Source of the DNA: Lautropia sp.
Lineage (GTDB): Bacteria > Pseudomonadota > Gammaproteobacteria > Burkholderiales > Burkholderiaceae_E
Assembly: GCA_030528325.1 (NCBI GenBank)
Contig: JAUMZD010000016.1
Location: 1-64,000 of the forward strand
Direction of reading: 5' to 3'
Length of the DNA stretch: 64,000 bases
Positions 1-64,000 of the stretch are shown piece by piece (positions within the stretch are counted from its first letter, which is position 1; every line of letters begins with the position of its first letter). Below the pieces are notes generated by a model, which did no database searches, was not told the DNA's origin, and saw only the letters and a program-made list of their open reading frames with translations. Both the position numbers and the translations under genes were made by a program.

Positions 1-392
1 CATTCTTCAAGGTGGGCTGCTGGGGTTCAAGGTGGGGCGCACCGGATGTTTACCGGCGGGATGGCCTCACCACTTTTTTGCCAGCGCCTCCGCCACGATC
101 TCGGCCTTGATCTTCTCCTCAACGTACATCTTGCGAAGCCGCGCGTTCTCCGCTTCCAGCTCCTTCATCCGCGCCATCAGGGAAGCATCCATGCCCCCGT
201 ACTTCGCCCGCCACTTGTAGAACGTCGCCATGCTGATGCCCAGCTCCCGGCACAGATCGGGCACCTTCAGCCCGGCCTCGGCCCGCTTGAGGGCATCCAT
301 GATCTGCGCATCGCTGAACTTCGACTTCTTCATAGAACTTCTCCTTGGAAAAATTCTACTTCTGATCTCGCCGGGTTTTTGGGGGGATTACC
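1..392 (-). mobile_element. IS3-family insertion sequence, partial (cut by window edge); inner end abuts a truncated copy of the AbiEii-like NTase gene
   Basis: The OrfA-like HTH transposase ORF at 67..333 is on the minus strand, so OrfB would lie below coordinate 67. Similarity to the intact locus at 5461..5530 (FLQEA...GGGT region) stops abruptly near 392. Confidence 0.5.
67..333 (-). CDS. IS3-family transposase OrfA (helix-turn-helix, leucine-zipper type)
   Basis: 88 aa beginning MKKSKFSDAQIMDALKRAEAG...ATFYKWRAKYGG. The coiled-coil KELEAENARLRK motif is typical of IS3/IS911 OrfA. Confidence 0.7.
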   Translation of the reverse strand: MKKSKFSDAQIMDALKRAEAGLKVPDLCRELGISMATFYKWRAKYGGMDASLMARMKELEAENARLRKMYVEEKIKAEIVAEALAKKW

Positions 393-700
393 CCTGAAGA
401 CAGGCCGTGTCGAAGGCTGCCAGTACACGGGCAAGGCGTTGGTGATGGAGCCTTTCAAACATTCATCACCCCATGGCCATATTCCTGCGTCAGTCACTCG
501 ATTAGTGCCTTTTCCCGTGCCTCCAGTTGCGCCTGATCGACATGCCGCCAGTTGGCTTCATAGAGTGAAAAGGCTTCGGCCTCGTCGATCCATCCATCCG
601 GATCCCGGTTCCAGGCCAGTAGGCAAAGCTGGGGGTAGCCGGTCAGGCGCAGTGACATGGGTTTGGCCGAGGTCGCGGCATGTGGGCTGTGAGATCGTTC
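393..700 (-). pseudogene. Remnant of a second NTase/small-partner module: 5' end of an AbiEii-like gene (~393..470) plus a truncated small-partner paralog (494..658, internal TGA)
   Basis: Reverse translation reads MFERLHHQRLARVLAAFDTA then breaks at the IS. The upstream ORF reads MSLRLTGYPQLCLLAWNRDPDGWIDEAEAF...REKALIE*; CGA changed to TGA relative to the copy at 5520..5759. Confidence 0.5.
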
Positions 701-1198
701 TGACTGCGGTGCTGGAAGGCGCGGTTCAGCGCTTCAAACAAGCGTTTTGCATTGACGGGGGAACGAAGCAGACGGGCTGATTCCATCAGGCCGAAAACCC
801 ATCGGCCGCGATCATGGTAGCCCAAGGCAAAGAGGAGTCTGCTACCCAAATCCCACGCCAGCAAGGCGCTGGGATTCTAGCAAGGTGTTTTTATGCATGA
901 GGTTTTTACGCATGGCGAAGCAGAAGAGATTGGGTGTGAATGCTCTTTTGTCATGCCTTTGTGACTGGTGTTTCGTGCGAGGAAATCCCCTATATCCTTG
1001 GTCCAAACCAATGTTCTGCCCTTCAGAGAAGGGAGGGGCGCAGCATTCTGTTATGGAATTTTTTCAGAAGGGAAATGTCCCGGTAATGAAAAGGGCCAGG
1101 GTTGCAGGATGCTTTTTTGGGGTGTTAGCTTCTGTCCACGCATCTGCTCTATGGCGGCTGCGTTGATGTTCCTCGGCAAGGAAAGGGTCTGGGTTCAT

Positions 1199-2098
1199 AT
1201 GGTGTTGAAATGGTGTGGATACGGCGTTCTTGTGGTTCTTCTGGCGCTGAGTGGCGTGACAGGGGAAGCTTGGGCCGATGATCTGCCCCTCACGGTGGAA
1301 GATCTGATCACGGACAAGGGAAAGTTCAAGCTTGATTTGTCTTTTGCCTATGCCAATCGTGATCATCAGGGGATCTCGACTGGGGAGCCAGTATTGGTTC
1401 AGACCGGAGCCACGTCGTTCGTGACTGTGCCCGGCAGGGTGGGAGAAAGCACGGGCAATACGGATGGCTATGTGCCTACGATCGGCTTGCGTTATGGCCT
1501 GAGCGCAAAGACTGAGGTCTATGCGCGCGCTAGCATGATGGCGAGTAGTGAGCGCGGGCAGGATGTAAACGGCGTTAGGGGCAGCAGTACTTCACAGTTC
1601 TCCGATTTCTGGACAGGTATCAACTACCAGTTCAAGGAAGATGACGACACGCCAGCCGTTCTGGGTTTTGCTGAGTTGGCGCTGAGTGAGCGTCGACGTG
1701 AAGACAATGTTCGGTTCAAGTCGGCGGTGCTTGGGGTTACGGCCTACAAGGCGATTGATCCCGTTGTCTTCTCTGTCACGAGTAGCTACCGCTTCGGTCG
1801 CTCTTCTCTGGTAGGCAGTGAAGCCTTCAAGCCGGGCAGTATGCTGCAGATCAATCCATCGGTCGCTCTGGCGGTCAATGACCGTGTCACGTTGAGCACA
1901 GGCGTGCAATGGCTGCGTCATTCGGCCGATGTCATCGAGGGGCAGCGTCAGAGCTACAGCCGTACCGGAACGGATCTGGTTCTGGGATTAGGCTATGGCT
2001 TTGGTCGTGGAAACACACTCCATGTCAGCTTCCGGCAAAAAGCGTCTGGACAGAGTGGCGCGGAGCTGAGAGCGGGTTGGCTATACACCTTCAGATAA
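1199..2098 (+). CDS. Predicted outer-membrane beta-barrel protein (about 300 aa, Sec signal peptide)
   Basis: Start moved to the ATG at 1199 (MVLKWCGYGVLVVLLALSGVTGEAWA signal peptide). Hydrophilic/hydrophobic residues alternate and the C-terminal strand ends ...AGWLYTF(R). A hairpin terminator follows. Confidence 0.45.
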   Translation: MVLKWCGYGVLVVLLALSGVTGEAWADDLPLTVEDLITDKGKFKLDLSFAYANRDHQGISTGEPVLVQTGATSFVTVPGRVGESTGNTDGYVPTIGLRYGLSAKTEVYARASMMASSERGQDVNGVRGSSTSQFSDFWTGINYQFKEDDDTPAVLGFAELALSERRREDNVRFKSAVLGVTAYKAIDPVVFSVTSSYRFGRSSLVGSEAFKPGSMLQINPSVALAVNDRVTLSTGVQWLRHSADVIEGQRQSYSRTGTDLVLGLGYGFGRGNTLHVSFRQKASGQSGAELRAGWLYTFR

Positions 2099-2099
2099 A

Positions 2100-2125
2100 A
2101 AATCCCTCCCGATAGGGAGGGTTGA
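2100..2125 (+). terminator. Rho-independent terminator-like hairpin
   Basis: tccctccc-gata-gggaggg followed by tt, immediately after the stop codon at 2096..2098. Confidence 0.5.
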
Positions 2126-2240
2126 GTGGGCTCGGCCCATTCAGAAGATGCTGGCAGTGTGGCAGCACGGCCAGCGAGTGCCTCGGGAGTTTGTCGAGGC
2201 TTGTCGTTGTTTGTTGGGGTACCCCCAAGGAGTTTAAATC

Positions 2241-2690
2241 ATGAAAGCAAAAAACGTCGTTATCGCTTTGGCCGCAACCGGTCTGATCTCATCGCATGCT
2301 TTTGCAGAGGAAGCAGCCATTGAAGGTACATCAGCCCCCCAGGTGCAGGCGGCGAGCTTTACGGAAGCAGATGCCTCGACTCTGTTCGAGAAGACTGGAG
2401 GGACGATGGAGTTGGCTTCTCTCTCTTCTGCCGAGATGAAGGAGACGGAGGGTGCGTATCTGGCGAACGCGGCAGGTGCTGCTATTGGTCTTGCTGGATA
2501 CGGTGCCTTTTGTACGATCGGCACCGGGTCATGCAGTGCCCTTGGAGCTATTTCAGCTGCAGCTATGGGCGCTATTAGCCCGGTTCGCGCGGTGACGCAG
2601 GCTGAGACTGCTGCAAGGGCAATTTGGGGTTTTAATGCATCGGTCGCAAATGGAACTGTCCTCGGCGTTGGCTCCCACTATGGTCACTGA
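2241..2690 (+). CDS. Secreted glycine/alanine-rich peptide precursor: Sec signal peptide, spacer, an internal double-glycine-type leader (MELASLSSAEMKETEGA), then a Gly-rich two-Cys core
   Basis: AAGGAG lies 8 nt upstream of the ATG. MKAKNVVIALAATGLISSHAFA is a classic signal peptide. Residues 56-72 match the LSxxELxxIxG(G/A) leader consensus. The core AAGAAIGLAGYGAFCTIGTGSCSALGAISAAAMGAIS resembles class II microcins. Confidence 0.55.
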   Translation: MKAKNVVIALAATGLISSHAFAEEAAIEGTSAPQVQAASFTEADASTLFEKTGGTMELASLSSAEMKETEGAYLANAAGAAIGLAGYGAFCTIGTGSCSALGAISAAAMGAISPVRAVTQAETAARAIWGFNASVANGTVLGVGSHYGH

Positions 2691-2800
2691 TTTCGTGCCA
2701 GCGCAGGGACAGCAGACTCTGTTTTGAATAAAAAATTTTCCTTAAGGAGAGGCTAAAGAGCCTCTCCCCAGACAAGGGCAATTTCTTGAGGGTTGACTTG

Positions 2801-3025
2801 ATGTACTTTCTTGCGTTCATACTGGGGGCTTCGATCGGTTTTGGTGTCTTGTATCAAAAGAGTTCAGCTCGAGGGTATTTAAAAACGCTAGTATTCTTGT
2901 TTAATATAATTTCCATTGTTTCTTATGCATCTTATTACAATATTTCAGAGTGGAAAGATTTGATTTTGTCTTTGATTTCAGTGTTTTCTGCTTATTTTTT
3001 TGTTGTCAAAATTTTTGGCAAGTGA
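2801..3025 (+). CDS. Small AT-rich two-TM membrane protein (immunity-protein-like)
   Basis: ATG at 2801 with GAGG 9 nt upstream (the track used an upstream TTG). Sequence MYFLAFILGASIGFGVLY...SYASYY...VFSAYFFVVKIFGK. Local GC content is far below the genome background. Confidence 0.4.
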   Translation: MYFLAFILGASIGFGVLYQKSSARGYLKTLVFLFNIISIVSYASYYNISEWKDLILSLISVFSAYFFVVKIFGK

Positions 3026-3112
3026 TAGGAGTAAAGGTTAGGATTTGCTGTAAATAAATGACAGCCCGTTTGGGTTCGTGTTGTTTTTTGAAGTTGAGTC
3101 CCTGAGGTTCTT

Positions 3113-3700
3113 ATGACCATTGTTTCTTCATCGCTGTCCGCGTTCATGCAGCGCGAGCAGCCGTTTTCAAAGTTTTCGTTTCCCCGCTGGCAATCGGTGC
3201 TGGCCATCACGCTGCTTGGAGTGCTGACGGGGCTTGATCCGCGTGTGTCGGCACCGCAGCCTGGCATGCCCGAAATGAGCGTGATGTCTCCGGGTCTTGC
3301 CATCGGATTTTCGCTGGTGATGGTCTGGGCATGTTTCCTTGTTTGTGTCGGCGTGGTGCGTTGGTGGGTGAAACGGAACGGTCGTTGGGATGGTGATGGC
3401 GACATCTTCAATCTGCTCGCGGCCGTGTGGTTGGTGCCGGATGCGCTGGCGGCGGGATTGACGATCCTTGGTCTGCCGCCGTTGGTGGGCATGGCGCTGT
3501 GGCTATATTCGGTGTGGGTAGCTGGTCATGCGCTGGATAGCGCTATTCCTCGGGTCTCCCTGGGGTATGCGATTTTGGGGGTGCTGATCAGTGTTGTATT
3601 GATGAGTCTCATCATGCTTGTGGCTTCGGTTGGTATGGGGCTGTTTCTGATGGGAGGAGTGCCTCCCGCGCCACCAGCTGCACCCTCCGGAGGTGGTTGA
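3113..3700 (+). CDS. Polytopic inner-membrane protein (Yip1-like, about 5 TM), translationally coupled to the downstream C39 gene
   Basis: Multiple hydrophobic segments and a Pro/Ala-rich C-terminus. Its stop TGA overlaps the ATG of the next gene (TGAATG at 3698..3703). Confidence 0.5.
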   Translation: MTIVSSSLSAFMQREQPFSKFSFPRWQSVLAITLLGVLTGLDPRVSAPQPGMPEMSVMSPGLAIGFSLVMVWACFLVCVGVVRWWVKRNGRWDGDGDIFNLLAAVWLVPDALAAGLTILGLPPLVGMALWLYSVWVAGHALDSAIPRVSLGYAILGVLISVVLMSLIMLVASVGMGLFLMGGVPPAPPAAPSGGG

Positions 3701-4624
3701 ATGAAGGGGAATCCTCTTTTGTGTTACGCCGTTCTTGCCGGAGAGGTGTCGATTGTATGGGTGATGGCTGGCGCCATGATGTCGCTGGCGCATGCCACGG
3801 AGCATCCGATAAAGGACGTGCCTGACACGCTGCACACGTCGTCAGCCGAATCGAAGATTGCCGGACAGAATGGTATGGGAGAAAAACCGGAGACGGGATC
3901 CAGGCATGAAGATGTCGGCCTTCAGAAAGAGGCCCGCCAGAAAGCGGAGGGCCAGCGTGCGAGGGAAGGAGGGCTCACCGACAACGGGGAAGGGGCGAAC
4001 AGGAAGTCTGGCGACCAGGGCGCATTGCTGTTGACGCAGAGTGCCGCAGGGCAGGTGAAGGTGAAAAGCTGGAAGACCTTGCGCGATGATGGCATCGTCA
4101 AACAGGATTTGGACTATTCCTGCGGCGCGGCTTCGGCGGCGACTCTGCTAAACAGCTTCTATGGTCAGAACGTTTCGGAGAAGCAGTTTCTGAAGACCAT
4201 GGGGGAGGAGGACGGCATGGCCAGTTTTGAAGACATGGCGCGAGCGATGCCTGCGTTCGGTTTCAAGGCAAGGGGGTTTGCAGCCAGTTGGGATCAGTTG
4301 ATCAAGCTGAAGCTTCCGGTCATTGTCTATGTCAAGTATCGCAAAGACGATCACTTCAGTGTGTTGCGAGGCATCAGTGGCAATACGGTCTGGCTTGCCG
4401 ATCCCAGCCTGGGCAATCGAACCTTCAGCAAGTCGCAGTTTCTTCAGATGTGGCAGACGCGGGATGACAAGAAAGCCCCAGAGCTGGCGGGCAAATTTCT
4501 GGCTGTGTTGCCAGCAAAGGAGGATATCGACCGCATGGACGCTTATTTTTCAAAAGCTCCTCGTCGTCAAAGCGGTGTCGCCGTTGAGCAGCTCAGCTTT
4601 CGGGGGGCTGCAGGGATACTCTGA
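3701..4624 (+). CDS. Free-standing peptidase C39 (bacteriocin-processing-type papain-like Cys protease) with an N-terminal signal peptide or anchor; not fused to an ABC transporter
   Basis: VKQDLDYSCGAASAATLLNSF (catalytic Cys context QxDxxDCGxA), DHFSVLRG (His), ADPSLGN (Asp). The N-terminus MKGNPLLCYAVLAGEVSIVWVMAGAMMSLAHA is hydrophobic. Confidence 0.7.
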   Translation: MKGNPLLCYAVLAGEVSIVWVMAGAMMSLAHATEHPIKDVPDTLHTSSAESKIAGQNGMGEKPETGSRHEDVGLQKEARQKAEGQRAREGGLTDNGEGANRKSGDQGALLLTQSAAGQVKVKSWKTLRDDGIVKQDLDYSCGAASAATLLNSFYGQNVSEKQFLKTMGEEDGMASFEDMARAMPAFGFKARGFAASWDQLIKLKLPVIVYVKYRKDDHFSVLRGISGNTVWLADPSLGNRTFSKSQFLQMWQTRDDKKAPELAGKFLAVLPAKEDIDRMDAYFSKAPRRQSGVAVEQLSFRGAAGIL

Positions 4625-4807
4625 ACAAGTCCACACTGATGCCGCATCCCCGGCACGGGCGCATGCTTGCGTTGGCATTTGTCGGCAATAGCACCACTAT
4701 TGACGACAAATGCCGCTTTGTCCTGCATCCCGTATCGGGACGCGTCGCCTCACGGGACTTGTTCAGCGTATTCTTGGCGGGGAGTCATGTCTCACCTAAA
4801 AATCTGT

Positions 4808-5527
4808 TCAGGTGTCAGGTGATAAAGGCGTTGCCATGCCGGAGGCACGGCGAGGGTCTGAGACAAGGGCCCGCGTAATGCAATCGCTCAGTTCAGGATC
4901 CATCTGCATCCGTTCAAGGCACTGTTTCAGCCAGTTGAGGTCGCGGATCATGCCGCAGGCATCGTGATAGGCTCGGGCGACATGCTGGCCGTAGGCTGAT
5001 TCGGCTTTTTCCCATGCCTGCGAAGGAATCTCTCCCCAGTGGGCGATCATCATGGCCAGGTCGATGATGTCCCGGTTCAATGTGGATCGATCCTGACCGC
5101 GATCGGCATTGGCCAGCAGCTTTTCAGCGTACATGTCTGCCCTGCAGAGCACCGGCACGCTGAGAACCTCATCAACGCTGCCTCCGATTCTGATTCTCCC
5201 TTCGTTGACGATCTCAAGCTTGATCGGAACGCCATCGATATCGATGACGGTGCGGATGCCATAGCGATCGGCCCGGATCTCGCGTCGGTATGACAGCGGG
5301 CTTTTGAGCAGGCGCCCGAGGCTTTGCTGGGTGATGGTGTTTCTCAGCAATCGGTAGCCTTCGGTCGACGCACACAGAAAATCGATATCGCGTGATTCCC
5401 TGTACTCCGACAGGGCCATGACGATGGCGGTCCCGCCGCCAAAATAGCAGTCCGCTTCCTGAAGAAAGGCCGTGTCGAAGGCAGCCAGCACACGAGCAAT
5501 GCGTTGGTGATGGAGTCTTTCAAACAT
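4808..5527 (-). CDS. Nucleotidyltransferase of the AbiEii/DUF1814 family (type IV TA-like toxin)
   Basis: YFGGGTAIVMALSEYRESRDIDFL matches the Pol-beta-type hG[GS]...DhD signature. Its start overlaps the stop of the upstream small gene by 8 nt. Confidence 0.65.
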   Translation of the reverse strand: MFERLHHQRIARVLAAFDTAFLQEADCYFGGGTAIVMALSEYRESRDIDFLCASTEGYRLLRNTITQQSLGRLLKSPLSYRREIRADRYGIRTVIDIDGVPIKLEIVNEGRIRIGGSVDEVLSVPVLCRADMYAEKLLANADRGQDRSTLNRDIIDLAMMIAHWGEIPSQAWEKAESAYGQHVARAYHDACGMIRDLNWLKQCLERMQMDPELSDCITRALVSDPRRASGMATPLSPDT

Positions 5528-5759
5528 TCATCACCCCATGGCCATATTCCTGCGTCAGTCGCTCGATCAGTGCCTTTTCCCGTGCCTCCAGTTGCGCCTG
5601 ATCGACATGCCGCCAGTTGGCTTCATAGAGTGCAAAGGCTTCGGCTTCGTCGATCCATTCATCCGGATCCCGGTTCCAGGCCAACAGGCAAAGCTGGGGG
5701 TAATCGCTCAGGTGCAAGGACATGGGTCTGGGAGCCTGGTGCGGTATGTGGATTGTCAT
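5520..5759 (-). CDS. Small conserved protein (79 aa), putative partner or antitoxin of the NTase; three paralogous copies in this window
   Basis: MTIHIPHQAPRPMSLHLSDYPQLCLLAWNRDPDEWIDEAEAFALYEANWRHVD...; overlaps the NTase start. Confidence 0.5.
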   Translation of the reverse strand: MTIHIPHQAPRPMSLHLSDYPQLCLLAWNRDPDEWIDEAEAFALYEANWRHVDQAQLEAREKALIERLTQEYGHGVMNV

Positions 5760-6063
5760 GACAGGCTTTGTTCCCAGGGATCGAGGAGGGTCAGTCCCAG
5801 CAGTGCAAAATCCCGGGTGTTCCGGGTTGCTACAGCCGCATCGTGTACAAGCGCAATGGCTGCGATCATGGCATCAGACTGACTGATGGGTCTCCCTTGC
5901 GCTTTCCGTGCGGCAACATTTCCGTGCCTCTCATCAGTTCTGCCCGGGTGATGTTGGTCGTATACAGTGATTGTCTCGGGTGCAAGCCGAACCACGAAAG
6001 GACATTCGTGTCAGGATTGGCGCGCAGTATCTCCGAAATGACGTTCGTGTCCAGGATGATCAT
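5756..6063 (-). pseudogene. vapC: vapC (PIN-domain toxin) split by a frameshift
   Basis: The N-terminal frame 5866..6063 reads MIILDTNVISEILRANPDTNVLSWF...ITRAELMRG. The C-terminal frame 5756..5995 reads ...GRPISQSDAMIAAIALVHDAAVATRNTRDFALLG...DPW. Together they make a full-length FitB/VapC. Confidence 0.55.
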
Positions 6064-6311
6064 GCCGATGGGGCCGGTGCCATGGGCAAGGCATCACGCT
6101 CAGGAATTTCCAGCTCGATACCGCCTACAGGCGCGACTCTTTTCCGGATGGCTTCAATCAACGTGGTACCGCTCTCAGATTCGCTGTTGTCGAGTGCTGC
6201 TTTCAGGATGGTTCGCGCTTCCTCTTCCATGGAGTGCCCGTGCAGGGCTGCCTGAAGCCGGAGACGGGTCTTTGTCTCATCTTCGAGGTTGCGGATGGTA
6301 ATGACTGCCAC
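6060..6311 (-). CDS. vapB: VapB/FitA-type antitoxin (plasmid-stability StbC-like)
   Basis: MAVITIRNLEDETKTRLRLQAALHGHSMEEEARTILKAAL...; 4-nt overlap with vapC. Confidence 0.6.
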   Translation of the reverse strand: MAVITIRNLEDETKTRLRLQAALHGHSMEEEARTILKAALDNSESESGTTLIEAIRKRVAPVGGIELEIPERDALPMAPAPSA

Positions 6312-6321
6312 AAGCTCACCT

Positions 6322-6567
6322 TCAATGTGCTGTCAATGACTGCATCGTAGGTACTGACGTCATTTGTGTCAATTGGCTGGTGACGGGCCGACGTGGAGGC
6401 CGCCAGTCGGGCAGAATCCCCTGTAGCTCTCCCTGATGTCCCGGATCGACATGTCGCCAGTTGGCTTCATAAAGTGCAAAGGCTTCGGCCTCGTCGATCC
6501 ATCCATCCGGATCCCGGTTCCAGGCCAGCAGGCAAAGCTGGGGATAATCGCTCAGGTGCAGTGGCAT
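6322..6567 (-). CDS. Third paralog of the small NTase-partner protein (N-terminal 45 aa conserved, C-terminus diverged)
   Basis: Internal Met at 6567: MPLHLSDYPQLCLLAWNRDPDGWIDEAEAFALYEANWRHVD.... The track ORF 6322..6897 is a read-through extension. Confidence 0.4.
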   Translation of the reverse strand: MPLHLSDYPQLCLLAWNRDPDGWIDEAEAFALYEANWRHVDPGHQGELQGILPDWRPPRRPVTSQLTQMTSVPTMQSLTAH

Positions 6568-6610
6568 GGTGGGGTTCAGCGCGCTCTCGGGGAGCGCCCC
6601 TTTCTCGATC

Positions 6611-8359
6611 TCACCCCTGCAGCGCCTGAATCTCCCGCCATCCCAGCCCGAACTTTCGTAGGTACTTGCGCAGGCGGTCGGTGTCGTTGACCGCGCTGCG
6701 CTGGGTGCGGGACTGGTCGAAGAGGGTTCGGCCAGCTTCGGCCAGGCTCCGGCTTTGCCGGCAGGTGGCGATGACGGCTTCCAGTTGCAGGCGGTCGAAG
6801 CGGTCGAGTCCCGCCAGTGTCCCGGCGGGCAGCAGCTGTTCCAGCAGCGCGGGGGCTGGCAGGTTGTCGGCTTTTGCGCTGGCGGGTTGTGCCTCACGCC
6901 GGGGGGAGGGGGTGAGCGGGGCCGTTTCTGTCATGTCCTGCCACAGCCATTGCAGCCGGGCGATCTCGGCTTCGACCAGATCCGTGGTGATGCGTCCGCC
7001 TTCGGCGAGCGTGGCCAATCGGGTGATACTGGCCGACAGGTCGCGGAAGTTGCCCCGCCAGGGGGCATCAGGGCTCTGGGCGAACTGCAGGTAACGGGTT
7101 TTGGCCTCACGATTGAAGTGAGCGGCCTTGCCGCCTTCGGTGGGCATTCGGGCCAGCAGGTGGTCGATGTTGGGCTCCAGATCTTCGGGGCGTTCGGCCA
7201 GCCCGGGCAGGTGCCAGCTCCAGAGATTGATGCGGGCGAAGAGATCTTCGCGGAAGCGCCCGGCGGCCACTTCATGGCGCAGGTCGCGGTTGGTGCCGGC
7301 CATCAGCTGGAAATCGCTGTGCACCTCATGATCACTGCCCATCGGCAGAAAGCGTTTTTCCTCGACGGCCTTCAGCAGCATGGCCTGCTCGTCCTGACCC
7401 AGTTCGGCGATCTCGTCCAGAAACAGCACGCCCTGATGAGCGCTGCGAAGCAGTCCGGCCCGTTCGCTGGCTGCACCGGTGAAGGCGCCTCGTTTGTGAC
7501 CGAACAGAGTGCTGCTGGCGGTGTCACCGTGCAGGGTGGCACAGTTCACCTCGATGAAGTCGCCCTGCACCTGATGGCGGGCCTTTTTCAGCTCGTACAG
7601 CCGCCGGGCCAGGTGGGATTTGCCGGCACCGGTGGGCCCGGTCAGCAGGATCGGGGCTTTGGAGCGCACGGCCACCTGCTCGATCTCGTCGATCAGCCGG
7701 TTGAAGCGCGGGTTTCGGGTCGGAATGCCGTTCTTCAGATAATCCTGCGCCTGCTGGCGGGCGTGCTCGAAGCGCTGGGCCAGCCCGTCGTATCGGGACA
7801 GGTCGAGGTCGATCAGCGTGTAGGTGCCGACAGAGGCTGCACCTTTGGCCCGGGGGCTGGCGCTGTTGTCGTGATGCCCGTCGTGCCGGACTGGCTCGCG
7901 CGGCCCCTGGGCCAAGGGCAGCGATGGTCGCTGGCGGGGCGGCGAGCTTTGCAGCAGCACGCCCGGGATGAAACGGGCCTCCACCATCAGGAACAGACAG
8001 ATCTGTGCCACATGGGTGCCGGTCGTGATGTGTACCCAGTAGTCTTCGCGCTCGGTATCGAAGTGTTGGCGCTTCGCCCAGTCGTAGAGGTTGGCGTATA
8101 CCTCGCCGAAGTCCCAGGGGTCGGCCAGCGGCATCGGAATCGGATTCACCTGCGTGTGGGGCGACACCTCTGCGATGTCGGCCACGACCGTCTCCAGCAG
8201 TGCCTGGTACTTCGGTGCGTGGAACAGTTCCAGGCGGTCGATCGGATGAGGCTGCTGGACCATCGATAGCGTGGGGCGCCATTTCTTCCAGCGCCCGGCG
8301 CGCAGGCCGCTATCGAGCTGGGTACCGAGATAGCCGATGATGACGGTGCGTTTGTTCAT
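6611..8359 (-). CDS. rtcR: RtcR, sigma-54-dependent transcriptional activator with an N-terminal CARF domain
   Basis: MNKRTVIIGYLGTQLD... (CARF-like N-terminus), Walker A LLTGPTGAGKSHLAR, the GAFTGA motif of sigma-54 activators (KRGAFTGAASER), and a C-terminal HTH. Start taken at the ATG at 8359. Confidence 0.8.
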   Translation of the reverse strand: MNKRTVIIGYLGTQLDSGLRAGRWKKWRPTLSMVQQPHPIDRLELFHAPKYQALLETVVADIAEVSPHTQVNPIPMPLADPWDFGEVYANLYDWAKRQHFDTEREDYWVHITTGTHVAQICLFLMVEARFIPGVLLQSSPPRQRPSLPLAQGPREPVRHDGHHDNSASPRAKGAASVGTYTLIDLDLSRYDGLAQRFEHARQQAQDYLKNGIPTRNPRFNRLIDEIEQVAVRSKAPILLTGPTGAGKSHLARRLYELKKARHQVQGDFIEVNCATLHGDTASSTLFGHKRGAFTGAASERAGLLRSAHQGVLFLDEIAELGQDEQAMLLKAVEEKRFLPMGSDHEVHSDFQLMAGTNRDLRHEVAAGRFREDLFARINLWSWHLPGLAERPEDLEPNIDHLLARMPTEGGKAAHFNREAKTRYLQFAQSPDAPWRGNFRDLSASITRLATLAEGGRITTDLVEAEIARLQWLWQDMTETAPLTPSPRREAQPASAKADNLPAPALLEQLLPAGTLAGLDRFDRLQLEAVIATCRQSRSLAEAGRTLFDQSRTQRSAVNDTDRLRKYLRKFGLGWREIQALQG

Positions 8360-8401
8360 GCTGGCGGGTGCTTGGGGTTCTGGTCTTGATCCAGTCAACC
8401 A

Positions 8402-8626
8402 CTACTGGAACAGGTGCGCCCGATACTGGCCGGGTGTGACCTCGTCAAAACCCAGCGATGGCAGATCCTGGAAAATCCGACGGTTGATCTCTTTCAGGTG
8501 CCAGGCGTCGAATTTCCCTTTGACAGGATTCAGTCTGAGTTCGACAAGACGAGCCCATGTATGTCTGGCTTCAAGTACCTGTCGCCGCCCTGATGTCAGG
8601 GCCGGGTTTGGGTGTCGATCTTTCAC
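8402..8626 (-). pseudogene. 5' fragment of a Fic/Doc-family toxin gene (stops before the HPFx[DE]GNGR core)
   Basis: ...AWHLKEINRRIFQDLPSLGFDEVTPGQYRAHLFQ* resembles the Fic helix preceding the active-site motif. The ORF ends 43 nt from the rtcR start. Confidence 0.4.
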
Positions 8627-8955
8627 TCGGCGCCTTTGACGAATTGTGCGAGATCTATCTCACCCCGAATGAAGCGCTGGGCGTGTTCTTCATCAGTGGG
8701 ACTCAGCTGGAAGCCTTCCAGTGCGACCGAAGCGCGAGCGTAGTTGATGGCCTCCTCGCGTTCCCTGCGGTTGTGATGCCCGATGGGGACGGAGATCGTC
8801 TGAGGTGTTTTTCTGGCGGCGGAACGCTGGACGTATTCACGCATGAAGTCGCGCAAAACCTGTGCGGCAGGGCGGTGCTCAAGCTCAGCAGCCTCGGCGA
8901 ACTGCGCGCGCAAGTCTGCTTCTACCCGGAATGTCATGGTGACAGCTTTGTTCAT
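8623..8955 (-). CDS. FicA/VbhA-type antitoxin with an N-terminal RHH-like segment
   Basis: MNKAVTMTFRVEADLRAQFAEAAELEHRPAAQVLRDFMREYV (RHH) and the inhibitory S/TxxxE(G/N) motif in ASVALEGFQLSPTDEEHAQRFIRGEIDL. The start could also be the upstream ATG at 9030. Confidence 0.5.
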   Translation of the reverse strand: MNKAVTMTFRVEADLRAQFAEAAELEHRPAAQVLRDFMREYVQRSAARKTPQTISVPIGHHNRREREEAINYARASVALEGFQLSPTDEEHAQRFIRGEIDLAQFVKGAE

Positions 8956-9074
8956 GGGGACTTGTCTGTGTGTGATGGATAGGCGAACGTAATTACATTG
9001 TAATGAAAGTGTCATGACACCAGAAGGCATCCAGCTTTGGACTCAGGCCCCTGCTGCCTTCTCTTCATCACTGG

Positions 9075-9140
9075 ACTCACGATTGTATATATCTGATTTT
9101 CTATCAATATATCTAAAATTCTAAAATTGTTCTGTGCCAC
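9075..9140 (-). promoter_or_regulatory. AT-rich repeat-containing promoter or IHF-like region upstream of the ficA-like gene
   Basis: cgattgtatatatctgattttctatcaatatatctaaaattctaaaattg: an AT-rich island in a GC-rich genome with repeated atatatct and aaaattct units. Confidence 0.3.
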
Positions 9141-9398
9141 TTAGGCTGTACCGGGCAGAAGGTCTCATGGCCAGGGCAGGGAATCATACGAGCTTCCGGG
9201 CGCTGTCTTGGATGCCCCCTGTGGACGCATCTTCCTGCTCCCTGGAGATCGCGGAGCCGTTGCCAACACTTTGAATCCATTGAGGGCTCTGCGGGATTGG
9301 CATCCTGCGCTGATTGCCCGGAGGGGCTTTGTCCGGCCTGAAAAATTCTCGGCACGCGCCCTTCATGTCGTCGTCATGATGCATCCCCAATGCCAGGT

Positions 9399-9414
9399 TG
9401 GCACGGGTCTTGCT
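9399..9414 (+). promoter_or_regulatory. Sigma-54 (-24/-12) promoter, perfect consensus, oriented toward the SPFH and rtcB genes
   Basis: TTGGCACG-ggtc-TTGCT matches TGGCACG-N4-TTGCW exactly. Confidence 0.55.
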
Positions 9415-9512
9415 TGGTAATGCTCATCAACCACGGCTGCCTGGCTGACAGCAACGCTTTCGGTTCGGCCACCAGAGCAGAGGGCTTGGGGTTCGGGTCA
9501 GACCTGCCCCAG

Positions 9513-9714
9513 CGGTGCCGGTGTCCATCGTCTTCATCGGTGAAGAACGATGTGGACGGTCGGCATGCCGCCAGGTAGTCGTGGGAGAGGTGGTGCGCAG
9601 GTTGGCGTGTGAGCGCATGGCCGGTTCAAGTCCGGCGGCACCACAGGTGGCTCTGCTCGGGTTGGAGCAACGTCCTGAAAAGACGTCTGGCAGGTTCGAT
9701 TCCTGTCTTTGTAC
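9513..9714 (+). ncRNA. Candidate Y-RNA-like / tRNA-like noncoding RNA (two tandem tRNA-mimic modules) downstream of the sigma-54 promoter
   Basis: Module 1 (9513..9643): a 7-bp acceptor-like stem cggtgcc/ggcacca, a long bulged helix (gtccatcgtcttc-atcggt-gaagaacgatgtggac) and a canonical T-arm gccgg-TTCAAGT-ccggc. Module 2 (9650..9706): D-arm GCTC-11nt-GAGC, an anticodon-like arm acgtc-CTGAAAA-gacgt, and T-arm gcagg-TTCGATT-cctgt, with no pairing acceptor stem. Confidence 0.3.
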
Positions 9715-10032
9715 GACGGGCCGAAAGGCTGGTCGCAATCAGAGCAAATCTGGCTGGACAGGCAGGTGTCCGGGCGCAGGCGATGTTCTCCGGCGGGATC
9801 GCTTCCCGAAGGAAATGCGCGTGCCGTCCCGGCCCTGCCACCGCATCAGCGGCCTTGCGTGTCATGAACGGGTCGTGGTGATGGGTCGGGTGAAGGTGGT
9901 GAGGTACTGCCGCCAGAGTCTGGCTGCACACCCTGATCCCCATGGCACCCGCCGCTGATGCGGGTCTGACCGGATTCGTCCGACCACAGCAGGAATTGTC
10001 CAATCAGATAACTCGGCAAATCAACAAATCAG

Positions 10033-10106
10033 CAGATCAACGGATCAACGGATCAGCGGATCAGTGAGCCAGCGAACCAATTGAGCAACGAATCCGCTGA
10101 TCAGGA
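10033..10106 (+). promoter_or_regulatory. Tandem GGATCA(A/G)C repeats plus an inverted repeat (ATCAGCGGAT...ATCCGCTGAT) immediately upstream of the SPFH gene
   Basis: cagATCAACGGATCAACGGATCAGCGGATCAGtgag ... gaATCCGCTGATCAgg, followed by the purine-rich RBS region ggaaaggaagagaaagaaaagga. Confidence 0.35.
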
Positions 10107-10133
10107 AAGGAAGAGAAAGAAAAGGATTCCATC

Positions 10134-11309
10134 ATGAAAACCTACGGCTGGAAAAGCTTTCAAGTCAGCAAGCATGAGCGCGCACTGCTGGTGCGCAATG
10201 GCGACGTGGAGCGTCTGCTGCCGGCTGGCCGGCATCGGGTGAAGGGCTGGGGGGATGTGCTGAGCGTCGCCCGCCTGTCGGGCTCTGAATCCGCGTTCGA
10301 TCATCCGCTGGCCGAACAGATTCTGGATGCCGGGCAGCGCGATGGCGCCGGCATGACGGATTGGTGGCAGCACCTGATCGCGGTGAGGCTGGCCGATGAC
10401 GAGGTGGGCCTGCTGATCGAGGACGATCTGCTGACGGCAGTCTTGCCGCCGGGCACGCGCCGGTTGTTCTGGAAAGCGCCGCGGCCGATTCGTGTCGAGA
10501 CCGTCTCGCTGTTGGCGGGTGTGCAGATGGCGCCGGCACTGGTGGCCAGGCTTCAACCGCTGATGGCCCGTGCCGGAACAGATGCCGTGGGCGGTGTCCT
10601 GCTGGTGCAGGTGCCGCAACACCATGCGGGTCTGCTGCGCGTCGATGGCGTATTGCAGCCGCTGCTGTCGACGGGCGTGCATGGATTCTGGCGCTTCGGC
10701 CCGGATGTCTCGATCGAGGTGGTGGATCTGCGCACGCAGACCACCGAGGTCGGCGGGCAGGAAATCCTGTCGCGGGACAAGGTGAGCCTGCGGCTGAACC
10801 TGCTCGCCGGCTGGCGCTATCAGGATGTGGCGCGGGCTTTTGCCCAATGGCCTCAGCCGGCGGATCAGGTGTATCGTGAGCTGCAATTCGCATTGCGTGC
10901 GGTGGTTGGCGCCCAGACGCTCGATGGGCTGCTGTCGGACAAGGCGCAGATGGATGCGGCGCTGATGGTCCAGGTGGGGCCGCGTCTGGCAGCACACGGT
11001 ATCGTTCTGGAGAGCGTCGGCGTGAAGGACATCATCCTGCCGGGCGAGATGCGTACGCTGCTGGCCAAGGTGGTCGAGGCCGAGAAAGCGGCGCAGGCCA
11101 ACCTGATCCGCCGACGGGAGGAAACCGCAGCCACGCGTTCACTCCTGAACACGGCCAAGGTGATGGAAGACAACCCGGTGGCGCTGCGGATGAAGGAACT
11201 GGAAACGCTGGAGCGGGTGGCCGAGCGCATCGACCGGATTTCGGTGGTCGGCGGGCTGGATCAGGTGCTGGATGGGCTGGTGAAGCTGCGTCCGGCGAAG
11301 AAGGGATGA
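10134..11309 (+). CDS. SPFH/band-7 (slipin-like) domain protein
   Basis: 391 aa with a central SPFH-like region and a C-terminal coiled-coil (EAEKAAQANLIRRREETAATR...ALRMKELETLERVAERIDRI). Confidence 0.65.
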   Translation: MKTYGWKSFQVSKHERALLVRNGDVERLLPAGRHRVKGWGDVLSVARLSGSESAFDHPLAEQILDAGQRDGAGMTDWWQHLIAVRLADDEVGLLIEDDLLTAVLPPGTRRLFWKAPRPIRVETVSLLAGVQMAPALVARLQPLMARAGTDAVGGVLLVQVPQHHAGLLRVDGVLQPLLSTGVHGFWRFGPDVSIEVVDLRTQTTEVGGQEILSRDKVSLRLNLLAGWRYQDVARAFAQWPQPADQVYRELQFALRAVVGAQTLDGLLSDKAQMDAALMVQVGPRLAAHGIVLESVGVKDIILPGEMRTLLAKVVEAEKAAQANLIRRREETAATRSLLNTAKVMEDNPVALRMKELETLERVAERIDRISVVGGLDQVLDGLVKLRPAKKG

Positions 11310-11466
11310 CACAGGCATGAATGAAGACCGGGGCCAGCGAGTGTGCTCCGCTTTGGCAGGTTGACAAAGCATGACGGTGAAAAGTATGAGCATGCGGGAA
11401 ATGGAAAACACTACGACAACGAAAAAAGCAACAGCAACAGCAATGGAGAGGGCAGTGGCGACGGCA

Positions 11467-12774
11467 ATGGAATCGGATACGGAAACAGCCACGACAACGA
11501 CGAGGACATCCGGGCAAGCATCGGGCCTGTCGACGGTATTTCCTCATGACGATTCGCTACCATATAATCAGATCACGAATGACGGAGCCGTCCCGGTGAA
11601 AATGTGGACGAAAGGCGTGCCGGTGGAGGATGAAGCCCGGCAGCAGCTGGAAAACGTCGCGCGGCTGCCGATCGTGTTCCGCCATGTGGCGGCCATGCCG
11701 GATGTGCATTACGGTATCGGGGCCACGGTGGGCTCCGTGATTCCCACCTTTCGGGCCATCATCCCGGCGGCCGTGGGGGTGGATATCGGTTGCGGGATGA
11801 TCGCCTGCAAGACGACGTTGCGCGCAGCCGATCTGCCTGACAATCTTGGCCCGTTGCGGGCTGCGATCGAGCAGGCCGTGCCGCATGGTATCTCGCCACG
11901 GCGTGCCGGGCGGGACAAGGGGTCGTGGGAAACGCCACCGCCAGAGACCGATGCGGCCTGGGCCGGGCTGGTGGATGAGTTCCGGCAGATCTGTGAAAAA
12001 TATCCCCGCCTGGAGAAGACCAACAACTACACGCAGCTGGGTACGCTGGGTACCGGCAACCATTTCATCGAGATCTGTCTGGATCAGGATGGGGTGGTCT
12101 GGATCATGCTGCACAGCGGTTCCCGCGGGGTGGGTAATGCCATCGGCACGCATTTCATCGAACTGGCGAAGCAGGATGCCGAGCAGCATCAGCGAAACCT
12201 GCCGGACAGGGATCTGGCCTATTTCGAGGAAGGCAGCCGTTATTTCGGGGATTATGTGAAGGCGGTGGGCTGGGCGCAGCGCTTTGCCCGGGCCAATCGG
12301 GAAGTGATGATGCAGCGGGTGATCGCTGCGATGAGAAGGATCATCACGAAGCCATTCCAGACACATCTGGAAGCGGTCAACTGTCATCACAACTACGTGC
12401 AGAAGGAACGGCATTTCGGTGAGGACGTGTTCGTGACCCGCAAGGGGGCCGTATCCGCGCGTGAAGGCGAGCTGGGTATCATCCCGGGCAGCATGGGGGC
12501 CCGCAGCTACATCGTGCGTGGGAAGGGCAATCCGGAGAGTTTCATGAGTTGCAGTCACGGTGCCGGGCGGCGGATGAGCCGCAACCAGGCGAAGAAGCGC
12601 TTCACGGTGGCCGACCAGATCCGGGCCACCGAAGGGGTGGAATGCCGCAAGGATGCCGAGGTGATCGATGAAATCCCGATGGCCTACAAGGACATCGACG
12701 CCGTGATGGCGGCACAGCGTGACCTCGTGGATGTGGTCTACACGCTGAAGCAGGTGGTGTGCGTGAAGGGATGA
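11467..12774 (+). CDS. rtcB: RtcB RNA ligase (3'-phosphate/5'-hydroxyl); true start uncertain
   Basis: AVPVKMWTKGVPVE, MPDVHYGIGATVGSVIPT, GTGNHFIEI, SMSCSHGAGRRMSR. The track ORF starts at 11371 with a low-complexity Thr/Ala-rich extension. The conserved RtcB sequence begins near 11560. Confidence 0.8.
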   Translation: MESDTETATTTTRTSGQASGLSTVFPHDDSLPYNQITNDGAVPVKMWTKGVPVEDEARQQLENVARLPIVFRHVAAMPDVHYGIGATVGSVIPTFRAIIPAAVGVDIGCGMIACKTTLRAADLPDNLGPLRAAIEQAVPHGISPRRAGRDKGSWETPPPETDAAWAGLVDEFRQICEKYPRLEKTNNYTQLGTLGTGNHFIEICLDQDGVVWIMLHSGSRGVGNAIGTHFIELAKQDAEQHQRNLPDRDLAYFEEGSRYFGDYVKAVGWAQRFARANREVMMQRVIAAMRRIITKPFQTHLEAVNCHHNYVQKERHFGEDVFVTRKGAVSAREGELGIIPGSMGARSYIVRGKGNPESFMSCSHGAGRRMSRNQAKKRFTVADQIRATEGVECRKDAEVIDEIPMAYKDIDAVMAAQRDLVDVVYTLKQVVCVKG

Positions 12775-12793
12775 CATCACGCTCAGGAGGATT

Positions 12794-12837
12794 GGGTGGC
12801 CGGTTTGCAGCCCGCGACTGTCCTGCCGCCCAAGCTC
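12794..12837 (+). repeat. Terminal-arm fragment of the MITE-like repeat family
   Basis: ggccggtttgcagcccgcgactgtcctgccgcccaagctc matches the arm of the element at 19014..19176. Confidence 0.5.
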
Positions 12838-12919
12838 TTCAGACGGCTCGGTGTTGATGGGGCGGCCGGGCCGTGCTACGATGCACATCGTTTGTAACAC
12901 GTCTTGCGAGGGCATCATC

Positions 12920-13207
12920 ATGGCCGACTCCACTTTTACCTTCCGGGTCGATGAAGCCTTGAAAGCGGAGTTTTCCACGGCCGCCAGGGCGCTTGACCGT
13001 AGCGGTGCGCAGCTGTTGCGTGACTTCATGCGGGAGTTCGTGCAGAAACAACAGGAGGCGGCTGCGCATGACGCCTGGTTCCGTCGTCAGGTTCAACGCG
13101 GTCTGGATTCGGCCGAGGCTGGCCGTCTGATTCCGGCGGCTGAGGTCGAGGCGAACTTTGCGGCCCGGCGGGCGGCCACGCGCCGTCGTCTTGAAGGTGT
13201 GGAGTGA
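12920..13207 (+). CDS. parD: ParD-like RHH antitoxin
   Basis: MADSTFTFRVDEALKAEFSTAARALDRSGAQLLRDFMREFV; 4-nt overlap with the downstream toxin gene. Confidence 0.6.
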   Translation: MADSTFTFRVDEALKAEFSTAARALDRSGAQLLRDFMREFVQKQQEAAAHDAWFRRQVQRGLDSAEAGRLIPAAEVEANFAARRAATRRRLEGVE

Positions 13208-13500
13208 TGCGTCTGTGCTGGACGCCTGAGGCCGTTCGAGACCGCGAGGACATCTATGCCCATGTCGAGGCAGACAATCCGATTGCAGCCCTGGCACTTG
13301 ATGAGCTGTTTTCGGAGAAGGCCCGGTATCTGACCGATCATCCCGGCCTGGGGCGGATGGGGCGGGTGGCCGGGACGCGGGAGCTGGTCGTTCATCGGAA
13401 CTACGTTCTGATCTATGACCTGGCAGGGGATCAGGTTCGCGTGTTGCGTGTGTTGCATGCGGCGCGTCAATGGCCGCCTGAGCATTCGTCGACGCCGTGA
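13204..13500 (+). CDS. parE: ParE/RelE-family toxin
   Basis: 98 aa: ...IYAHVEADNPIAALALDELFSEKARYLTDHPGLGR...RELVVHRNYVLIYDLAGDQVRVLRVLHAARQWP. Confidence 0.6.
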   Translation: MMRLCWTPEAVRDREDIYAHVEADNPIAALALDELFSEKARYLTDHPGLGRMGRVAGTRELVVHRNYVLIYDLAGDQVRVLRVLHAARQWPPEHSSTP

Positions 13501-13524
13501 GGCCGGGTGGAGAGGGCGGCTGGC

Positions 13525-13586
13525 CGTGATGGCCGCCCAGCGTGACCTCGTGGATGTGGTGTACACCCTGAAGCAGGTCGTGTGCA
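13525..13586 (+). repeat. Duplicated copy of the last ~62 nt of rtcB (original at 12701..12762)
   Basis: ccgtgatggc(c/g)gc(c/a)cagcgtgacctcgtggatgtggt(g/c)tacac(c/g)ctgaagcaggt(c/g)gtgtgc. The copy encodes AAQRDLVDVVYTLKQVVC. Confidence 0.7.
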
Positions 13587-13598
13587 TAACACGCTCTA
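13585..13598 (+). repeat. 14-bp direct repeat CATAACACGCTCTA (left copy) flanking the MoxR-vWA module
   Basis: Identical to 16666..16679. Confidence 0.6.
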
Positions 13599-13659
13599 AA
13601 GGGTGATTTACCCTGCAAGGGGTATTTCACCATTCAGCGAAAAGTTTTCCGGATGAACC

Positions 13660-14724
13660 ATGCAAGCCAGCATTTCCCTGTCTCCCTCCCAGCTTTCCGA
13701 GTTCCTGCTCAACGTTGCCACCGTGCGGCCGGTGTTCATCTGGGGGCCGCCGGGCATCGGCAAGTCGGCCCTGGTCACGCAGTTTGCCGAGAGTGTCGGT
13801 CTGCCGTGCGTCTCGTTGCTGGGCAGCCAGCTGGCGCCCGAAGACCTGATGGGCGTGCCGCAGATCCGTGATGGGGTGACGCGATTCTGCCCGCCGGCGA
13901 TGATCGCCCGTGAGGAGCCTTACTGCCTGTTTCTGGATGAGTTGAATGCCTGCTCGCAGGATGTACAGAAGGCCTTCTACAGCCTGATCCATGATCGCCG
14001 GGTGGGGGAATACACATTGCCCGAAGGCTCGATCGTGATCGGCGCCGGCAATCGGGCGCAGGATTCGGCCATCGTCAAGCCGATGTCGTCGGCGCTGATG
14101 AATCGCATGGTGCATGTTCATCTGCGGGTCTCGGCCAGCGAATGGCTGCAGTGGGCCACGTCGGCCGGCCTGCATCCACTGGTCATCGATTATCTGAGCC
14201 AGCGTCCCGATCATCTCTGGAGTCAGCCGCCCAGGCATGAAGAACCGTTCTCCACGCCACGTGCCTGGCACATGCTCAGTGATGCACTGCATGGGTTCGG
14301 GGAACAGCTGCCGCCCGTGATGATGGAGGCGCTGGCAGCAGGGTGTCTGACACCACAGCATGCTGCCCAGTTCCGGGCCTTTGGCAAGCTGGCCGGGGAT
14401 CGACACCGGCTCGATGCGATCATCAAGGGGGATGCCCGCTGGCCGCACGATCCGGCCGACCGCGACCTGCTGTATTTCCTGGTGCAGGCGTTCCGTGCCC
14501 GCCTGTTGAAGGTGCTGCCGGCCGAGAAGAATCTGGTCAGCGCCGAGGAGCAGGCTTTCGTTCACCGCAGCAAGGCCATGCTGAAAGAAATCGCGCAGAT
14601 CAGCCTGGAGATGGCGCAGATCGTGGTCGCGCAGGAGGCGGACGCGGCCTTGCCAGCCTGGTACATGGTGGAGGTCGTGCGTGACCTGCCCCGGCTGGTC
14701 GAGAAGAAAGCCGAGGCGAAGTGA
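13660..14724 (+). CDS. MoxR-family AAA+ ATPase (AAA_5 / CbbQ-NorQ-like)
   Basis: Walker A IWGPPGIGKSALV, Walker B CLFLDELN, and a sensor region. Translationally coupled (ATGA overlap) to the downstream vWA gene. Confidence 0.8.
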   Translation: MQASISLSPSQLSEFLLNVATVRPVFIWGPPGIGKSALVTQFAESVGLPCVSLLGSQLAPEDLMGVPQIRDGVTRFCPPAMIAREEPYCLFLDELNACSQDVQKAFYSLIHDRRVGEYTLPEGSIVIGAGNRAQDSAIVKPMSSALMNRMVHVHLRVSASEWLQWATSAGLHPLVIDYLSQRPDHLWSQPPRHEEPFSTPRAWHMLSDALHGFGEQLPPVMMEALAAGCLTPQHAAQFRAFGKLAGDRHRLDAIIKGDARWPHDPADRDLLYFLVQAFRARLLKVLPAEKNLVSAEEQAFVHRSKAMLKEIAQISLEMAQIVVAQEADAALPAWYMVEVVRDLPRLVEKKAEAK

Positions 14725-16595
14725 TGGGGCGAGCCGGTTCACGAGCCAGGGCGGCCACACCGGCCTCGCGGCATTACGAGGACGGGCTGCGTCTTTTGAG
14801 GACACATCCGGTTTTCGAGCCGCTGTATGAGCGCGTCCGCTGGGTGCGCAACACCTTCATCCATCGCAGCGCCCTCATCTGGCCGTCGGATGAATGGCCG
14901 GCCGATGCGTGGCTGTGGCTCGGCCGTGACGAGCATCTGTATGTTCACCCGAAGCGTCTGGCCGAGCCTGAGGTCTGGGCGCATGTGATGGCGCGTGGGC
15001 TGCTCTATCACGCGCTTGAACTGTGGCAGCCCGATCGCGGCAACTGGGAGGCCTGGAGTGCAGCCTGCGATGTGGTGACGGCCCGCTTCTTGCAGGGCAT
15101 CAAGTTCTACCGAAGCCCCGAGGGGATGACGCTGCCGGATGATCTGCCCGCCTGGGATGAGGCGCGCTGGTATCGGCAGTTCTGCGAGGATGGCGTGCCC
15201 GATTGGGCCGCAGCCCTGTCGCTGGCAGGCCGGACGAGGCCGACGATGCAGGCGCCGGGCGATTGGCCCGACAGGCGCGCCGATCCGTTTCGGGTCAGCT
15301 GGCCGGAGGCGTTTTCGGCGGGCATCGCCGAATCCGTCAGGCAGGCGGTGGAGGTCGTGGCCGGCCTGCGTTCTTCGTTAGGTAGCGAATTGATCGCTTC
15401 TTCGGGCCAGGGAGGGCGTGGCGAACTGCGAGCCCTCACCCGGCAGGCCAGGGACTGGTTCATCAGCAGTTTTCCGCTACTGGGCGCGATGGTCGCCTCT
15501 TTCGAGTTCGTCGAGGATGCCGGGTTGTGCCGGCGAGAAGATATCCTGGTGGCGGCGGTCGATGAAAGCCTGCGCACGATCTATCTGAATCCGGCCGTGG
15601 GGCTGGACGAGCAGGAAAGCCGTTTCGTCATTGCGCACGAAGTGCTGCATGTGGCACTCAGGCATCTGCCGCGCCGCCAGGGGCGTGACCCGTGGCTTTG
15701 GAACGTGGCCTGTGATTTCGTCATCAACGACTGGCTGATCCAGATGCAGGTCGGCACGCCGCCTGCCTTGGGGTTGTTGTTCGATGAGGGCTTGCGAGGC
15801 CTGTCGGCCGAAGAGATCTATGACCGGATCGCACGTGATCTGCGGCGCATGAGAAAACTGCGCACACTGGCCGGCGGGCAATGCGACATGCTGGAGCGCC
15901 GTCTTGATACCCGGCAGGTACCGTTCACCGATCTCGATGCCTTCTGCCGCGAGCAGCTTGGCAAGGGGTTGTTGCTGCATCAGCAGCAGGGGCGGGGTTA
16001 TCTGCCGGCCGGATTGATCGAGGAGATTAACGCGCTGCTGCAACCGCCCATCCCGTGGGAGGTGCAGCTGGCCCGATGGTTCGATCATCATTTTCCGCCG
16101 CTGGAAACCCGGCGCACCTATGCGCGATTGTCGCGGCGCCAGTCGGCCACACCCGACATTCCACGCCCCCATCTGGGGGTGGATGAAAGCCGGCGGGCGG
16201 GCCGAACCTTCGGCGTGGTGCTCGATTCTTCCGGCTCGATGTCCCGGCAGATGCTGGCACGCGCGCTGGGCGCCATCGCCAGCTATGCCGAGGCGAAGGA
16301 GGTCGCGGCGGTTCGAGTGGTGTTCTGCGATGCGCGACCCCATGATGCCGGTTATCTGGCGGCGCATGACATTGCCGGTCGGGTGCGGGTGCATGGGCGA
16401 GGTGGCACCGTGCTGCAACCGGGCATCGACCTGTTGCAGGATGCGGCGGATTTCCCGCCGGACGGGCCGATCCTGATCATCACCGATGGTCAGTGCGATG
16501 TGCTGAAGATCCGGCGCAGCCATGCTTTCCTGATGCCGCCGGGCGCAGGCTTGCCCTTCGTGCCACGGGGCGAGGTGTTCCGGATGACGGACTGA
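14721..16595 (+). CDS. vWA-domain protein with an N-terminal HExxH (DUF2201_N-like putative metallopeptidase) domain, partner of the MoxR ATPase
   Basis: FVIAHEVLHVALRHL (HExxH), a MIDAS-type vWA motif VVLDSSGSM, and ...ILIITDGQCD. Confidence 0.7.
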   Translation: MMGRAGSRARAATPASRHYEDGLRLLRTHPVFEPLYERVRWVRNTFIHRSALIWPSDEWPADAWLWLGRDEHLYVHPKRLAEPEVWAHVMARGLLYHALELWQPDRGNWEAWSAACDVVTARFLQGIKFYRSPEGMTLPDDLPAWDEARWYRQFCEDGVPDWAAALSLAGRTRPTMQAPGDWPDRRADPFRVSWPEAFSAGIAESVRQAVEVVAGLRSSLGSELIASSGQGGRGELRALTRQARDWFISSFPLLGAMVASFEFVEDAGLCRREDILVAAVDESLRTIYLNPAVGLDEQESRFVIAHEVLHVALRHLPRRQGRDPWLWNVACDFVINDWLIQMQVGTPPALGLLFDEGLRGLSAEEIYDRIARDLRRMRKLRTLAGGQCDMLERRLDTRQVPFTDLDAFCREQLGKGLLLHQQQGRGYLPAGLIEEINALLQPPIPWEVQLARWFDHHFPPLETRRTYARLSRRQSATPDIPRPHLGVDESRRAGRTFGVVLDSSGSMSRQMLARALGAIASYAEAKEVAAVRVVFCDARPHDAGYLAAHDIAGRVRVHGRGGTVLQPGIDLLQDAADFPPDGPILIITDGQCDVLKIRRSHAFLMPPGAGLPFVPRGEVFRMTD

Positions 16596-16665
16596 GCGGA
16601 TGGGATGGGGTCAGCCCGCAGGGACAGCCCCTCCGGACGTGCAGCTCCGCAGTGGCAAATAAGTT

Positions 16666-16679
16666 CATAACACGCTCTA
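16666..16679 (+). repeat. 14-bp direct repeat CATAACACGCTCTA (right copy)
   Basis: Identical to 13585..13598. Confidence 0.6.
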
Positions 16680-16774
16680 GAATCGGCGAATGATCCATGC
16701 ATCGGCCGATGTCGGCCCATTCGTCGATCCGGTTCGATGATTCCGATTTCCCGCATTCCAGGAGCTATCCATCC

Positions 16775-17836
16775 ATGACGCCACCCGACATCTCTGTCCG
16801 TTTTCCCTGCCTCTCTCTGACGGTGCTGGCGGCGGCGCTGGCAATGGGCGCCTGCACCACCACCCAGCAGGAGACCGATCTGTCTTCCAGCTCGGGCACG
16901 AAGGTGGCGCATCGCGCGCCGATCATCCAGAAAACCTCGATGCAGGATCAGGCTCCGGCTGAGGTCGCTGCGACTGGGACGGATGCGAGCCAGGCTGGTG
17001 CGAATCAGGCAGGTACGAATCAGGCGGAGCCTGCCAGGATCGTGCCATCCACTCAGGCTGTCGTGCCGGCCCGGATGAGTGCGGCCGCTCAGGCGCCGGC
17101 TGCCGCCAGTGGCGTCGCAGCGGGTACGGCACTGGCCGGCAAGGAGGTGTCCGCGGGCAAGGCGATGGATTCGGATAAGCAGATGGTTGCAGGCGGGCAA
17201 GCGACCACGCCAGCGCCGTTCCGCTTCTCGCGTGCCGAGATGGAAGACATTGCCAACCCAGAGAAGCTCTCGTGGCGCATTTTTTACGACAAGCCTTCCA
17301 GCGGGCCGGATGCCCGCTGGTTCGATGCGGTCAAGCGGGGGGACCTCGACACCGTGAAGCAGCTGCTGGCCGCAGGTCAGAACATCGAGGCGAAGGACAA
17401 TGCCTCGCTGGGGCAGACCGCGCTGGGTTGGGCGGCTTTCATCGGCTATGAAGACATCGTCGATCACCTGATCGCGCAAGGGGCCGATCTGAATGCGACC
17501 GACCGTGGCGATGTCTACAACGTGCTGAAATCGGCCGTGCTGGGCAAGAATGTCGACATCGTGAAAAAGATTCACGCGCTGCTGAAGGACCGCACCGATC
17601 TGAACGACCAGACGGTGGAAAGTGATGGTGAGACCCTGGTGATGGTGGCCGCCAGCAACAACCGGCTGGAGATCGTCAAGTACCTGATCTCGCAGGGTGC
17701 CGATCTGAACCTGGTGTCACAGCAGAAGAATCACAGTGCGCTGTCCTTCGCCTGTGCCCGCCATTACCCCGAGATGCAGCAACTGCTGATCTCTCACGGG
17801 GCCATCAACCACCGCACGGGCAAGCCGGGCTGCTGA
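16775..17836 (+). CDS. Ankyrin-repeat protein with a lipoprotein-type signal peptide
   Basis: AGGAG lies 10 nt upstream of the ATG at 16775. MTPPDISVRFPCLSLTVLAAALAMGAC, then ankyrin repeats (GQTALGWAAFIGYEDIVDHLIAQGADLNATD; NNRLEIVKYLISQGADLN). Confidence 0.6.
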   Translation: MTPPDISVRFPCLSLTVLAAALAMGACTTTQQETDLSSSSGTKVAHRAPIIQKTSMQDQAPAEVAATGTDASQAGANQAGTNQAEPARIVPSTQAVVPARMSAAAQAPAAASGVAAGTALAGKEVSAGKAMDSDKQMVAGGQATTPAPFRFSRAEMEDIANPEKLSWRIFYDKPSSGPDARWFDAVKRGDLDTVKQLLAAGQNIEAKDNASLGQTALGWAAFIGYEDIVDHLIAQGADLNATDRGDVYNVLKSAVLGKNVDIVKKIHALLKDRTDLNDQTVESDGETLVMVAASNNRLEIVKYLISQGADLNLVSQQKNHSALSFACARHYPEMQQLLISHGAINHRTGKPGC

Positions 17837-17862
17837 GGCGCCGGGTTGCCTGAGGGATGCAC

Positions 17863-18942
17863 TCAGTCCGGCGAGAGTCCCGCTTCGCTCACCAGCACCT
17901 TCAGCAGTTCTGCGGCGGGCAGGGCTCGTGCCAGCGGGGCGCCCTGGCCGGCCCAATGGGCGTTGTATTCCGTGCTGCCCTGTCGGGTGGCGGCGGCACT
18001 CAGCTGCTTCAGCACATCATAGGCGCGGGGGTAGGCCGCGGGTGAGGCGCCCTGGCTGCGCTCGATCTGCCGGATGAAGTCATTGAGCAATCCCCGGGCG
18101 GGGCGCCCCGACAGGGCAGCGGTCAGCCGGGTGTGCCGGGCACGGTCGCTCGCCAGTTGTGCCCGGTAGGCCGGGCTGGCCGAGGATTCCGGGCACAGGA
18201 TGAAGGCGGTGCCCATCTGCACGGCTGCTGCGCCGAGATCCAGTGCGGCGCGAATGCCCTGACCCGTCATGATTCCGCCGGCGGCCACGACCGGCAGGTG
18301 GGTATGGGCCAGCAGCTGCGAGAGCAGCACCGCTGTTGGCAGGCGTTTATCCCCGGCTGTCGGGTCGAAGATGCCCCGATGTCCGCCTGCTTCGATGCCT
18401 TGGGCGATGATGGCATCCAGCCCGGCCTTTTCGATGGCTTCGGCCTCATCGAGGCTGGTGGCCGAGGCCATCAGGAAGATGCCGGCTTCCTTCAGTCGCG
18501 CGAGGCAATGGGCATCCGGCAGACCGAAATGAAAGCTCAGCACCGTGGGACGGGCTTCCAGCATCAGCGCCTGCATGTCGGTGTCGGCGAGAAAGGAAGC
18601 ATAAATTTCCTTCAGCTGCCTCGGTGGTGAGGCGCCAAACTGGCTGAACATCGGTGCCAGACGCTCGACCCACGCGATATCGGCATCGGTGTCGGGCGCC
18701 GGTGGCTGATGGCAGAAGACGTTGAGGTTCAGCGGCTTTGCACCCATCGCCCTGGCTTCATCAATCATCTGCCGCGCCTGCGCCGGGCTGCTGGCCCCCA
18801 GTCCCAGTGAGCCGAGTCCACCTGACCGGCAGACCGCGGCGGCCAGTGCAGGGGTGGCAACCCCCGCCATCGGTGCCTGGATGATCGGGTGGCGGATGCC
18901 AAGTCGCTGGCGGAATCGGGCGGCGGCTGGGGTCATGTGCAC
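17863..18942 (-). CDS. Nitronate monooxygenase (2-nitropropane dioxygenase, FMN-dependent) family
   Basis: GIRHPIIQAPMAGVATPALAAAVCRSGGLGSLG and the glycine-rich FMN-binding segments. Confidence 0.75.
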   Translation of the reverse strand: MHMTPAAARFRQRLGIRHPIIQAPMAGVATPALAAAVCRSGGLGSLGLGASSPAQARQMIDEARAMGAKPLNLNVFCHQPPAPDTDADIAWVERLAPMFSQFGASPPRQLKEIYASFLADTDMQALMLEARPTVLSFHFGLPDAHCLARLKEAGIFLMASATSLDEAEAIEKAGLDAIIAQGIEAGGHRGIFDPTAGDKRLPTAVLLSQLLAHTHLPVVAAGGIMTGQGIRAALDLGAAAVQMGTAFILCPESSASPAYRAQLASDRARHTRLTAALSGRPARGLLNDFIRQIERSQGASPAAYPRAYDVLKQLSAAATRQGSTEYNAHWAGQGAPLARALPAAELLKVLVSEAGLSPD

Positions 18943-19013
18943 TCCGGGGGCTGCTGGTCTGACTTCCGTGGCGGCCCATTTTACGCCCGCTTCCTGCCCG
19001 ATGACTCGGGCTA

Positions 19014-19268
19014 GGAGCTTGGGCGTCAGGAATCGCGAAGGCGAAAATCGGCCCCGCCGAGCACAGTTTGTGCCCGATTCGCCGCCCCATAGCCGGCGCT
19101 ATGGGGCAAGAAGCGGGTGCAAAATGGGCCGGCGCGGCCGGTTTGCAGCCCGCGACTTTCCTGCCGCCCAAGCTCCTGGGAGCCTGAGAACCGGGCACAA
19201 AACGTGATCGGCGGGACTGATTTTTCCGTCGCGATTTTTACCGCCTTTCTACCGCCCAAAGGCCTGGG
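19014..19268 (+). repeat. MITE-like element: full copy (19014..19176, imperfect terminal inverted repeats GGAGCTTGGGCG...CGCCCAAGCTCC, central hairpin ccccatagc-cggcg-ctatgggg) followed by a degenerate half copy (19177..19268)
   Basis: Homologous copies or fragments at 12794, 21093, 25845, 39610 and 41764. Confidence 0.6.
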
Positions 19269-20202
19269 CCGGGGCGTCGGCAAAGCAGTGTTGCAGCAAG
19301 GCCAGGGTGACGCGAGTGCGAGCCGATTGCACCCGGTGCGACGTCACCGCATAAATGTTGACGGATGGCAGGGTCCAGTCGGGCAGCAGAACCTGCAGGC
19401 GCCCGTCTGCCACCAGCTGACGGATGTCTCCGGCCAGTTGCAGGGACAGGCCAAAACCGCCCAGGGTCAGGGCTCGCACGGCAGAAAGCTGGTCACAAGC
19501 CAGGCTGTCATCGATTTGCAGCAGATGGCTGTCCTGGCCGCGGTGCAGGCTCATGCGAATCGGCCGGGCATGCAGCCAGGGATGCTGCGTGAGTTGGGAT
19601 GGGTGCGTGATCGGAGCGTGTCCGGCCAGGTAGGCAGGGGCTGCGCAGATCTGCCATGGCCAGGAGGTCAGATGGCGGGCGATCAGGTCGGGGTCATCCA
19701 GGGCATGTTCGCCGCCACGTAGTGCAATGTCGATGGCCCCCTGCTGCAGATCGGTCAGCGTGTCACCCACCTGCAGGATGGGGCGGATGCCGGGGTATTC
19801 CTCGCGCAGGCGTCGAAGCGCCTGCTGAAAGGCGGGGGCATCGACCAGCCCGGACGCGATCGCCATGCGCAGTTCGCCGACGGCCTCCTCCTTCAGTGAC
19901 AGCAGTGTGGCCAGCGTGTCGGCCAGGCTCTGCTTCAGGCGCCGGCAGCTGGCCTCCAGGGCGCGTCCGGCATCGGTGGGGGTCAGGCGGCGGGTACTGC
20001 GATGCAGAAGGCGGACGCCGTGCAGACCTTCCAGGCGCGAGACGTGCTGGCTGACGGCTGAGGCGGTCATGCCCAGGGTGCGGGCGGCTGCGTGCATGCT
20101 GCCGTGTTCCAGCACGGCAGCAAAGACCAGCATGGGCCGGAGGTCGTCCAGCAGGGCACGGGAAGGGAGCCCGGATGCAGAAGGGGGTGGTGACGTGGAC
20201 AT
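19249..20202 (-). CDS. LysR-family transcriptional regulator
   Basis: An N-terminal HTH (LRPMLVFAAVLEHGSMHAAARTLGMTASAVSQHVSRLE) and a C-terminal co-inducer-binding domain. Confidence 0.75.
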   Translation of the reverse strand: MSTSPPPSASGLPSRALLDDLRPMLVFAAVLEHGSMHAAARTLGMTASAVSQHVSRLEGLHGVRLLHRSTRRLTPTDAGRALEASCRRLKQSLADTLATLLSLKEEAVGELRMAIASGLVDAPAFQQALRRLREEYPGIRPILQVGDTLTDLQQGAIDIALRGGEHALDDPDLIARHLTSWPWQICAAPAYLAGHAPITHPSQLTQHPWLHARPIRMSLHRGQDSHLLQIDDSLACDQLSAVRALTLGGFGLSLQLAGDIRQLVADGRLQVLLPDWTLPSVNIYAVTSHRVQSARTRVTLALLQHCFADAPAQAFGR

Positions 20203-20218
20203 GACGGTATCATTAAGT

Positions 20219-20230
20219 TTATCTACATAA
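20219..20230. promoter_or_regulatory. Candidate LysR box (TTATCTACATAA, T-N11-A-type dyad) in the divergent intergenic region
   Basis: An imperfect palindrome 17-28 nt upstream of the lysR start codon. Confidence 0.25.
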
Positions 20231-20436
20231 ATAATACAGTGAACGGGGGCTTATCCTGCTTGTGATGGGGGCATAGAATCAGTACAGCTTATCGGAAAGG
20301 GCGATTGCCACACATGTGGACGGCCTTCCAGGCTGATTTCATTCAAGGGATACGCTGGACAAGTCCCGTTTCGGGACTGTGGCATCCACGTGGACTTGTT
20401 CAGCGTATCCAAAGATCCATGACAAGGAAGAACATC

Positions 20437-21093
20437 ATGAAATACGCAGTGATCGGTGCAACAGGTTATGTGGGGCGTGCCGTCGTGGCTGAACTGGCCC
20501 GCCGTGGGCATCAGGTGGTGGCGTTTGTCCGTGATACCAGCAAGCCGCTGGACGGTGACGGTGTGCAGATGGAGGCGCTGGATGTGAGCAACCCTGTTTT
20601 TGCCGAGCGCCTGAAAGGCTTCGATGCCGTTGTCAGCGCCTTCAATCCCGGCTGGTCCAACCCCGACATCGCCGCAGACTTCACGCGCGGTTACGATGCC
20701 ATCCTGAGCACCGCCAGAGCGGCCGCCGTGCCTTATCTGCTGGTGGTGGGGGGCGCTGGCAGCCTGTACGTGGCACCGGGTGTGCAGCTGGTCGACACAC
20801 CGGATTTCCCGAAGGAGATCCACGCCGGAGCGGATGCGGCCCGCAAGCTGCTCGACACCCTCAGGCAGCAGCCGGATCTGAACTGGGCGATGGTGTCGCC
20901 GCCGGCTCTGCTGGGCGTGACTGGCGGGTACAGCGAGGCGCGCACCGGCCAGTATCGCCTGGGCAAGGACGAGCTGCTGATGGCTGGCGATGCACCGGCC
21001 GGCATCAGCGTGGCCGACCTGGCCATCGCCATCGCAGACGATGTCGAGAAGAAGGCGCACTTGCGTCAGCGCTTCACCGTGGCCAGTGCCTGA
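20437..21093 (+). CDS. NAD(P)-binding oxidoreductase (NmrA/atypical SDR-like)
   Basis: AAGGAAG RBS; MKYAVIGATGYVGRAVVAELARRGHQVVAFVRD has a Rossmann GxxGxxG. Confidence 0.6.
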   Translation: MKYAVIGATGYVGRAVVAELARRGHQVVAFVRDTSKPLDGDGVQMEALDVSNPVFAERLKGFDAVVSAFNPGWSNPDIAADFTRGYDAILSTARAAAVPYLLVVGGAGSLYVAPGVQLVDTPDFPKEIHAGADAARKLLDTLRQQPDLNWAMVSPPALLGVTGGYSEARTGQYRLGKDELLMAGDAPAGISVADLAIAIADDVEKKAHLRQRFTVASA

Positions 21094-21156
21094 GGAGTTT
21101 GGCCGACAGGAAAGTCGAGGGCTGCAAACCGGCCGCGCCGGCCCGTTTTGCACCCG
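21093..21156 (+). repeat. Solo terminal arm of the MITE-like family
   Basis: ggagtttggccgacaggaaagtcgagggctgcaaaccggccgcgccggcccgttttgcacccgc. Confidence 0.5.
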
Positions 21157-21167
21157 CATGCACCGGT

Positions 21168-22484
21168 TCAGGCTTGCGCGTCATGGCGCCCGATCAGCCA
21201 TGCCGAGCAGGCCGAGACGAGGCCTGCGAACATGACGTAGGCGCAGACGAGCCACGGTTCTCCGCCGGCCTGCTGGAGCAGGGCGGTGGCGATGATCGGC
21301 GTGATCCCCGAGGCGAAGATGCCCGAGAACTGGTAGACGAAGGAAATGCCGGTATATCGGACCCTGGCGTCGAACAGGTCGCAGAACAGGGCTGCTTCGG
21401 GGCCGTAGATGCTGGCATACAGGATGCCGAAGGGAATGATGATGGCCAGCCAGACGGTGAGGGTGCTGGCGCCTTCCTGCATCAGCCAGAAGGCCGGAAA
21501 GGCCGAGGCTGCCGTGATCACCGAGCCCCATGCAAAGACGCGGGTTCGGCCGAGCCGATCCGACAGGTGGCCGAAGAAGGGAATGGTGAAGACCATGACC
21601 AGGGCGGCCGCCATCACGCCCAGCAGCGCATCCGTGCGGGGCAGTTTCAGGGTCGTGGTCAGATAGGTGATCGAGAAGACACCGAAGATGTTGAAGAACA
21701 CGCCATCGATATAGCGGGCTCCCATGCCTTTCAGCGTGTTGCGGGGGTAGCGTCGCAACATGTCCATGAAAGGGATGCGGGCGGCGGCGTTCCTCTCCTT
21801 GACGTGCGTGAATTCGGGCGTTTCCTTGATGTTCAGCCGAATGTACATGCCCACGAAAACCATCGCTGCCGACAGCAGGAAGGCGATGCGCCATCCCCAG
21901 CTCATGAATTGTTCCTCGGTGAGCAGCAGCGACAGCAGGCCGACGATGCCCGAAGCCAGGCACAGGCCAAGCGCCAGACCGATTTGGGGCAGGGAAGCAT
22001 AGAAACCGCGCTGGTGCCTGGGCGCATATTCATAAGCCATCAGGACGGCACCGTCCCATTCGCCGCCGAGGCCGATGCCCTGTGCGACGCGAAGCAGCAG
22101 CAGGAGAATGGGCGCCCAGATGCCGATCCGATCATAGGTAGGCACCAGACCGATCAGGAAGGTCGAGACGCCCATGATCATCAGCGTCAGCACGAGCATG
22201 CTCTTGCGTCCGATCTTGTCGCCGAAATGTCCGAAGATCAGACCACCCAGGGGGCGGGTGATGAAACCGACCGCAAAGGTCGTGTAGGCCAGCATGGTGG
22301 CCACCAGCGGATCGCCCGCGGGGAAATAGCTTTTGGCAAAGACGATGCCGGCGACGACACCGTAGAGGAAGAAGTCATACCACTCGATGGTGGCGCCGAT
22401 CAGGGCGGAGGTGACGACGCGCCGCACGGCAGCAGGGGCCGGCACGCTGGCCGGGGCGGATGTGGGTGGGTGAGAGGTATTCAT
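21168..22484 (-). CDS. MFS transporter (metabolite:H+ symporter, ProP/KgtP-like)
   Basis: EWYDFFLYGVVAGIVFAKSYFP, 12 predicted TM helices, and GRKSMLVLTL motifs. Confidence 0.75.
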   Translation of the reverse strand: MNTSHPPTSAPASVPAPAAVRRVVTSALIGATIEWYDFFLYGVVAGIVFAKSYFPAGDPLVATMLAYTTFAVGFITRPLGGLIFGHFGDKIGRKSMLVLTLMIMGVSTFLIGLVPTYDRIGIWAPILLLLLRVAQGIGLGGEWDGAVLMAYEYAPRHQRGFYASLPQIGLALGLCLASGIVGLLSLLLTEEQFMSWGWRIAFLLSAAMVFVGMYIRLNIKETPEFTHVKERNAAARIPFMDMLRRYPRNTLKGMGARYIDGVFFNIFGVFSITYLTTTLKLPRTDALLGVMAAALVMVFTIPFFGHLSDRLGRTRVFAWGSVITAASAFPAFWLMQEGASTLTVWLAIIIPFGILYASIYGPEAALFCDLFDARVRYTGISFVYQFSGIFASGITPIIATALLQQAGGEPWLVCAYVMFAGLVSACSAWLIGRHDAQA

Positions 22485-22679
22485 GATGCTGTCTCACGAT
22501 GATCAGAGAAGTTGGGCTGAGGGGGTTCAAGATACTCAGAACGGGAAGTTGGTGATTGGGGGGCTTCCGAAGAAGCCGTGATGGGAATGAGTGAGCGTTC
22601 GGATCGGTGGACGTCCTGTGTCGTTCAGCACGGTGATCCATGGTCACTGAGGAGCTTGGGCGGCAGGCGAATGCTGCGT

Positions 22680-24314
22680 TCATGGTTTCAGGGCATCCTC
22701 CCGGATCATGTCGACGGCTTTCTCGGCCATCATCACCACGGGGGCGTTGGTGTTGCCCGAGACCAGCGTCGGCATGGCCGAGCAGTCGACGACGCGCAGG
22801 CCGCCGACGCCGCGCACGCGCAGGCGTTCGTCCAGCACGGCCATGGGATCCTGGCCCATCGCGCAGGTGCCGCTGGGATGGAAGATCGTCGCCCCATGCT
22901 GGCGGGCAAAATCCAGCAGCGCCTCGTCGTCCGTAGCTTCGGGGCCGGGGCGGTGTTCACGGGCCACGAAGGGGGCCATGCTGCGGCTCCGGGCGATGGC
23001 ACGAGCGGCCTTGATGGCCGCAATGGCCGTCTGCCGATCCGTCTCGGTCGACAGATAATTCGGCTGCATGGCGGGGGGCTGCATCGGGTCGTTCGATCGG
23101 ATGCGGACATGGCCTCGGGATTCGGGGCGCAGCTGACAGACCGACAGCGTGAAGCCGGAGAACGGATGCACCTTGCCGCCGGCCATGTCGGCCGAGAGTG
23201 TGGCGACATGGAACTGGATGTCGGGACGGGATGCTTGGGGATCCACCCGCATGAAGCAGCCGCCCTGGTTGATGCCGACGGCCAGCGGGCCTGAGCGTGT
23301 GCTGAGCCAGTCCCAGCCCATCCGGATACGCCCGGCAAGGCTTTTCAGCTGGTCATTGGTGGTGATGGGGCGACTGCATTCGTAGACCAGACGAAGCTGC
23401 AGATGGTCCTGAAGGTTTTCGCCCACGCCGGGGGCGTGATGCCGCACGGAGATGCCATGTGCCTGCAACAGGCTGGCGGGGCCAATACCGGAGAGCTGTA
23501 GCAATTGCGGCGACTGGATGGCGCCGGCCGCCAGCAGCACCTCGGCCCGGCAGCGCACCTCGTGTTCCTGCCCGCCCTGCCTGTAGCGCACGCCGGTGGC
23601 ACGTGTACCCTCGAACAGGATCTGCGTGACCTGTGCGTCGGTGAGCACCTGCAGGTTGGGGCGATGGCGCGCCGGCTTCAGATAGCCGGTGGCCGTGCTG
23701 CATCGCCACCCCCGCCAGGTGGTCAGCTGGTAATAGCCGGCACCTTCCTGCGAGGGGCCGTTGAAGTCTTCGTTGCGTGGCACGCCCAGCTCGCCGGTAC
23801 CGGCAATGAAGGCTTCGATCAGCGGATGCCGGGCACCGATGTCGGACACCTTCAGCGGGCCATCACTGCCATGAAAGGCACTGGCGCCCCGCTGGTTGTG
23901 TTCGCTGCGGATGAACCAGGGCAGCACATCGTTATAGGCCCAGCCCCGGTTGCCGAGTGCAGCCCAGTGGTCATAGTCCTCTCGCTGCCCCCGGATGTAG
24001 ATCAGGCCGTTGATGGCGCTGGAGCCGCCGAGTGTCTTGCCACGTGGCCAGTAGATGCGCCGGTCGTTCATGCCGGGATCGGGCTCGGTCTCGAAACGCC
24101 AGTTGTAGCGGTCGCTCCACATCGTCTTGCCATAGCCGATGGGCAGGTGCAGCCAGAGAGAACGGTCTGGTGGGCCTGCTTCGAGCAGTAGCACACGGGT
24201 CGCGGGATCCTCGCTCAGGCGCCCGGCAAGCACACAGCCCGCCGAGCCTGCGCCGATGATGATGTAGTCGTACGCTTCGGAGGCGGGTGTTGAGCGCATG
24301 GGCCTTCTCCTCAT
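22680..24314 (-). CDS. GMC-family FAD oxidoreductase (choline/alcohol dehydrogenase-like)
   Basis: YDYIIIGAGSAGCVLAGRLSED (FAD-binding GxGxxG), a GMC signature, and a C-terminal His active-site region. Confidence 0.8.
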   Translation of the reverse strand: MRRRPMRSTPASEAYDYIIIGAGSAGCVLAGRLSEDPATRVLLLEAGPPDRSLWLHLPIGYGKTMWSDRYNWRFETEPDPGMNDRRIYWPRGKTLGGSSAINGLIYIRGQREDYDHWAALGNRGWAYNDVLPWFIRSEHNQRGASAFHGSDGPLKVSDIGARHPLIEAFIAGTGELGVPRNEDFNGPSQEGAGYYQLTTWRGWRCSTATGYLKPARHRPNLQVLTDAQVTQILFEGTRATGVRYRQGGQEHEVRCRAEVLLAAGAIQSPQLLQLSGIGPASLLQAHGISVRHHAPGVGENLQDHLQLRLVYECSRPITTNDQLKSLAGRIRMGWDWLSTRSGPLAVGINQGGCFMRVDPQASRPDIQFHVATLSADMAGGKVHPFSGFTLSVCQLRPESRGHVRIRSNDPMQPPAMQPNYLSTETDRQTAIAAIKAARAIARSRSMAPFVAREHRPGPEATDDEALLDFARQHGATIFHPSGTCAMGQDPMAVLDERLRVRGVGGLRVVDCSAMPTLVSGNTNAPVVMMAEKAVDMIREDALKP

Positions 24315-24465
24315 TATCGGTTTCGATCAGTGAAACCCTGATTTCGTTTTTATTCTGAAGGCTTTTGGCTGCCGCGTCAGGAGGCTGGCCCATTGGGCCG
24401 TTTCAAGGCGTGGCGACGGCAGGCTCTGGTGTGGGATCAGGATCCGGAATCCGAATCCATCTGCT

Positions 24466-24918
24466 TCAGTCTGGTTCCGGGTGAGGCGGCACGGGCTTGC
24501 CATCCTGCTCGTCCTTGCGGTCGAACACCAGATCGTGTCCGAACACCAGCTGCAGCCACCCCGGATAGCTGTAGCCGGTGCCCAGGTGGTGATCGAGCAC
24601 GGCGCCCAGCCCGAAAATGAAGAAGGCATTGCCCGCCATTTCCGGGTTGCCACGCGAGATGGCACGGGCCGTGGCATCGGGATGGGCCGGATGCCGGCAC
24701 TGGATATGCAGATCATCGGCCGAGCGGTGTACCTGAACCGTGCTGTCCGATGAGGTTTCCAGCGTTTCACGTTCATTTTTCAGCGTGCATCGGGCATCGG
24801 ACACCGCCTGCCCATCGGCCAGCCGGGCTTGTAGCCGGAGATCCTGCCGGACGTCGTTGACCATCGAGGCGCAGCCGCCCAGTCCGGCAGCCAGCAGCAA
24901 GAGAGGGATGAGTCGCAT
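24466..24918 (-). CDS. Small lipoprotein, hypothetical
   Basis: MRLIPLLLLAAGLGGCAS lipobox; first gene after the TetR-type operator. Confidence 0.45.
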   Translation of the reverse strand: MRLIPLLLLAAGLGGCASMVNDVRQDLRLQARLADGQAVSDARCTLKNERETLETSSDSTVQVHRSADDLHIQCRHPAHPDATARAISRGNPEMAGNAFFIFGLGAVLDHHLGTGYSYPGWLQLVFGHDLVFDRKDEQDGKPVPPHPEPD

Positions 24919-24961
24919 GAGGGGCTCCTGTCATCTCCCGGGGGCAGGAGAGATATTCGGT

Positions 24962-24991
24962 TTCTACGGTGTAGAAATTCTACACCGTAGA
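24962..24991. promoter_or_regulatory. Two abutting 15-bp palindromes (TTCTACGGTGTAGAA / TTCTACACCGTAGA), candidate TetR-family operator
   Basis: Perfect dyad symmetry, located between the tetR stop and the lipoprotein-GMC-MFS genes. Confidence 0.45.
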
Positions 24992-25124
24992 GTTCCAGGC
25001 GGTGGCCTTCTGGACTGAAAAGTTGGGGGCAGGGCGCTGTGAGCGGTATGACTGATGATGGATTTCGTTCAGCTGCGTATGCCGGCGAAGGTGACCGTTG
25101 ATTCCGATGATCGTGACCACCATG

Positions 25125-25763
25125 TCAGCGGGGAGGTGAGATCACTGCGCGCTGCCAGCCCTCGATCAGGGCCCGAAGTCCGCGCTCGAACTGCGCATCG
25201 GGCTCGAAGGCATAGCCGGCGGCGAGTGCCTGCAGCAGGTGGGGGTGGCTGTCAGGCGTGATCGTCTGGAGCGCCTGGGTCACTTTGGCTTGATGCTGGT
25301 GCTGGCTGATTTCGCCCAGCACCTTGCCCACCGTGAAGGCCATCAGGCAATCGAGCAGGGGCATGGCTTCATGTGGCGGCAGCTCGGTGGCTTGCAGGCT
25401 GCGCAGGGTCTGTTCGATGAGGGCAAGCAGGGCCGGCGTGGTGGCCGGGCGTGTACCCATCAGCAGGGCCGCACGCGGGTGGGTCAGCAGGTGTGAACGT
25501 ACCTGCCGGAAGAGGGTGTGCAGATGGCGCTGCCAGTCTTTGCCCGGCTGTGGCGTCTTCTGTGCCGCGCCCTGCCAAAGCCGTTCCACGATGGCGTCGA
25601 ACACGGCGTCCTTGTTCGGCAGATGGTGGTAGATGGCCATCGGATCGACCCCCAGCTGTTTGCCCAGCGCCCGCATGCTGAACGCCTCGATGCCCACCTC
25701 GTCCACGAGGGTAAGGGCGGCCTGGGCGATGCGGTCACGGGTGAGGGGGGTGCGGGCGGACAT
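25125..25763 (-). CDS. TetR-family transcriptional regulator
   Basis: MSARTPLTRDRIAQAALTLVDEVGIEAFSMRALGKQLGVDPMAIYHHLPNKDAV. Start taken at the ATG at 25763; the longer track ORF runs into the MITE. Confidence 0.75.
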   Translation of the reverse strand: MSARTPLTRDRIAQAALTLVDEVGIEAFSMRALGKQLGVDPMAIYHHLPNKDAVFDAIVERLWQGAAQKTPQPGKDWQRHLHTLFRQVRSHLLTHPRAALLMGTRPATTPALLALIEQTLRSLQATELPPHEAMPLLDCLMAFTVGKVLGEISQHQHQAKVTQALQTITPDSHPHLLQALAAGYAFEPDAQFERGLRALIEGWQRAVISPPR

Positions 25764-25844
25764 GCGGCAAGCATAAGAAAAAAAAACGCCAGCAGCAAAG
25801 CCACTGGCGTGCGGTTCTTCTGCTCCCTGTTCCGGCCTTCGGTA

Positions 25845-25976
25845 TCGCGCCGGTGGCGCCGGCCCATTTTGCACCCGCTTCTTGCCCCATAGCACCCGCT
25901 ATGGGGCGGCGAATCGGGCACAAACTGTGCTCGGCGGGGCCGATTTTCGCCTTCGCGATTCCTACCGCCCAAGCTC
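25845..25976 (-). repeat. MITE-like element copy (reverse orientation, one terminal arm degraded)
   Basis: gcgccggcccattttgcacccgcttcttgccccatagcacccgctatggggcggcgaatcgggcacaaactgtgctcggcggggccgattttcgccttcgcgattcctaccgcccaagctcc. Confidence 0.55.
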
Positions 25977-26016
25977 CTAGGCAGGGGTGCGGGCCGTGAA
26001 GGATGGCGCTACAGGA

Positions 26017-26961
26017 TCAGGGCAGCTCCACCTCCATGTCGTCCTTCTTCTTGATGGGCTTGACCAGGTCCTCGCGCTTCAGGCCGAGGCGCATCAGGAT
26101 GGCGGCGGCCACGAAGATCGACGAATACACGCCGAAGAGGATGCCGATCGACAGCGCCAGGGCGAAGTAGAAGAGGGTGGGGCCGCCGAAGAACAGCATC
26201 GACAGCACCATCATCAGGGTCGAGGTGTGGGTGATGACGGTACGGGAGATGGTGGTGGTGATGGCATGATCGAGCACCTGGGCCGTCGTCATGTTCTTCG
26301 CCTGACGTTCGCGGAACTTCTCGCGAACCCGGTCGAAGATGATGACGGATTCGTTGACCGAATAACCCAGCACCGCCAGGATGGCGGCCAGTACCGAGAG
26401 CGAGAATTCCCACTGGAAGGCGGCAAAGAAGCCGAGGATGATCACCACGTCGTGCAGGTTGGCCACGATGCCCGCCACGCCGAATTTCCACTCGAAGCGG
26501 ATGGCGAGGTAGATGACGATGCCGATGATCACCATCAGCAGCGCCATGGCGCCACCGGTGGCCAGCTCCTTGCCCACCTGTGGGCCGACGAACTCGTTGC
26601 GTCGCAGCTCCACCTTCGGGTCGATCTGCTTCAGCGCGCCCACCACCTGTTCGGCCTGCTGGGCGGCCGAGACGCCTTCACGCAGCGGCAGGCGAACCAT
26701 CACGTCACGGGAGGTGCCGAAGTTCTGCACCTGCGGCTCGCCAAAGCCCAGCTCTTCGAGTTTGGCCCGGGTCTGTGTCAGATCGGCCGTGGTGCTGTAG
26801 TTGAACTCCATCACCGTACCGCCGGTGAATTCCACCGACAGGTTCAGGCCACGCGTCACCAGGAAGAAGACCGCCAGGATGAAGGCGGCGATCGAGATGC
26901 CGTTCAGCACGCCGGCGTGGCGCATGAACGGGATGTCACGTCGGATCTTGAATAATTCCAT
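26017..26961 (-). CDS. secF: Protein-export membrane protein SecF
   Basis: MELFKIRRDIPFMRHAGVLNGISIAAFILAVFFLVTRGLNLSVEFTGGT... Confidence 0.85.
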   Translation of the reverse strand: MELFKIRRDIPFMRHAGVLNGISIAAFILAVFFLVTRGLNLSVEFTGGTVMEFNYSTTADLTQTRAKLEELGFGEPQVQNFGTSRDVMVRLPLREGVSAAQQAEQVVGALKQIDPKVELRRNEFVGPQVGKELATGGAMALLMVIIGIVIYLAIRFEWKFGVAGIVANLHDVVIILGFFAAFQWEFSLSVLAAILAVLGYSVNESVIIFDRVREKFRERQAKNMTTAQVLDHAITTTISRTVITHTSTLMMVLSMLFFGGPTLFYFALALSIGILFGVYSSIFVAAAILMRLGLKREDLVKPIKKKDDMEVELP

Positions 26962-26978
26962 CGTCAGTTCACTCCGTT

Positions 26979-28850
26979 TCAGCGCTTGGCCGGTTGATCG
27001 GGTTTCCAGTCGCTCTGGCCGAGTGCCAGGCGCTTGATGCGCTTCTGGTGGCCGTACCAGAGGTTGACCAGCCCGCGGGAGACGAACACGGCCGAGAACA
27101 TCGAGGTCAGGATGCCCAGGCAGTGGACGACCGCGAAGCCCTTGATGGGGCCGGAGCCGAAGGCGAGCAGTGCCAGGCCGGCGATCAGCGTCGTGATGTT
27201 GGCGTCCAGAATCGTGGCCCAGGCACGGTCATAGCCGGCCGCGATGGCGGCATGCGGCGTGGCGCCGGCCCGAAGTTCTTCACGGATCCGCTCGTTGATC
27301 AGCACGTTCGCGTCGATGGCCATGCCGAGCGTCAGTGCGATGGCGGCCATGCCGGGCAGGGTCAGCGTGGCCTGCAGCAGGGACAGGACTGCCACCAGCA
27401 TCAGCAGGTTGAAGGCCAGCGCCACGGTCGAGAACAGGCCGAAGAGCGTGTAATAGACGATCATGAAGACCGCGATGGCGACGAAGCCCCAGGTGACCGA
27501 GGCAAAGCCCATCTGGATGTTCTCAGCCCCCAGGCTCGGGCCGATCGTGCGTTCCTCGATGATGTCCATCGGGGCGGCCAGCGCACCGGCACGCAGCAGC
27601 AGCGCCAGGTCGGTGGCGTTCTTCTGCGAGCCCATGCCGGTGATCTGGAAGCGGCTCCCCAGTTCGGACTGGATGGTGGCGACCGTCAGCACCTCGCCCT
27701 TGCCTTTCTCGAACAGCACCACGGCCATCGGCTTGTGGATGTTCTTGCGGGAGACTTCGCGCAGATGGCGGCCACCGGCCTCGTTCAGCGAGATGGCCAC
27801 GGCCGGCTGGTTGTTCTCGTCGAAGGCGGCCGAGGCGCTGGTGAGGTGCTGGCCGGTGAAGATCGGCTCACGCTTCAGCACCACGGGGGCGCCACGGCCC
27901 TGCCGGAACAGGTCGGAACCGAAGGGCACGACGGCATTCTCGTTGTTGAGTGCCCGTTGTGCCTCGGTACTGATGTCCACCAGGCGCGCCTCCAGCGTGG
28001 CCGTGCGGCCCAGGATGTCCTTGGCACGGGCCGTGTCCTGCACGCCCGGCAGCTGCACGACGATGCGGTCGGCGCCCTGACGCTGGATGACGGGCTCGGC
28101 CACGCCCAGCTCGTTGATCCGGTTGTTCAGCGTCGTGATGTTCTGCTGTACCGAATTGTCGAGGAAGGTGCGCATGGCGTTCTCGGTCATCACCAGAACC
28201 AGGCGCGAATCGGCGCCGGATCCGCGCGCCGTGATGCTGAGGTCGGTCTGGTTGTCGCGCAGCACGCCTTCGGCCCGGTCGCGGGTTGCCTCATCGGCAA
28301 AGGCGACGACCAGCTGGTTGCCGTTGCGCTGGATGGCGCCGTGGCGAACCTTGCGATCACGCAGCAGCGTGCGCACGTCCGAGATCGCGCTCTCGAGGCG
28401 CTTGTTCAGCGCCTCGGTGGTGTCGATCTGCATCAGGAAGTGGACGCCACCCCGCAGGTCGAGACCCAGATACATCGGCAGCGCACGCAGCTGCGTCAGC
28501 CACTCGGGTGAGCTGGACAGCAGGTTCAGCGCCGTGATGTAGACCGGGTCGCTGGGGTCGGGGTTGAAGGACTTCTCCAGCACATCGCGGGCGCGAAGCT
28601 GGGTGTCGGGCGTGTCGAAACGGATCTTGACCGAGTTGGCATCGCGCAGCACGCCGGTGTGCCTGATGCCAGCCACGTCCAGTGCGGCGAGCGCACGGTC
28701 TTCCGTCGCCTGGTCGACCTGAACGGTCGCCTTCTGGCTTGAAATCTGAACCGCTGGCGATTCGCCGTAGAAGTTGGGAAGGGTATAGATCAGGCTGAAG
28801 ATCAGTGCCAGCCCGATGACGGCGTACCGCCAGAACGGATATCGATTCAC
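26979..28850 (-). CDS. secD: Protein-export membrane protein SecD
   Basis: 623 aa: MNRYPFWRYAVIGLALIFSLIYTLPNFYGE..., a large periplasmic domain and a C-terminal 6-TM region. Confidence 0.85.
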   Translation of the reverse strand: MNRYPFWRYAVIGLALIFSLIYTLPNFYGESPAVQISSQKATVQVDQATEDRALAALDVAGIRHTGVLRDANSVKIRFDTPDTQLRARDVLEKSFNPDPSDPVYITALNLLSSSPEWLTQLRALPMYLGLDLRGGVHFLMQIDTTEALNKRLESAISDVRTLLRDRKVRHGAIQRNGNQLVVAFADEATRDRAEGVLRDNQTDLSITARGSGADSRLVLVMTENAMRTFLDNSVQQNITTLNNRINELGVAEPVIQRQGADRIVVQLPGVQDTARAKDILGRTATLEARLVDISTEAQRALNNENAVVPFGSDLFRQGRGAPVVLKREPIFTGQHLTSASAAFDENNQPAVAISLNEAGGRHLREVSRKNIHKPMAVVLFEKGKGEVLTVATIQSELGSRFQITGMGSQKNATDLALLLRAGALAAPMDIIEERTIGPSLGAENIQMGFASVTWGFVAIAVFMIVYYTLFGLFSTVALAFNLLMLVAVLSLLQATLTLPGMAAIALTLGMAIDANVLINERIREELRAGATPHAAIAAGYDRAWATILDANITTLIAGLALLAFGSGPIKGFAVVHCLGILTSMFSAVFVSRGLVNLWYGHQKRIKRLALGQSDWKPDQPAKR

Positions 28851-28852
28851 AC

Positions 28853-29197
28853 TCAGATGGCCTTGATGGTGCCCTTGGGCAGAAGGGTCTGGACTGCGGA
28901 TTTCTGGAAGTTCATGTTGACGGCGCTGCTGTCGCCCGAGGTGGCCACCTCGACGGTGACGTAGGCTTCGCCCACTTTCACCACGCGACCGACGATGCCG
29001 CCGGCGGTGATGACTTCATCACCTTTTTGCAGGGCGGCGAGCATGTTCCGGTGTTCCTTGGCCCGCTTCATCTGGGGACGGATCATCAGGAAGTACAGCA
29101 CCACGAACATCAGGATGATCGGCAGGAAGCCGAGCAGCTGATCCTGGCCGGTGGGGGCGCCGGCGGCTGCCTGTGCGTATGCGTTGGAAATGAACAC
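28853..29197 (-). CDS. yajC: Preprotein translocase subunit YajC
   Basis: LLGFLPIILMFVVLYFLMIRPQMKRAKEHRNMLAALQKGDEVITAGGIVGRVVKV. Confidence 0.75.
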   Translation of the reverse strand: MFISNAYAQAAAGAPTGQDQLLGFLPIILMFVVLYFLMIRPQMKRAKEHRNMLAALQKGDEVITAGGIVGRVVKVGEAYVTVEVATSGDSSAVNMNFQKSAVQTLLPKGTIKAI

Positions 29198-29498
29198 GTG
29201 AGAAACCCTCGTCGAATGATGGGAGAATGGGGCAGGGTCAAGCCCTGACGGTGAAGTACAGCGGGTGTGCCCAGAAACTGGGCACCAAACTGCCCATTAT
29301 AGCTGCCGCCTCCATGCCACGCCCCTTGCCAACGGCGGTGTCGTGGGGTTGGATGTCCCTGATGCGGCAGGCAGGAAAGCTTCGATCGCCCCCGCGATGA
29401 AGTCCTCGCCGAGTATGGCGGCAGGGGCGGGGGCTGGCGTGGTGGAAGGATCGGTGGCAGGCAGGGCAGGCTGGAAGTGAAACGGTGTGGCGAATCGC

Positions 29499-31788
<2,290 letters not shown>

Positions 31789-31891
31789 GGGGGATGGGCT
31801 GGGGTGATCGGGGCGTTGGCGTTGTCCTGCGGGCATGGTGCCAGGGGGCAGCAGAGGTGCGAGCCTTTGCACGGGGGGCGTCAGGGGCTGC

Positions 31892-32443
31892 TCATCCTTG
31901 CTTCGGTACGGTTGCCGGAAAGGGGGCTTGCGGCACGGGGCGTTGCATCAGGCAGGCGCCTTCGCCATAGCCCGCCAGCTTCTCTCGCAACCGGCGTGTC
32001 TCGTGGGGGCAGCCCGGTTGAACCGGTCTGAAGCCCTGTCGATGCCAGTAGCCATTGGCCCCGGCCAGCGACACGAGGCGGATGCTGCGCACCTGCAGAC
32101 GCTGGGCCGTGCGTTCGACCGCCTGTAGCAGCTGCCGGGCCACACCACGGCCCTGCCAGCGCGGGTTGACGGCGCAATCGTGGATGAACCAGTGCCGGCG
32201 TGCCGGGGGAAGTGCATTCAGCGTGGCGCCCAGCGCCGGCGGCAGGCCATCATCCCAAGGGTACGACACCAGATAGCCGGCTACCTGCCCGCCTTCCAGC
32301 ACCAGCTGGCAGCCTTCAGGCGCCAGTTGCTGGCGGTTGGCAAAGAATTCGATCGGCTCCAGAACCGGCAGGCCGGCATAGGCCTGTGCCTGCACCTCCA
32401 TGACGGCAGGCAGCCATGCCGTCTGCATCGGCACCAGAGCCAT
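31892..32443 (-). CDS. GNAT-family N-acetyltransferase
   Basis: Internal Met [22 protein letters not shown]...; acetyl-CoA motif [22 protein letters not shown]. The track ORF is extended upstream across the tRNA region. Confidence 0.5.
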
Positions 32444-32742
32444 GGGGGCCGGCCCTGAGTGCCCGGAAAGTCGGGCTGGGGTTCTGGTGGTGGGTGGTGT
32501 ACCGACCGCATGGCCAATGTCTGGGCTCGAGGTGGGATGAATCCTGGTTTCGGGCTGGTGGGGGACGGGCGCGGGCGGGCCGCGTCGATCGGACAGGAAT
32601 GACATGGAAACGGAAAATCCGGTTGTCGACAAAAGCCAACCCATTTGGCAAAGCAACCGGGAATGCGGCATAATGCAAAGCCCGACATGATCGCATGGAA
32701 GCTTGCTGCTGTGCCAGCCCATGTCGGCTTCAATCCTCAAAT

Positions 32743-32827
32743 GCCCGGGTGGTGAAACTGGTAGACGCAGGGGACTCAAAATCCCCCGCCGCGAGGCGTG
32801 TCGGTTCGAGTCCGACCCCGGGCACCA
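32743..32827 (+). tRNA. tRNA-Leu (anticodon CAA)
   Basis: GCCCGGG acceptor stem, long D-loop GGTGAAACTGGTAGA, anticodon loop CT-CAA-AA, a long variable arm, T-arm GGTTCGAGTCC, and 3' ...CCCGGGCACCA. Confidence 0.8.
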
Positions 32828-33165
32828 TCAATCCGGCCGATGACGTCGTGCATCGCGCCGTCATCAGGATCTCGACCCCTCGTCGATCGGTCGATGGTCT
32901 CAGCCGAGGCACACTGCCCGCAGCTTCCTCCGGTTGTCCCGCCGTCGTCCTGTTGCGCCTGCGCTGTTCTGCTCATCGGCCCCGTTTTCTTTCTGCCGAT
33001 GAGCCATCTGCACATCCGGGAGGCCACGCCGGCCGATACCGACCTGATCCTGCATTTTGTCCGCGAGCTGGCGCACTATGAAAAGGCGCTGGCTGAACGG
33101 GGGTTTTTTTAGTCTCAAGAAACTCATAAAATACGCTATGCGTATAACGTGTATTTGGAGGCGGG

Positions 33166-33396
33166 ATGCATAAACGAATGACGATCACGCTGGACGAGGC
33201 GGTCTATGAAGGGTTGTACCGTCGGGTAGGCAAGCGCCGCATGAGTCAGTTCATTGAGGATCTCATCCGTCCGCATGTGGTCGATACGGCGTTGGACGAT
33301 GGCTATCGTGCCATGGCCGCTGATATTGAACGTGAAGGTGAGGCTCAGGAATGGTGTGACGCTTTGATGGGGGACGTGGCAGATGCGTCGCGGTGA
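33166..33396 (+). CDS. Small antitoxin partnered with the downstream MazF/PemK-family toxin
   Basis: 76 aa MHKRMTITLDEAVYEGLYRRVGKRRMSQFIEDLIRPHV...; overlaps the toxin gene start by 14 nt. Confidence 0.5.
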   Translation: MHKRMTITLDEAVYEGLYRRVGKRRMSQFIEDLIRPHVVDTALDDGYRAMAADIEREGEAQEWCDALMGDVADASR

Positions 33397-33709
33397 AGTC
33401 TGGTGGGTGGCATTTGATCCGGCGGTGGGGAGTGAAATCCAGAAGACACGCCCGGCAGTAATCGTGAGTAATGATGCTGCCAATCGGCATCTGGCGCGTG
33501 TGGTGGTGGTGCCGGTGACCACTAACGTAGAAAGACAGTATCCGGGCGAGGCAATCGTGTCCGTCGCTGGAGAGCGACGTAAAGTAATGGCAGACCAGAT
33601 CATGGCCGCTGACAAGTCTCGGCTCAAGCAGTCCATCGCCACACTATCCAAGGCCGACATGTTGGCGGTAGAAGACGCGATCAAGCTCCATCTAGGTCTG
33701 CCCAGGTAG
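33383..33709 (+). CDS. MazF/PemK/Kid-family endoribonuclease toxin
   Basis: MRRGEVWWVAFDPAVGSEIQKTRPAVIVSNDAANRHLARVVVVPVTT. Confidence 0.7.
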   Translation: MRRGEVWWVAFDPAVGSEIQKTRPAVIVSNDAANRHLARVVVVPVTTNVERQYPGEAIVSVAGERRKVMADQIMAADKSRLKQSIATLSKADMLAVEDAIKLHLGLPR

Positions 33710-33888
33710 AGGGTGTCAGGCGACGCCCGCCCCCGTGGACAAGTTTTCATCCCTCGCACACAGAATTTCGGACACTCCCCTCAGCAGCAGTACGCCAGCG
33801 TCAGAGGTGATCGTGCCACCATCAAAGGCGGCCACCGCCTGCTTCCCGACGGTCCTTTCGACTACCAACGACTCTGCGCTACACTGTG

Positions 33889-36800
33889 TCAGCGCAGACG
33901 TTCTGCCAGCACCTCCACCGGATGCCGCAGCCGTTCTCCGGCCATCCGCTTGACCTGGCTGCGGCAGGAGTAGCCGGTGGCGAGCGCCTCGCCGCGTTCG
34001 GCGGCCGCCTCAATCTGCGCCTGCCACGACTGGCTGTAGATGGTCTTCGAGGTGTCCAGGTTGCGGCTTTCGTGCCCGTAGGTGCCTGCCATGCCACAGC
34101 AGCCGGTGGCGGGGGCATTCAGCGTCAGGCCGAACTGACGGAACAGCTTCACCCATTGCGCGGTGCTGTCCGGCGCATTGGTCTTTTCAGTGCAATGGCC
34201 CAGCAGGCGATAGATGGGTGAGGCCGGCATCCGGGCCTGAGGGCTGGCCGGCATGGCCGATGGGGTATCGCCCTGTCGGGGGGCTGCCGGGGGGTGCAAG
34301 GTTTCGGTCGGCGGGTGTGTGGCGGCTGAAGGCTGGGCAGGCTGCCGTGTGGCGGGCGCTGATGCCATGGCACCGCCCAGTGCCGCCTCGATGACGTCGC
34401 CCACCGTCAGCAGCCATTCCTGCGGCAGCATCACTTTGGGCACTTCGCCGATGCCGTCCACCTTCAGGTATTCCTGCCGGTAGATCAGCGTCATCGGTGG
34501 GTCGAGACCCACCAGCGGGATGCCGAAGCCGGCCAGCGCCTGAAGGCCACGGGCGTTTCGGATGGCGGCTCGCTCAAAGGCCGGCAGGAAACCCTGCACC
34601 TGGAGTGGCTTGCCGTTGGGACGTAGCGGTGCCAGCCAGACCTTGAAGCCCAGTCGCGCTGCCAGCTCGATCAGCGCGGCCAGTGGTGCGTTCTCGAAGT
34701 AACGGGTGAAGCTGTCCTGCACCAGGATCACGCTGCGGGCCCGCTCCCCGGCACTGAGGCCCGACAGGGCGGCCGGGGTGGCGGGCCGAACCTGCCACGT
34801 TTTCAGGATGGCACCGAAGTCGCTGCGATCGAGCAGGGGGCTGTCGACCATGCCGAGCCGTTCGGCCAGCAGCTTCTGGCCCCACCGGCTGCCCATCACG
34901 TGGTTGTAGAGGGCCGGCACTTTCGAGAGCAGCGGCATCGAGAATTCCAGTGAGCCGATCAGGTAATCGCGGGCAGGGCGCAGATAACGCTGGTGATAGA
35001 GCTGCAGGAAACGAGAGCGGAAATCCGGCACGTTGACCTTGATCGGGCACTGGCCGGCGCAGGATTTGCAGGCCAGACAGCCGCTCATGGCCTCATAGAC
35101 CTGGTGCGAAAAATCCGGTGTGCCCTGCCGGGCGGCGCGGGTGTTCTGCCAGCGTTGCCACAGGCTGCCGATGAAGGAGGGCGGGTTCTGGGCGGCCGCG
35201 AGGACATCGACCCCGGCACGTCCCTGCAGGCGTAGCCACTCGCGCATCATCGAGGCGCGGCCCTTGGGGGAGTGGATGCGATCCCGCGTGGCTTTCCAGG
35301 ACGGGCACATCGCGTCGTCCGGGTCGTAGTTGTAGCAGGCACCATTGCCGTTGCAGTGCATGGCCGAACCATAGCTTTGCCAGACCCGTTCATCGATCTG
35401 GCGGTCGTGCTCGCCGCGCGTGGGTACGCCGTCGATTTTCAGCAGCCGGGCCGGGCTCTGCCACGGGGTGGCGATCTTGCCGGGGTTCAGCTGGTTGTGG
35501 GGGTCGAAAGCGGCCTTGAGCTGTTGCAGGGTGGGGTACAGGTCCCCGAAATAGCTTTCGGCATATTCCGAGCGGACGCCTTTGCCATGTTCGCCCCACA
35601 GAAGCCCGCCGTGACGCTGGGCCAGGGCCGCCACCTGGTCGCTGATCGGGCGGATCAGCGCGGCCTGCTTCGGGTCTTTCATGTCCAGAGCCGGGCGCAC
35701 ATGCAGCACGCCGGCATCGACGTGACCGAACATGCCATAGCTCAATTGGTAGCTGTCCAGCAGTGCCCGGAACTCGGCGATGAAATCGGCCAGATTCTCG
35801 GGCGGGACGGCCGTGTCTTCGACGAAGGGCAGCGGGCGGGCTTCACCCTGCACGTTGCCCAGAAGCCCGACGGCCCGCTTGCGCATGGCGTAGACCCGCT
35901 TGACGGCATCGGAGCCGATGGCCAGCGTATGGCCCAGCCGTTCGACCGTGGTGTCCTGTTTCAGGTGTTCGATGAAATGCGCCACGCGGGCATCGACCTC
36001 GGCCGGGTCGTCACCACTGAACTCGACGAGGTTGATGCCCAGTGTCGGCCTGTCGGCCTGCGCCGGAAAATACTCGGCCACGCTGTTCCAGACGAAATCG
36101 TTCATCGCCAGCAGCAGCACCTTCGAGTCCACCGTCTCGATCGACAGCGGCTTCAGGGCGATCAGCGCCCGTGCGTCGCGCAGCGCGTCCATGAAGGCGG
36201 CATAGCGCACGTTGACCAGCACCGAGTACTTCGGGATCGGCAGCACGTTCAGGCGGGCTTCGACGATGAAGCCCAGCGAGCCCTCGGCGCCGCACAGCAC
36301 GCTGTTCAGGTTGAAGCGGCCATCCGGCTCGGTCAGGTGGGGCAGGTCATAGCCGGTCAGGCAGCGGTTGAGCTTCGGAAAGCACGCCCGGATCTGCTCG
36401 GCCTTGTCCTCGATGATGCGTCGCGCCGTGCGGTGGACCTTGCCGATGCGCCCTTCCTGCGCACAACGGGCGTCCAGCTCGGCGGTCGTCAGCGGGTGGC
36501 TGTCGAGGCGCTCGCCGCCCAGCAGCACGAAATCCAGCGCCAGCACATGATCGCGGGTCTTGCCGTAGGTGCAACTGCCCTGGCCGCTGGCGTCGGTGTT
36601 GATCATCCCGCCGATCGTTGCCCGGTTGGAGGTGGACAGCTCGGGCGCGAAGAAGAAACCATGCGGCTTCAGCGCGGCGTTGAGCTGGTCCTTGACCACA
36701 CCGGCCTGCACGCGAACCCAGCCTTCCTCGGCGTTGATCTCGAGGATCCGGTTCATGTGCCGGGACAGATCCATCACGATCCCGCTGGTGAGCGACTGCC

Positions 36801-37080
36801 CGTTGGTGCCGGTGCCCCCGCCCCGGGCCGTCACCGCCACGCCGCGATAGTCGGGTTTGGCCAGCAGCCGGGCGATCAGCTCGACATCGGCTGCGTGTTT
36901 CGGAAACACGGCGGCCTGGGGCTGGAACTGATAGATCGAATTGTCGGTGGAGAACAGCGTGCGGGTTGCGTAATCGTCCTGGATCTCGCCTTCGAAACCC
37001 AGGGCACGCGCCTCTGCCAGAAAGGCACGATAGATCAGGGGCAGGTTGTCGGCAGTCAGCGGCAGCGGGGCGATGGGCAT
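33889..37080 (-). CDS. YdiJ-like FAD-binding (GlcD-type) oxidoreductase fused to an Fe-S cluster domain
   Basis: FAD-binding PCMH domain (GVAVTARGGGTGTNGQSL), a C-terminal Cys-rich CCG/4Fe-4S region, about 1060 aa. Start at the ATG at 37080. Confidence 0.7.
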   Translation of the reverse strand: MPIAPLPLTADNLPLIYRAFLAEARALGFEGEIQDDYATRTLFSTDNSIYQFQPQAAVFPKHAADVELIARLLAKPDYRGVAVTARGGGTGTNGQSLTSGIVMDLSRHMNRILEINAEEGWVRVQAGVVKDQLNAALKPHGFFFAPELSTSNRATIGGMINTDASGQGSCTYGKTRDHVLALDFVLLGGERLDSHPLTTAELDARCAQEGRIGKVHRTARRIIEDKAEQIRACFPKLNRCLTGYDLPHLTEPDGRFNLNSVLCGAEGSLGFIVEARLNVLPIPKYSVLVNVRYAAFMDALRDARALIALKPLSIETVDSKVLLLAMNDFVWNSVAEYFPAQADRPTLGINLVEFSGDDPAEVDARVAHFIEHLKQDTTVERLGHTLAIGSDAVKRVYAMRKRAVGLLGNVQGEARPLPFVEDTAVPPENLADFIAEFRALLDSYQLSYGMFGHVDAGVLHVRPALDMKDPKQAALIRPISDQVAALAQRHGGLLWGEHGKGVRSEYAESYFGDLYPTLQQLKAAFDPHNQLNPGKIATPWQSPARLLKIDGVPTRGEHDRQIDERVWQSYGSAMHCNGNGACYNYDPDDAMCPSWKATRDRIHSPKGRASMMREWLRLQGRAGVDVLAAAQNPPSFIGSLWQRWQNTRAARQGTPDFSHQVYEAMSGCLACKSCAGQCPIKVNVPDFRSRFLQLYHQRYLRPARDYLIGSLEFSMPLLSKVPALYNHVMGSRWGQKLLAERLGMVDSPLLDRSDFGAILKTWQVRPATPAALSGLSAGERARSVILVQDSFTRYFENAPLAALIELAARLGFKVWLAPLRPNGKPLQVQGFLPAFERAAIRNARGLQALAGFGIPLVGLDPPMTLIYRQEYLKVDGIGEVPKVMLPQEWLLTVGDVIEAALGGAMASAPATRQPAQPSAATHPPTETLHPPAAPRQGDTPSAMPASPQARMPASPIYRLLGHCTEKTNAPDSTAQWVKLFRQFGLTLNAPATGCCGMAGTYGHESRNLDTSKTIYSQSWQAQIEAAAERGEALATGYSCRSQVKRMAGERLRHPVEVLAERLR

Positions 37081-37426
37081 GGGGCCTGGGTGTACGGCGT
37101 GGCAGGTCGTGCACGGGCGTGTGCCGTGCAGACGCGCGAACAAGGGGGGAGCGCGTCCGTGACACGCTCTGACAAACCTGACAGTATCCCCCCAACCTGC
37201 CCGGCTGGCAATTCAGCGGGGGCGGACATTTGATGACGGAAGGGCGTATGATTGGAGACATGTTTGGAGGACAGGATGGCACAGCTCACGTTATATCTGG
37301 ATGACGCGACCGAACAGCTGATGGAAGAGGCTATTTCGGCCAGCGGTGTGTCCAGAAGTCGATGGGGGGCCGAACTGATCCGTGAAAAACTGGCCCAGCA
37401 ATGGCCGGAGGAGGTTCTGGCGCACT

Positions 37427-38257
37427 TCAAGCTTTCAACGCCTTCGCATGCCAGGCCAGGTGCTCGCCGATGAAGCTGCTGATGAAGTAGTAGCTGTGGT
37501 CGTAACCGGGGCGCAGGTTCAGCACGAGCCTGTGGTCGTGGTCGTCACAGGCCTCGATCAGCAGCTCGGGCTTCAGCTGTTCCTTCAGGAAGCTGTCGTC
37601 TGCGCCCTGATCCACCAGCATCGGCAGGCGCTCCCGGGCCGAGGCCACCAGTGCGACCGTATCGTAGGCCTGCCAGCTGCTCTCGTCTTCTCCCAGATAG
37701 GCGGCAAAAGCCTTCTGCCCCCAAGGCACCTGCGAGGGCGCCACGATCGGGGAAAAGGCCGACACGCTCCGGTAACGGCCCGGGGTGCGAAGCGCCACCA
37801 TCAGGGCGCCATGCCCCCCCATCGAGTGCCCGCTGATCGCACGGGCTGCCGTCACGGGGAAGTGGGCCTCGACCAGGGCCGGCAGTTCCTCGACCACGTA
37901 GTCGTACATCCGGAAGTGACTCGACCACGGCGCTTGAGTGGCGTTCAGGTAGAAGCCTGCGCCCTGGCCCAGGTCATAGGCCGGATCATCGGGCACGCCG
38001 TCGCCGCGAGGGCTGGTGTCCGGGGCCACGATGATCACGCCATGCTCGGCGGCATGGGCCTGGGCGCCGGCTTTCGTGATGAAGTTCTGCTCGGTGCAGG
38101 TCAGGCCCGAGAGCCAGTACAGCACCGGGCATGGGCCCTCCTTCACCTGCGGCGGCAGATAGATGCCGAAGCGCATGGGCGTGCCGGTGCTCGTGCTGTC
38201 ATGTTCCCAGACTTCCTGCACACCGCCGAAACAGGCGTGTTGCTCGATTCTTTTCAT
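37427..38257 (-). CDS. fghA: S-formylglutathione hydrolase (esterase D)
   Basis: FGGVQEVWEHDSTSTGTPMRFGIYLPPQ, GHSMGGHGAL (serine hydrolase GxSxG). Start at the ATG at 38257. Confidence 0.8.
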   Translation of the reverse strand: MKRIEQHACFGGVQEVWEHDSTSTGTPMRFGIYLPPQVKEGPCPVLYWLSGLTCTEQNFITKAGAQAHAAEHGVIIVAPDTSPRGDGVPDDPAYDLGQGAGFYLNATQAPWSSHFRMYDYVVEELPALVEAHFPVTAARAISGHSMGGHGALMVALRTPGRYRSVSAFSPIVAPSQVPWGQKAFAAYLGEDESSWQAYDTVALVASARERLPMLVDQGADDSFLKEQLKPELLIEACDDHDHRLVLNLRPGYDHSYYFISSFIGEHLAWHAKALKA

Positions 38258-38345
38258 CTGCGATGGACTCCGTGGTCTGTCGGTGCTCATGGGGTGTCCG
38301 GATACCTGCTGCACTGTTCGGGCCGCTCAAGAACGGCTTCGTCGA

Positions 38346-39458
<1,113 letters not shown>

Positions 39459-39609
39459 TCAGCTCCAGAAACGGGGGCAGGGGGCGGAACCCGATCCGGC
39501 CTCGGAGGACGGGACGGATCCGAGCACCGCTCATTGTGGCATGGAAGACAGAAGCTTCCATCCAAAACCGCTGGCGACTGGGGGGCGTGTGCCGCTTCCG
39601 TCCGCCAGG

Positions 39610-39658
39610 GGCCGGCGGTGCCGGTTTTCGCCGTCGCGATTCCTACCGCCCAAGCTCC
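39610..39658 (+). repeat. MITE-like family fragment (one end)
   Basis: ggccggcggtgccggttttcgccgtcgcgattcctaccgcccaagctcc. Confidence 0.45.
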
Positions 39659-39677
39659 TGGGGCAAATGGACAGGGC

Positions 39678-41177
39678 TCAGCTGATCGCCAGCCGAAGCA
39701 GCCAGTAGACCAGGGCTGACAGCAGTGCCGAAGCTGGTACCGTCACGACCCAGGCGGCCGCCACCGTCACGAAGTGCGAGCGGCGGACGAGCTTGCGGCG
39801 AGTACGCTCCTCGGGGGCGACCACGAGCTTGCCCTTGCTGATGTTCAGCAGCCGTGCGCGGCGTGCCTCGTGCCATTCCCGAAAGAAGCCGACGCCGAAG
39901 ATGGCACCGACCGCGATGTGGGTCGAGCTGACCGGCAGGCCCAGCCATGAGGCAACGATCACGGTCACGGCGGCCGAGATGGCCACGCAGTAGGCACGCA
40001 TCGGATTCAGCTTCGTGATCTGGCTGCCGACCAGATGGATCAGCCGTGGACCGAAGAGCATCAGACCCATGCTGATGCCCAGCCCGCCGATGACCATGAC
40101 CCAGAAGGGGATGCTGACCTTCGAGCTGCCGATGTCGCCGGTCTCCACCGCATGGACGATGGCCGCCAGCGGGCCGATGGCGTTGGCCACATCATTGGCG
40201 CCATGCGCGAAGGAGAGCAGGGCAGCGGAGGCCACCAGCGGCAGGGAAAAGAGCTTGCGGATCGACTTCTTGCCGTTTTCCAGACCCTCGGACTGCTTGT
40301 GGATCAGGGGGACGGAAGCGAACCAGGCTGCGACACCGACGCCCAGACCGATCAGCACGGAGGCGCCCAGGCCGAGCTTGACGACCTTGGAGAAACCTTT
40401 CAGGGCGAGATAGGTACCGAAGGCGCCTGCCATGAAGCCGATCAGGATCGGCACCCAGCGGCGAGAGGCAGCGATCTTGTCTTCCTGATAGACGATCTTC
40501 GCCTTGATGAAGGCCAGAAAGCCCGCGGCGATCAGACCGCCCATCACGGGGGAGATCACCCAGCTGGCGGCGATGCGCCCGAGTCCGCTCCAGTTCACCA
40601 CATGGGATCCGGCTGCCATGATGCCGGCGCCGACCACGCCCCCGACGATGGCATGGGTGGTGGAAACGGGGGCGCCGATATAGGTAGCGGTGTTGAGCCA
40701 CAGCGCGGCCGCCAGCAGGGCGGCGAGCATGGTCAGGATGAAGGTGCGGGCATCGGCCACGGCGTCAGGCTGCACGATGCCGGATGCGATGGTGTTGACC
40801 ACGTCACCGCCGGCCAGCAGGGCGCCAGCCGTCTCACAGATGGCGGCGATGATCAGCGCACTGCCCAGTGTGAGGGCATTGGCCCCGACGGCCGGCCCCA
40901 TGTTGTTGGCCACGTCGTTGGCCCCGATGTTCAGCGCCATGTAGGCGCCGACCACGGTGGCCACCACGACGACGAAGGTGCCGGGCTGGATCCCCGTGAA
41001 ACCGAGGGCAGCAGCCCCCACCAGCACGATGAAGGCCAGCGCGATACCGGGCGCCACCAGCGGACGGGCCACGAAGGTGGAGGCTTGTTCGATGAAGCCG
41101 ACGCGCTTCAGGTCCTTGTCCAGCGTCTTCCATTTGGTGCGCTGGGGTTGATTGGGGGCGTTGGAGGGCGAGCTCAT
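39678..41177 (-). CDS. Inorganic phosphate transporter, PiT family
   Basis: Duplicated GANDVANxxGP motifs (NIGANDVANNMGPAVGA; HGANDVANAIGPLAAIV) and many TM helices. Confidence 0.8.
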   Translation of the reverse strand: MSSPSNAPNQPQRTKWKTLDKDLKRVGFIEQASTFVARPLVAPGIALAFIVLVGAAALGFTGIQPGTFVVVVATVVGAYMALNIGANDVANNMGPAVGANALTLGSALIIAAICETAGALLAGGDVVNTIASGIVQPDAVADARTFILTMLAALLAAALWLNTATYIGAPVSTTHAIVGGVVGAGIMAAGSHVVNWSGLGRIAASWVISPVMGGLIAAGFLAFIKAKIVYQEDKIAASRRWVPILIGFMAGAFGTYLALKGFSKVVKLGLGASVLIGLGVGVAAWFASVPLIHKQSEGLENGKKSIRKLFSLPLVASAALLSFAHGANDVANAIGPLAAIVHAVETGDIGSSKVSIPFWVMVIGGLGISMGLMLFGPRLIHLVGSQITKLNPMRAYCVAISAAVTVIVASWLGLPVSSTHIAVGAIFGVGFFREWHEARRARLLNISKGKLVVAPEERTRRKLVRRSHFVTVAAAWVVTVPASALLSALVYWLLRLAIS

Positions 41178-41251
41178 ACCGAGAGGCTTCTTTGGATGAA
41201 AATGATCGGGCCTTGTCTGTGGGCGCTGCCGATGCAGGGGCAGCGTCGTCG

Positions 41252-41755
41252 TCAGCTTGCAGCCACCTTGCGCAGCAGCGCCGCCAGTTCGGGCTGGTCG
41301 ACGATGGATGCTGCTTCAGCAAGTTTCCACCAGCGTCGCTCCCGTTGCCCGGCCTCGGGGTAATCGTCCGACAGGGTGGCCTGATCCATCTGGTAGACAC
41401 GGACTTCCACCTGTTGCACGAAGTTGTTCGCCCGTACCTGGGCATGCAGATAACGCCCGATGGACTCGGGGTGGATCCGGCCCTTGATGCCGGCCTCTTC
41501 CCAGGCTTCCTGCTCGGCCGAGCCGATCAGATCCAGTCCGGCGGCGGGCCAGCCCTTGGGCAGTATCCATCGCTTGGTCTTGTGGCGACGGCCACGGCTC
41601 GTCACCATCAGAACCTCACGATCCGCGCCTTCTCCCCGAAGGCAGAGAGCCGCCACCTGCAGGCGCCGTGGACGAAAACCGAGCAGATCACGAAAGATAC
41701 GGAAAATGGCCATGCAGAAGCTTTCTCTGGTCAGTACGGACGGAGAGGCGGCCAA
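41252..41755 (-). CDS. NUDIX hydrolase
   Basis: Nudix-box-like LPKGWPAAGLDLIGSAEQEAWEEAGIKG. The start may be the internal ATG at 41713. Confidence 0.55.
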   Translation of the reverse strand: MAASPSVLTRESFCMAIFRIFRDLLGFRPRRLQVAALCLRGEGADREVLMVTSRGRRHKTKRWILPKGWPAAGLDLIGSAEQEAWEEAGIKGRIHPESIGRYLHAQVRANNFVQQVEVRVYQMDQATLSDDYPEAGQRERRWWKLAEAASIVDQPELAALLRKVAAS

Positions 41756-41763
41756 GCGCTTGT

Positions 41764-41863
41764 GCGGCAGGAGTCACGACGGCGAAAACCGGCCCCGCCG
41801 GGCACAAAAAATGGGCCGGCGCGGCCGGTTTGCAGCCCGCGACTTTCCTGCTGCCCAGGCTCC
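41764..41863 (+). repeat. MITE-like element, internally deleted copy
   Basis: gcggcaggagtcacgacggcgaaaaccggccccgccgggcacaaaaaatgggccggcgcggccggtttgcagcccgcgactttcctgctgcccaggctcc. Confidence 0.55.
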
Positions 41864-42003
41864 CAGGCCACCTCATCATGAAAAGAATACCAGCATCCGG
41901 GCCGGAATGCCCGCAGATGGCCTTCCTGTATCGTCGGTTAGGCGTTTGGCCGGCCGGGAGGCCGACCGGTGGCGGGCAGGTGTGTCCCAACCTGCGGGGC
42001 GGC

Positions 42004-45000
42004 TCAGTGGCGCGTGCGGCTCACCGCCTGGCTGGCCGCATCCGTGCCCTGATGCAGCGGCCGTGCCGGCACGCCGCGCTTGCTCTCGAAGGAGAGGGCG
42101 GGCTGGCCGGTTTCCGTCTGCACGCTGGTGTTCTCACCCTGGGCCTGACGGGCCTTGACCTGCTCGATCACGGTGTTCGAGCAGCTGCCCTCGATGAAGT
42201 CGGCCCGGTGCAGCATGCCTTTCTTCGCGTCGATGAACAGGCTCTGGGCATCGCCTGCGCTCTGGGCGCTGCTGGTCACGAGCCGGCTCCTGCGGGGCAG
42301 GGTGCGGCCGTCGATCTTCAGCACATGGGTGCGTGGGCGCAGACCGCAGTGGCTGTACTTGCCGTGCGCATCCGTCACCATCCAGGTGCCGTTCTGCAGG
42401 TACAGGCGCACACCGGGGATGCCGAGTTCCTCGACATCCTTTTTGGCGTTGCCGTTGCAGTCGACGAAGACCTGACCGGCCACGCAGGCTTCCTCGCTGA
42501 AGATGCCGGCACGAACCTGCACCTTCCAGCGCGACTCGTTCGAGCAGGTCGAGGTGCCGGCCCCGTTGGGGGTCAGACATTCGACGTGCACGCGGTTCGT
42601 GCCATCGCCTTCCAGAGAGCCGACGCCCAGGCGCACGCGGTAGGTGATGATGACATCACCAGGCTGGTGCTGGCCGGGGGCCTTCAGGGACGGACTGCCC
42701 GAACCCTGCCCGTGAGAGGTGAAGTTGCCCGTGTGGAGGCTGCCGGTGCGGTTCCGTCCGTTCGTCGCACCCGGCTTTGCGGCAGCCGTTGCGTCTGTCC
42801 CGGTGCCCTCGATCCGGTCGAGCGTGAGCCGCAGTTCGCGCATGCCCTGTTGCCGGATCTCGACCAGTTGAGCCCCCTGCACGCGCACCGAGCCGGGCTC
42901 GAGCCGGAAGCCGGGCGGCAGCCGGTCGACGACCACCGGCGAGATGGCCGGGCCGGTGCCCTGGTTGCGGATGCGCAGCTGGTAGGTCACTAGATCCCCC
43001 AGCTCGGCGGCTTGGGTGTTGCCCCGTTTTTCGATCGTCAGGCGGGCTTCATCGGCGGGCACCGGGGTGTCGATACAGGCTTGGCTCGTCAGCGGAGCGG
43101 CATCGGGCGTGTCTGCCGAGTGGTTGCGCAGGCTGAGGCGGTTGAAGAGGCCCTTGCCTTCGGCGGCCTCGGTGCTTGCGCAGCGGTTGTTGGCCGTGCT
43201 GCTGCCGTAGGGCACGCGGATCTGGAAATCCATCAGGTAGAGATCCTCGGCGCCGATGGCAAGTGGCTGCTGCTCGGCCAGTGCCCAGCTGCCATCGTTG
43301 GCGGCGGTCACCGACAGGGGGCGGTCGTTCTTCAGGATGCGGGTGCCGATGATCTTCACGTCGGGGTCGAAGGCCGGGGTGTCGATCAGGGAATACAGGC
43401 CCGCGGCACCGGCCTCGTGCTTGACGCTCACGCGGTACTGTACCTGATAGTCACTGGGGGTTCCCGGTACCGGTTGAGGTTCGCCCACGACTTCCTTGAC
43501 CGCCTTCAGTGTGGCGGGAATGTCCTTCAGCTCGATGTGGCAGATGACGTTCTGATGATCGTGCAGCGTCAGCAGATCGTCTTCGAGTGTGCCTTCGGAG
43601 CAGACCCATTTGCCGGTGAGATAGCCTGGTAGTGAAGGCTTTTCCAGCCGGTAGGTACCCGGACGAACCGGGGCGACGGTGACGGGGCGCGTGCCGGTGA
43701 TGCCACTGATGGCGTGGTCGGGCCCCTGTGCACCCACCGTGGTGTCACGCGAGGTAGCGGTGCCGCCGTGGCTGTTGAGCACATCGAGCACGAGCGTCAG
43801 GCTGATGGGCTGGTCGGTGTTGCTGATCGTGCAGGTGGCGTGCTCTCCCTGGGCGAGGCTCAGCTGATGGCCGTCCAGGGTGCCGGCGTCGCACTCCCAG
43901 ACACTGGCCACATACTTGGGCAGCTCATCCTGCCGGAGCGCATAGGTGCCGGGCAGGACGGAAACACCCGTCACGGAGGCCTGCCCCGTGGTGCCAGACA
44001 TCGGGGTGGGGCCGTCGGCGTGCAGGACGAAGTGCTGGGGCGTGGCCTTGCCACCATGGCTGTTGGTCACGGTGGTGGTGAGCGTCAGACGGGCAGGCTC
44101 ATCATCGTAATGGATGGCGCAGACCGCATCGTCATCATGGCCCAGGTTCAGCGTGTACGGGGCAGGCGCTGCGCCGACCTCGGATTCTCCTGGTGTCGAG
44201 GCGTTGCTGGCTGCACCGTGCGGAACGGGTTGGCCGTTGACCGTGCACTGCCATGAACCCGCGCGATAGCCGGGCAGTGGCGTGGCGTTCAGCACATAGG
44301 GGCCCGTCGGCACCTGGATCAGCGTGACGGAGGGGGTACCGCTCGAGCCGTTCAGGGTGGAATCGCCCTGGCCGTTTCGGGCAGCGCTCAGCTGGATGTC
44401 CGAGACCGAACGCTGGCCACCATGGTCATTCGTCAAGGTGCTGACCAGTGTCAGACGTGGCGTGAGCCGGCTTTCGGTGAAGTGATAGCCCGTGGCCATG
44501 TCGCCGGTGCCGAGCGTGATCTGGGCAATGCTGCGGCCATCGGCCGAGACCTGTCCACCGGCGCTGCCGGCATGTGTCTTGCCCGGTTGCTTCGTCACCT
44601 CACTGACACGGGAAAGCGTGTAGGTGCCATCGAGCAGGCCGCCGAATGTCGTCAGCGGTGTGCCGCTGCAGTCTTCGCTGGTGTAGATCTGATGCTTCTG
44701 ATCCGGGGTGAAGGCAAAGTGGCCGTGCTCGTCGGTATGACGGGAGAGCGTGACGGGCTGCCCCTTGCTGTTGGTGCCGCTCAGGCGCACACACTGGCCG
44801 GGCAGGGCCGTGTCCTCGGTGTCGAAGACATTGTCCTGGGTGCCGTCCACGAAGACCCGCCCGGACAGGCCGCTCATCTGACGGACGATCCTGACGTGCA
44901 GGTCCGACTGGGATTCGACATACAGCAGCGGACTGCTCTCGTCAGGCGGGCGCGTGTCGACGTGATTGGCAAAGATGTTGCCATCATGCGACTTGAGCGG

Positions 45001-48000
45001 GTCGGATTGCAACGAGACTTTCACCTCATAAGGGATATTGGCCTGCAACAGACGCAGCGAGGGGCTGATACGGATGGCCGTGCTCTCACCGATGGCGGCG
45101 GGGCAGCCCTCCGTGCCGAATTCGCTCGCCAGACACCACCGGGTGCTCCCACCTGTCAGCGCATTGCTGGCGTCACGCGGGTCGTTGTGAATGTCCTTCG
45201 GGTTGCGGTTCGTGTAGTAGATCTTGGCCGTGGCATCCCGTGCGGGCGGGGTGATGGACACCAGCTGATAGGCGCCTGGCTCGAAAGAGGAGGCCGGGTG
45301 ACGTGCCGTGAACGACAGGGCCGGGCGTGATTCTCCATCTCCCACGAAAGGCAGCACATCGATCATGTCCGGCACGTTCGGTGCGCTGATTTCCTGCCCC
45401 ATGGATACGAAGGTCAGCGTGTAGTCGAAAGGATCCCCGGGTTCGATCCGTGTGCGGGAGGTGCTTTTTTCCAGCAGAAAACCCGGAGGGGTCTGCACGG
45501 TGGTGTTTTTGTACGCCCCTTTCTCGCAGACCACTTCCTGATTGTCGGTCAGACGTGTCATCACCCAGGTCTGGCTGCCGGCATGATATCGGCAGTCGCC
45601 TTCGTAGTCGTTGGCACCGCCGCTGATGGCAACCAGGTTCCTGACCTGCGAACCGTTGATGAGATGGTTGCTCAGGCGTGCCCGGAAAGTGATGGGGGGC
45701 AGTTTGGCGCCCTCGTCGCCATCGTGACCGAAATGCGGCAACTGGTCCGGGAAAGTCCAGGTCAGCGTCGTCATGCCGGTGTCGGGGGTGTTTTCCTGCA
45801 CGACGGGTTCCATCGGCTGGCCGCCGACGGTGGCGGTGCCTTCGAGGTAATAGGTGCCCTTGGGCAGCAGGTCCGTCACGGTGACCGTGTCGCGTAGCTG
45901 CGGATAGAGGGTGCTGTGGCGGGGCACGATCTCATAGGTCAGCACGCTGCCGGCCGGTACCGGCGTCTTCTCGTCGTTGGCCGCGGCTGGTTCGATGATC
46001 GTCTTGCTCACGCGTGACACCGTGCGCGTCGGGATCACCATCAGGTGGTCACGTTGTTTCGTGACATCCATCGGAAAGGAGGTGGAGGTGATTTCGGCGC
46101 GGTTCCTGACGATGGTGCCGTCGGGAATCTCATCACCGGCCCGCCGGGTGGCCGGGCTTGGCGACAAAACCTCGATCGTGCTGCCCCAGGTTCGTCTCAT
46201 GACCAGGCCGGGGATGTTCAGTACGGCAATGCCCTGTGGGTTGAGGCGATTCAGCTGGGCGCGCACATAGACCAGCTTGCCGGCTTCCTCGGCCTTTTGA
46301 GCCGTATCGAACCACTGGATGTCGGGGTTCTGGCAACTGGCCGATGAATACGCCGAGCTGCCATGAGACGAATACTGGCCGATGACTTCGTAAGGCGACC
46401 GCGAGGTGTCGGTCGATGCAAAGTAGGGGGAAGTGCCAGCGGGTGGGACACCATAGCTGTATTTGATGACGGCTTTCGGATCTTTCAGGTAGCCAGGCAG
46501 GATGCTTGCGGACAACCTGTTCACGTCGACGTCGAAAGCACTCCGGTCGAGAATGTCGCAAAGCAGCACCTCACTGATCTGCTGCGTCCCCGTGTTCGAA
46601 AATCGCAGGATGGATCGTACCGACTGCGTGGGCGCGATGTGATTGACGATTTCGTCACTCAGAATGGCAGGGTCTTTCGGGGCGTGTAGCGGTGCGGTGA
46701 CACCCGTGTCGGGAACGAAGGCTTTCTGGGCTTCTCCCTTGCCTTGTGCCTTGATGTCGTGAGAGGTCACGTGACGGTCGTGTTCAAGGTTGGGCTTCGG
46801 TTGCGCGATGGCCTGCCCGCTGATCGAGGTTCCCTGAATCTGTGCGAAGCGGAAAGGATGGTTCACCACGACGTTGTCCGGGTAGGTGGCCAGCTCCGTC
46901 CATAGCACCAGCACCTTGTTTGCCACCCAGAACTCATCAGCCGGCAGGGGCGAATTGGTACGTGACAATTGGGTGGGATAGTGCGCCAGCCGGGTGTCGA
47001 CACCCGACAGCGAGATCGTCACGGCGTTTCGTGTGGCGCCGGGCTTCACCTGGCAGTCCCCGCCATTGGCCACGGTATATTTATCCGGTGCCGGCGATGG
47101 GCCATGGTCGGTGACGCGGTTATAGGTGTTGACGCGACCGCCGCCGAACAGACCAGGGGCATCCTGGGCGAAATTCCGGCCGCTGCCGCAGCCATCGGCA
47201 TAGCTGCCTTTCGCATCAGGATCCCAATCCAGGACACGCACCGAATCGGGATAGCCGCTGATGTCCAGCGTGATCTCGACGGGCTGGTTGGGGTCGAGTT
47301 GCTCGACGCCTTTTTTCCCGCCCTTGTCCGGGTTCTGCGCAAAGAGACCGATCATCGGTCGGTGGAACACCCCGTCCTTCCGCTCGGGGCCCGGGCCCGG
47401 GCCGTTTTCCACCTGAACACCATAGGCAGCAGGCACGCCGTTGTGGCTCATCTGGACCTTCACGTCATAGAAGGGGGCTGCCGTGACTTTCAGGGCATCG
47501 GGCAATGTCGCAGGTGCCTTGCCTGCTGGCACCTTGTCGGACTTCACGTCGATGGCAGGGGTTTCAAACGTGGTGTCGTGACGGACGTCGCCCCGAACCG
47601 TTGCATTGAAAACCAGTGACCGGGTGCCGGAGCCCGTGAAGTCCTCCATCCTGCAGGTGATGATCTGTCCGTCGGCCGACAGCTGCGAGCCAGGCTGGCG
47701 ACACTGTGTCGGCATCGACCAGTCGGCAATGGGTTTGCCGTTTACCTGAGGCAGGGTCAGCTTGATGACGGGATTCGTGTCGGCACCGTTGGTGCTGACG
47801 GCCACCTCGTAACCCACTGCGTCATGGGTGCGCACGATGCCGTTCTTGGCGCCGGCATCGAAGCCCGGGCCTGTCCGGGTCGTGTTGAAGGTGGGAGTGC
47901 CATCATACTGAACCGAGTAGGTCACCTGATTGATCATGGCCTGGGCCGGCAGGCTCCAGCAGGTGGCGGCCAGCAATGGCAGCACCCAGCGGACAGGCTT

Positions 48001-48039
48001 GAAAGGGGCTTGAGTCGACGGGAAAGGCTGGACGCGCAT
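42004..48039 (-). CDS. Giant secreted repeat protein 1 (about 2010 aa): DUF11-like and prealbumin/SdrD-B-like tandem repeats, with a conserved ~250-aa C-terminal module
   Basis: Signal peptide MRVQPFPSTQAPFKPVRWVLPLLAATCWSLPAQA. About 90-aa repeats (LTLVSTLTNDHGG...; LTLTTTVTNSHGGKATP...), a DUF11-like motif GDLVTYQLRIRNQGTGPAISPVVVDRLPPGF, and the C-terminal VFVDCNGNAKKDVEELGIPGVRLYLQNGTWMVTDAHGKY. Confidence 0.75.
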   Translation of the reverse strand: MRVQPFPSTQAPFKPVRWVLPLLAATCWSLPAQAMINQVTYSVQYDGTPTFNTTRTGPGFDAGAKNGIVRTHDAVGYEVAVSTNGADTNPVIKLTLPQVNGKPIADWSMPTQCRQPGSQLSADGQIITCRMEDFTGSGTRSLVFNATVRGDVRHDTTFETPAIDVKSDKVPAGKAPATLPDALKVTAAPFYDVKVQMSHNGVPAAYGVQVENGPGPGPERKDGVFHRPMIGLFAQNPDKGGKKGVEQLDPNQPVEITLDISGYPDSVRVLDWDPDAKGSYADGCGSGRNFAQDAPGLFGGGRVNTYNRVTDHGPSPAPDKYTVANGGDCQVKPGATRNAVTISLSGVDTRLAHYPTQLSRTNSPLPADEFWVANKVLVLWTELATYPDNVVVNHPFRFAQIQGTSISGQAIAQPKPNLEHDRHVTSHDIKAQGKGEAQKAFVPDTGVTAPLHAPKDPAILSDEIVNHIAPTQSVRSILRFSNTGTQQISEVLLCDILDRSAFDVDVNRLSASILPGYLKDPKAVIKYSYGVPPAGTSPYFASTDTSRSPYEVIGQYSSHGSSAYSSASCQNPDIQWFDTAQKAEEAGKLVYVRAQLNRLNPQGIAVLNIPGLVMRRTWGSTIEVLSPSPATRRAGDEIPDGTIVRNRAEITSTSFPMDVTKQRDHLMVIPTRTVSRVSKTIIEPAAANDEKTPVPAGSVLTYEIVPRHSTLYPQLRDTVTVTDLLPKGTYYLEGTATVGGQPMEPVVQENTPDTGMTTLTWTFPDQLPHFGHDGDEGAKLPPITFRARLSNHLINGSQVRNLVAISGGANDYEGDCRYHAGSQTWVMTRLTDNQEVVCEKGAYKNTTVQTPPGFLLEKSTSRTRIEPGDPFDYTLTFVSMGQEISAPNVPDMIDVLPFVGDGESRPALSFTARHPASSFEPGAYQLVSITPPARDATAKIYYTNRNPKDIHNDPRDASNALTGGSTRWCLASEFGTEGCPAAIGESTAIRISPSLRLLQANIPYEVKVSLQSDPLKSHDGNIFANHVDTRPPDESSPLLYVESQSDLHVRIVRQMSGLSGRVFVDGTQDNVFDTEDTALPGQCVRLSGTNSKGQPVTLSRHTDEHGHFAFTPDQKHQIYTSEDCSGTPLTTFGGLLDGTYTLSRVSEVTKQPGKTHAGSAGGQVSADGRSIAQITLGTGDMATGYHFTESRLTPRLTLVSTLTNDHGGQRSVSDIQLSAARNGQGDSTLNGSSGTPSVTLIQVPTGPYVLNATPLPGYRAGSWQCTVNGQPVPHGAASNASTPGESEVGAAPAPYTLNLGHDDDAVCAIHYDDEPARLTLTTTVTNSHGGKATPQHFVLHADGPTPMSGTTGQASVTGVSVLPGTYALRQDELPKYVASVWECDAGTLDGHQLSLAQGEHATCTISNTDQPISLTLVLDVLNSHGGTATSRDTTVGAQGPDHAISGITGTRPVTVAPVRPGTYRLEKPSLPGYLTGKWVCSEGTLEDDLLTLHDHQNVICHIELKDIPATLKAVKEVVGEPQPVPGTPSDYQVQYRVSVKHEAGAAGLYSLIDTPAFDPDVKIIGTRILKNDRPLSVTAANDGSWALAEQQPLAIGAEDLYLMDFQIRVPYGSSTANNRCASTEAAEGKGLFNRLSLRNHSADTPDAAPLTSQACIDTPVPADEARLTIEKRGNTQAAELGDLVTYQLRIRNQGTGPAISPVVVDRLPPGFRLEPGSVRVQGAQLVEIRQQGMRELRLTLDRIEGTGTDATAAAKPGATNGRNRTGSLHTGNFTSHGQGSGSPSLKAPGQHQPGDVIITYRVRLGVGSLEGDGTNRVHVECLTPNGAGTSTCSNESRWKVQVRAGIFSEEACVAGQVFVDCNGNAKKDVEELGIPGVRLYLQNGTWMVTDAHGKYSHCGLRPRTHVLKIDGRTLPRRSRLVTSSAQSAGDAQSLFIDAKKGMLHRADFIEGSCSNTVIEQVKARQAQGENTSVQTETGQPALSFESKRGVPARPLHQGTDAASQAVSRTRH

Positions 48040-48164
48040 GGGGCAGGCTCTGTCAGGATGATGGTGGGAGGCGCTGCGCATCCGCTGCTCTGACCGTTTC
48101 GTGCCCGATGTCGGTCACGCGATGGACTGGCTGGATGGGGCATGCGCTACCTTTGCCCATTCTT

Positions 48165-51100
48165 CTATCGGCCCTGAAGGGAAGGCGGGGTGATGTGATG
48201 GCCGGGAGGCCGGGAATGATCAATGGCGGGAGGCGCGTCGTTTCCTGTGACATAGGCCCTTTCCATCACGCCCGTCTTGCTGTCGAAAGCCTGGCCTGTC
48301 TGCCCACGCTGTCCGGTCTTGTGCTGAACGGAGGTGTTGCTACCCTGGGCCTGGCGGGCCCTGACCTGCTCGATCACGGTGTTCGAGCAGCTGCCCTCGA
48401 TGAAGTCGGCCCGATGCAGCATGCCTTTCTTTGCATCGATGAACAGGCTTTGGGCATCGCCTGCGCTCTGGGCGCTGCTGGTCACGAGCCGGCTCCTGCG
48501 GGGCAGGGTGCGGGGGTCGATCTTCAGCACATGGGTGCGTGGGCGAAGGCCGCAGTGGCTGTACTTGCCGTGGGCGTCGGTCACCATCCAGGTGCCGTTC
48601 TGCAGGTACAGGCGCACACCGGGGATGCCAGGTTCATTGACATCCTTGATGGCGTTGCCATTGCAGTCGACATAGACCTGACCGGCCAGGCAGGTCTCCT
48701 CGCTGAAGATGCCGGCTCGAACCTGCACCTGCCAGCGCGATTCGTTCGAGCAGGCTTCGGCCGTCTGGCTGTCGGGCGAGGGAAGACAGTTCACCTGCGC
48801 ACGGTTGATGCCATCGCCTTCCATGGCACCGGTGCCCACGCGAACCCGATAGCTGATCACCACCTCGCCCTGCCGGGGCGCAGTCACCTGGCCGGGCGTC
48901 GATGGCCGGGCCTGATCCTGTCTGCCTGCATCCTGACTGCCCGCCTGCCCGATCCGGTCAAGTTCGATGCCGAACTGGTTTTGCGCCGTGCGCGTGACAC
49001 GCAGCAGTCGTGCGCCCTGCACCCTGACCGAAGCCGTGTCGAGCCGGAAGCCTGGCGGGAGCTGGTCGATCACCACCGGCGAGCGGGCAGGGCCATCGCC
49101 GAGGTTACGAATGTGCAGACGATAGCTCAGCCAGTCACCGATGTCGGCCGAACGTGTGGTGCTGCTCTTCTTCAGGCGCAGGGCGGCCCGATAGTGCGGC
49201 ACCGGGGTGTCGGCACAGGCGCTCGCCTCGATGAGGTGCCCGGCATCGGCCGCACGGTCGGCGGCCGGCCCGCCCAGCTGGTGTACCGACAGCCGTGCCA
49301 TGTGTGCCAGCCCGTGCCCGGGGCGCCCGCCCTCGCAGCGGTCGTTGGCGGTGTTGCTGCCCGGCGGGACACGAACCCGTACCCTCAGCAGATAGACATC
49401 CTGCCCGTCGATGCCGAGGGGATGGCGGCTGGCGAGCCGCCAGCGAGGTCGTCCTTCCACGGCGGGCAGTGTCGTGATGCCGATGGGCTGATCATCACGC
49501 CTGGCCTGCACCGAGACGATCCGTGCATCCTCATCGAAGCCGGGCTGGGTGACGAGATCATAGTAGCCATCTGCTCCGCCCTGGTGACTGACCTCGATCC
49601 GGTAATCGATGTCGTGTTCCTGGGGACTGCCCGGTACCGGGCGGATGCTGCCGCTCACCGTTTGCGTCAGCTGCATCTCGGCCGGTATCCGCTTGAAACT
49701 GATCCGGCAGCCCAGGTTCTCGGTCAGCCGCAGGCGGTTGCCTGGCAGCGCAAGAGGACGATTGTCGGCGCCGTGGCACATCAGTCGGCTGTGATAACCA
49801 CGGCGTACCGGTACCAGCAGTTCGTATTCCCGGTCGGGCCTCAGCCCTTCGCTGACGGCCTCGCCCGGACGCAGGCGAATCCGCTGCGCCGGGGCGTCGA
49901 CCGGAATCAGCTGAAGCACCATCGCATCGGCCTCAGGGGCCGGATGGGTCGTGCCATCGGCTTCTTCCACCATCACCCCATCCAGCGCCACGCGCAAGGG
50001 GGCGTCGGTGTGGCTGGTGCGGCAGGTGCCCACATCACCATGACCGAGGCTGATCGTCGGCTCGGGCATGGACGGCGACTCGGTGCGGCCGTCGGCACGC
50101 CGGATCTCGCACTGCCATGGCCCGGGCTGAAAATGTGCCACAGGCAGGCTGAGGAGCTGATAGCGTCCGGCTGGCAGGGCAACGCCGGTCACGCCGGGGG
50201 CCCCGCTGGCGCCGGAGAGCAGCGGCTCATCGTGGCCCAGAGGACGTGCCTGCAGGATGAAGTCTTCCGGCCTGGCCTGCCGGCCGTGACGGATGTCGAG
50301 CGTGCTGACGAGGGACAGGCGCGCGGGCTGGTCCTCGACGACGAGGCTGCAGCTGGCCTTGTCCCCATGGCTGAGGTGAAGGCTGTCGCCTTGCCGGTTC
50401 TGATCGTTGATCCGGCATTGCCAGGTGCCGGTCTGATAGCCGGGCGGGGCTTCATGGCTCAGGTGGTAGCGTCCTGCCGGCACTGGTCGGGCCGTGAGGC
50501 TCTGGCCGTCCCCTGTCCCGTCGAGGATCGGGGGCTGCCCGGGGGCATCCGCCGGCATCAGGCGCAGCCGGACGTGGGCGGGTGTGGCGGTTCCGCCATG
50601 ACGGTTCATGACCGTGGCACGCAGCGTCAGCTGTGGCGGCACCATCGATTCGGTGAAATGATAGCCATGGGCCGCGGTGCCGGCCGTCAGCACGATGTCC
50701 TCGATACGCTGCGTCTCGGCGCGGCCGCCGGCGGTGCCAGGGGACAGTTTGCCGGGCTGCCGGTGTTCGCCGGCCGTGTTCGCCGGGCGGCTCAGCGTGT
50801 AATGACCGGCCAGCAGGCCCACGAAATCTGGCAGCGGCGTGCCGGTGCAGCCATGACCCGGGTGAATCCTGTCCGGGGCGCCGGTCACGAAACCGAAGTG
50901 GCCCTGTGCATCCGTCAGGGTCGAATACCGGAGTGGGTGCCCGTTGTGGCTTTGCCCCGTGAGATCGATGCACTGGCCGCTGATCGGGGTGTCTTCGGCA
51001 TCGAGCCGGTTGTCCTGCTGAAGGTCGATGAAACTGCGTCCGCTCAGCGCAGCCGGCTGGAAACTGACCTCGACCACCTGTGTGCCCACCGAGCGAACGA

Positions 51101-54100
51101 AGGGCAGGGGGCTGGCGGGCTGGCTCGGGCCGGCGTTGACGTGGGTGGCAAAACGGCTGCCGTGGGCGGCGAGTGCCGGATCGGTCTGCCATTGCAGGCG
51201 AATGTCATAGGGCTGGTCGGGGGGCAGCAGGGGCAGTGCCGGGCGGATGCGCACCGCGGTGCTGTCGGCAAGGCTGGCCGGGCAGCCCGCCGAGCCGAAC
51301 TGGTGCGCGAGGCACCATCGCGTGCTGCCATCGGGCAGCCGGTTGCTGGCGTGTCGGGGGTCGGGGTGGATCTCGCGCGCCGGGTGGCGGGTGTAGAGCA
51401 CCTCGGCTGCCGGGTCGTTGGCCGGTGGTTGCACGCCCGTCAGCCGCAGTGCCCCCGGTGTGAAGCGGGAGGCCGGCTGGCGAGCCTGGAAGCCGGTGGC
51501 CGGGTTGTCTTCACCATCGCCCACGAAAGGCAGGATCTGGATCACCTCGGGCAGATCGGTGGCATGCACCGCCACGCCGTTGGCCTGAAAGCGGATCTGT
51601 GTCTCGAAGGCATCGCCCGCATCGATCCGGGGCTGGGGCGCCTGGTGTTCGAGCACGAAGCCCGAGGGCGTCAGCGTGCGCACCGTGACCGCCGAGGCTT
51701 TGGCGCAGCCGTCGTCAGCCAGCGTGATGGGGTCGGGCGTGCAATCGGCTTCGGTGTCGTGCGGGCCGCCGCTGATGGTGGCGAGGCTTCGCAGCAGACT
51801 GCCATTGCGAACGTGCTGTCCGACCCGGGACTCGAACTCGATGGGGGGCAGCAGGGCTTCATTTTTTGTGTTGGCGCCCAGGAAGGGCGTGCGTGAGGAC
51901 AAGGTCCAGAGCAGGGTGGTCTGGGCGCTGTCATGGGTGCCGGGGATGATCCGGGGCTCCGCTGGCTGTCCGTCCAGCGTGGCAGAACCGTTCACATACT
52001 GCAAGCCGGCGGGCAGCATGGTATGGATCGTCACCGTGCCGGGCGTGGGCAGCATGGTGCTGCTGTAACGGCCCTGCAACCGGTGACGCAGCGTGGTGCC
52101 GGCGGGCACCGGGGTCTGGTTCACGGCGCTGTCGGGGGAGACCCAGGTGTGCGTGAGGCGTGAGACCGTCTGCGTGTTGATGACACGCAGATGGTCGCGA
52201 TGGGCGGCCAGCCTGCCGGTGTCGGGCAGGGTGGTGGAGCCGATCTCGGCGCGGCCGCGGATGATCGTGTTGGCGGCGATCGGTGTGCCTTGCCGGCGGC
52301 TGCCCTGGCCGGCCGGCGTCTCCACCTGGATGTCGGCCGCCCAGGTGTCACGCAGGATCAGGCCGCGGATCTGGAGTCCGAAGCGGTGGTTCGGTTTCAG
52401 TTGCGGCAGAAAGCCCCGCACATACACCAGTCCATTGGAGCCCTGGGCGTGCTGTGCCTGGCTGAACCAGCTGATATCCGGGCCGTCGCAGCGGGCGCGA
52501 CTGTAGGCGGACTGGCCTTCGCTTGCGCGCAGGCCCGGCGGGTCGTATTCACTAGGCGCACTGTCGGTCGACGTGAAATGGGGTGAGGCGGCGTTCCGAA
52601 CCCCATACTGGATGCTGCCGCCATGCGATTGCCCTGTCAGCCTGGCGCTGAACCGGGGGCCGATCTCGAAGGCGGTGCGGTCGATGATCTCGCACAGATA
52701 GGCGTCGTCCTGAGCCGCCGTGCCATTGTTGAAATAATCAAGATCCACGCCTACCGTCTGGCCTGGCCGCATCTGGTTGACGACGCTGGCACCGGCGGAG
52801 GGATCGGCCTGCGTGGCTTTGGGGGGCGGCTGCGAGGCGTCCGGCACGAAGACGCGCGAGGTGGCCGAGGAGGCCCGTTTGGCGCGCACATAGCGCAGGC
52901 TGCCATCATGGCCGGGGTCGATCTGCAATGGCTGGCCGGTGACGGAGCGGCCGCTCACTTGGCTGACGCGCAGCAGGTGTTCGATCTCGACGTTGTCCGG
53001 GTAGTCGCTGAGTGGTGTCCACAACACGAGGGTCTTGTTGGCCACCCAGTATTCGCCGCGTGGAATGGGGCCGCCCGGGGTGCTGCTTTTCTCGGTGGGC
53101 ACATGGGCGAGCGACGTGTCGATGCCGGTGATCGAGACACGCACATGGTGGCGGTCGGCCGACAGGGTCTGGCAGTCGCCGCCGTTCGCGACCGAGGTGT
53201 TCCGGTTGCTGGCGCGGGGGCCGTGATCCTGCACGTAGGGCTCATGGATCATGTTCCCGACCCAGCGGCTGGGGCGACCGTTGTTGGGGCTCCCACAGCC
53301 GTCCCTGAAGGAACCGGTGGGCAAATCGTTGGCTGGCTGGCCGGCCGCATGGCGCCAGTCATCGAGCCGTACCGAGGGCGGAAAGCCGCTCGTGTCGACC
53401 TCGATCTCCACTGGATGTCGGGCATCGAGTTGTTCGGTACCGATCAGTCCGCCATGATGCGGGTTGCGCACGAGCAGCCCGAGCATGATCCGGTGGTAGA
53501 GGCCGTCTTCCCGGTTCGGCCCGCTGGTGGGGGCGGCGGCCGACCCATTTCGGGTGGGCAGGTGCAGCCGGACATCATAGAAAGGGGCAGCACTGACCGT
53601 GAGCGCTTGTGCCTGTATCGGCACGGCCTGGGGTGGCGAGCCGTTCGCCGGAACGATCTGTACCGTGGGTGGTGCGATCCGGTCGCCATGCCGGGCGCCG
53701 CGTGTCACCTGGGCTTCGAGATAATGGGTGGTGGTCTGGCCGGCGGCCACCGTGCCGAGCTGGCAGCTCAACGTCCGCCGGTCGTCCGACAGGCCAGAAT
53801 CCTGCCCGCCAGGACCGCGCTCGCAGAAGGTGGGCAGGTAGGCCCATGCCACGGGGGCTTGCCCGGCCGTGGCAGGTGGTAGCGTCAGCACGACACGGAG
53901 CGCCTGTTCGGTCTGCTCGGGTTGAAGGCTCAGCCGATACTGGAAGCGGTCGAAACTGCGAACGATCCCGTTGTGGGCGTTGCTGTCCAGGCCCGGGCCA
54001 TCCTGCGCATCGAAGGGACTGGCGCCGTCGCTGTGGTTGCTCAGGACGGCCCGCATGCCGGCAGATGCTTCGGTGGCAAATAGTGCGCTCAAGGCCAGCA

Positions 54101-54191
54101 TCGCACCGAGCAGATGCTGGCGGTGCCACCGGCCCGGAAGCCTGTGTCGGATGGCGGACAGCACGGGCGGGAAATGCATGGGCCGGTTCAT
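48165..54191 (-). CDS. Giant secreted repeat protein 2 (2008 aa), paralog of proteins 1 and 3
   Basis: MNRPMHFPPVLSAIRHRLPGRWHRQHLLGAMLALSALFATEASA, a similar repeat organisation, and the C-terminal module VYVDCNGNAIKDVNEPGIPGVRLYLQNGTWMVTDAHGKYSHCGLRPRTHVLKID. Confidence 0.75.
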   Translation of the reverse strand: MNRPMHFPPVLSAIRHRLPGRWHRQHLLGAMLALSALFATEASAGMRAVLSNHSDGASPFDAQDGPGLDSNAHNGIVRSFDRFQYRLSLQPEQTEQALRVVLTLPPATAGQAPVAWAYLPTFCERGPGGQDSGLSDDRRTLSCQLGTVAAGQTTTHYLEAQVTRGARHGDRIAPPTVQIVPANGSPPQAVPIQAQALTVSAAPFYDVRLHLPTRNGSAAAPTSGPNREDGLYHRIMLGLLVRNPHHGGLIGTEQLDARHPVEIEVDTSGFPPSVRLDDWRHAAGQPANDLPTGSFRDGCGSPNNGRPSRWVGNMIHEPYVQDHGPRASNRNTSVANGGDCQTLSADRHHVRVSITGIDTSLAHVPTEKSSTPGGPIPRGEYWVANKTLVLWTPLSDYPDNVEIEHLLRVSQVSGRSVTGQPLQIDPGHDGSLRYVRAKRASSATSRVFVPDASQPPPKATQADPSAGASVVNQMRPGQTVGVDLDYFNNGTAAQDDAYLCEIIDRTAFEIGPRFSARLTGQSHGGSIQYGVRNAASPHFTSTDSAPSEYDPPGLRASEGQSAYSRARCDGPDISWFSQAQHAQGSNGLVYVRGFLPQLKPNHRFGLQIRGLILRDTWAADIQVETPAGQGSRRQGTPIAANTIIRGRAEIGSTTLPDTGRLAAHRDHLRVINTQTVSRLTHTWVSPDSAVNQTPVPAGTTLRHRLQGRYSSTMLPTPGTVTIHTMLPAGLQYVNGSATLDGQPAEPRIIPGTHDSAQTTLLWTLSSRTPFLGANTKNEALLPPIEFESRVGQHVRNGSLLRSLATISGGPHDTEADCTPDPITLADDGCAKASAVTVRTLTPSGFVLEHQAPQPRIDAGDAFETQIRFQANGVAVHATDLPEVIQILPFVGDGEDNPATGFQARQPASRFTPGALRLTGVQPPANDPAAEVLYTRHPAREIHPDPRHASNRLPDGSTRWCLAHQFGSAGCPASLADSTAVRIRPALPLLPPDQPYDIRLQWQTDPALAAHGSRFATHVNAGPSQPASPLPFVRSVGTQVVEVSFQPAALSGRSFIDLQQDNRLDAEDTPISGQCIDLTGQSHNGHPLRYSTLTDAQGHFGFVTGAPDRIHPGHGCTGTPLPDFVGLLAGHYTLSRPANTAGEHRQPGKLSPGTAGGRAETQRIEDIVLTAGTAAHGYHFTESMVPPQLTLRATVMNRHGGTATPAHVRLRLMPADAPGQPPILDGTGDGQSLTARPVPAGRYHLSHEAPPGYQTGTWQCRINDQNRQGDSLHLSHGDKASCSLVVEDQPARLSLVSTLDIRHGRQARPEDFILQARPLGHDEPLLSGASGAPGVTGVALPAGRYQLLSLPVAHFQPGPWQCEIRRADGRTESPSMPEPTISLGHGDVGTCRTSHTDAPLRVALDGVMVEEADGTTHPAPEADAMVLQLIPVDAPAQRIRLRPGEAVSEGLRPDREYELLVPVRRGYHSRLMCHGADNRPLALPGNRLRLTENLGCRISFKRIPAEMQLTQTVSGSIRPVPGSPQEHDIDYRIEVSHQGGADGYYDLVTQPGFDEDARIVSVQARRDDQPIGITTLPAVEGRPRWRLASRHPLGIDGQDVYLLRVRVRVPPGSNTANDRCEGGRPGHGLAHMARLSVHQLGGPAADRAADAGHLIEASACADTPVPHYRAALRLKKSSTTRSADIGDWLSYRLHIRNLGDGPARSPVVIDQLPPGFRLDTASVRVQGARLLRVTRTAQNQFGIELDRIGQAGSQDAGRQDQARPSTPGQVTAPRQGEVVISYRVRVGTGAMEGDGINRAQVNCLPSPDSQTAEACSNESRWQVQVRAGIFSEETCLAGQVYVDCNGNAIKDVNEPGIPGVRLYLQNGTWMVTDAHGKYSHCGLRPRTHVLKIDPRTLPRRSRLVTSSAQSAGDAQSLFIDAKKGMLHRADFIEGSCSNTVIEQVRARQAQGSNTSVQHKTGQRGQTGQAFDSKTGVMERAYVTGNDAPPAIDHSRPPGHHITPPSLQGR

Positions 54192-54197
54192 GGCGCA

Positions 54198-54950
54198 TCA
54201 GTGCCGGGTATGGCCAATCCGCTGATTGGCGCTGTCGGTACCCTGCTGGCGGGGCCGTGCCGTCACGCCCGTCTTGCTGTCGAAGGACAGCGCGGGCTGA
54301 GCGGCTTCCGTCTGCACGCTGGTGTTCTCACCCTGGGCCTGACGGGCTTTCACCTGCTCGATCACGGTGTTCGAGCAGCTGCCCTCGATGAAGTCGGCCC
54401 GGTGCAGCATGCCTTTCTTCGCGTCGATGAACAGGCTCTGGGCATCGCCTGCGCTCTGGGCGCTGCTGGTCACGAGCCGGCTCCTGCGGGGCAGGGTGCG
54501 GCCGTCGATCTTCAGCACATGGGTGCGTGGGCGCAGACCGCAGTGGCTGTACTTGCCGTGCGCATCCGTCACCATCCAGGTGCCGTTCTGCAGGTACAGG
54601 CGCACACCGGGGATGCCGAGTTCCTCGACATCCTTTTTGGCGTTGCCGTTGCAGTCGACGAAGACCTGACCGGCCACGCAGGCTTCCTCGCTGAAGATGC
54701 CGGCACGAACCTGCACCTTCCAGCGCGACTCGTTCGAGCAGGTCGAGGTGCCGGCCCCGTTGGGGGTCAGACATTCGACGTGCACGCGGTTCGTGCCATC
54801 GCCTTCCAGAGAGCCGACGCCCAGGCGCACGCGGTAGGTGATGATGACATCACCAGGCTGGTGCTGGCCGGGGGCCTTCAGGGACGGGCTGCCCGAACCC
54901 TGCCCGTGAGGGGCGAAGGTACCCGTGTGGAGGCTGCCGGCGCGGTTCCG
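54198..54950 (-). repeat. About 0.75-kb near-identical direct repeat shared with 42004..42760 (3' ends of giant genes 3 and 1); a diverged copy lies at 48165..48900
   Basis: The antisense track ORFs 42134..42580 and 54328..54774 translate to identical 148-aa strings except for 2 residues. Confidence 0.7.

Positions 54951-64000: not shown

Follow-up and report, generated by a model that had tools for sequence, protein, structure and literature searches.

The stretch of DNA analyzed here (the window) comprises 64,000 nucleotides from Lautropia sp. (GCA_030528325.1 JAUMZD010000016.1:1-64000), and at 1199-4624 it carries an operon of five full-length ORFs on the + strand. An outer-membrane barrel is encoded first, and downstream of it the operon runs through a 149-aa precursor peptide, an AT-rich small membrane ORF, a five-TM protein, and a secreted C39 peptidase. 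We read this gene content, and the motifs and catalytic residues given below, directly from the window; every feature listed in a preliminary description of this DNA was recovered in place, and the sequence-level claims made there all hold. Two copies of a 274-nt direct repeat (393-666 and 5458-5731, 93% identical, not assigned to a strand) flank the operon and an adjoining AbiEii-like gene. IS3 transposase fragments and toxin-antitoxin genes also lie around the operon. A locus inside a mobile, repeat-flanked region of this kind might be a decaying, nonfunctional remnant, and decay does occur in related loci (e.g., in L014, another Lautropia locus, the barrel is truncated and the peptide no longer carries a signal peptide; truncation or splitting is also seen in the gonococcal loci). 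However, all five ORFs in the window retain their full length, and the signal peptides, catalytic residues, ribosome-binding sites, and stop/start coupling are intact, which makes decay an extremely improbable account of this operon.

The barrel gene (1199-2098, +) encodes 299 aa. Its signal peptide covers about residues 1-26 (MVLKWCGYGVLVVLLALSGVTGEAWA), an N-terminal motif that hardly varies among homologs (DLPLTVEDLITDKGK) is possibly a plug or gate, and the barrel domain begins at about residue 43. The outer-membrane barrel that had been thought to complete the cluster is a real 12-stranded beta-barrel: The model superposes on the amyloid secretion channel FapF, its closest structural match, with 18% identity in the structural alignment, and the sequence has no match in the PDB at E ≤ 1. 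Sequence comparison relates it to Neisseria NapF (39% identity over 290 aa, E 3e-67) and to HmcD of the haemocin locus (24% identical; tblastn E 1e-7, phmmer 4.5e-11), and we take it to be orthologous to both.

The precursor gene (2241-2690, +) has a Shine-Dalgarno sequence, AAGGAG, graded good, 8 nt upstream of its start. The product divides into a Sec signal, an acidic pro-region or leader, and a core. The Sec signal (residues 1-22, 2241-2306, MKAKNVVIALAATGLISSHAFA) shows the n/h/c layout, in agreement with the classic signal peptide reported initially. The pro-region (residues 23-72, 2307-2456) has a pI of 4.05 and a charge of -8, and it ends in LSSAEMKETEGA. Its last 17 residues (56-72, 2406-2456, MELASLSSAEMKETEGA) fit the double-glycine consensus LSxxELxxIxGG, matching at -12, -11, -8, and -2, with Met replacing Leu at -7, Thr replacing Ile at -4, and Ala replacing Gly at -1. 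The idea of a double-glycine leader placed behind a Sec signal is thus borne out. Cleavage is predicted after Ala72, between 2456 and 2457, which would release a core (2457-2687) of 77 aa, 7314 Da, and pI 8.05. This core is Gly/Ala-rich, weakly cationic (+0.9), and has two cysteines (Cys91 and Cys98), as described; no bacteriocin family in Pfam or NCBIfam matched it. The precursor is also the sole ORF in the 64 kb that is matched by an HMM of the leader family (E 6e-21).

The small membrane ORF (+) ends at 3025 and starts either at TTG 2786 (79 aa) or, more likely given a GAGGG 8 nt upstream, at ATG 2801 (74 aa). It has two to three hydrophobic segments and a GC content of 0.34-0.37 (about 0.56 in its surroundings), consistent with the AT-rich, immunity-like transmembrane gene that had been proposed. 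In L014, an 83%-identical core is followed by a 56%-identical homolog of this ORF. More generally, small ORFs with at least two TM-like segments follow 44 of 82 leader peptides, versus a background of 2.4%, and these ORFs co-vary with the core type. We therefore regard the ORF in the window as a candidate immunity protein for the adjoining core. The next gene (3113-3700, +) encodes a five-TM inner-membrane protein of 195 aa that has no match in Pfam, NCBIfam, PHROG, or PADLOC, and thus no family assignment; its model has five helices at low confidence (pLDDT 57.6). Homologs (45%-84% identical) lie directly upstream of C39 in 17 of 57 loci, irrespective of core type; the protein is an accessory component that about 30% of loci carry. 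Its TGA stop (3698-3700) abuts the C39 ATG at 3701, which accords with the suggested translational coupling of the peptidase to a polytopic membrane protein.

The C39 cysteine peptidase (3701-4624, +, 307 aa) starts with a hydrophobic segment (signal peptide or anchor, about residues 1-32). A low-complexity, charged linker (roughly residues 33-110) precedes the C39 domain itself (about residues 132-252, 4094-4456), and the C-terminal tail, YFSKAPRRQS, is conserved. An HMM comparison with Pfam Peptidase_C39 (PF03412), which had been proposed as a check, gave E 2.4e-22 over residues 132-252 (79.6 bits, cut-off 22). The catalytic triad had been called intact, and Gln135 (codon at 4103), Cys141 (4121), His218 (4352), and Asp234 (4400) are indeed invariant across 20 homologs. 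The spacing (Gln-Cys 6, His-Asp 16) is canonical, as in ComA, and the PDB profile matches are the peptidase domains of PCAT1 and ComA. The homologs bear plain signal peptides, in keeping with a separate protein carrying its own export signal; in the window the hydrophobic N-terminus is long and contains Glu, and could therefore anchor the protein in the membrane instead of being cleaved off. The closest known relative is NapP (59% identity over 184 aa, E 2e-77), to which this C39 appears to be orthologous. In NCBIfam, the best matches are the stand-alone periplasmic C39 peptidases FilB (pilus system, NF050078; 90 bits, cut-off 475) and FapD (equivalog NF058616; 79.9 bits, cut-off 330), both below cut-off.

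The comparison with class II microcins and peptides exported by peptidase-containing ABC transporters (e.g., MccV by CvaAB-TolC, ComA, PCAT1) is instructive. The window shares with them the leader consensus LSxxE(L/M)xx(I/T)xG(G/A), reading L S x x E M x x T x G A at positions -12, -11, -8, -7, -4, -2, and -1. It also shares the C39 fold with Gln/Cys/His/Asp, and a small, Gly-rich, unmodified core of <10 kDa adjoined by a small immunity gene (here a candidate). However, the leader lies behind a Sec signal and spacer, whereas in class II microcins it is N-terminal, and the C39 is a separate secreted protein instead of being fused to an ABC transporter. As first noted, neither an ABC transporter bearing a fused C39 nor an MFP gene is encoded nearby, and no ORF in the 64 kb has both Walker A and LSGGQ motifs; among ~80 related loci, two carry such an ORF, both on the opposite strand. 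Because no ABC transporter, MFP, or TolC dependence is encoded, cleavage would be periplasmic and uncoupled from ATP-driven export.

Overall, about 70 genomes yielded 82 unique homologous precursors, among which the leader is nearly invariant (L-12 in 82/82, S-11 in 81/82, E-8 in 80/82, M-7 in 82/82, T-4 in 81/82, G-2 in 82/82, A-1 in 68/82), and the double-glycine match in the window is therefore not due to chance. A signal-peptide-like start is present in 74 of the 76 precursors with a complete N-terminus. Leaders can be aligned in 89% of pairs and cores in 15%, a pattern of conserved leader and variable core that is seen directly in the alignments; between the window precursor and other members such as the long NapB of Neisseria, alignment is restricted to the leader. 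All pro-regions are acidic (median charge -5.4), and 94% of the cores are cationic (median +3.75, with 1.5% Asp+Glu). Cores tend to be Gly/Ala/Asn-rich, although some unrelated core families sharing the same leader are clearly not Gly-rich. We found no description in the literature of the bipartite Sec plus double-glycine leader, or of the breadth of this family. A search of gene neighborhoods for peptide, C39, and barrel triads, which had been suggested, showed clear synteny: Both barrel and leader peptide are present in 48 of 57 informative loci, and in 45 of the 57 the order is barrel, peptide(s), C39. The window peptide likewise lies between barrel and C39, where the substrate gene of a Nap/haemocin-type system is expected. 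In nine loci, two to four peptides share one leader but differ in their cores.

Haemocin is a bacteriocin, bactericidal against other Haemophilus. The hmcDCBAI haemocin locus (Haemophilus influenzae and the Avibacterium paragallinarum plasmid p250, NC_005245) is a distant relative of the operon in the window: Both have a barrel, a stand-alone C39 (phmmer 2e-22 between the two), a structural peptide with a signal peptide, and an immunity or immunity-like gene. On p250 these are annotated as HmcD, C39, "hemocin structural protein," and "hemocin immunity protein." The haemocin genes are arranged in another order (barrel, C39, ATPase, peptide, immunity) and include an AAA ATPase, HmcB, that the operon in the window lacks. 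In the structural peptide HmcA, LSQKEMSEVKGG comes after a signal peptide, the site is GG where the window has GA, and the core is Cys-rich.

The relationship to the Neisseria nap island is closer. There, NapF is an outer-membrane channel and NapP a C39 peptidase, and in the published model the substrate is cleaved periplasmically and exits via the barrel (Poncin et al., PLoS Biol 2025; PMC11798529). The 59% (C39/NapP) and 39% (barrel/NapF) identities indicate homologous machinery, and both barrels have the N-terminal motif DLPLT(V/I)ED. The long NapB of N. lactamica has a signal peptide and MQLAELSQKEMKETEGE, from the same leader family as the window precursor, and with HmcA it shares the window architecture of a signal peptide plus a leader of the LSxxEMxxTxG(A/G/E) type. 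The nap study did not recognize the Sec signal and conserved leader; it proposed the holin-like NapH for inner-membrane passage and placed the cleavage sites at internal GG of NapA/B/C (PMC11798529). The window differs in its core, its small ORF, the additional five-TM protein, and the lack of NapR, NapH, and NapI.

The preliminary description held that a route of Sec export, periplasmic leader removal, and outer-membrane passage was not a described pathway. This cannot be maintained, given that a 2025 study named NapF and NapP and modeled cleavage as periplasmic (PMC11798529), that the haemocin locus is homologous, and that the pairing of a periplasmic C39 with a 12-stranded barrel was already established for Fap in 2017 (PMC5557850). 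The operon itself is genuine and occurs widely, but rather than a new type of system it is related to the Neisseria Nap and Haemophilus haemocin loci, a further member of a kind that is already known but poorly characterized.

The function reported for nap is autolysis and hemolysis rather than bacteriocin activity (PMC11798529), and this raises the question of whether the same export machinery serves another biology here, with the peptides directed not at competitors but at the producers themselves, as programmed autolysis, or at host cells. The nap island, the closest characterized relative, is tied experimentally to stationary-phase autolysis and erythrocyte lysis, and synthetic Nap peptides promoted both without antibacterial activity against competitors (PMC11798529); Lautropia, like Neisseria, is host-associated. 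However, the peptides tested were delimited by internal GG sites and excluded the leader-bearing long NapB. Furthermore, NapA and NapC sit exactly where other loci have small immunity-like membrane ORFs, and both the multi-peptide arrays with cognate small membrane ORFs and the homology to a locus annotated with hemocin structural and immunity proteins fit toxin/immunity pairs better. We thus consider this reading unlikely.

Mechanistically, the Fap system (FapF/FapD) is the paradigm. FapD is an active periplasmic C39 that is required for secretion through FapF; its true substrate has yet to be identified, with FapF itself suggested as a target (Rouse et al., Nat Commun 2017; PMC5557850). By analogy, the C39 in the window could spare the peptide and instead cleave or gate another component (e.g., the barrel or a plug, for which the conserved N-terminal barrel segment is a candidate), or be a noncatalytic chaperone; in that case the leader would serve only for targeting or chaperone binding and would be retained or removed by another protease. 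This is very improbable, because at each specificity position the leader conforms to what C39 peptidases canonically recognize (G-2 in 82/82), none of the four catalytic residues is missing from the peptidase, and we noticed no GG/GA motif of such context in the barrel. The Fap proteins, in contrast, lack a canonical leader.

A second analogy with Fap is that the Gly/Ala-rich cores are amyloid or surface-fiber subunits and the C39 a secretion-activating protease. FapF is the top structural match of the barrel, the C39 scores near FapD and FilB, the cores are Gly/Ala/Asn-rich, and there is an Acinetobacter class II microcin, likewise rich in Gly/Ala, that assembles into amyloid in biofilm (PMC13188072). 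However, the likeness to FapF is at the level of fold only (18% identity), and the barrel, at 299 aa in all, lacks the N-terminal, periplasmic coiled-coil trimerization domain. The FapD and FilB scores are far below their cut-offs (80 versus 330 and 90 versus 475), the operon has no amyloid repeat subunits or FapA/B/C/E-like genes, and the cores lack an imperfect-repeat architecture. One leader serves unrelated core families, some clearly not Gly-rich, and core-specific small membrane ORFs would have no purpose in a fiber system. A fiber or matrix role is thus decidedly improbable.

Our preferred reading, which we consider probable and which upholds the route first proposed, is that the operon is a Sec-dependent, two-step exporter of a bacteriocin-like peptide that belongs to the NapF/NapP family and is distantly related to HmcD/HmcC. 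It is the best explanation because of the near-invariant leader, the diverse cationic cores, the co-varying small membrane ORFs, and the synteny; the signal peptides on both substrate and protease, the FapF-like barrel, and the absence of ABC and MFP genes point the same way. The 149-aa precursor would pass the inner membrane via Sec and shed its 22-residue signal peptide, leaving a periplasmic pro-peptide with a 50-residue acidic pro-region that ends in the recognition helix and probably keeps the hydrophobic, slightly cationic core inactive. The secreted C39 would read the leader and cut after Gly-Ala, freeing the 77-residue core (N-terminus YLANAAG, 7.3 kDa, possibly one disulfide), which would exit via the barrel; no energy source for this last passage is evident. 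The AT-rich membrane protein would shield the producer, and the five-TM protein may be an optional helper. We infer the cleavage site and compartment, the direction of transport, and the order of cleavage and translocation from this arrangement, and likewise the antibacterial activity of the core and the corresponding immunity.

More tentatively, and with the balance perhaps tilting slightly against it, the window may exemplify an extensive export pathway, spread over Beta-, Gamma-, and some Epsilon/Deltaproteobacteria, that has so far gone unrecognized as a class. If so, its substrates bear a two-part address in which a Sec signal for the inner membrane is followed by a near-invariant double-glycine-type pro-region. 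This pro-region would be read by a dedicated periplasmic C39, coupling cleavage to passage through a FapF-like barrel, and the pathway would parallel the PCAT/T1SS route for polymorphic toxin peptides without depending on ATP. The Neisseria nap island would then be a degraded member of this Sec, C39, and barrel pathway, in which the published NapA and NapC would be membrane proteins of the immunity type and gonococcal NapB would be the 3' remnant of a leader-bearing toxin.

The operon at 1199-4624 holds five ORFs, all in one direction: an outer-membrane barrel of 299 aa (1199-2098), a peptide precursor of 149 aa (2241-2690), a small AT-rich ORF in a GC trough (start at 2786 or 2801, end at 3025), a polytopic membrane protein of 195 aa with five TM segments (5-TM protein; 3113-3700), and a C39 peptidase of 307 aa (3701-4624). 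The C39, the barrel, and the 5-TM protein each show 100% identity to an NCBI entry for a Lautropia MAG. It is a new member of an existing, thinly characterised family rather than a new kind of system, because the nap island of Neisseria, haemocin, and Fap have already been described. The C39 ATG immediately follows the TGA of the 5-TM gene, in agreement with the coupling of these genes noted in the preliminary description, and the reported lack of an ABC transporter gene holds for all ORFs of the full 64 kb window. PADLOC and PHROGs searches of the operon returned nothing relevant, so it is not a known defence system, nor is it a phage module. Even at E<=1-10, neither Pfam nor NCBIfam yielded a family for the 5-TM protein, the small ORF, or the peptide.

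The precursor is tripartite. It starts with residues 1-22 (MKAKNVVIALAATGLISSHAFA), arranged like a Sec signal, and continues with an acidic stretch, residues 23-72 (pI 4.05, net charge -8), whose end, LSSAEMKETEGA, fits the double-glycine consensus at all specificity positions. Residues 73-149 form a Gly/Ala-rich core of 7.3 kDa with two cysteines. Both the embedded leader behind a Sec signal and the two-Cys core therefore stand as first described. An iterated leader HMM identified 84 leader ORFs in the related loci collected for comparison. Counting from the predicted cleavage site after Ala72, L-12, M-7, and G-2 occur in 82/82 unique precursors, S-11 and T-4 in 81/82, E-8 in 80/82, and A-1 in 68/82 (Glu is at -1 in 10); the +1 residue is mostly Trp or Phe. 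By a heuristic, 74/76 complete precursors have a signal-peptide-like N-terminus, ~48 residues upstream of the cleavage motif. An exhaustive phmmer search using residues 1-75 only returned 65 distinct 50%-identity clusters, nearly all of proteins of 70-190 aa that match at their own N-terminus. We found no description of the breadth of this family, or of its bipartite Sec plus double-glycine leader, in the searchable literature.

In the HMM search proposed earlier, the peptidase matches Pfam Peptidase_C39 (E 2.4e-22). Gln135, Cys141, His218, and Asp234 are invariant among 20 homologues, which bears out the intact triad (Cys141, His218, Asp234). PDB matches to the C39 profile are the peptidase domains of PCAT1, LahT-type proteins, and ComA. 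Its homologues carry ordinary signal peptides, as expected for a separate protein with its own signal peptide, which is how it had been described. Among curated families, it scores best against the stand-alone C39s FilB and FapD, though far under the cut-off in either case. More than 1,100 relatives are present in the protein collection, mostly betaproteobacterial “predicted double-glycine peptidases” of ~220-240 aa. The Lautropia protein has a low-complexity, Glu/Lys/Gly/Gln-rich linker of ~80 residues (3797-4030, residues about 33-110) between signal peptide and protease domain, which is absent from most homologues. Past the Pfam domain, a conserved C-terminal tail (F283, P287, R289, Q290; residues 283-298, 4547-4590) is common to all homologues.

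A scan of one genome per species recovered 80 loci, in Burkholderiales, Rhodocyclales, Neisseria, Kingella, several Gammaproteobacteria, Helicobacter MAGs, and a Desulfobacteraceae MAG. Synteny was counted in the 57 loci whose sequence extends 3.5 kb or more upstream of the C39 gene. A barrel is present in 52/57, at least one leader-bearing peptide in 50/57, both in 48/57, two to four peptides in 9/57, and the 5-TM protein in 17/57. The neighbourhood search suggested at the outset, for triads of peptide, C39, and barrel, thus found the order barrel, peptide(s), C39 on one strand in 45/57 loci. A Sulfuritalea contig carries the same operon, and its peptide resembles that of the window only as far as “...EMKETDGA”. 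Some hosts carry the system on a plasmid (Acinetobacter sp. p12SAAs474, L085:5012-9108; A. paragallinarum p250, L086:1482-4290), and on p12SAAs474 three peptides with identical leaders and different cores surround the barrel. Decay of the window's locus is a lesser rival explanation. As a separate observation, in its closest relative (Lautropia sp. S30M_Sa_16, L014:4117-5078) the barrel match ends at residue 209 and runs directly into a peptide ORF without a signal peptide; this reflects either a deletion, in a decaying locus, or an assembly artefact.

Leaders can be aligned in 89% of pairs versus 15% for cores. The cores comprise 17.5% Gly, 13.5% Ala, and 1.5% Asp+Glu, with a median charge of +3.75 versus -5.4 for the pro-regions. 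This is the pattern of anionic propiece and cationic mature peptide that is typical of antimicrobial peptide precursors. A role as quorum-sensing pheromone (ComC-like) was rejected on account of core length (40-120 residues), the hypervariability of the cores, and their pairing with small membrane ORFs. A small ORF with at least two TM-like segments lies within 350 nt downstream of 44/82 peptides, versus 2.4% of all small ORFs, and these ORFs co-vary with core family across distant hosts: cores ending in YRGW are followed by “...SLIVEIAGMLGGM...KKWSK...” proteins and those ending in WRR by “MFELIGGIVEALTGYL...” proteins. In another Lautropia MAG, an 83%-identical core is followed by a counterpart of the window's small ORF (56% identical). 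Judged from sequence, this is the signature expected of toxin/immunity cassettes swapped behind a constant export signal, and such exchange would account for the GC trough at the small ORF (0.34-0.37 versus ~0.56 in its surroundings). The immunity-like role first assigned to this AT-rich gene fits as a candidate.

The 5-TM protein is unlikely to be a core-specific immunity factor, because it is conserved (45-50% identical) across loci with unrelated cores. Its relatives numbered 12 by word-indexed search versus 17/57 loci by tblastn, and its AlphaFold model is poor (pLDDT 57.6), giving no basis for a fold search. In one core family (AHHSAHH...GRLPHIQ...RIPLP; L002:4646-6001, L009:3252-5939, L033, L035) the next ORF encodes a soluble protein of ~87 aa (…YQIE…DD…VRV.G.IDDGGW…) rather than a membrane protein, and in the Sulfuritalea locus a long ORF (5111-6001) fuses this domain with the 5-TM protein. 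The arrangement is a hint of a toxin that acts in the cytoplasm and is paired with a soluble immunity protein.

A match of the operon DNA to a gonococcal chromosome mislabelled as a plasmid, the only one among plasmids, pointed to Nap but gave no annotation. The window's C39 is 59% identical to NapP, and its barrel 39% identical to NapF. The N. lactamica island (L070:3096-6561) adjoins hisS, and its long NapB (MKKQITAAMMLSMITPAMANG...MQLAELSQKEMKETEGEW...) has the signal-plus-leader architecture of the window precursor. A model in which NapP cleaves in the periplasm and NapF exports has been proposed (Poncin et al. 2025, PMC11798529), so the route, first remarked on as not known to be a described bacteriocin pathway, does have a described counterpart. 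These authors identified no route across the inner membrane for the peptides, suggested the holin-like NapH, and placed the cleavage sites at internal GG motifs (PMC11798529). The published “NapA” is 92% identical to L070 4422-4709, and “NapC” 85% identical to 5467-5760 of the N. flavescens locus (L064:4952-5760). Both lie directly downstream of a leader-bearing peptide, in the place of the small multi-TM immunity-like ORFs of other loci, and the match of gonococcal “NapB” to the long NapB, which bears the leader, falls at the C-terminal end of the latter. Natural cleavage may therefore take place at sites other than those by which the synthetic Nap peptides were defined. The N. gonorrhoeae 2022NG-0076 chromosome, deposited as a “plasmid” (L084:6947-8395 and L001:4902-5510), has at ~172 kb a second barrel and a leader peptide of 179 aa whose C-terminal domain is long and basic, and at ~1305 kb a C39 without most of its signal peptide. 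The same transposase-like remnant adjoins each, which suggests one locus split by rearrangement.

Haemocin is bactericidal. Its locus on Avibacterium plasmid p250 encodes HmcD, a C39 peptidase, an AAA ATPase, the haemocin structural protein, and an immunity protein (hemocin names from the record annotation). HmcD is a distant homologue of the window barrel, HmcA has a signal peptide and then ...LSQKEMSEVKGG, and the extra ATPase gene sits between C39 and peptide genes. In Fap, the periplasmic C39 FapD was shown experimentally to be catalytically required for secretion via a 12-stranded barrel, and its substrate is still unknown (PMC5557850). Two lesser rivals arise here: that the operon is a Fap-like fibre system, or that its C39 acts on the channel and not on the peptide. 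The window barrel has no room for the periplasmic coiled coil of FapF. A PDB sequence search with this barrel gave no match, leaving fold comparison alone informative; its near-invariant N-terminal segment (DLPLTVEDLITDKGK), upstream of the first strand, may by inference be a plug. An Acinetobacter microcin (PMC13188072) was set aside as a precedent, being a canonical PCAT system.

The following route is, in our judgement, probable. The precursor would first be exported by Sec and cut by signal peptidase; the acidic pro-region would hold the core inactive and display an amphipathic double-glycine helix; the secreted C39 is predicted to cut after Gly71-Ala72 and the core to leave via the barrel, with the small membrane protein as candidate immunity factor and the 5-TM protein as optional helper. 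The main rival concerns function, namely autolysis or cytolysis as reported for Nap, and does not dispute this mechanism. The proposed route would give Gram-negative bacteria a way to export double-glycine bacteriocins that needs no ABC transporter, with Sec supplying the inner-membrane step missing from the published Nap model. To our knowledge, periplasmic stand-alone C39 peptidases are common and their substrates essentially unknown. This family offers an explicit, near-invariant recognition sequence and small diffusible substrates, making C39 specificity, and the coupling of cleavage to outer-membrane passage, directly testable. It also represents a reservoir of dozens of unrelated cationic cores with cognate immunity candidates, including those of human-associated Neisseria, Kingella, Lautropia, and Helicobacter, and the conserved leader could serve as a genome-mining search handle or secretion tag.

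The operon lies in an accessory region, with an IS3-family transposase fragment at the left edge and toxin-antitoxin genes near. Direct repeats of 274 nt (393-666 and 5458-5731, 93% identical) bracket the operon and an AbiEii-like gene (4808-5527), which is consistent with horizontal mobility of the cassette. A partial third copy of 138 nt is at 6432-6569. A small protein (“...YPQLCLLAWNRDPDGWIDEAEAF.LYEANWRHVD...”) is encoded, in differing versions, by all three copies; it probably partners the nucleotidyltransferase toxin. Perfect, GC-rich intergenic hairpins follow the barrel gene (2104-2121, CCCTCCC-GATA-GGGAGGG) and the peptide gene (2746-2767, GGAGAGGC-TAAAGA-GCCTCTCC). On the + strand, no T-run follows either hairpin; they may stabilise or attenuate the transcript and in this way set the ratio of peptide to machinery.

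Follow-up and report, generated by a model that had tools for sequence, protein, structure and literature searches.

A conserved RtcR/sigma-54 promoter upstream of SPFH and rtcB genes in Lautropia sp. is predicted to transcribe a multi-domain leader RNA containing two tRNA-like modules

In the 64,000-nt stretch of Lautropia DNA analysed here (the window), a gene for a stomatin-like SPFH protein is followed on the same strand by a gene for the RNA ligase RtcB, with rtcR, encoding a sigma-54 activator, further upstream on the opposite strand (Table 1). The SPFH protein is 100% identical to 'slipin family protein [Lautropia sp.]' and matches stomatins in the PDB at E ~1e-18; a phage origin is unsupported, with a single relative of the protein in the viral collection. 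Its start codon is preceded by a purine-rich tract with similar counterparts before the SPFH start in orthologs. On the 3' side of rtcB lie a minus-strand open reading frame (ORF) without assignment, a MoxR-like AAA ATPase and a DUF2201/VWA-like protein. The scanned neighbours, these genes after rtcB included, contain no RtcA, and no TROVE/Ro domain was found in the neighbouring proteins scanned. The RtcR protein scores 241.6 bits against Pfam RtcR, 165.7 bits against Sigma54_activat and 783.5 bits against the NCBIfam equivalog NF038308 (cut-off 650), and the GAFTGA loop can be read in its translation. An earlier note on this DNA, made from the letters alone, had described rtcR as upstream and divergent, which is correct; adjacency does not hold, the start codon of rtcR lying 1040 nt from the promoter motif with a two-gene VbhA-like cassette between them. 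The cassette and rtcR have the same orientation and are probably co-transcribed.

Table 1. Features of the rtcR–SPFH–rtcB locus, in coordinates of the window
Feature	Position	Strand	Basis or detail
rtcR	6611-8359	-	CARF-like RtcR N-domain, AAA+ with GAFTGA loop, C-terminal HTH region
AT-rich block, putative RtcR upstream activating sequence	9080-9129	unstranded	inferred
Sigma-54 promoter	9399-9414	+	-24 TGGCAC, GG at 9400-9401; -12 TTGCT, GC at 9412-9413
Predicted transcription start	9424-9426	+	usual 12-nt spacing past the -12 GC
5' domain of leader	9431-9584	+	minimum-free-energy folds, covariation
tRNA-like module 1 (reduced)	9590-9645	+	sequence; fold predicts exactly the same shape
tRNA-like module 2, b7a-tRNA-type cloverleaf	9641-9714	+	Rfam, ARAGORN, model R1, covariation
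GAAA-tetraloop hairpin	9715-9734	+	predicted fold; directly 3' of tRNA-like module 2
3' domain of leader	9735-9990	+	fold, covariation
A/C-rich octamer repeat ATCAACGG, 5.5 copies	10016-10064	+	Tandem Repeats Finder
Shine-Dalgarno region AAAAGGA, purine-rich, and SPFH start codon at 10134	10120-10136	+	sequence
Stomatin-like SPFH/Band-7 'slipin', 391 aa	10134-11309	+	Pfam Band_7, 78.2 bits
RtcB RNA ligase, 467 aa	11371-12774	+	Pfam RtcB, 438.3 bits; NCBIfam RtcB-family models match

The promoter motif reads TGGCACGGGTCTTGCT and is preceded by a T at 9398. It agrees with TGGCACG-N4-TTGCW at all 12 specified positions, as the earlier note had claimed, and is the sole match without mismatch on either strand of the window; dinucleotide-preserving shuffles gave a mean chance expectation of 0.03 exact matches, with at least one match in 3 of 100 shuffles. 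The GG and GC of the two elements stand exactly 10 nt apart. The site also came first in the motif scan across the window, as had been expected, and the next-best sigma-54-like site (17032-17047, minus strand), which has one mismatch and lies within long ORFs on both strands, was rejected. The motif shares the strand of SPFH and rtcB, again as had been stated, and the ~720 nt previously given for its distance upstream of them is a fair figure, since the SPFH ATG lies 735 nt from the motif start and 709 nt from the transcription start that usual sigma-54 promoter geometry would place near 9425. A scan of positions 8300-13000 found no sigma-70-like promoter on the plus strand, leader included, and no intrinsic terminator in the leader, two terminator-like matches both falling outside the leader or on the opposite strand; an internal start or attenuator within the leader is therefore unsupported.

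Comparison with related loci ties the motif closely to rtcR. Among the 80 related SPFH loci of the comparison set, all 54 with a divergent rtcR carry the motif, which lies 350-950 nt upstream of SPFH, and no locus has rtcR without it; where rtcR is missing, so is the motif (22 of 22 loci). The family consensus of the promoter is C-TGGCACG-N4-T(c/t/g)GC(A/T)-ATA. Two close relatives of the window, L081 and L082, keep the perfect consensus, as TGGCACGGGACTTGCT; their similarity to the window starts 12-26 nt upstream of the motif, and above that point the sequences have diverged beyond recognition. The locus thereby has a built-in comparative control, in that the motif is present with rtcR and gone without it, and adds a further well-supported case of an RtcR/sigma-54 promoter. 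These counts, with the GAFTGA loop and the equivalog score, uphold the earlier suggestion that RtcR is the activator, and comparison of sequences supports 9399-9414 as a conserved RtcR/sigma-54 promoter with a predicted start near 9425. The leader RNA itself is also found in the 22 loci that have neither rtcR nor the sigma-54 promoter, which indicates that its occurrence is independent of sigma-54; an additional promoter within or upstream of the leader is possible.

Between 8956 and 9398, the block at 9080-9129 is the sole AT-rich stretch (65-85% AT). It carries GTATATC..GATT and then ATATC-N5-6-TTCTA; both L081 (395-450) and L082 (4920-4980) have these motifs ahead of their copy of the promoter, and orthologs have clade-specific repeats at the equivalent position, beside the rtcR start. 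RtcR was counted among regulators with unknown binding sites in a 2016 paper; from these recurring motifs, the putative RtcR enhancer is most likely this block. It lies 270-320 nt from the -24 element, compared with ~100-150 nt in orthologs. The IHF-like sequence WATCAANNNNTTR, present in most orthologs 45-60 nt upstream of the motif, does not occur in 8956-9398 of the window, where one site with a single mismatch lies 123 nt upstream of the motif. Sigma-54 promoters often have an IHF site between themselves and the enhancer, but do not require one.

The earlier note had inferred a long structured leader from the position of the promoter. The structure is borne out by a fold z-score of -6.75 against shuffles; what had been missed is that the leader is a composite, conserved non-coding RNA with two tRNA-like modules. 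Judged from its alignments, it appears to be a conserved multi-domain RNA and not a plain 5' UTR, and covariation in relatives backs its domains. The structured part covers ~560 nt. It opens with a 5' domain; two tRNA-like modules follow, the first reduced and the second a cloverleaf, and after them come a GAAA hairpin and a ~250-nt 3' domain. Rfam searches at permissive thresholds over the window leader and seven orthologous loci returned only tRNA and sub-threshold YrlA matches.

In the 5' domain, a 15-bp closing stem (9431-9445 with 9570-9584) encloses a GGGG/CCCC hairpin and a long hairpin, at the base of which GGUGC is paired to GCAUGCC (GCAUGCCGC, 9563-9571). In alignment A3, 93.7% of cells pair, compared with 39-55% in slid controls, and covariation scores 0.44, where the controls reach 0.06-0.16. 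Covariance model R2 matches the window at 9448-9580 with 50.3 bits, and yields one match per locus, at the same place, in 20 loci on which it was not trained. The domain starts 6 nt past the predicted transcription start. At the other end of the leader, the 3' domain contains a perfect 12-bp stem (9841-9852 with 9952-9963) and has a fold z-score of -5.2. Compensatory changes occur in 18 of the 28 pairs of the core that it shares with Comamonadaceae leaders (alignment A5), and in the equivalent 3' domain of 33 other loci (A4) 94.1% of cells pair (slid controls 35-44%), with a covariation score of 0.56 (slid controls 0.07-0.09). The hairpin between module 2 and this domain is kept in orthologs, often with a GNRA tetraloop. 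Beyond the 3' domain, the octamer repeat provides a largely unstructured spacer ahead of the ribosome-binding site, and differs in both unit and copy number in L081 and L082. ORFs over the leader (9515-9958 in the window; a 221-aa gene is called in L082) are considered spurious, as they overlap the tRNA-like modules and covarying stems and show large indels between close relatives.

Module 1 has a 7-bp acceptor-like stem (GUGGUGC/GCACCAC), a D-like hairpin and a canonical T arm (GCCGG-UUCAAGU-CCGGC, 9620-9636), and lacks an anticodon arm. A T arm occurs at this position in nearly all leaders, and an acceptor-like stem of 6-7 bp, varied in sequence, in 51 of 52. Nearly every leader has two canonical T arms ~72 nt apart, and in many orthologs N-CCA links the end of module 1 to the start of module 2, an arrangement also found in tRNA precursors. 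Module 2 is a cloverleaf with a D stem (9650-9653 with 9665-9668), a T arm (9690-9706) and an anticodon arm (9670-9686) with the canonical 7-nt loop CUGAAAA. The window copy is a weak, divergent member of its kind: only 3 bp of its acceptor can form, and it scores 27.4 bits against the Rfam tRNA model, below the gathering score of 29, where orthologs reach 36-54 bits. Across the family alignment the cloverleaf is firm, with 88.4% of cells pairing versus 34-45% in slid controls and a covariation score of 0.38 versus ~0.09. Covariance model R1 gives module 2 43.6 bits, though the window is in its training set, and places a tRNA-like module at the same position in loci on which it was not trained. 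Its separation is imperfect (b7a-type elements 64-86 bits, ordinary tRNAs 28-62 bits) and the window copy falls within the tRNA range, so that the b7a-type assignment of 9641-9714 rests mainly on its place in the conserved leader. Orthologous copies of module 2 display all sorts of 'anticodons', including ones of 2 or 4 nt, and GNRA or UUCG tetraloops.

The E. coli rtcBA and Salmonella rsr-yrlBA-rtcBA operons are reportedly RtcR- and sigma-54-dependent, in work attributed to Genschik et al. in 1998, Hughes et al. in 2020 and Kotta-Loizou et al. in 2022. Control of rtcBA and rsr-yrlBA-rtcBA by sigma-54 and RtcR is described in PMC7790460 and PMC9650030; the E. coli promoter has an IHF site (PMC9650030), whereas none was found at the window promoter. 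The window shares with both operons the divergent rtcR (CARF-AAA+-HTH), the -24/-12 promoter and the RtcB cargo, and with the Salmonella operon the presence of tRNA-like non-coding RNAs (there YrlA and YrlB) encoded between promoter and rtcB. The window locus is without Ro60/Rsr and YrlA, and the partner is a stomatin-like SPFH protein; rtcR is 1 kb away behind the VbhA-like cassette, and the RNA part is far larger, with several domains. It also differs from the E. coli-type operon in that rtcA, present there, was not among the neighbours scanned.

A closer counterpart to the tRNA-like part is the b7a-tRNA, an element strongly resembling tRNA that Burroughs and Aravind are said to have predicted in Band-7/RtcB operons in 2016; to our knowledge, experimental validation has been absent from the literature since. 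A passage of a preprint (bioRxiv 10.1101/312249) describes a 'band 7-associated tRNA' predicted to adjoin Band-7 and RtcB genes. The window element lies in the same setting, with SPFH 420 nt further downstream and RtcB following it, and elements in the same arrangement stand beside SPFH in ~80 loci. The resemblance extends to D and T arms and to covariation across the family, the window acceptor of only 3 bp notwithstanding. By sequence, position and the description in the preprint, the tRNA-like part of the leader appears to correspond to the predicted b7a-tRNA, for which Rfam has no family.

YrlA/Y RNAs (RF02553) likewise have tRNA-like T and D arms and lie within RtcR-controlled RNA-repair operons, and in four orthologs sub-threshold YrlA matches of 25-35 bits span parts of both modules, from the T arm of the first to the D arm of the second. 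The leader was nevertheless rejected as a YrlA family member, these scores falling well short of the gathering score of 69 bits and the window giving no match at E <= 1. The window modules are in normal tRNA order, whereas YrlA has the permuted order T-acceptor-D, and the window has no identified Ro-binding stem and no Ro60 gene nearby. Large structured bacterial RNAs such as OLE, GOLLD, ROOL and raiA are several hundred nt long and have covarying, multi-helix structures. By description, the leader resembles them in its several-hundred-nt conserved structure, and OLE in the association of an RNA with a membrane- or scaffold-type protein; it differs in being an operon leader built around tRNA-like modules, and no Rfam or sequence relationship to any of them was found.

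We consider it likely that an RtcR-controlled RNA-repair operon has its -24/-12 promoter at 9399-9414, producing the leader RNA and then SPFH-rtcB. RtcR, whose gene lies 1 kb upstream on the opposite strand, would bind an enhancer upstream of the promoter, for which the AT-rich block is the most likely candidate; its CARF-like domain would sense RNA damage, whereupon RtcR would open the sigma-54 holoenzyme complex at the expense of ATP. Salmonella RtcR responds to tRNA fragments (halves) ending in 2',3'-cyclic phosphate (PMC7790460). The transcript, starting near 9425, would carry first the structured RNA and then the unstructured A/C-rich spacer, SPFH and rtcB. The tRNA-like modules would probably be recognised by tRNA-processing enzymes, for example RNase P, releasing a stable RNA that may work with the SPFH scaffold and RtcB, much as Y RNAs may do with Ro60 in the Salmonella rsr-yrlBA-rtcBA system. 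Points against this explanation are the missing IHF-like site, the distant enhancer, the displaced rtcR, the presence of the leader in 22 rtcR-less loci and the weakness of module 2.

More tentatively, the whole 450-700-nt region between promoter and SPFH could be a single uncatalogued multi-domain RNA that would serve as RNA subunit in an RNA-repair particle of vault-like or Ro/Y-like kind. This larger RNA, to which the tRNA-like element would belong, would comprise the 5' domain, the two tRNA-like modules, the GNRA hairpin and the long-range-closed 3' domain. The region is co-inherited with RtcB and a stomatin-like, cage-forming protein in Burkholderiales, Rhodocyclales, Pseudomonas and some Enterobacterales, and is either RtcR/sigma-54-controlled or placed behind tRNA gene arrays.

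It is rather unlikely, in our estimation, that the promoter is real and the 700-nt region serves merely as a cis-acting 5' UTR that controls how the SPFH-rtcB message is stabilised, processed or translated, with no released RNA. The layout would suit such a role: the leader always immediately precedes SPFH on its strand, rtcR-less loci included, no terminator separates the two, and in orthologs only 10-25 nt lie between the closing stems of the 3' domain and the ribosome-binding region. That region, however, is in no conserved stem and follows an unstructured A/C- or purine-rich spacer, and no alternative terminator/antiterminator pair is visible. The two modules, moreover, retain the T-arm/D-arm consensus recognised by tRNA-processing and -modifying enzymes, with N-CCA between them in many orthologs, and the YrlA RNAs, their relatives from rsr-rtcBA operons, are known to act in trans as stable RNAs (PMC4201824).

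Improbable to a greater degree is that the modules act as baits or sensors cut by a stress- or phage-activated anticodon nuclease, the leader thereby tuning its own promoter, either through cyclic-phosphate fragments that feed back on the CARF domain of RtcR or by soaking up the nuclease. The freely varying anticodon loops of orthologs, often replaced by tetraloops and read by ARAGORN as many odd anticodons, argue against a conserved anticodon-loop target, and module 1 of the window has no anticodon arm to cut. The idea draws on the activation of Salmonella RtcR by cyclic-phosphate-ended tRNA halves and on the proposal that YrlA is a competitive inhibitor of a nuclease (both PMC7790460), and the canonical loop of module 2 in the window would fit it.

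Two further readings have very little to commend them. That the motif match is fortuitous or vestigial, with SPFH-rtcB transcribed from another promoter within or upstream of the leader, would accord with the 22 loci that have the leader-SPFH arrangement without rtcR or motif and with the missing IHF-like site and 1-kb displacement of rtcR in the window, but is opposed by the low chance expectation, the perfect association with rtcR (54 versus 0) and equally perfect absence from rtcR-less loci, the exact consensus in L081 and L082 despite divergence further upstream, and the empty sigma-70 scan. That 9642-9714 is a genuine tRNA-Phe(GAA) gene and the promoter drives an ordinary tRNA, as the ARAGORN call 'tRNA-Phe GAA' and the canonical-looking anticodon loop, D arm and T arm might suggest, was rejected on account of an acceptor of 3 bp instead of 7, the sub-gathering Rfam score, the variable anticodons and tetraloops of orthologs and the lack of a CCA or proper discriminator context on the 3' side.

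With 9399-9414 taken as the promoter of an RtcR-controlled RNA-repair operon, the promoter itself is ordinary and the interest lies in the extent of the leader RNA, so that a map of what the promoter would transcribe is the more useful result. What is gained are coordinates, covarying helices and two covariance models for a b7a-tRNA-type element and the large domains that flank it, which have no Rfam family. The same architecture occurs in Pseudomonas species, Burkholderia and Acidovorax among the loci compared, and according to a published paper the P. aeruginosa rtc locus contains an SPFH gene, PA14_60630 (PaFlo8). Its presence in such tractable organisms makes it testable what bacterial RtcB systems repair, why they would need a tRNA mimic, and what role a stomatin-like protein may have in an RNA-repair operon.

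The sequence TGGCACGGGTCTTGCT at 9399-9414 (+) is the sole exact match to TGGCACG-N4-TTGCW on either strand of the window, where dinucleotide-preserving shuffles gave 0.03 exact matches on average by chance. This consensus search confirms the mismatch-free sigma-54 promoter motif proposed in an earlier note and its placement on the SPFH/rtcB strand about 720 nt upstream (735 nt to the SPFH ATG). The -24/-12 spacing would put the transcription start near 9425, 709 nt ahead of the ATG, and the long structured leader implied by that start is supported by its fold (z = -6.75 against shuffled sequence) and by conserved, covarying domains. Neither a sigma-70-like promoter nor an intrinsic terminator was found in these 709 nt. 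A second sigma-54-like site, TGGCACGATCCTGGCA at 17032-17047 (-), has one mismatch and lies within long ORFs of both strands; its -12 region, TGGCA, is a variant used in many orthologous rtc promoters.

In the leader, a tandem of tRNA-like modules is flanked by a 5' domain on one side and by a hairpin and a 3' domain on the other, all three conserved. Besides a GGGG/CCCC hairpin, the 5' domain has a long hairpin at whose base an invariant GGUGC pairs with GCAUGCC; in an alignment of 54 sequences, pairing is found in 93.7% of cells (39-55% in slid controls), with compensatory changes in 12 of 18 pairs. After the hairpin, which often has a GNRA loop, comes the 3' domain (~200-250 nt). A 9-bp stem, CGCCGGCCC/GGGCCGGCG, closes it in 33 loci, with compensatory changes in eight of nine pairs and 94.1% of cells pairing (35-44% in slid controls). 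In these loci an outer GCCGG/CCGGC stem also closes the domain and stops 10-25 nt short of the ribosome-binding region, a position that would suit a purely cis-acting UTR, the strongest rival to a released RNA; the tRNA-like character of the modules speaks for the latter. In the window, an octamer repeat and then a purine-rich Shine-Dalgarno region follow the 3' domain. The repeat varies in unit and copy number among three close relatives, the array being much longer in L082; in Comamonadaceae its place is taken by a short spacer rich in purines and C.

Covariance models of the 5' domain and of the cloverleaf, both built here, were tested on loci outside their training sets. All 22 loci that lack rtcR (L004, L006, L010-L012, L020, L023, L026, L027, L029, L030, L033, L036, L040, L046, L050, L062, L066, L073, L075, L077, L078) carry the structured leader, and in 20 of them the 5'-domain model gave a single match, correctly placed, at 30-75 bits; the model's sole match in the window, 9448-9580, scored 50.3 bits, the window being part of the training set. 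In most rtcR-less loci, the 5' domain directly follows an HNH-endonuclease gene (2926-3486 in L004), beginning right behind its stop codon; upstream of that gene, on the same strand, lie arrays of 4-13 ordinary tRNA genes with many different specificities, giving the order tRNA array, HNH gene, leader RNA, SPFH. Judged by these sequence comparisons, the leader RNA goes with SPFH, not with RtcR. In the Enterobacterales Erwinia, Lonsdalea and Brenneria (L054, L058, L064), the same RtcR promoter precedes a shorter leader of ~350 nt that has just one T arm and no match to the 5'-domain model, a reduced variant of the RNA.

Nearly all family leaders contain two canonical T arms (GCGGG-TTCGANT-CCCGC) ~72 nt apart, at +160-220 and +235-295 from the motif, where ARAGORN reports one or two 'tRNAs' with erratic, 2-nt or 4-nt anticodons. 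The downstream module (module 2) is a full cloverleaf in an alignment of 56 sequences, with 88.4% of cells pairing against 34-45% with slid partners, compensatory changes in the inner acceptor pairs and throughout the five-pair anticodon stem, nearly invariant D and T arms, and three outer acceptor pairs that are often unpaired. Because its anticodon loop varies freely and is often swapped for a GNRA or UUCG tetraloop, the alignment suggests that the tRNA body shape matters, not decoding or anticodon-loop cleavage. For the rival reading as a nuclease bait or sensor, such loop variation weighs against a conserved target in that loop. In the window, ARAGORN and Rfam detect module 2 as a tRNA-like element at 9641-9714, called 'tRNA-Phe GAA' and scoring 27.4 bits, just below the tRNA gathering score of 29. 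A real tRNA-Phe here is an unlikely rival and sits poorly with the erratic anticodons of the family. With the cloverleaf model, SPFH-proximal elements scored 64-81 bits in untrained loci, ordinary tRNAs 28-62 and the window's element 43.6, so that module 2 of the window is a divergent member, assigned mainly from its position between conserved domains.

The upstream module (module 1) takes three forms: Pseudomonas has the full cloverleaf, Burkholderia and Rhodocyclales have an acceptor stem joined through a short linker to a T arm, and Comamonadaceae share an intermediate form with the window, where its shape matches the minimum-free-energy fold exactly. In many Comamonadaceae and Rhodocyclales leaders (L007, L008, L013, L015, L017, L018, L047, L048, L053, L060, L061 and others), its stem is followed by N-CCA and at once by the 5' strand of module 2, as in CGTGCC-A-CCA-CTGGTAGCTCA, the pattern expected if module 1 were to mature with a tRNA-like CCA end. 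At this junction the window reads CACCACAGG, the CCA appearing to be absorbed into the stem. Rfam searches at E <= 1 of the window leader and seven orthologous loci returned only tRNA and sub-threshold YrlA matches, the latter at 25-35 bits (gathering score 69). The YrlA matches, in L070, L001, L080 and L007, stretch from module 1's T arm into the D arm of module 2 and so bridge the two in YrlA's own T-acceptor-D order, which hints that the Y RNA-like YrlA and the two-module tandem could be evolutionarily related. In Allofranklinella (L001 5387-5452, +), where rtcB is distant from SPFH, the interval between the two genes holds a weak tmRNA/tRNA-like match (22.8 bits).

The window's SPFH shows 100% identity to a Lautropia sp. 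MAG protein named 'slipin family protein', and alignment of its relatives provided 80 genomic loci, mostly from Burkholderiales, Rhodocyclales and Pseudomonas, with a few from Enterobacterales. All 54 of the 80 with a divergent rtcR contain TGGCA(C/T)(G/A)-N4-T(T/C/G)GC(A/T), 349-946 nt upstream of the SPFH start (median 524) and mostly 130-165 nt from the rtcR start (range 107-280). In the 22 rtcR-less loci, the 1.5 kb preceding SPFH contains no such motif; four loci carry the motif without a detectable rtcR, two of them cut by a contig end. The scan itself selects for consensus, a selection that bears on neither the fixed position nor the perfect association with rtcR. In most orthologs, rtcR and the motif are separated by ~140 AT-rich nt, with an IHF-like WATCAANNNNTTR site ~45-60 nt upstream of the motif and clade-specific repeats adjoining the rtcR start that are plausible RtcR sites. 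No IHF consensus was found in 8956-9398 of the window, where the sole AT-rich stretch, 9080-9129, lies 270-320 nt upstream of the motif; it shares short motifs with equivalent blocks of the close relatives L081 and L082 and is the likely candidate for the enhancer.

RtcR is, as the earlier note had it, encoded upstream in divergent orientation (NCBIfam RtcR equivalog, 783.5 bits, cut-off 650; GAFTGA sigma-54 contact loop present), though not adjacent to the promoter: its start codon lies 1040 nt from the motif, with a cassette (8402-8955, -) between. In L082, rtcR is 335 nt from the promoter and both cassette and VbhA-like gene are absent, while L081 has the VbhA-like gene as in the window, so the cassette is a lineage-specific insertion. 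It lies just 42 nt from the rtcR start, and its promoter may therefore also serve rtcR. Near 8993-9004 there is a palindrome, TACATTGTAATG. About 1 kb past the rtcR 3' end lies an AbiEii-type nucleotidyltransferase toxin gene (4808-5527, -; Pfam, 91 bits); taken with the VbhA-like cassette, this gene suggests that toxin-antitoxin and defence genes abound in the neighbourhood. In Acidovorax benzenivorans, an RNase P RNA gene (L007 1298-1637, -; 205 bits) is directly downstream of rtcR. The displaced rtcR and missing IHF-like site might favour a vestigial motif, an unlikely rival reading. Of three close relatives from sequencing-run assemblies (SPFH 87% identical), the two that include the promoter region keep TGGCACGGGACTTGCT perfectly, and nucleotide similarity to the window starts 12-26 nt upstream of the motif, being unrecognisable farther upstream, as would be expected for conservation from a promoter into a functional transcript. 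The earlier observation and interpretation hold with three refinements: the displaced rtcR, the missing IHF-like site and a leader that is a large conserved RNA including the predicted b7a-tRNA ('band 7-associated tRNA').

Downstream, an 885-nt gap follows rtcB within 12775-16595. The MoxR-like AAA and DUF2201/VWA-like genes directly adjoin rtcB in L081, which suggests an insertion within the window's operon.

Features of the promoter, leader RNA and surrounding genes (window coordinates unless a locus is named)
Feature	Position	Strand	Remarks
rtcR	6611-8359	-	Pfam RtcR N-domain and Sigma54_activat
74-aa ORF	8402-8626	-	overlaps VbhA-like gene; weak likeness to VbhT residues 31-70 (N-terminus); perhaps a truncated Fic toxin VbhT
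VbhA-like gene (110 aa)	8623-8955	-	C-terminal VbhA antitoxin domain match; co-oriented with rtcR
-24 element GG	9400-9401	+	usual numbering
-12 element GC	9412-9413	+	usual numbering
5' domain	9431-9584	+	closed by 15-bp stem
Module 1	9590-9645	+	7-bp stem GUGGUGC/GCACCAC, D-like hairpin, T arm 9620-9636, without anticodon arm
Hairpin after module 2	9715-9734	+	conserved part; GNRA loop often
3' domain	9735 to ~9990	+	fold z = -5.2; core in common with Comamonadaceae type
A/C-rich octamer repeat	10016-10064	+	ATCAACGG, 5.5 copies; between 3' domain and ribosome-binding site
Band_7/SPFH gene	10134-11309	+
rtcB	11371-12774	+
264-aa ORF	12839-13633	-	no family match
MoxR-like AAA ATPase	13660-14724	+
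DUF2201_N/VWA-like protein	14721-16595	+
Sub-threshold YrlA matches	L070 3613-3664; L001 3377-3485; L080 3635-3710; L007 3597-3656

Control by sigma-54 and RtcR is established for rtcBA in E. coli and rsr-yrlBA-rtcBA in Salmonella, where the inducer is tRNA halves with a cyclic phosphate end (PMC7790460; PMC9650030), and the rtc locus of P. aeruginosa is noted to contain an SPFH gene, PA14_60630 (PaFlo8; PMC13086221). The relevant passage of a 2018 preprint on YrlA structure credits the prediction of the tRNA-like RNA to Burroughs and Aravind in 2016 and describes it as then without experimental validation (10.1101/312249); the name 'band 7-associated tRNA' is used in no other paper of the literature searched. 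As predictions, then, this type of operon and the tRNA-like RNA in it are already known, and as a promoter the motif is an ordinary further case of a known kind; what deserves follow-up is its cargo RNA. We envisage as most likely that RtcR bound upstream would activate sigma-54 holoenzyme at 9399-9414, producing from near 9425 a single transcript of a ~560-nt structured RNA followed by SPFH and rtcB, which may extend to the MoxR-like AAA and DUF2201/VWA-like genes. Since the modules retain T-arm and D-arm features read by tRNA-processing enzymes, and in many orthologs N-CCA follows module 1, RNase P-type processing would be expected to release a stable RNA. The released RNA would then act with RtcB and the stomatin-like scaffold (SPFH matches PDB stomatins at E about 1e-18), an arrangement that would parallel Ro60 and Y RNA.

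What the first reader, a model, noticed from the sequence alone, without database searches (positions are those of the whole stretch)
9513..9714. Candidate Y-RNA-like noncoding RNA: tandem tRNA-mimic modules in the sigma-54 leader
Module 1 is a closed acceptor-like helix (cggtgcc/ggcacca), a 13-bp helix with two bulges, and a textbook T-arm (gccgg-TTCAAGT-ccggc). Module 2 has a D-arm (GCTC/GAGC with GG in the loop), a 5-bp stem with a 7-nt CT-GAA-AA loop (an anticodon-arm mimic), and a second T-arm (TTCGATT). In Salmonella and many other bacteria the RtcR/sigma-54-controlled operon rsr-yrlBA-rtcBA encodes Y RNAs whose hallmark is a tRNA-like domain plus a bulged Ro-binding helix. Here the same position holds tRNA-like structure but no rsr (Ro60) gene, and an SPFH gene follows instead.
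Basis: partly seen in the sequence, partly recalled or inferred. Interest (0 to 1): 0.75.

Follow-up and report, generated by a model that had tools for sequence, protein, structure and literature searches.

The report
tRNA-like leader RNA of slipin–RtcB operon
The flagged stretch is the middle of a conserved, folded leader RNA that carries two tRNA look-alikes in front of an RNA-repair operon; this kind of RNA (the 'Band-7-associated tRNA') was predicted by others in 2016 and, as far as I could find, has not been tested, so it is real but not a new kind of element.

Summary
Real feature, partly mis-parsed, and of a kind already predicted. The window is a Lautropia MAG. RtcR (6611-8398, minus) faces a sigma-54 promoter (9399-9414). 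That promoter drives a ~700-nt leader, then slipin/Band-7 (10134-11309), RtcB, a MoxR-like AAA and a VWA protein. Module 2 (9641-9713) is a cloverleaf tRNA mimic. A model built from the tRNA-likes upstream of slipin in other genomes hits it at 36.7 bits. It scores below Rfam's tRNA cut-off, has a weak acceptor stem and no CCA. Across relatives the 'anticodon' loop is variable and is often a tetraloop. This is the b7a-tRNA of Burroughs and Aravind (2016). Its '13-bp bulged helix' belongs to a conserved 5' three-way-junction domain (9434-9581), found in 73 of 83 loci and absent from Rfam. Its T-arm belongs to a D-armless mini tRNA-like (9591-9643) that closes locally. The proposed cggtgcc/ggcacca closing helix is not supported. 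It is not a YrlA/Y RNA: there is no rsr in the operon, no Rsr-binding motif and no permuted arm order. It plausibly works like one, as the RNA partner of the slipin scaffold. That mechanism is inferred.

The parts
6611..8398 (-). rtcR: sigma-54-dependent activator with an RtcR/CARF N-terminal domain, divergently oriented
   Evidence: Pfam RtcR 5e-72 and Sigma54_activat 1e-48. Same arrangement in relative L082.
9399..9414 (+). sigma-54 promoter TGGCACGGGTCTTGCT (-24/-12 elements). The inferred transcription start is near 9425.
   Evidence: Regex match to TGGCAC-N5-TTGCW. Conserved in L081 and L082. Equivalent promoters lie about 520 nt upstream of slipin in about 40 loci. No sigma-70-like promoter and no terminator inside the leader. 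The start site itself is inferred.
9434..9581 (+). Conserved 5' three-way-junction domain. P1 pairs 9434-9445 with 9570-9581. A clade-specific inserted hairpin lies at about 9455-9483. P3 pairs 9484-9491 with 9507-9513. The P4 base pairs GGUGC 9514-9518 with 9563-9569 and has an A9565-U9566 bulge.
   Evidence: Model R2 was built from 55 loci without the window's clade. It hits the 64-kb window once, at 9470-9573, 37 bits, E=1.5e-5. On alignment A5, 90.7% of cells pair and the covariation score is 0.478 against 0.198 shuffled. P1 cognate duplexes average -19.9 against -15.3 kcal/mol for non-cognate pairs, with 0 of 5000 permutations as low. L081 changes two P1 G-U pairs to G-C. R2 hits once per locus in 73 of 83 loci.
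9591..9643 (+). Module 1: a D-armless mini tRNA-like. The acceptor pairs 9591-9596 with 9638-9643 (6 bp, G9597/G9637 mismatched). The core is 22 nt (9598-9619). The T-arm is 9620-9636 (GCCGG-UUCAAGU-CCGGC).
   Evidence: Family-wide parse. The local acceptor averages 6.32 of 7 pairs against 5.47 with mismatched partners, 0 of 2000 permutations as high, with 50 distinct 3' strands in 60 loci. T-arm hit by R1. The MFE fold closes it locally.
9641..9713 (+). Module 2: a cloverleaf tRNA mimic, the b7a-tRNA homologue. The D arm pairs 9654-9658 with 9665-9669. The anticodon-like arm is 9670-9686 with loop CUGAAAA. The T arm is 9690-9706 (UUCGAUU). The acceptor is weak (4-5 of 7 pairs) and no CCA is encoded.
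   Evidence: ARAGORN. Rfam tRNA 27.4 bits against a gathering score of 29. R1 36.7 bits, E=5e-12. Homologues at the same position in 75 of 80 genome loci score 54-85 bits. Cloverleaf covariation on A3: 91.4% paired, score 0.524 against 0.157.
9715..9734 (+). GNRA-capped hairpin directly after module 2 (GACGGGCC-GAAA-GGCUGGUC). It has no U-tract and is not a terminator.
   Evidence: Compensatory changes in L081 (GACCAGCC-GAGA-GGCUGGUC) and L082 (GACUGGCC-GACA-GGCCGGUC). A hairpin at this place occurs in other clades. The terminator scan is negative.
9735..10133 (+). Rest of the leader. A block conserved among close relatives lies at about 9835-9975, an 8-nt tandem repeat (AUCAACGG) at 10020-10063, and the Shine-Dalgarno region before the slipin ATG.
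   Evidence: Alignment of four close relatives. TRF. Partially conserved motifs in other clades. The function was not analysed.
10134..11309 (+). Slipin / SPFH (Band-7) protein, 391 aa. I saw no obvious membrane segment.
   Evidence: Pfam Band_7 1e-21. 100% identical to a 'slipin family protein [Lautropia sp.]'. Translation.
11371..12774 (+). RtcB RNA ligase
   Evidence: Pfam RtcB 5e-131.
13660..16595 (+). MoxR-like AAA ATPase (13660-14724) and DUF2201 metallopeptidase/VWA-like protein (14721-16595), the distal operon genes
   Evidence: Pfam on the VWA protein. The same four-gene order, with the ATPase annotated AAA/AAA_5, in L081. NCBIfam gives the window's ATPase only weak AAA+-type matches (RuvB, RFC small subunit, GvpN).

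Best explanation
Identity (well supported). 9513-9714 is the central part of a roughly 300-nt structured RNA at the 5' end of the RtcR/sigma-54-driven transcript of a slipin-rtcB-AAA-VWA RNA-repair operon. The RNA has three modules. The first is a 5' three-way-junction domain with near-invariant GGUGC/GCAUGCC and CUCACAGG-type motifs. The second is a reduced, D-armless tRNA-like. The third is a complete cloverleaf tRNA mimic abutting the second without a spacer. [quoted passage not shown] Mechanism (inferred). When RtcR activates the promoter, the RNA is made together with the proteins. The conserved acceptor/T-arm/elbow geometry lets tRNA-processing enzymes excise stable tRNA-like species: RNase P at the 5' side of each module, and 3' trimming. 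These species do not decode, because the anticodon-like loop is unconstrained. Instead they act as the RNA subunit of the slipin scaffold. One part, most likely the invariant 5' domain, would bind slipin. The tRNA-shaped part would present a tRNA elbow/acceptor surface to RtcB or to tRNA-handling factors. This would parallel the way YrlA/Y RNA couples Ro60 to an effector.
For: Shown. Gene context and promoter. Module 2 is homologous to the tRNA-likes upstream of slipin in other genomes (R1 36.7 bits; 75 of 80 loci at 54-85 bits). The cloverleaf is supported by covariation. Anticodon-like loops differ between loci and are often UUCG or GNRA tetraloops or 4-6 nt loops. No CCA is encoded after module 2. 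The 5' domain is conserved and covarying, present once per locus in 73 of 83 loci, and present in the window. Module 1 is a locally closed acceptor plus T-arm unit. In many Comamonadaceae-type loci module 1 ends in N-CCA exactly where module 2 begins, so a cut at the module 2 5' end would leave a mature CCA terminus. The RNA stays directly upstream of slipin even where RtcR and the sigma-54 promoter are absent (L010) or where rtcB lies elsewhere (L078). This ties it to slipin and not to RtcR. There is no terminator or promoter inside the leader. From the literature: the Band-7/tRNA-like pairing and the scaffold-plus-cognate-RNA idea, and YrlA being modified and processed by tRNA enzymes.
Against: No expression, processing or binding data exist for this RNA in any organism that I could find; the preprint read states it is not validated. 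The window's clade is divergent. Module 2 scores 27-37 bits against 54-85 elsewhere. Its acceptor stem is poor and module 1 has lost the CCA. This could mean relaxed constraint here. The leader continues for about 400 nt of partly conserved sequence, which a purely trans-acting RNA would not need. A few slipin loci lack module 1 (L042, L068) or lack any detectable tRNA-like (L054, L058, L072). Which module binds slipin is a guess.
Confidence: 0.6

Rival explanations
1. Cis-acting leader. The structured 5' UTR controls stability, processing or translation of the slipin-rtcB mRNA and has no role as a separate RNA. For example, RNase P/E cleavage at the tRNA-like modules could uncouple or stabilise the downstream message.
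For: It is part of the mRNA leader with no terminator before slipin. The leader is long (about 520-700 nt) and has further conserved blocks and a hairpin just upstream of the Shine-Dalgarno sequence in many clades. tRNA-like punctuation of polycistronic RNAs is an established processing device (my own knowledge).
Against: The tRNA modules lie 250-420 nt from the start codon and cannot occlude the ribosome-binding site. Full conservation of elbow nucleotides, and an encoded CCA at the module 1 end in many loci, go beyond what a cleavage signal needs. This reading is not exclusive of the main explanation.
Confidence: 0.2
2. Damage sensor or decoy. The tRNA mimics would be cut, or bound, by the same anticodon nucleases or toxins that attack tRNAs. 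This would either titrate the toxins or generate 2',3'-cyclic-phosphate fragments that feed back on the RtcR CARF domain.
For: RtcR in Salmonella is activated by tRNA fragments ending in cyclic phosphate, and a decoy role was suggested for YrlA (PMC7790460). Toxin-antitoxin genes flank the locus: AbiEii, a VbhA-like antitoxin, and YoeB/YefM in L082.
Against: The anticodon-like loop, the usual target of such nucleases, is the least conserved part and is replaced by tetraloops in many species. The RNA persists in loci that have no RtcR. In Salmonella YrlA was not cleaved.
Confidence: 0.1
3. A genuine tRNA-Phe gene, or its decayed pseudogene or an integration-site remnant, that lies upstream of slipin by chance.
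For: ARAGORN calls tRNA-Phe(GAA) with a canonical CUGAAAA loop. That loop is identical in the three closest relatives.
Against: It scores below the Rfam tRNA gathering score. Only 4-5 of 7 acceptor pairs form and there is no CCA. A homologous element occupies the same position in 75 of 80 loci across beta- and gamma-proteobacteria, with different or impossible anticodons. It lies inside a sigma-54 transcription unit, flanked by two further conserved RNA modules.
Confidence: 0.03
4. A true member of the Y RNA/YrlA family that binds a Ro60 (Rsr) protein encoded elsewhere in the genome.
For: Same operon position as yrlA in Salmonella, and a tRNA-like elbow. Per, b7a-tRNA and YrlA occasionally swap protein partners.
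Against: No Y RNA family hit at E<=10. No GNCGAAN0-1G motif near the 5' end, here or in 36 loci. Normal, not permuted, arm order with open, covarying acceptor stems. No rsr in the operon.
Confidence: 0.04

Closest known systems
b7a-tRNA (Band-7-associated tRNA-like RNA) of RtcB-Band-7 RNA-repair systems, predicted by Burroughs and Aravind, Nucleic Acids Res 2016;44:8525
   Same: A tRNA-like gene directly upstream of an SPFH/Band-7 gene next to rtcB. It strongly resembles an authentic tRNA and is proposed as the cognate RNA of the Band-7 scaffold. Module 2 fits this, by position and by covariance-model homology to 75 other such loci.
   Different: I could not read the original paper. I therefore cannot say whether it describes the conserved 5' domain, the second (often reduced, often CCA-ended) tRNA-like module, or the long leader. 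The Lautropia clade's copy is unusually divergent: low model score, weak acceptor stem, enlarged P4 hairpin, an extra hairpin and no CCA.
YrlA / bacterial Y RNAs (Ro60/Rsr partners; Chen et al. 2014, PMC4201824; Wang et al. 2018, bioRxiv 10.1101/312249)
   Same: Encoded in RtcR-controlled rtcB operons just upstream of a scaffold-type protein. Modular, with a protein-binding part plus a tRNA-like part that has canonical D/T-loop elbow nucleotides. Non-decoding.
   Different: YrlA is a circularly permuted tRNA mimic (T arm, closed acceptor stem-loop, D arm) embedded in a 5'/3' stem that carries the GNCGAAN0-1G Rsr site. Here the arms are in normal order with open acceptor stems, there are two tandem modules, the conserved non-tRNA part is a 5' three-way junction, and the partner gene is slipin, not rsr.
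Canonical bacterial tRNA (Rfam RF00005), nominally tRNA-Phe(GAA)
   Same: Cloverleaf with D, anticodon and T arms, a UUCGAUU T-loop, GG in the D-loop and a CUGAAAA loop.
   Different: Below the family cut-off, poor acceptor stem and no CCA. The anticodon is not conserved among orthologous elements. It is transcribed as part of an mRNA leader.
tRNA-like elements excised from longer transcripts (MALAT1 mascRNA; tmRNA tRNA-like domain); my own knowledge plus the introduction of 10.1101/312249
   Same: tRNA mimicry is used to recruit RNase P and CCA-type end recognition. Module 1, like the tmRNA tRNA-like domain, keeps the acceptor and T-arm but has no D stem.
   Different: No evidence here for charging or for a coding function. 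Processing is inferred only from structure.

Membership tests
b7a-tRNA / Band-7-associated tRNA-like RNA | Encoded immediately upstream of, and on the same strand as, an SPFH/Band-7 gene adjacent to rtcB | tested here: met
   Module 2 is 9641-9713, slipin 10134-11309 and RtcB 11371-12774, all on the + strand.
b7a-tRNA / Band-7-associated tRNA-like RNA | Folds as a tRNA-like cloverleaf with canonical D- and T-arm features | tested here: met
   ARAGORN call. R1 full-length alignment. Cloverleaf covariation in the family. The acceptor stem is weak in this clade.
b7a-tRNA / Band-7-associated tRNA-like RNA | Homologous to the tRNA-likes at the same position in other Band-7-RtcB loci | tested here: met
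   R1 was built from 54 such elements and scores the window at 36.7 bits, E=5e-12. 75 of 80 loci carry one at 54-85 bits.
b7a-tRNA / Band-7-associated tRNA-like RNA | Agreement with the original authors' alignment and definition | not testable with these tools
   NAR 2016;44:8525 (PMC5062991) is not held. Only the secondary description in 10.1101/312249 was read.
YrlA / bacterial Y RNA | Encoded next to a Ro60/Rsr (TROVE) gene | tested here: not met
   The operon genes are slipin, RtcB, AAA and VWA. The rest of the 64-kb window was not exhaustively screened for TROVE.
YrlA / bacterial Y RNA | GNCGAAN0-1G motif near the 5' end (putative Rsr-binding site; PMC4201824) | tested here: not met
   The only match in the leader is GCCGAAAG at 9720, in a hairpin loop 3' of module 2. 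It is absent in L081 and L082. 0 of 36 loci have the motif within 80 nt of the promoter.
YrlA / bacterial Y RNA | Circularly permuted tRNA-like domain: T arm, then a closed acceptor stem-loop, then the D arm, with no free acceptor end | tested here: not met
   The order is acceptor 5' strand, D, anticodon arm, T, acceptor 3' strand, with covarying open acceptor stems. The 13 nt between the module 1 T arm and the module 2 D arm form no conserved hairpin.
YrlA / bacterial Y RNA | Match to a curated Y RNA covariance model | tested here: inconclusive
   No Y RNA family appears among Rfam 15 matches at E<=10 over 9300-10000 or in 16 related loci. I could not confirm with a positive control that the library holds a bacterial YrlA model.
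YrlA / bacterial Y RNA | Conserved D-loop/T-loop nucleotides that build a tRNA elbow | tested here: met
   Invariant GCUC...GG...GAGC and GGUUCGA..CC in family alignment A3. The window's copy retains GG and UUCGAUU.
Canonical tRNA (RF00005) | Score at or above the Rfam gathering threshold | tested here: not met
   27.4 bits against 29. Not reported in the gathering-threshold scan.
Canonical tRNA (RF00005) | Anticodon conserved among orthologous genes, with a 7-nt loop | tested here: not met
   Orthologous elements are called Thr, Met, Cys, Val, Lys, Asn, Ile, Arg, Ser or undetermined, and many have 4-6-nt or tetraloop caps.
RtcR/sigma-54-controlled RNA-repair operon | Divergent rtcR plus a -24/-12 promoter upstream of rtcB-containing genes | tested here: met

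The most novel reading that the evidence does not exclude
The known 'b7a-tRNA' may be only one third of a larger, previously undescribed RNA of about 300 nt. That RNA has an invariant 5' three-way-junction domain (not in Rfam 15), a reduced tRNA-like module that in many genomes ends in an encoded N-CCA, and the cloverleaf. RNase P cleavage at the junction would release a CCA-ended minihelix and a CCA-less tRNA mimic. The 5' domain would be the slipin-binding handle. This would make a vault/Ro-like ribonucleoprotein built on an SPFH cage that presents tRNA-shaped RNA to RtcB.
Probability: 0.3. Interest if true: 0.75.

Novelty: new member of a known kind. Interest (0 to 1): 0.5.

Why it matters
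Many bacteria carry RtcB repair operons, but the role of their accessory RNAs is unresolved. The Ro60/Y RNA branch has been studied experimentally. For the SPFH/Band-7 branch I found only a 2016 prediction. This analysis shows that the Band-7-linked RNA is real in the comparative sense: it has covariation in every helix. It is consistently tied to slipin and not to RtcR. It is also larger and more modular than 'a tRNA-like gene'. The analysis provides exact coordinates, two covariance models' worth of alignments and specific processing sites that can be tested. If the three-module architecture is not already described, it deserves an Rfam family. It would also be a tractable system for asking why RNA-repair systems recruit tRNA mimics.

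Tried and rejected
1. I could not read Burroughs and Aravind 2016, either by DOI or by PMC id. Five further literature searches found no description of the 5' domain and no experimental work on b7a-tRNA.
2. The supplement of Chen et al. 2014 is not held. I therefore could not build a YrlA model or run a positive control for Rfam.
3. A scan of viral contigs with CCGGTGC-N20-50-GYATGCCGC gave 120 or more pattern matches. None of the first 80 loci scored with model R2. These are chance matches, so there is no evidence for a phage-borne copy.
4. An Rfam E-value scan of four slipin loci that lack an R1 hit (L054, L058, L064, L072) found nothing upstream of slipin.
5. MAFFT could not align the 5' strands of the reduced module 1 (A6). 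I replaced column counts with a partner-permutation test. An earlier test that shuffled the 3' strand gave only a modest margin, 6.32 against 5.48.
6. I considered and dropped a pseudoknot between the conserved CUCACAGG stretch and a downstream CUUGUGC motif, because it does not covary between clades (sequences).
7. I considered pairing of the 5' GGUGC with a conserved GGCACC near the Shine-Dalgarno sequence. It is only 5 nt and was not tested.
8. I considered P3 as a T-loop; the required U54-A58 pattern is not conserved.
9. NCBIfam gave no names for slipin or for the unknown ORFs.
Full report
CONTEXT. The window is from a Lautropia sp. metagenome-assembled genome: the 391-aa product of 10134-11309 is 100% identical to an NCBI 'slipin family protein [Lautropia sp.]'. 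Pfam assigns 6611-8398 (minus strand) to RtcR (RtcR/CARF domain 5e-72, sigma-54 interaction domain 1e-48). It assigns 10134-11309 to Band_7/SPFH, 11371-12774 to RtcB and 14721-16595 to a DUF2201 metallopeptidase/VWA-like protein. In the closest relatives the order slipin-RtcB-AAA-DUF2201 is contiguous and RtcR is divergent. A textbook sigma-54 promoter, TGGCACGGGTCTTGCT, lies at 9399-9414 and is conserved in those relatives. The leader contains no sigma-70-like promoter and no intrinsic terminator. The flagged interval 9513-9714 therefore lies inside a leader of about 700 nt that is transcribed from the RtcR-dependent promoter into slipin. There is no rsr in the operon.

THE OBSERVATION. ARAGORN calls tRNA-Phe(gaa) at 9642-9714. 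Rfam's tRNA model gives 27.4 bits (E=0.0018), just below its gathering score of 29, and no Y RNA family appears even at E<=10. The Module 1 T-arm (9620-9636) and the long bulged hairpin (9523-9557, 14 bp, bulges at A9546 and G9552-U9553) are also real. The proposed closing helix cggtgcc/ggcacca is the part that fails (see below).

COMPARATIVE DATA. Using an alignment of slipin homologues, I fetched 80 loci from one-genome-per-species bacterial assemblies. They are mostly Burkholderiales, Rhodocyclales, Pseudomonas and a few Enterobacterales. I added three contigs from close relatives with 87-88% slipin identity. ARAGORN finds a tRNA-like gene about 250-330 nt upstream of slipin in most of them. 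The 'anticodon' differs from locus to locus (Thr, Met, Cys, Val, Lys, Asn, Ile, Arg, Ser, or undetermined with 4-6-nt loops). In about a dozen loci there are two abutting tRNA-likes that overlap by 1-3 nt. In Pseudomonas and Burkholderia the anticodon stem is simply capped by UUCG, GAAA or GCAA tetraloops. An alignment of 54 such elements supports the cloverleaf. 91.4% of cells pair, against 71.4% after shuffling. The covariation score is 0.524 against 0.157, and every slid register falls to 34-45% paired. The covariance model R1 built from it hits window 9641-9713 full length at 36.7 bits, E=5e-12. It hits the equivalent position in 75 of 80 genome loci at 54-85 bits. Module 2 is thus a divergent member of this family.

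PRIOR LITERATURE. [quoted passage not shown] It adds that this RNA 'has not been validated experimentally' and that b7a-tRNA and YrlA occasionally swap protein partners. The original paper is not held. No later paper on this RNA turned up. One 2026 paper notes that the P. aeruginosa slipin PaFlo8 is embedded in the rtc locus but says nothing about an RNA.

WHAT 'MODULE 1' REALLY IS. Printing the sequence between the promoter and module 2 for all loci showed that the whole 185-245 nt is conserved in architecture.

(a) The 5' domain. A near-invariant (C/U)CGGUGC is followed by a variable hairpin and then G(C/U)AUGCCGC. RNAalifold and my pair counts show that GGUGC pairs with GCAUGCC, leaving an AU bulge and an invariant U-G pair. 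The closing C-G changes to U-A or G-C in seven loci, and the variable hairpin covaries extensively. Upstream is a GGGG...CCCC hairpin (P3) preceded by a conserved single-stranded CUCACAGG-like stretch. The whole domain is closed by a bipartite long-range helix (P1). The 3' strand of P1 starts right after GCAUGCCGC. Its sequence differs completely between clades while staying complementary. Examples are CCAGCG-CAA-GCGGUG with CACCGC-AAA-CGCUGG in Acidovorax and Delftia, CGACCG...UGCAG with CUGCA...CGGUCG in Pseudomonas, and a continuous 12 bp in the window. Cognate 5'/3' strands give -19.9 kcal/mol against -15.3 for non-cognate combinations, and 0 of 5000 permutations reach the observed value. 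A model of P3+P4 (R2) was built from 55 loci that exclude the window's clade (90.7% paired, covariation 0.478 against 0.198). It finds exactly one significant hit in the 64-kb window, 9470-9573, at 37 bits and E=1.5e-5. It finds exactly one hit per locus, always upstream of slipin, in 73 of 83 loci, including 18 that were not used for training.

(b) The true module 1. After a short linker comes a small unit: a 7-nt 5' strand, a 12-29-nt core that often contains a small tetraloop hairpin, an invariant T-arm and a 7-nt 3' strand. In Pseudomonas and a few others the unit is a complete 72-nt cloverleaf. The 3' strand has 50 distinct sequences in 60 loci, and it pairs with the local 5' strand. The mean is 6.32 of 7 pairs, against 5.47 when 3' strands are swapped between loci, and 0 of 2000 permutations reach that value. 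It cannot covary with the invariant GGUGC. In the window module 1 is 9591-9643, with UGGUGC pairing with GCACCA.

The minimum-free-energy fold of 9430-9740, computed without any comparative input, reproduces P1, P4, the local closure of module 1 and the three arms of module 2.

FEATURES RELEVANT TO MECHANISM. First, modules 1 and 2 abut without a spacer. In many Comamonadaceae and Rubrivivax-type loci, module 1 ends in N-CCA exactly at the first nucleotide of module 2. An RNase P-type cut at module 2 would therefore leave a mature CCA end. The window's clade has CAG or CGG there instead. Second, the conserved parts of the tRNA-likes are the acceptor, the D-loop GG and the T-loop, which form the elbow recognised by tRNA-processing and modifying enzymes. 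The anticodon loop is free to vary. Third, the RNA follows slipin and not RtcR. In L010 (esterase, tRNA array, HNH, RNA, slipin, RtcB, FtsH-like) I detected no RtcR and no sigma-54 promoter. In L078 rtcB lies upstream of a 12-tRNA array, while the RNA still sits directly before slipin. Fourth, a covarying GNRA hairpin follows module 2 (9715-9734). Further blocks of the leader are conserved at least among close relatives.

INTERPRETATION. The identity is secure. This is the Lautropia version of the Band-7-associated tRNA-like RNA, embedded in a three-module leader RNA. The mechanism is inferred by analogy with Ro60/YrlA. I propose co-induction with the operon, excision by tRNA-processing enzymes, and service as the RNA subunit of a soluble slipin scaffold that presents tRNA-shaped RNA to RtcB or to tRNA-handling factors. 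The invariant 5' domain is the likeliest protein-binding handle. The main rival is a purely cis-acting processing or stability role for the leader, and the two are not exclusive. A decoy or sensor role is weakened by the unconstrained anticodon loop and by the loci without RtcR. A real tRNA, a pseudogene or an attachment-site remnant is excluded by conservation and context.

YrlA MEMBERSHIP. Membership is rejected on three tested defining features. There is no adjacent rsr. The GNCGAAN0-1G motif is absent near the 5' end: the single match at 9720 lies in a non-conserved hairpin loop, and 0 of 36 loci have the motif. The arm order is normal and not permuted. The Rfam negative result is only weak evidence, because I could not verify that the library holds a bacterial YrlA model.

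NOVELTY AND SCORE. The kind is known as a computational prediction from 2016. The window adds a divergent member. What may be new is the conserved 5' domain, which gave no Rfam 15 match in any of 16 loci scanned at gathering thresholds, together with the tandem and reduced module 1 and its CCA junction. I could not check these against the original paper, so I treat them as the 'novel case' and not as the verdict. Interest is 0.5. The element is genuine, covarying and untested experimentally, and it bears on an open question: why RNA-repair operons carry tRNA mimics. It is not a surprise to specialists in its basic form.

Noticed in passing
L010 2148-2708; L011 1332-2406; L023 2243-2703; L040 2102-2627; L046 898-1694; L075 30-2569; L078 1919-3350; also L020, L027, L030, L062, L073: Many related Burkholderiales loci carry arrays of 5-13 tRNA genes (Asp, Phe, Arg, Pro, His, Glu, Lys, Leu, Met, Gln and others, mostly 40-65 bits on Rfam tRNA). 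The arrays are on the same strand, 1-2 kb upstream of the slipin RNA. In L078 the array lies between rtcB and slipin, and in L010 it is followed by an HNH endonuclease gene. I detected no RtcR or sigma-54 promoter in these loci. They may be 'spare tRNA plus repair' islands. The window has no such array.
   Followed up: partly
related loci, junction of module 1 and module 2 (e.g. L004 3674-3679, L008 3614-3617, L039 3619-3623): The reduced module 1 ends in an encoded N-CCA exactly where module 2 starts in many Comamonadaceae and Rubrivivax-type loci. The CCA is absent in Pseudomonas, Burkholderia and the window's clade.
   Followed up: partly
window 10020-10063 (and the wider 9995-10100): An 8-nt tandem repeat, AUCAACGG/AUCAGCGG, of about 5.5 copies lies in the leader just upstream of the slipin Shine-Dalgarno region. 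Copy number and sequence differ in L081 (AAUCAACG) and L082. It is CA-rich and unstructured. Its function is unknown.
   Followed up: partly
window 9835-9975: A block of the downstream leader is nearly invariant among the four close relatives (CUGCCACCGCAUCAGCGGCCUUGCG ... GGCACCCGCCGCUGAUGCGGGUCUGACCGG). Motifs such as CAGCGGC..UGUGC and CGGCAC(C) recur near the slipin start in other clades. GGCACC is complementary to the invariant 5' GGUGC.
   Followed up: no
window 8399-9398, ORF 8623-9030 (-): The rtcR-to-promoter spacer is about 700 nt longer than in relative L082. It holds a minus-strand ORF with a VbhA antitoxin domain (Pfam 3.6e-10), a following 74-aa ORF with no family (8402-8626) and an AT-rich stretch at about 9080-9130. 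This looks like an inserted Fic/VbhA-type module.
   Followed up: partly
window 4808-5527 (-); L082 292-919: Toxin-antitoxin genes flank the rtc locus: an AbiEii nucleotidyltransferase toxin in the window, and YoeB/YefM next to rtcR in the relative L082.
   Followed up: no
window 12775-13659: About 850 nt lie between rtcB and the AAA gene, where L081 has 38 nt. The stretch contains a minus-strand 264-aa ORF (12839-13633) with no Pfam or NCBIfam match.
   Followed up: partly
L001 5395-5449, L014 5374-5394, L047 5338-5354, L053 5557-5600, L071 5326-5379: Weak R1 (T-arm-like) hits of 18-20 bits lie downstream of slipin in several loci. The window's 61-nt slipin-rtcB spacer shows nothing comparable by eye.
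   Followed up: no
L008 3930, L015 2916, L021 3930: A second near-consensus sigma-54 element, GGCACCCUGAUUGC, lies 71-91 nt upstream of slipin in three Acidovorax loci, inside the leader.
   Followed up: no
L042 3554-3720; L068 3568-3742; L072 3577-3659: Architecture variants. In L042 and L068 the 5' domain is followed directly by the cloverleaf, with no module 1. L072 (P. entomophila) has the 5' domain but no detectable tRNA-like.
   Followed up: no
window 32743-32827: A bona fide tRNA-Leu(CAA) (Rfam 50.8 bits), the only canonical tRNA in the window.
   Followed up: no

Follow-up and report, generated by a model that had tools for sequence, protein, structure and literature searches.

A second rtcB tail beside a ParD/ParE-type toxin-antitoxin pair in Lautropia, the probable scar of a horizontal acquisition

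How does a toxin-antitoxin (TA) pair come to lie between two copies of the end of a host gene, while that gene stays intact? The question is raised by the rtcB locus of a Lautropia sp. MAG, which we analyzed within a 64,000-nt stretch of DNA (the window). A preliminary description of the window had attributed the arrangement to site-specific or microhomology-mediated insertion of a parD-parE cassette that duplicated the last 62 nt of rtcB.

Two tails of rtcB around a TA pair

The tail of rtcB is indeed present twice and brackets parD-parE. A repeat search and an ungapped comparison identified a direct repeat of 63 nt (12700-12762 and 13523-13585; 58/63 identical, offset 823 nt), and each copy, when compared by blastn with the whole 64-kb window, matched the other copy alone (E = 2e-21), so that a misalignment by eye, for which self-comparison had been the proposed check, is not at issue. 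The 63-mer count in the window is two, and the repeat is no multicopy element there. Both copies encode the peptide AVMAAQRDLVDVVYTLKQVVC and share an identical core of 23 nt with no mismatch. Gapped alignment with stringent scoring yields a repeat of exactly 63 nt, and permissive alignment beyond this length produces mainly noise, with the exception of K-G-stop. The pair thus stands as initially described, but with five substitutions rather than about six and with copy 2 starting at 13523 instead of 13525; similarly, the repeated segment is an rtcB tail but not the final 62 nt of the gene, because the contiguous repeat ends 12 nt short of the rtcB end and leaves the final codons VKG-stop outside. 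Between the tails lies an 823-nt unit that contains a REP-like repeat and a ParD/ParE-type TA pair. The features are as follows.

11371..12774, + strand: rtcB (RNA ligase), intact; Pfam RtcB, 4.9e-131, full profile
12700..12762, + strand: copy 1, functional rtcB 3' end; homology reaches 12695-12774 once the interruptions of copy 2 are allowed
12775..12919, + strand: left arm of the insert (spacer, REP-like repeat, palindrome, conserved motif)
12798-12842: REP-like genome repeat, 40-45 nt; four further copies in the window, at 19136, 41823, 21090(-) and 22647(-)
12878-12891: palindrome ACGATGCACATCGT, 5' of the antitoxin gene
12892-12900: conserved motif TTGTAACAC, 5' of the antitoxin gene
12920..13207, + strand: gene for a ParD-like ribbon-helix-helix (RHH) antitoxin, 95 aa
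13207..13500, + strand: gene for a ParE-type toxin, 97 aa; Pfam ParE_toxin PF05016, 1.1e-17, above cut-off
13489-13500, + strand: 12-nt exact match TCGACGCCGTGA to rtcB 12695-12706 (1/5000 shuffles)
13501..13522, + strand: filler of 22 nt from the toxin stop to copy 2, with a 7-nt direct repeat, GCCGTGA, at its bounds
13523..13585, + strand: copy 2, truncated remnant lacking any rtcB sequence 5' of it, most likely from a second allele of rtcB; alignable with the 3' end of rtcB at both empty sites, L082 and L086
13586..13606, + strand: 12-nt block ATAACACGCTCT replacing GTG, then AAA GGG TGA, what remains of the final two codons of rtcB and its stop
13607..13659, + strand: native rtcB-AAA spacer; TTTTCCGGATGAAC matches TTTTCTGGATGAAC of the spacer at empty site L086
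13660-14724, + strand: AAA_5 (MoxR-like) ATPase gene (Pfam)
14721-16595, + strand: DUF2201 metallopeptidase/VWA gene (Pfam)

The rtcB coordinates are those of the longest open reading frame, from 11371; the NCBI annotation gives a 390-aa form from 11602. The protein is 100% identical to P0121, from a Lautropia sp. MAG, and its C-terminus is the canonical ...QVVCVKG-stop found in all 73 relatives with a recognized tail. The reading frame is intact thanks to the second tail copy, as the preliminary description had held. The AAA and DUF2201 genes are the resident downstream operon genes in relatives and directly follow rtcB, in this order, in L082 and L086. An Rfam scan of the whole window returned a tRNA-Leu as the sole match.

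The parD-parE pair is real. The toxin belongs to the ParE_toxin family, with a further match to TIGR02385 (7.8e-12; 45.5 bits versus a cut-off of 27.9), with ParE structures as all four of its best PDB matches (5cw7, 5czf, 6x0a and 5ceg) and with agreement at each of the 38 columns that are invariant in the family alignment. The antitoxin is an RHH protein that matches PDB 6xrw_B, of the CopG family, at 1.3e-4; its NCBIfam matches, to RelB/DinJ, are weak and under the cut-off, and the search gave no Pfam match and no curated family above threshold. The antitoxin stop overlaps the toxin start (TGATG), and an antitoxin homolog adjoins the toxin in 73/80 loci of the toxin family. The pair is presumed to be active. 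It resembles ParDE type II TA systems, such as PaaA2-ParE2 of Escherichia coli O157 (PDB 5cw7), in the toxin family and in the overlapping upstream RHH antitoxin gene, but differs in that the Lautropia antitoxin scores above threshold for no curated family. The toxin is 100% identical to P0001; among the remaining toxins, identity reaches 81% at most.

What had been taken for a MITE fragment in the left arm is instead a short (40-45 nt) REP-like repeat of the Lautropia genome that is internal to the insert. L088, L096, L099 and L155 likewise have the TGTAACAC motif 5' of their antitoxin genes. A toxin of the ParDE type would poison gyrase, and its antitoxin would neutralize it and repress the operon; of possible control features, the sequence shows the palindrome and this motif. 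A scan for promoters and terminators detected no sigma-70 promoter consensus and no terminator in the left arm; the spacer RNA was predicted to fold no better than shuffled sequence (z = -0.48), and a plasmid search with the spacer returned no match.

Divergence of the tails and the site in relatives

The five differences between the tails all fall at third codon positions, and all are synonymous; four of the five are G/C swaps. The tails differ by 8%, compared with 10% for the entire rtcB against L082, and among rtcB orthologs, about 80% of the differences are at position 3. Two further independent loci, L088 and L099, contain the same TA family and repeat the layout of the window. In L088, an intact SapC gene is followed by the TA pair and by a SapC C-terminal fragment, with 31/41 mismatches in one codon phase; in L099, RecJ is followed by the TA pair and by a 105-nt, gene-internal recJ fragment, with 19/23 mismatches in one phase. 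When the window, L088 and L099 are pooled (55/69 mismatches in one codon phase), the model in which one copy is constrained and the other decays neutrally is rejected (p = 6e-5), and the model in which both are constrained fits (p = 0.59). Because the differences are all synonymous and the pooled phase rejects in situ duplication with neutral decay, we read the tails as two alleles rather than as a duplication; on codon phase, they are most likely alleles placed side by side, one of them resident and the other introduced together with the cassette. Regeneration of the end of the reading frame by a literal duplication, as originally proposed, does not agree with the five synonymous differences in the window or with the ortholog-like differences in the pooled cases.

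The main competing explanation is insertion with genuine long target duplication, in which the TA pair came in through a long, staggered break of the rtcB tail, gap filling copied 63-80 nt of recipient sequence, and the copies later diverged. Such events, described for RM complexes (Nobusato et al. 2000; Furuta, Abe & Kobayashi 2010, PMC2853133), leave repeats of 46-423 bp, some of which overlap a host gene 3' end (PMC2853133). They were recognized by an insert of <20 kb, direct repeats of >30 bp, a single-copy empty site, no mobility gene and a repeat that is not multicopy (Furuta et al. 2010, PMC2853133); the Lautropia locus shows this size, such repeats, such an empty site and no mobility gene in the tested open reading frames, all of which speak for target duplication. 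The tails are, furthermore, each other's closest relatives: they have in common three derived synonymous states (CGT GAC CTC) that are absent from other Lautropia alleles and that make them sister sequences, which is also what in situ duplication predicts. Outgroups place only two to three of the five changes on copy 2, and the window by itself, with five informative sites, gives p ~0.06 against in situ duplication. However, 8% divergence without a single non-synonymous change, with the third-position swaps typical of coding divergence, and the rejection of one-copy neutral decay by the pooled cases point away from target duplication, as does the near-identity of most repeats in the RM cases (44/46 and 417/423; PMC2853133). 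We therefore consider long target duplication unlikely.

Other repeats around this TA family were set aside. Those of L156/L149 and L155 show no codon-phase bias and probably represent intercassette or other repeats, so they were left out as instances of the same phenomenon. A claim that the family is enriched in flanking repeats is withdrawn: repeats accompany 10/64 TA units versus 6/57 displaced control segments, where they are of mixed kinds, and the enrichment had seemed strong when the 10/64 were set against mismatched flanks, the maximum of which was 26.5 bits. What is kept is the recurrence, in qualitative terms, at SapC and RecJ.

Relatives without the TA pair were expected to carry a single tail, and this is the case in the Lautropia relatives L082 (with an RtcB 95% identical to that of the window) and L086: at these empty sites, rtcB has one tail and is followed by AAA-DUF2201 after a spacer of 37-40 nt. 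Copies 1 and 2 are identical to the L082 tail at 54 and 54 of 63 positions and to the L086 tail at 54 and 56 of 63 positions, respectively. Two other Lautropia relatives, L083 and L084, carry a different TA pair (MazE/PIN) in the same rtcB-AAA gap, with no tail repeat. The contexts of L168 and L169 added nothing further on this gap. Neither the TA pair of the window nor a second tail was detected in any of 80 species-representative genomes (RtcB identity 73-85%).

These comparisons also bear on the possibility that copy 2 is what is left, the last 63+ nt, of a decayed tandem paralog in an ancestral array rtcB1-TA-rtcB2-AAA. Coding-type divergence between the copies would be expected in this case too. 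Nevertheless, two rtcB genes or a second tail occur in 0 of the 80 species representatives and in no Lautropia-like relative examined, and a duplication, a long coexistence, a TA insertion and a near-complete deletion would be required, against one event for the preferred acquisition from a related strain. A tandem paralog thus appears highly improbable.

Two results count against an acquisition from a related strain: a search for the donor configuration (the TA pair of the window after rtcB, without a remnant) found none, and the search for a mosaic boundary, that is, the left crossover, in SPFH-rtcB and AAA-DUF2201 revealed none that was convincing. In sliding-window identity, L082 is the relative nearest to the 5' part of rtcB, and there is a weak tendency for L086 to take its place over the final ~400 nt.

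The junctions and the proposed course of acquisition

The conserved core of the toxin closes with ...HAARQWPP (13479), and the tail, EHSSTP-stop, falls in the family-variable part. The 12-nt match to rtcB at 13489-13500 coincides with the last three codons and stop of the toxin gene and, judging from the sequence, is probably either the point at which the rtcB remnant really begins or a microhomology used at the right junction. The 22-nt filler that follows has no counterpart in the empty sites when aligned to L082 and L086. After copy 2 and ATAACACGCTCT, the in-frame K-G-stop has a chance expectation of ~6e-4, and copy 2, K-G-stop and the spacer line up in register with the end of the native rtcB and the beginning of AAA at the empty sites. 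The remnant has two small interruptions, one of 22+7 nt and one of a net +9 nt, so the junctions are more complex than one clean event. By alignment, copy 2 is the end of the resident rtcB, at its original place 5' of the AAA gene, and copy 1 belongs to the intact rtcB. The open reading frame at 13415-13606 (63 aa) should be annotated as a gene remnant and not as a gene. The part of the preliminary description that invoked microhomology is borne out by the 12-nt and 7-nt matches at the right joint.

Could the two tails be strain alleles joined by the assembler, with the MAG contig linking two co-occurring strains across the repeats? The MAG source and tails that differ in the manner of strain alleles would suit such an artefact. 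Positions 12805-13764 recur at 100% identity in L081, a contig from an independent Logan assembly, which confirms the toxin-copy 2-AAA junction. Given that this junction is reproduced in an independent assembly, the truncated tail beside the TA pair is real regardless of any chimera. Because L081 ends within the REP-like repeat (at 12805), the rtcB-REP-antitoxin link is one of the MAG assembly only. A chimera at a 63-nt repeat, however, would merge the copies rather than separate them by 823 nt, and the succession of rtcB and AAA-DUF2201 is the conserved order in relatives. An assembly artefact is the least probable of the explanations considered here.

The locus is probably the scar of a horizontal acquisition by one-ended homologous plus illegitimate recombination with DNA of a related strain. 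The ancestral operon would have been SPFH-rtcB-(~40 nt)-AAA-DUF2201, and the incoming DNA would have brought the ParD/ParE-type TA cassette downstream of the 3' part of the related strain's rtcB. On the left side, homologous recombination could have occurred within rtcB or upstream of it; on the right side, an illegitimate joint would have formed at the TCGACGCCGTGA or GCCGTGA microhomology, or close to it, within the tail of the resident rtcB. This process would be homology-facilitated illegitimate recombination, although a small circle carrying the same segment could give the same product by a single crossover. The expected product is an intact rtcB, the end of which (copy 1) would come from, or be continuous with, the incoming segment, followed by the cassette and the displaced resident tail (copy 2). 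The rtcB frame would have survived because the incoming DNA had a complete gene end and not through regeneration by a recombinase. Once established, an addictive TA pair would resist being lost, given that recombination between the tails would delete the pair and could lead to post-segregational killing. The donor, the recombination pathway and the assignment of one tail as foreign are what we infer from these comparisons.

Illegitimate joining of this kind requires no element-encoded enzyme, and no recombinase, integrase or transposase was found in the insert or in the tested open reading frames from ~12 kb upstream to ~10 kb downstream. The tested neighbors encode RtcR, SPFH, AAA, DUF2201, ankyrin, NMO, a LysR regulator, an MFS transporter, a GMC oxidoreductase, AbiEii, VbhA, a C39 peptidase and several proteins without a Pfam match. 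The repeat search detected no terminal inverted repeats at the ends of the insert. Among homologous cassettes, the right arms measure 22, 43, 189 and 437 nt and are mutually dissimilar, the ends being unconserved except for the motif upstream of the antitoxin gene; the remnants, of 63, 105 and 358 nt, are terminal or internal and derive from rtcB, RecJ and SapC. Such variable remnants and unconserved cassette ends are what illegitimate joints, unlike att sites, should leave behind. Site-specific insertion, the other possibility initially raised, finds no support: there is no recombinase in the tested frames, no terminal inverted repeat, no conserved end and no constant host gene, and the MazE/PIN pair occupies the same gap without a repeat. 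A transposon, IS or MITE was rejected as well, considering the lack of terminal inverted repeats and a flanking repeat of 63 nt rather than 2-15 bp.

Islands that target gene 3' ends bring a replacement end that differs from that of the host at synonymous sites, and TA pairs stabilize islands. The locus could, in principle, be the remnant of a larger, integrase-borne island at the rtcB 3' end, with the tails as attL and attR and with all but the TA pair later deleted; the silent differences between the tails, the TA cargo and the 23-nt perfect core inside the repeat would all fit. Such an origin is nonetheless very unlikely: neither an integrase nor an integrase remnant turned up in the insert or the tested neighboring frames, the right arm is only 22 nt, and the would-be targets of the family are rtcB, SapC and RecJ, one of them represented by a gene-internal fragment, with unconserved cassette ends and with the repeat-less MazE/PIN pair in the same gap.

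Known systems and the spread of TA pairs

The closest precedent is the long target duplication of RM complexes, which shares with the Lautropia locus an addiction-type pair, long direct repeats, a single-copy empty site and the absence of a linked mobility gene. The Lautropia cargo differs in being a type II TA pair and not an RM system, and the rtcB, SapC and RecJ copies differ from each other as orthologous alleles do, so that they were probably juxtaposed rather than copied at insertion. We found no report in the searchable literature of this mode of insertion for TA pairs.

Homology-facilitated illegitimate recombination, as it occurs when foreign DNA is taken up, has been described for Acinetobacter and Streptococcus pneumoniae. 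The likeness to the Lautropia locus consists in a one-sided anchor (rtcB), an attached foreign TA pair, a G+C-rich microhomology of 7-12 nt and no element-encoded enzyme. In Lautropia, however, the joint lies upstream of the end of the anchor and yields a partial gene repeat, whereas the usual outcome is a deletion. Islands that target tRNA or tmRNA genes, and SCCmec at orfX, insert in a gene 3' end and bring a replacement end. Direct repeats of a gene 3' end, an intact host gene and silent differences between the copies are common to these islands and the rtcB locus, but in the latter, no integrase was found, the insert is 823 nt, and ends and target are unconserved across the TA family.

More generally, TA cassettes of the ParDE type, and perhaps others, might spread from one related genome to another as minimal units without a recombinase, by hitch-hiking on the end of a neighboring host gene, and leave a truncated allelic fragment as a datable scar; the rtcB-AAA junction of the Lautropia Rtc RNA-repair operon might, in addition, be a preferred landing site for toxins. 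We consider this generalization possible but doubtful. Were it true, it would provide a TA counterpart to the unexplained mobility of RM complexes with long target duplication, and the RM "long target duplications" themselves could be re-read as juxtaposed alleles, that is, as ordinary recombination with allelic DNA. Should it prove general, truncated gene fragments beside TA pairs could serve to reveal horizontal acquisitions of such pairs and to put dates on them. The movement of chromosomal TA pairs without a linked mobility gene is poorly documented, and the Lautropia locus, for which both junctions and two empty sites are available and the gap also has another occupant, offers a clean natural example. 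In itself, it is a clear yet fairly ordinary footprint of the spread of a selfish gene pair.

TA cassettes of chromosomal integrons are likewise small, promoter-bearing TA units flanked by repeats. In the window, in contrast, the flank is rtcB coding sequence and not attC-like, the right arm is 22 nt, and no integron integrase was detected in the tested open reading frames; an integron cassette was accordingly rejected. One related locus of the TA family (L156/L149) is part of an array with an intercassette repeat of 110-210 nt.

Repeated rtcB tail and its surroundings

A repeat search of positions 12000-14500 returned one long direct repeat, formed by 12700-12762 at the 3' end of the intact rtcB (copy 1) and 13523-13585 downstream of the toxin gene (copy 2). 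The copies are 63 nt long, 92% identical and spaced by 823 nt. They match at 58 of 63 positions in an ungapped comparison, with sharp edges at both sides, stringent local alignment delimits exactly 63 nt, and the sole other match of each copy in the 64-kb window is its partner (blastn, E = 2e-21). The duplicated rtcB tail claimed in the preliminary description is thus present, one to two bases away from the positions reported there and with five rather than about six substitutions. All five fall in third codon positions and are synonymous, and four are G/C swaps.

Features of the locus, in window coordinates
6611-8398, minus strand: RtcR, upstream of rtcB
10134-11309: SPFH gene, upstream of rtcB
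11371-12774: rtcB, encoding intact RtcB (Pfam 4.9e-131)
12920-13207: antitoxin-like ORF, 95 aa, ribbon-helix-helix (RHH), weak family matches only
13207-13500: ParE/RelE-superfamily toxin (Pfam ParE_toxin 1.1e-17)
13660-14724: AAA_5 ATPase gene (Pfam)
14721-16595: DUF2201 metallopeptidase/VWA gene (Pfam)
12798-12842, 19136-19175, 41823-41862, 21090-21134 (minus strand) and 22647-22667 (minus strand): REP-like intergenic repeat family, 40-45 nt, core GGCCGGTTTGCAGCCCGCGACTKTCCTGCCGCCCAAGCTC

The SPFH gene and RtcR upstream of rtcB identify a genuine Rtc RNA-repair locus, and the solved structures nearest to the toxin are all ParE. Proteins matching the toxin and RtcB at 100% identity are encoded on a 68.9-kb contig of a metagenome-assembled genome (MAG) of Lautropia sp. 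Positions 12805-13764 recur at 100% identity in a Logan contig assembled independently from run SRR24915846, which excludes a single-assembler artefact for the junction of toxin, copy 2 and AAA gene; support for the link on the left, through the REP-like repeat, comes from the MAG assembly and synteny. The element at 12798-12842, previously taken for a MITE fragment, is this REP-like repeat, with four further copies in the window; a search of roughly 50 kb from other Lautropia loci found none. The antitoxin start is preceded at 20-30 nt by a (T)TGTAACAC motif, both in the window (12892-12900, adjoined by the palindrome ACGATGCACATCGT at 12878-12891) and in four other loci of this toxin-antitoxin (TA) family (L088, L096, L099 and L155). 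The flanks are otherwise unrelated, and the motif is probably the promoter/operator of the family.

The longest rtcB ORF includes a 77-aa threonine/alanine-rich low-complexity N-terminal extension (11371-11601) that is poorly alignable between relatives (identity 0.3-0.6); the NCBI annotation is a shorter, 390-aa form, and similarly long forms are called in two relatives (454 and 462 aa). RtcR and the SPFH-rtcB operon are 1.7 kb apart, and the stretch separating them contains, at 9641-9713 (plus strand), a slightly degenerate tRNA-like element that ARAGORN calls tRNA-Phe (GAA); two of its acceptor-stem pairs are non-canonical, and its score with the Rfam tRNA model, 27.4 bits, falls short of the 29-bit threshold. 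A tRNA-like module occurs in YrlA RNAs of rsr-yrlBA-rtcBA operons, and the element may be a tRNA gene or a module of this kind.

The rtcB|AAA gap in relatives and the resident tail

Neither this TA pair nor a second rtcB tail occurred in any of 80 species-representative genomes, whose RtcB proteins are 73-85% identical to that of the window. Closer relatives were taken from the protein collection together with their contigs. Two of these, L082 (RtcB 95% identical) and L086, have the order SPFH, rtcB, 37-40 nt, AAA, DUF2201 and are empty sites with the single tail anticipated for relatives lacking parDE. Two other Lautropia-like genomes carry a different pair in the same gap, with no tail repeat around it:

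L083, 7332-7998, and L084, 3343-3989: MazE/PrlF antitoxin and PIN-domain toxin

A nucleotidyltransferase-like gene occupies the gap in Acidovorax soli (L010) and in a MAG from the Burkholderiales (L011). What lies between rtcB and AAA thus varies, and TA pairs were acquired at this junction at least twice. PIN toxins act as RNases, and cleaved RNA is what RtcB repairs; placement of the PIN-toxin pair beside rtcB could have a functional side.

When the stretch from the toxin end through copy 2 to the AAA gene was aligned to both empty sites, copy 2 fell in register with the native rtcB end, with AAAGGGTGA opposite AAGGGGTGA of the native end (K G stop), TTTTCCGGATGAAC at the end of the spacer opposite TTTTCTGGATGAAC of L086, and the AAA start codon likewise in register. 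The sole disturbance after copy 2 is a 12-nt block in place of GTG (net +9 nt), and the chance probability of the in-frame K-G-stop is about 6e-4. Because all these elements keep the register of the empty sites, the alignment identifies copy 2 as the resident rtcB end, still at its original place, and copy 1 as the end of the intact gene.

The conserved core of the toxin stops at ...HAARQWPP (13479), so that its final codons fall in a family-variable tail. These codons and the stop (TCGACGCCGTGA, 13489-13500) match rtcB 12695-12706 exactly over 12 nt, a length reached in 1 of 5000 shuffles, and are separated from copy 2 by a 22-nt filler bounded by the 7-nt repeat GCCGTGA. The right joint thus lies at the extreme end of the toxin gene and involves rtcB microhomology, bearing out the microhomology proposed earlier.

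Duplication or two alleles

A second tail copied in situ at insertion is mildly disfavored by the window alone (p about 0.06). About 25-29% of random substitutions in the 63 nt are expected to be synonymous. Comparison of the window rtcB with Lautropia orthologs gives 10-18% divergence, with 71-81% of the differences at position 3 and many G/C swaps, and the two copies diverge by 8%. The evidence against copying is only mild because, judged by outgroups, two of the changes arose in copy 1 and two or three in copy 2, and the copies share three synonymous states not seen in other alleles.

Metagenome contigs were scanned for this ParE-type toxin family, and the flanks of every TA pair were compared. 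The same layout occurs in two further independent locus groups, whose TA units are about 74-78% identical to each other and to that of the window, or beyond blastn detection. In L088-L091, an intact SapC gene and the TA pair are followed by a 358-nt SapC 3'-end fragment with its own stop codon (copies 85% identical; 31 of 41 mismatches in one codon phase). In L099/L100 and L096, RecJ and the TA pair are followed by a 105-nt internal recJ fragment (one codon phase takes 19 of 23 mismatches in L099/L100 and 7 of 9 in L096). Pooling the window, L088 and L099 places 55 of 69 mismatches in one codon phase, which rejects one constrained and one neutrally decaying copy (expected fraction 0.57, p = 6e-5) and fits two copies that both evolved as coding sequence (expected 0.80, p = 0.59). 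This argues that the remnants next to the TA pairs are probably fragments of a different host-gene allele rather than copies made by insertion. Of the insertion with duplication that had been suggested to regenerate the ORF end, the insertion and the preserved ORF end stand, whereas the codon phases indicate that the repeat is probably not a true duplication.

The claim is limited to recurrence of this specific layout. Set against mismatched flanks, the 10 of 64 TA loci with flanking repeats pointed to strong enrichment (maximum of that control, 26.5 bits), but a stricter control with displaced same-size segments of the same contigs was positive in 6 of 57 cases, a mixture of repeats between cassettes of TA arrays, exact repeats of short length and one paralogous coding pair; enrichment is therefore not established. 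In L088, the SapC remnant is followed after about 800 nt by an IS66-family transposase gene (5202-6884), which could have contributed to that rearrangement. The same TA family also occurs in L156 (2648-3828) and L149 within an array of small cassettes that contains a MazE-like gene and a separating repeat of 110-210 nt (GGTCAGGTCTTGCCTCTTGCCTCGA...); this is an integron-like array or else a TA array of some other type.

Mode of insertion and known systems

No recombinase or transposase was found in the insert or among the ORFs tested over about 12 kb on its upstream side and about 10 kb on its downstream side, and no terminal inverted repeats of the insert were found. Remnants vary in length and position across the window, SapC and RecJ cases, and these loci have no common target or conserved cassette ends, sharing nothing there except the (T)TGTAACAC motif in the antitoxin promoter region. 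These observations argue against transposition, integron capture and the site-specific integration proposed initially. The best-supported explanation is recombination with DNA of a related strain carrying its own rtcB end followed by the TA pair, which would have entered by homologous recombination on the left and illegitimate joining at microhomology within the resident rtcB tail on the right; single crossover of a small circle bearing the same segment would give an identical product. Homology-facilitated illegitimate recombination is described in the literature and would be a sufficient mechanism. Sliding-window identities did not locate the left crossover, giving only a weak change of closest relative, with L082 replaced by L086 over the final ~400 nt of rtcB; the donor configuration was not found, the next nearest toxins being at most 81% identical. 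Post-segregational killing, a known behavior of TA pairs, would stabilize the insert.

The closest described phenomenon is the "insertion with long target duplication" of restriction-modification (RM) complexes, which combines direct repeats of 46-423 bp and a one-copy empty site with the lack of any linked mobility gene and has an unexplained mechanism (Furuta et al. 2010, PMC2853133); a later review ascribed it to RM systems only (PMC3874152), and no report for TA pairs was found in the literature searched. The rtcB-TA locus agrees with its operational definition and differs in its TA cargo and in the evidence for allelic repeats. Its value lies mainly in being a well-resolved natural example and a lead toward a genome-wide test.

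Other TA-type genes lie near the rtc locus. A second antitoxin-like ORF (8402-9030, minus strand; 135 aa) combines an N-terminus of RHH type, similar to the ParD-like protein at 12920, with a VbhA antitoxin domain (Pfam 3.6e-10). After it comes a 74-aa ORF that has no Pfam match and is possibly a truncated Fic-type toxin. An AbiEii nucleotidyltransferase toxin gene (4808-5527, minus strand; type IV TA/abortive infection) brings the number of TA-type modules around the locus to at least three in about 9 kb. Farther away, 42004-60305 (minus strand) holds three ORFs in tandem, each of about 2000 aa; SpaA_2, SdrD_B and DUF11 domains mark the middle one as a surface-adhesin-like repeat protein.
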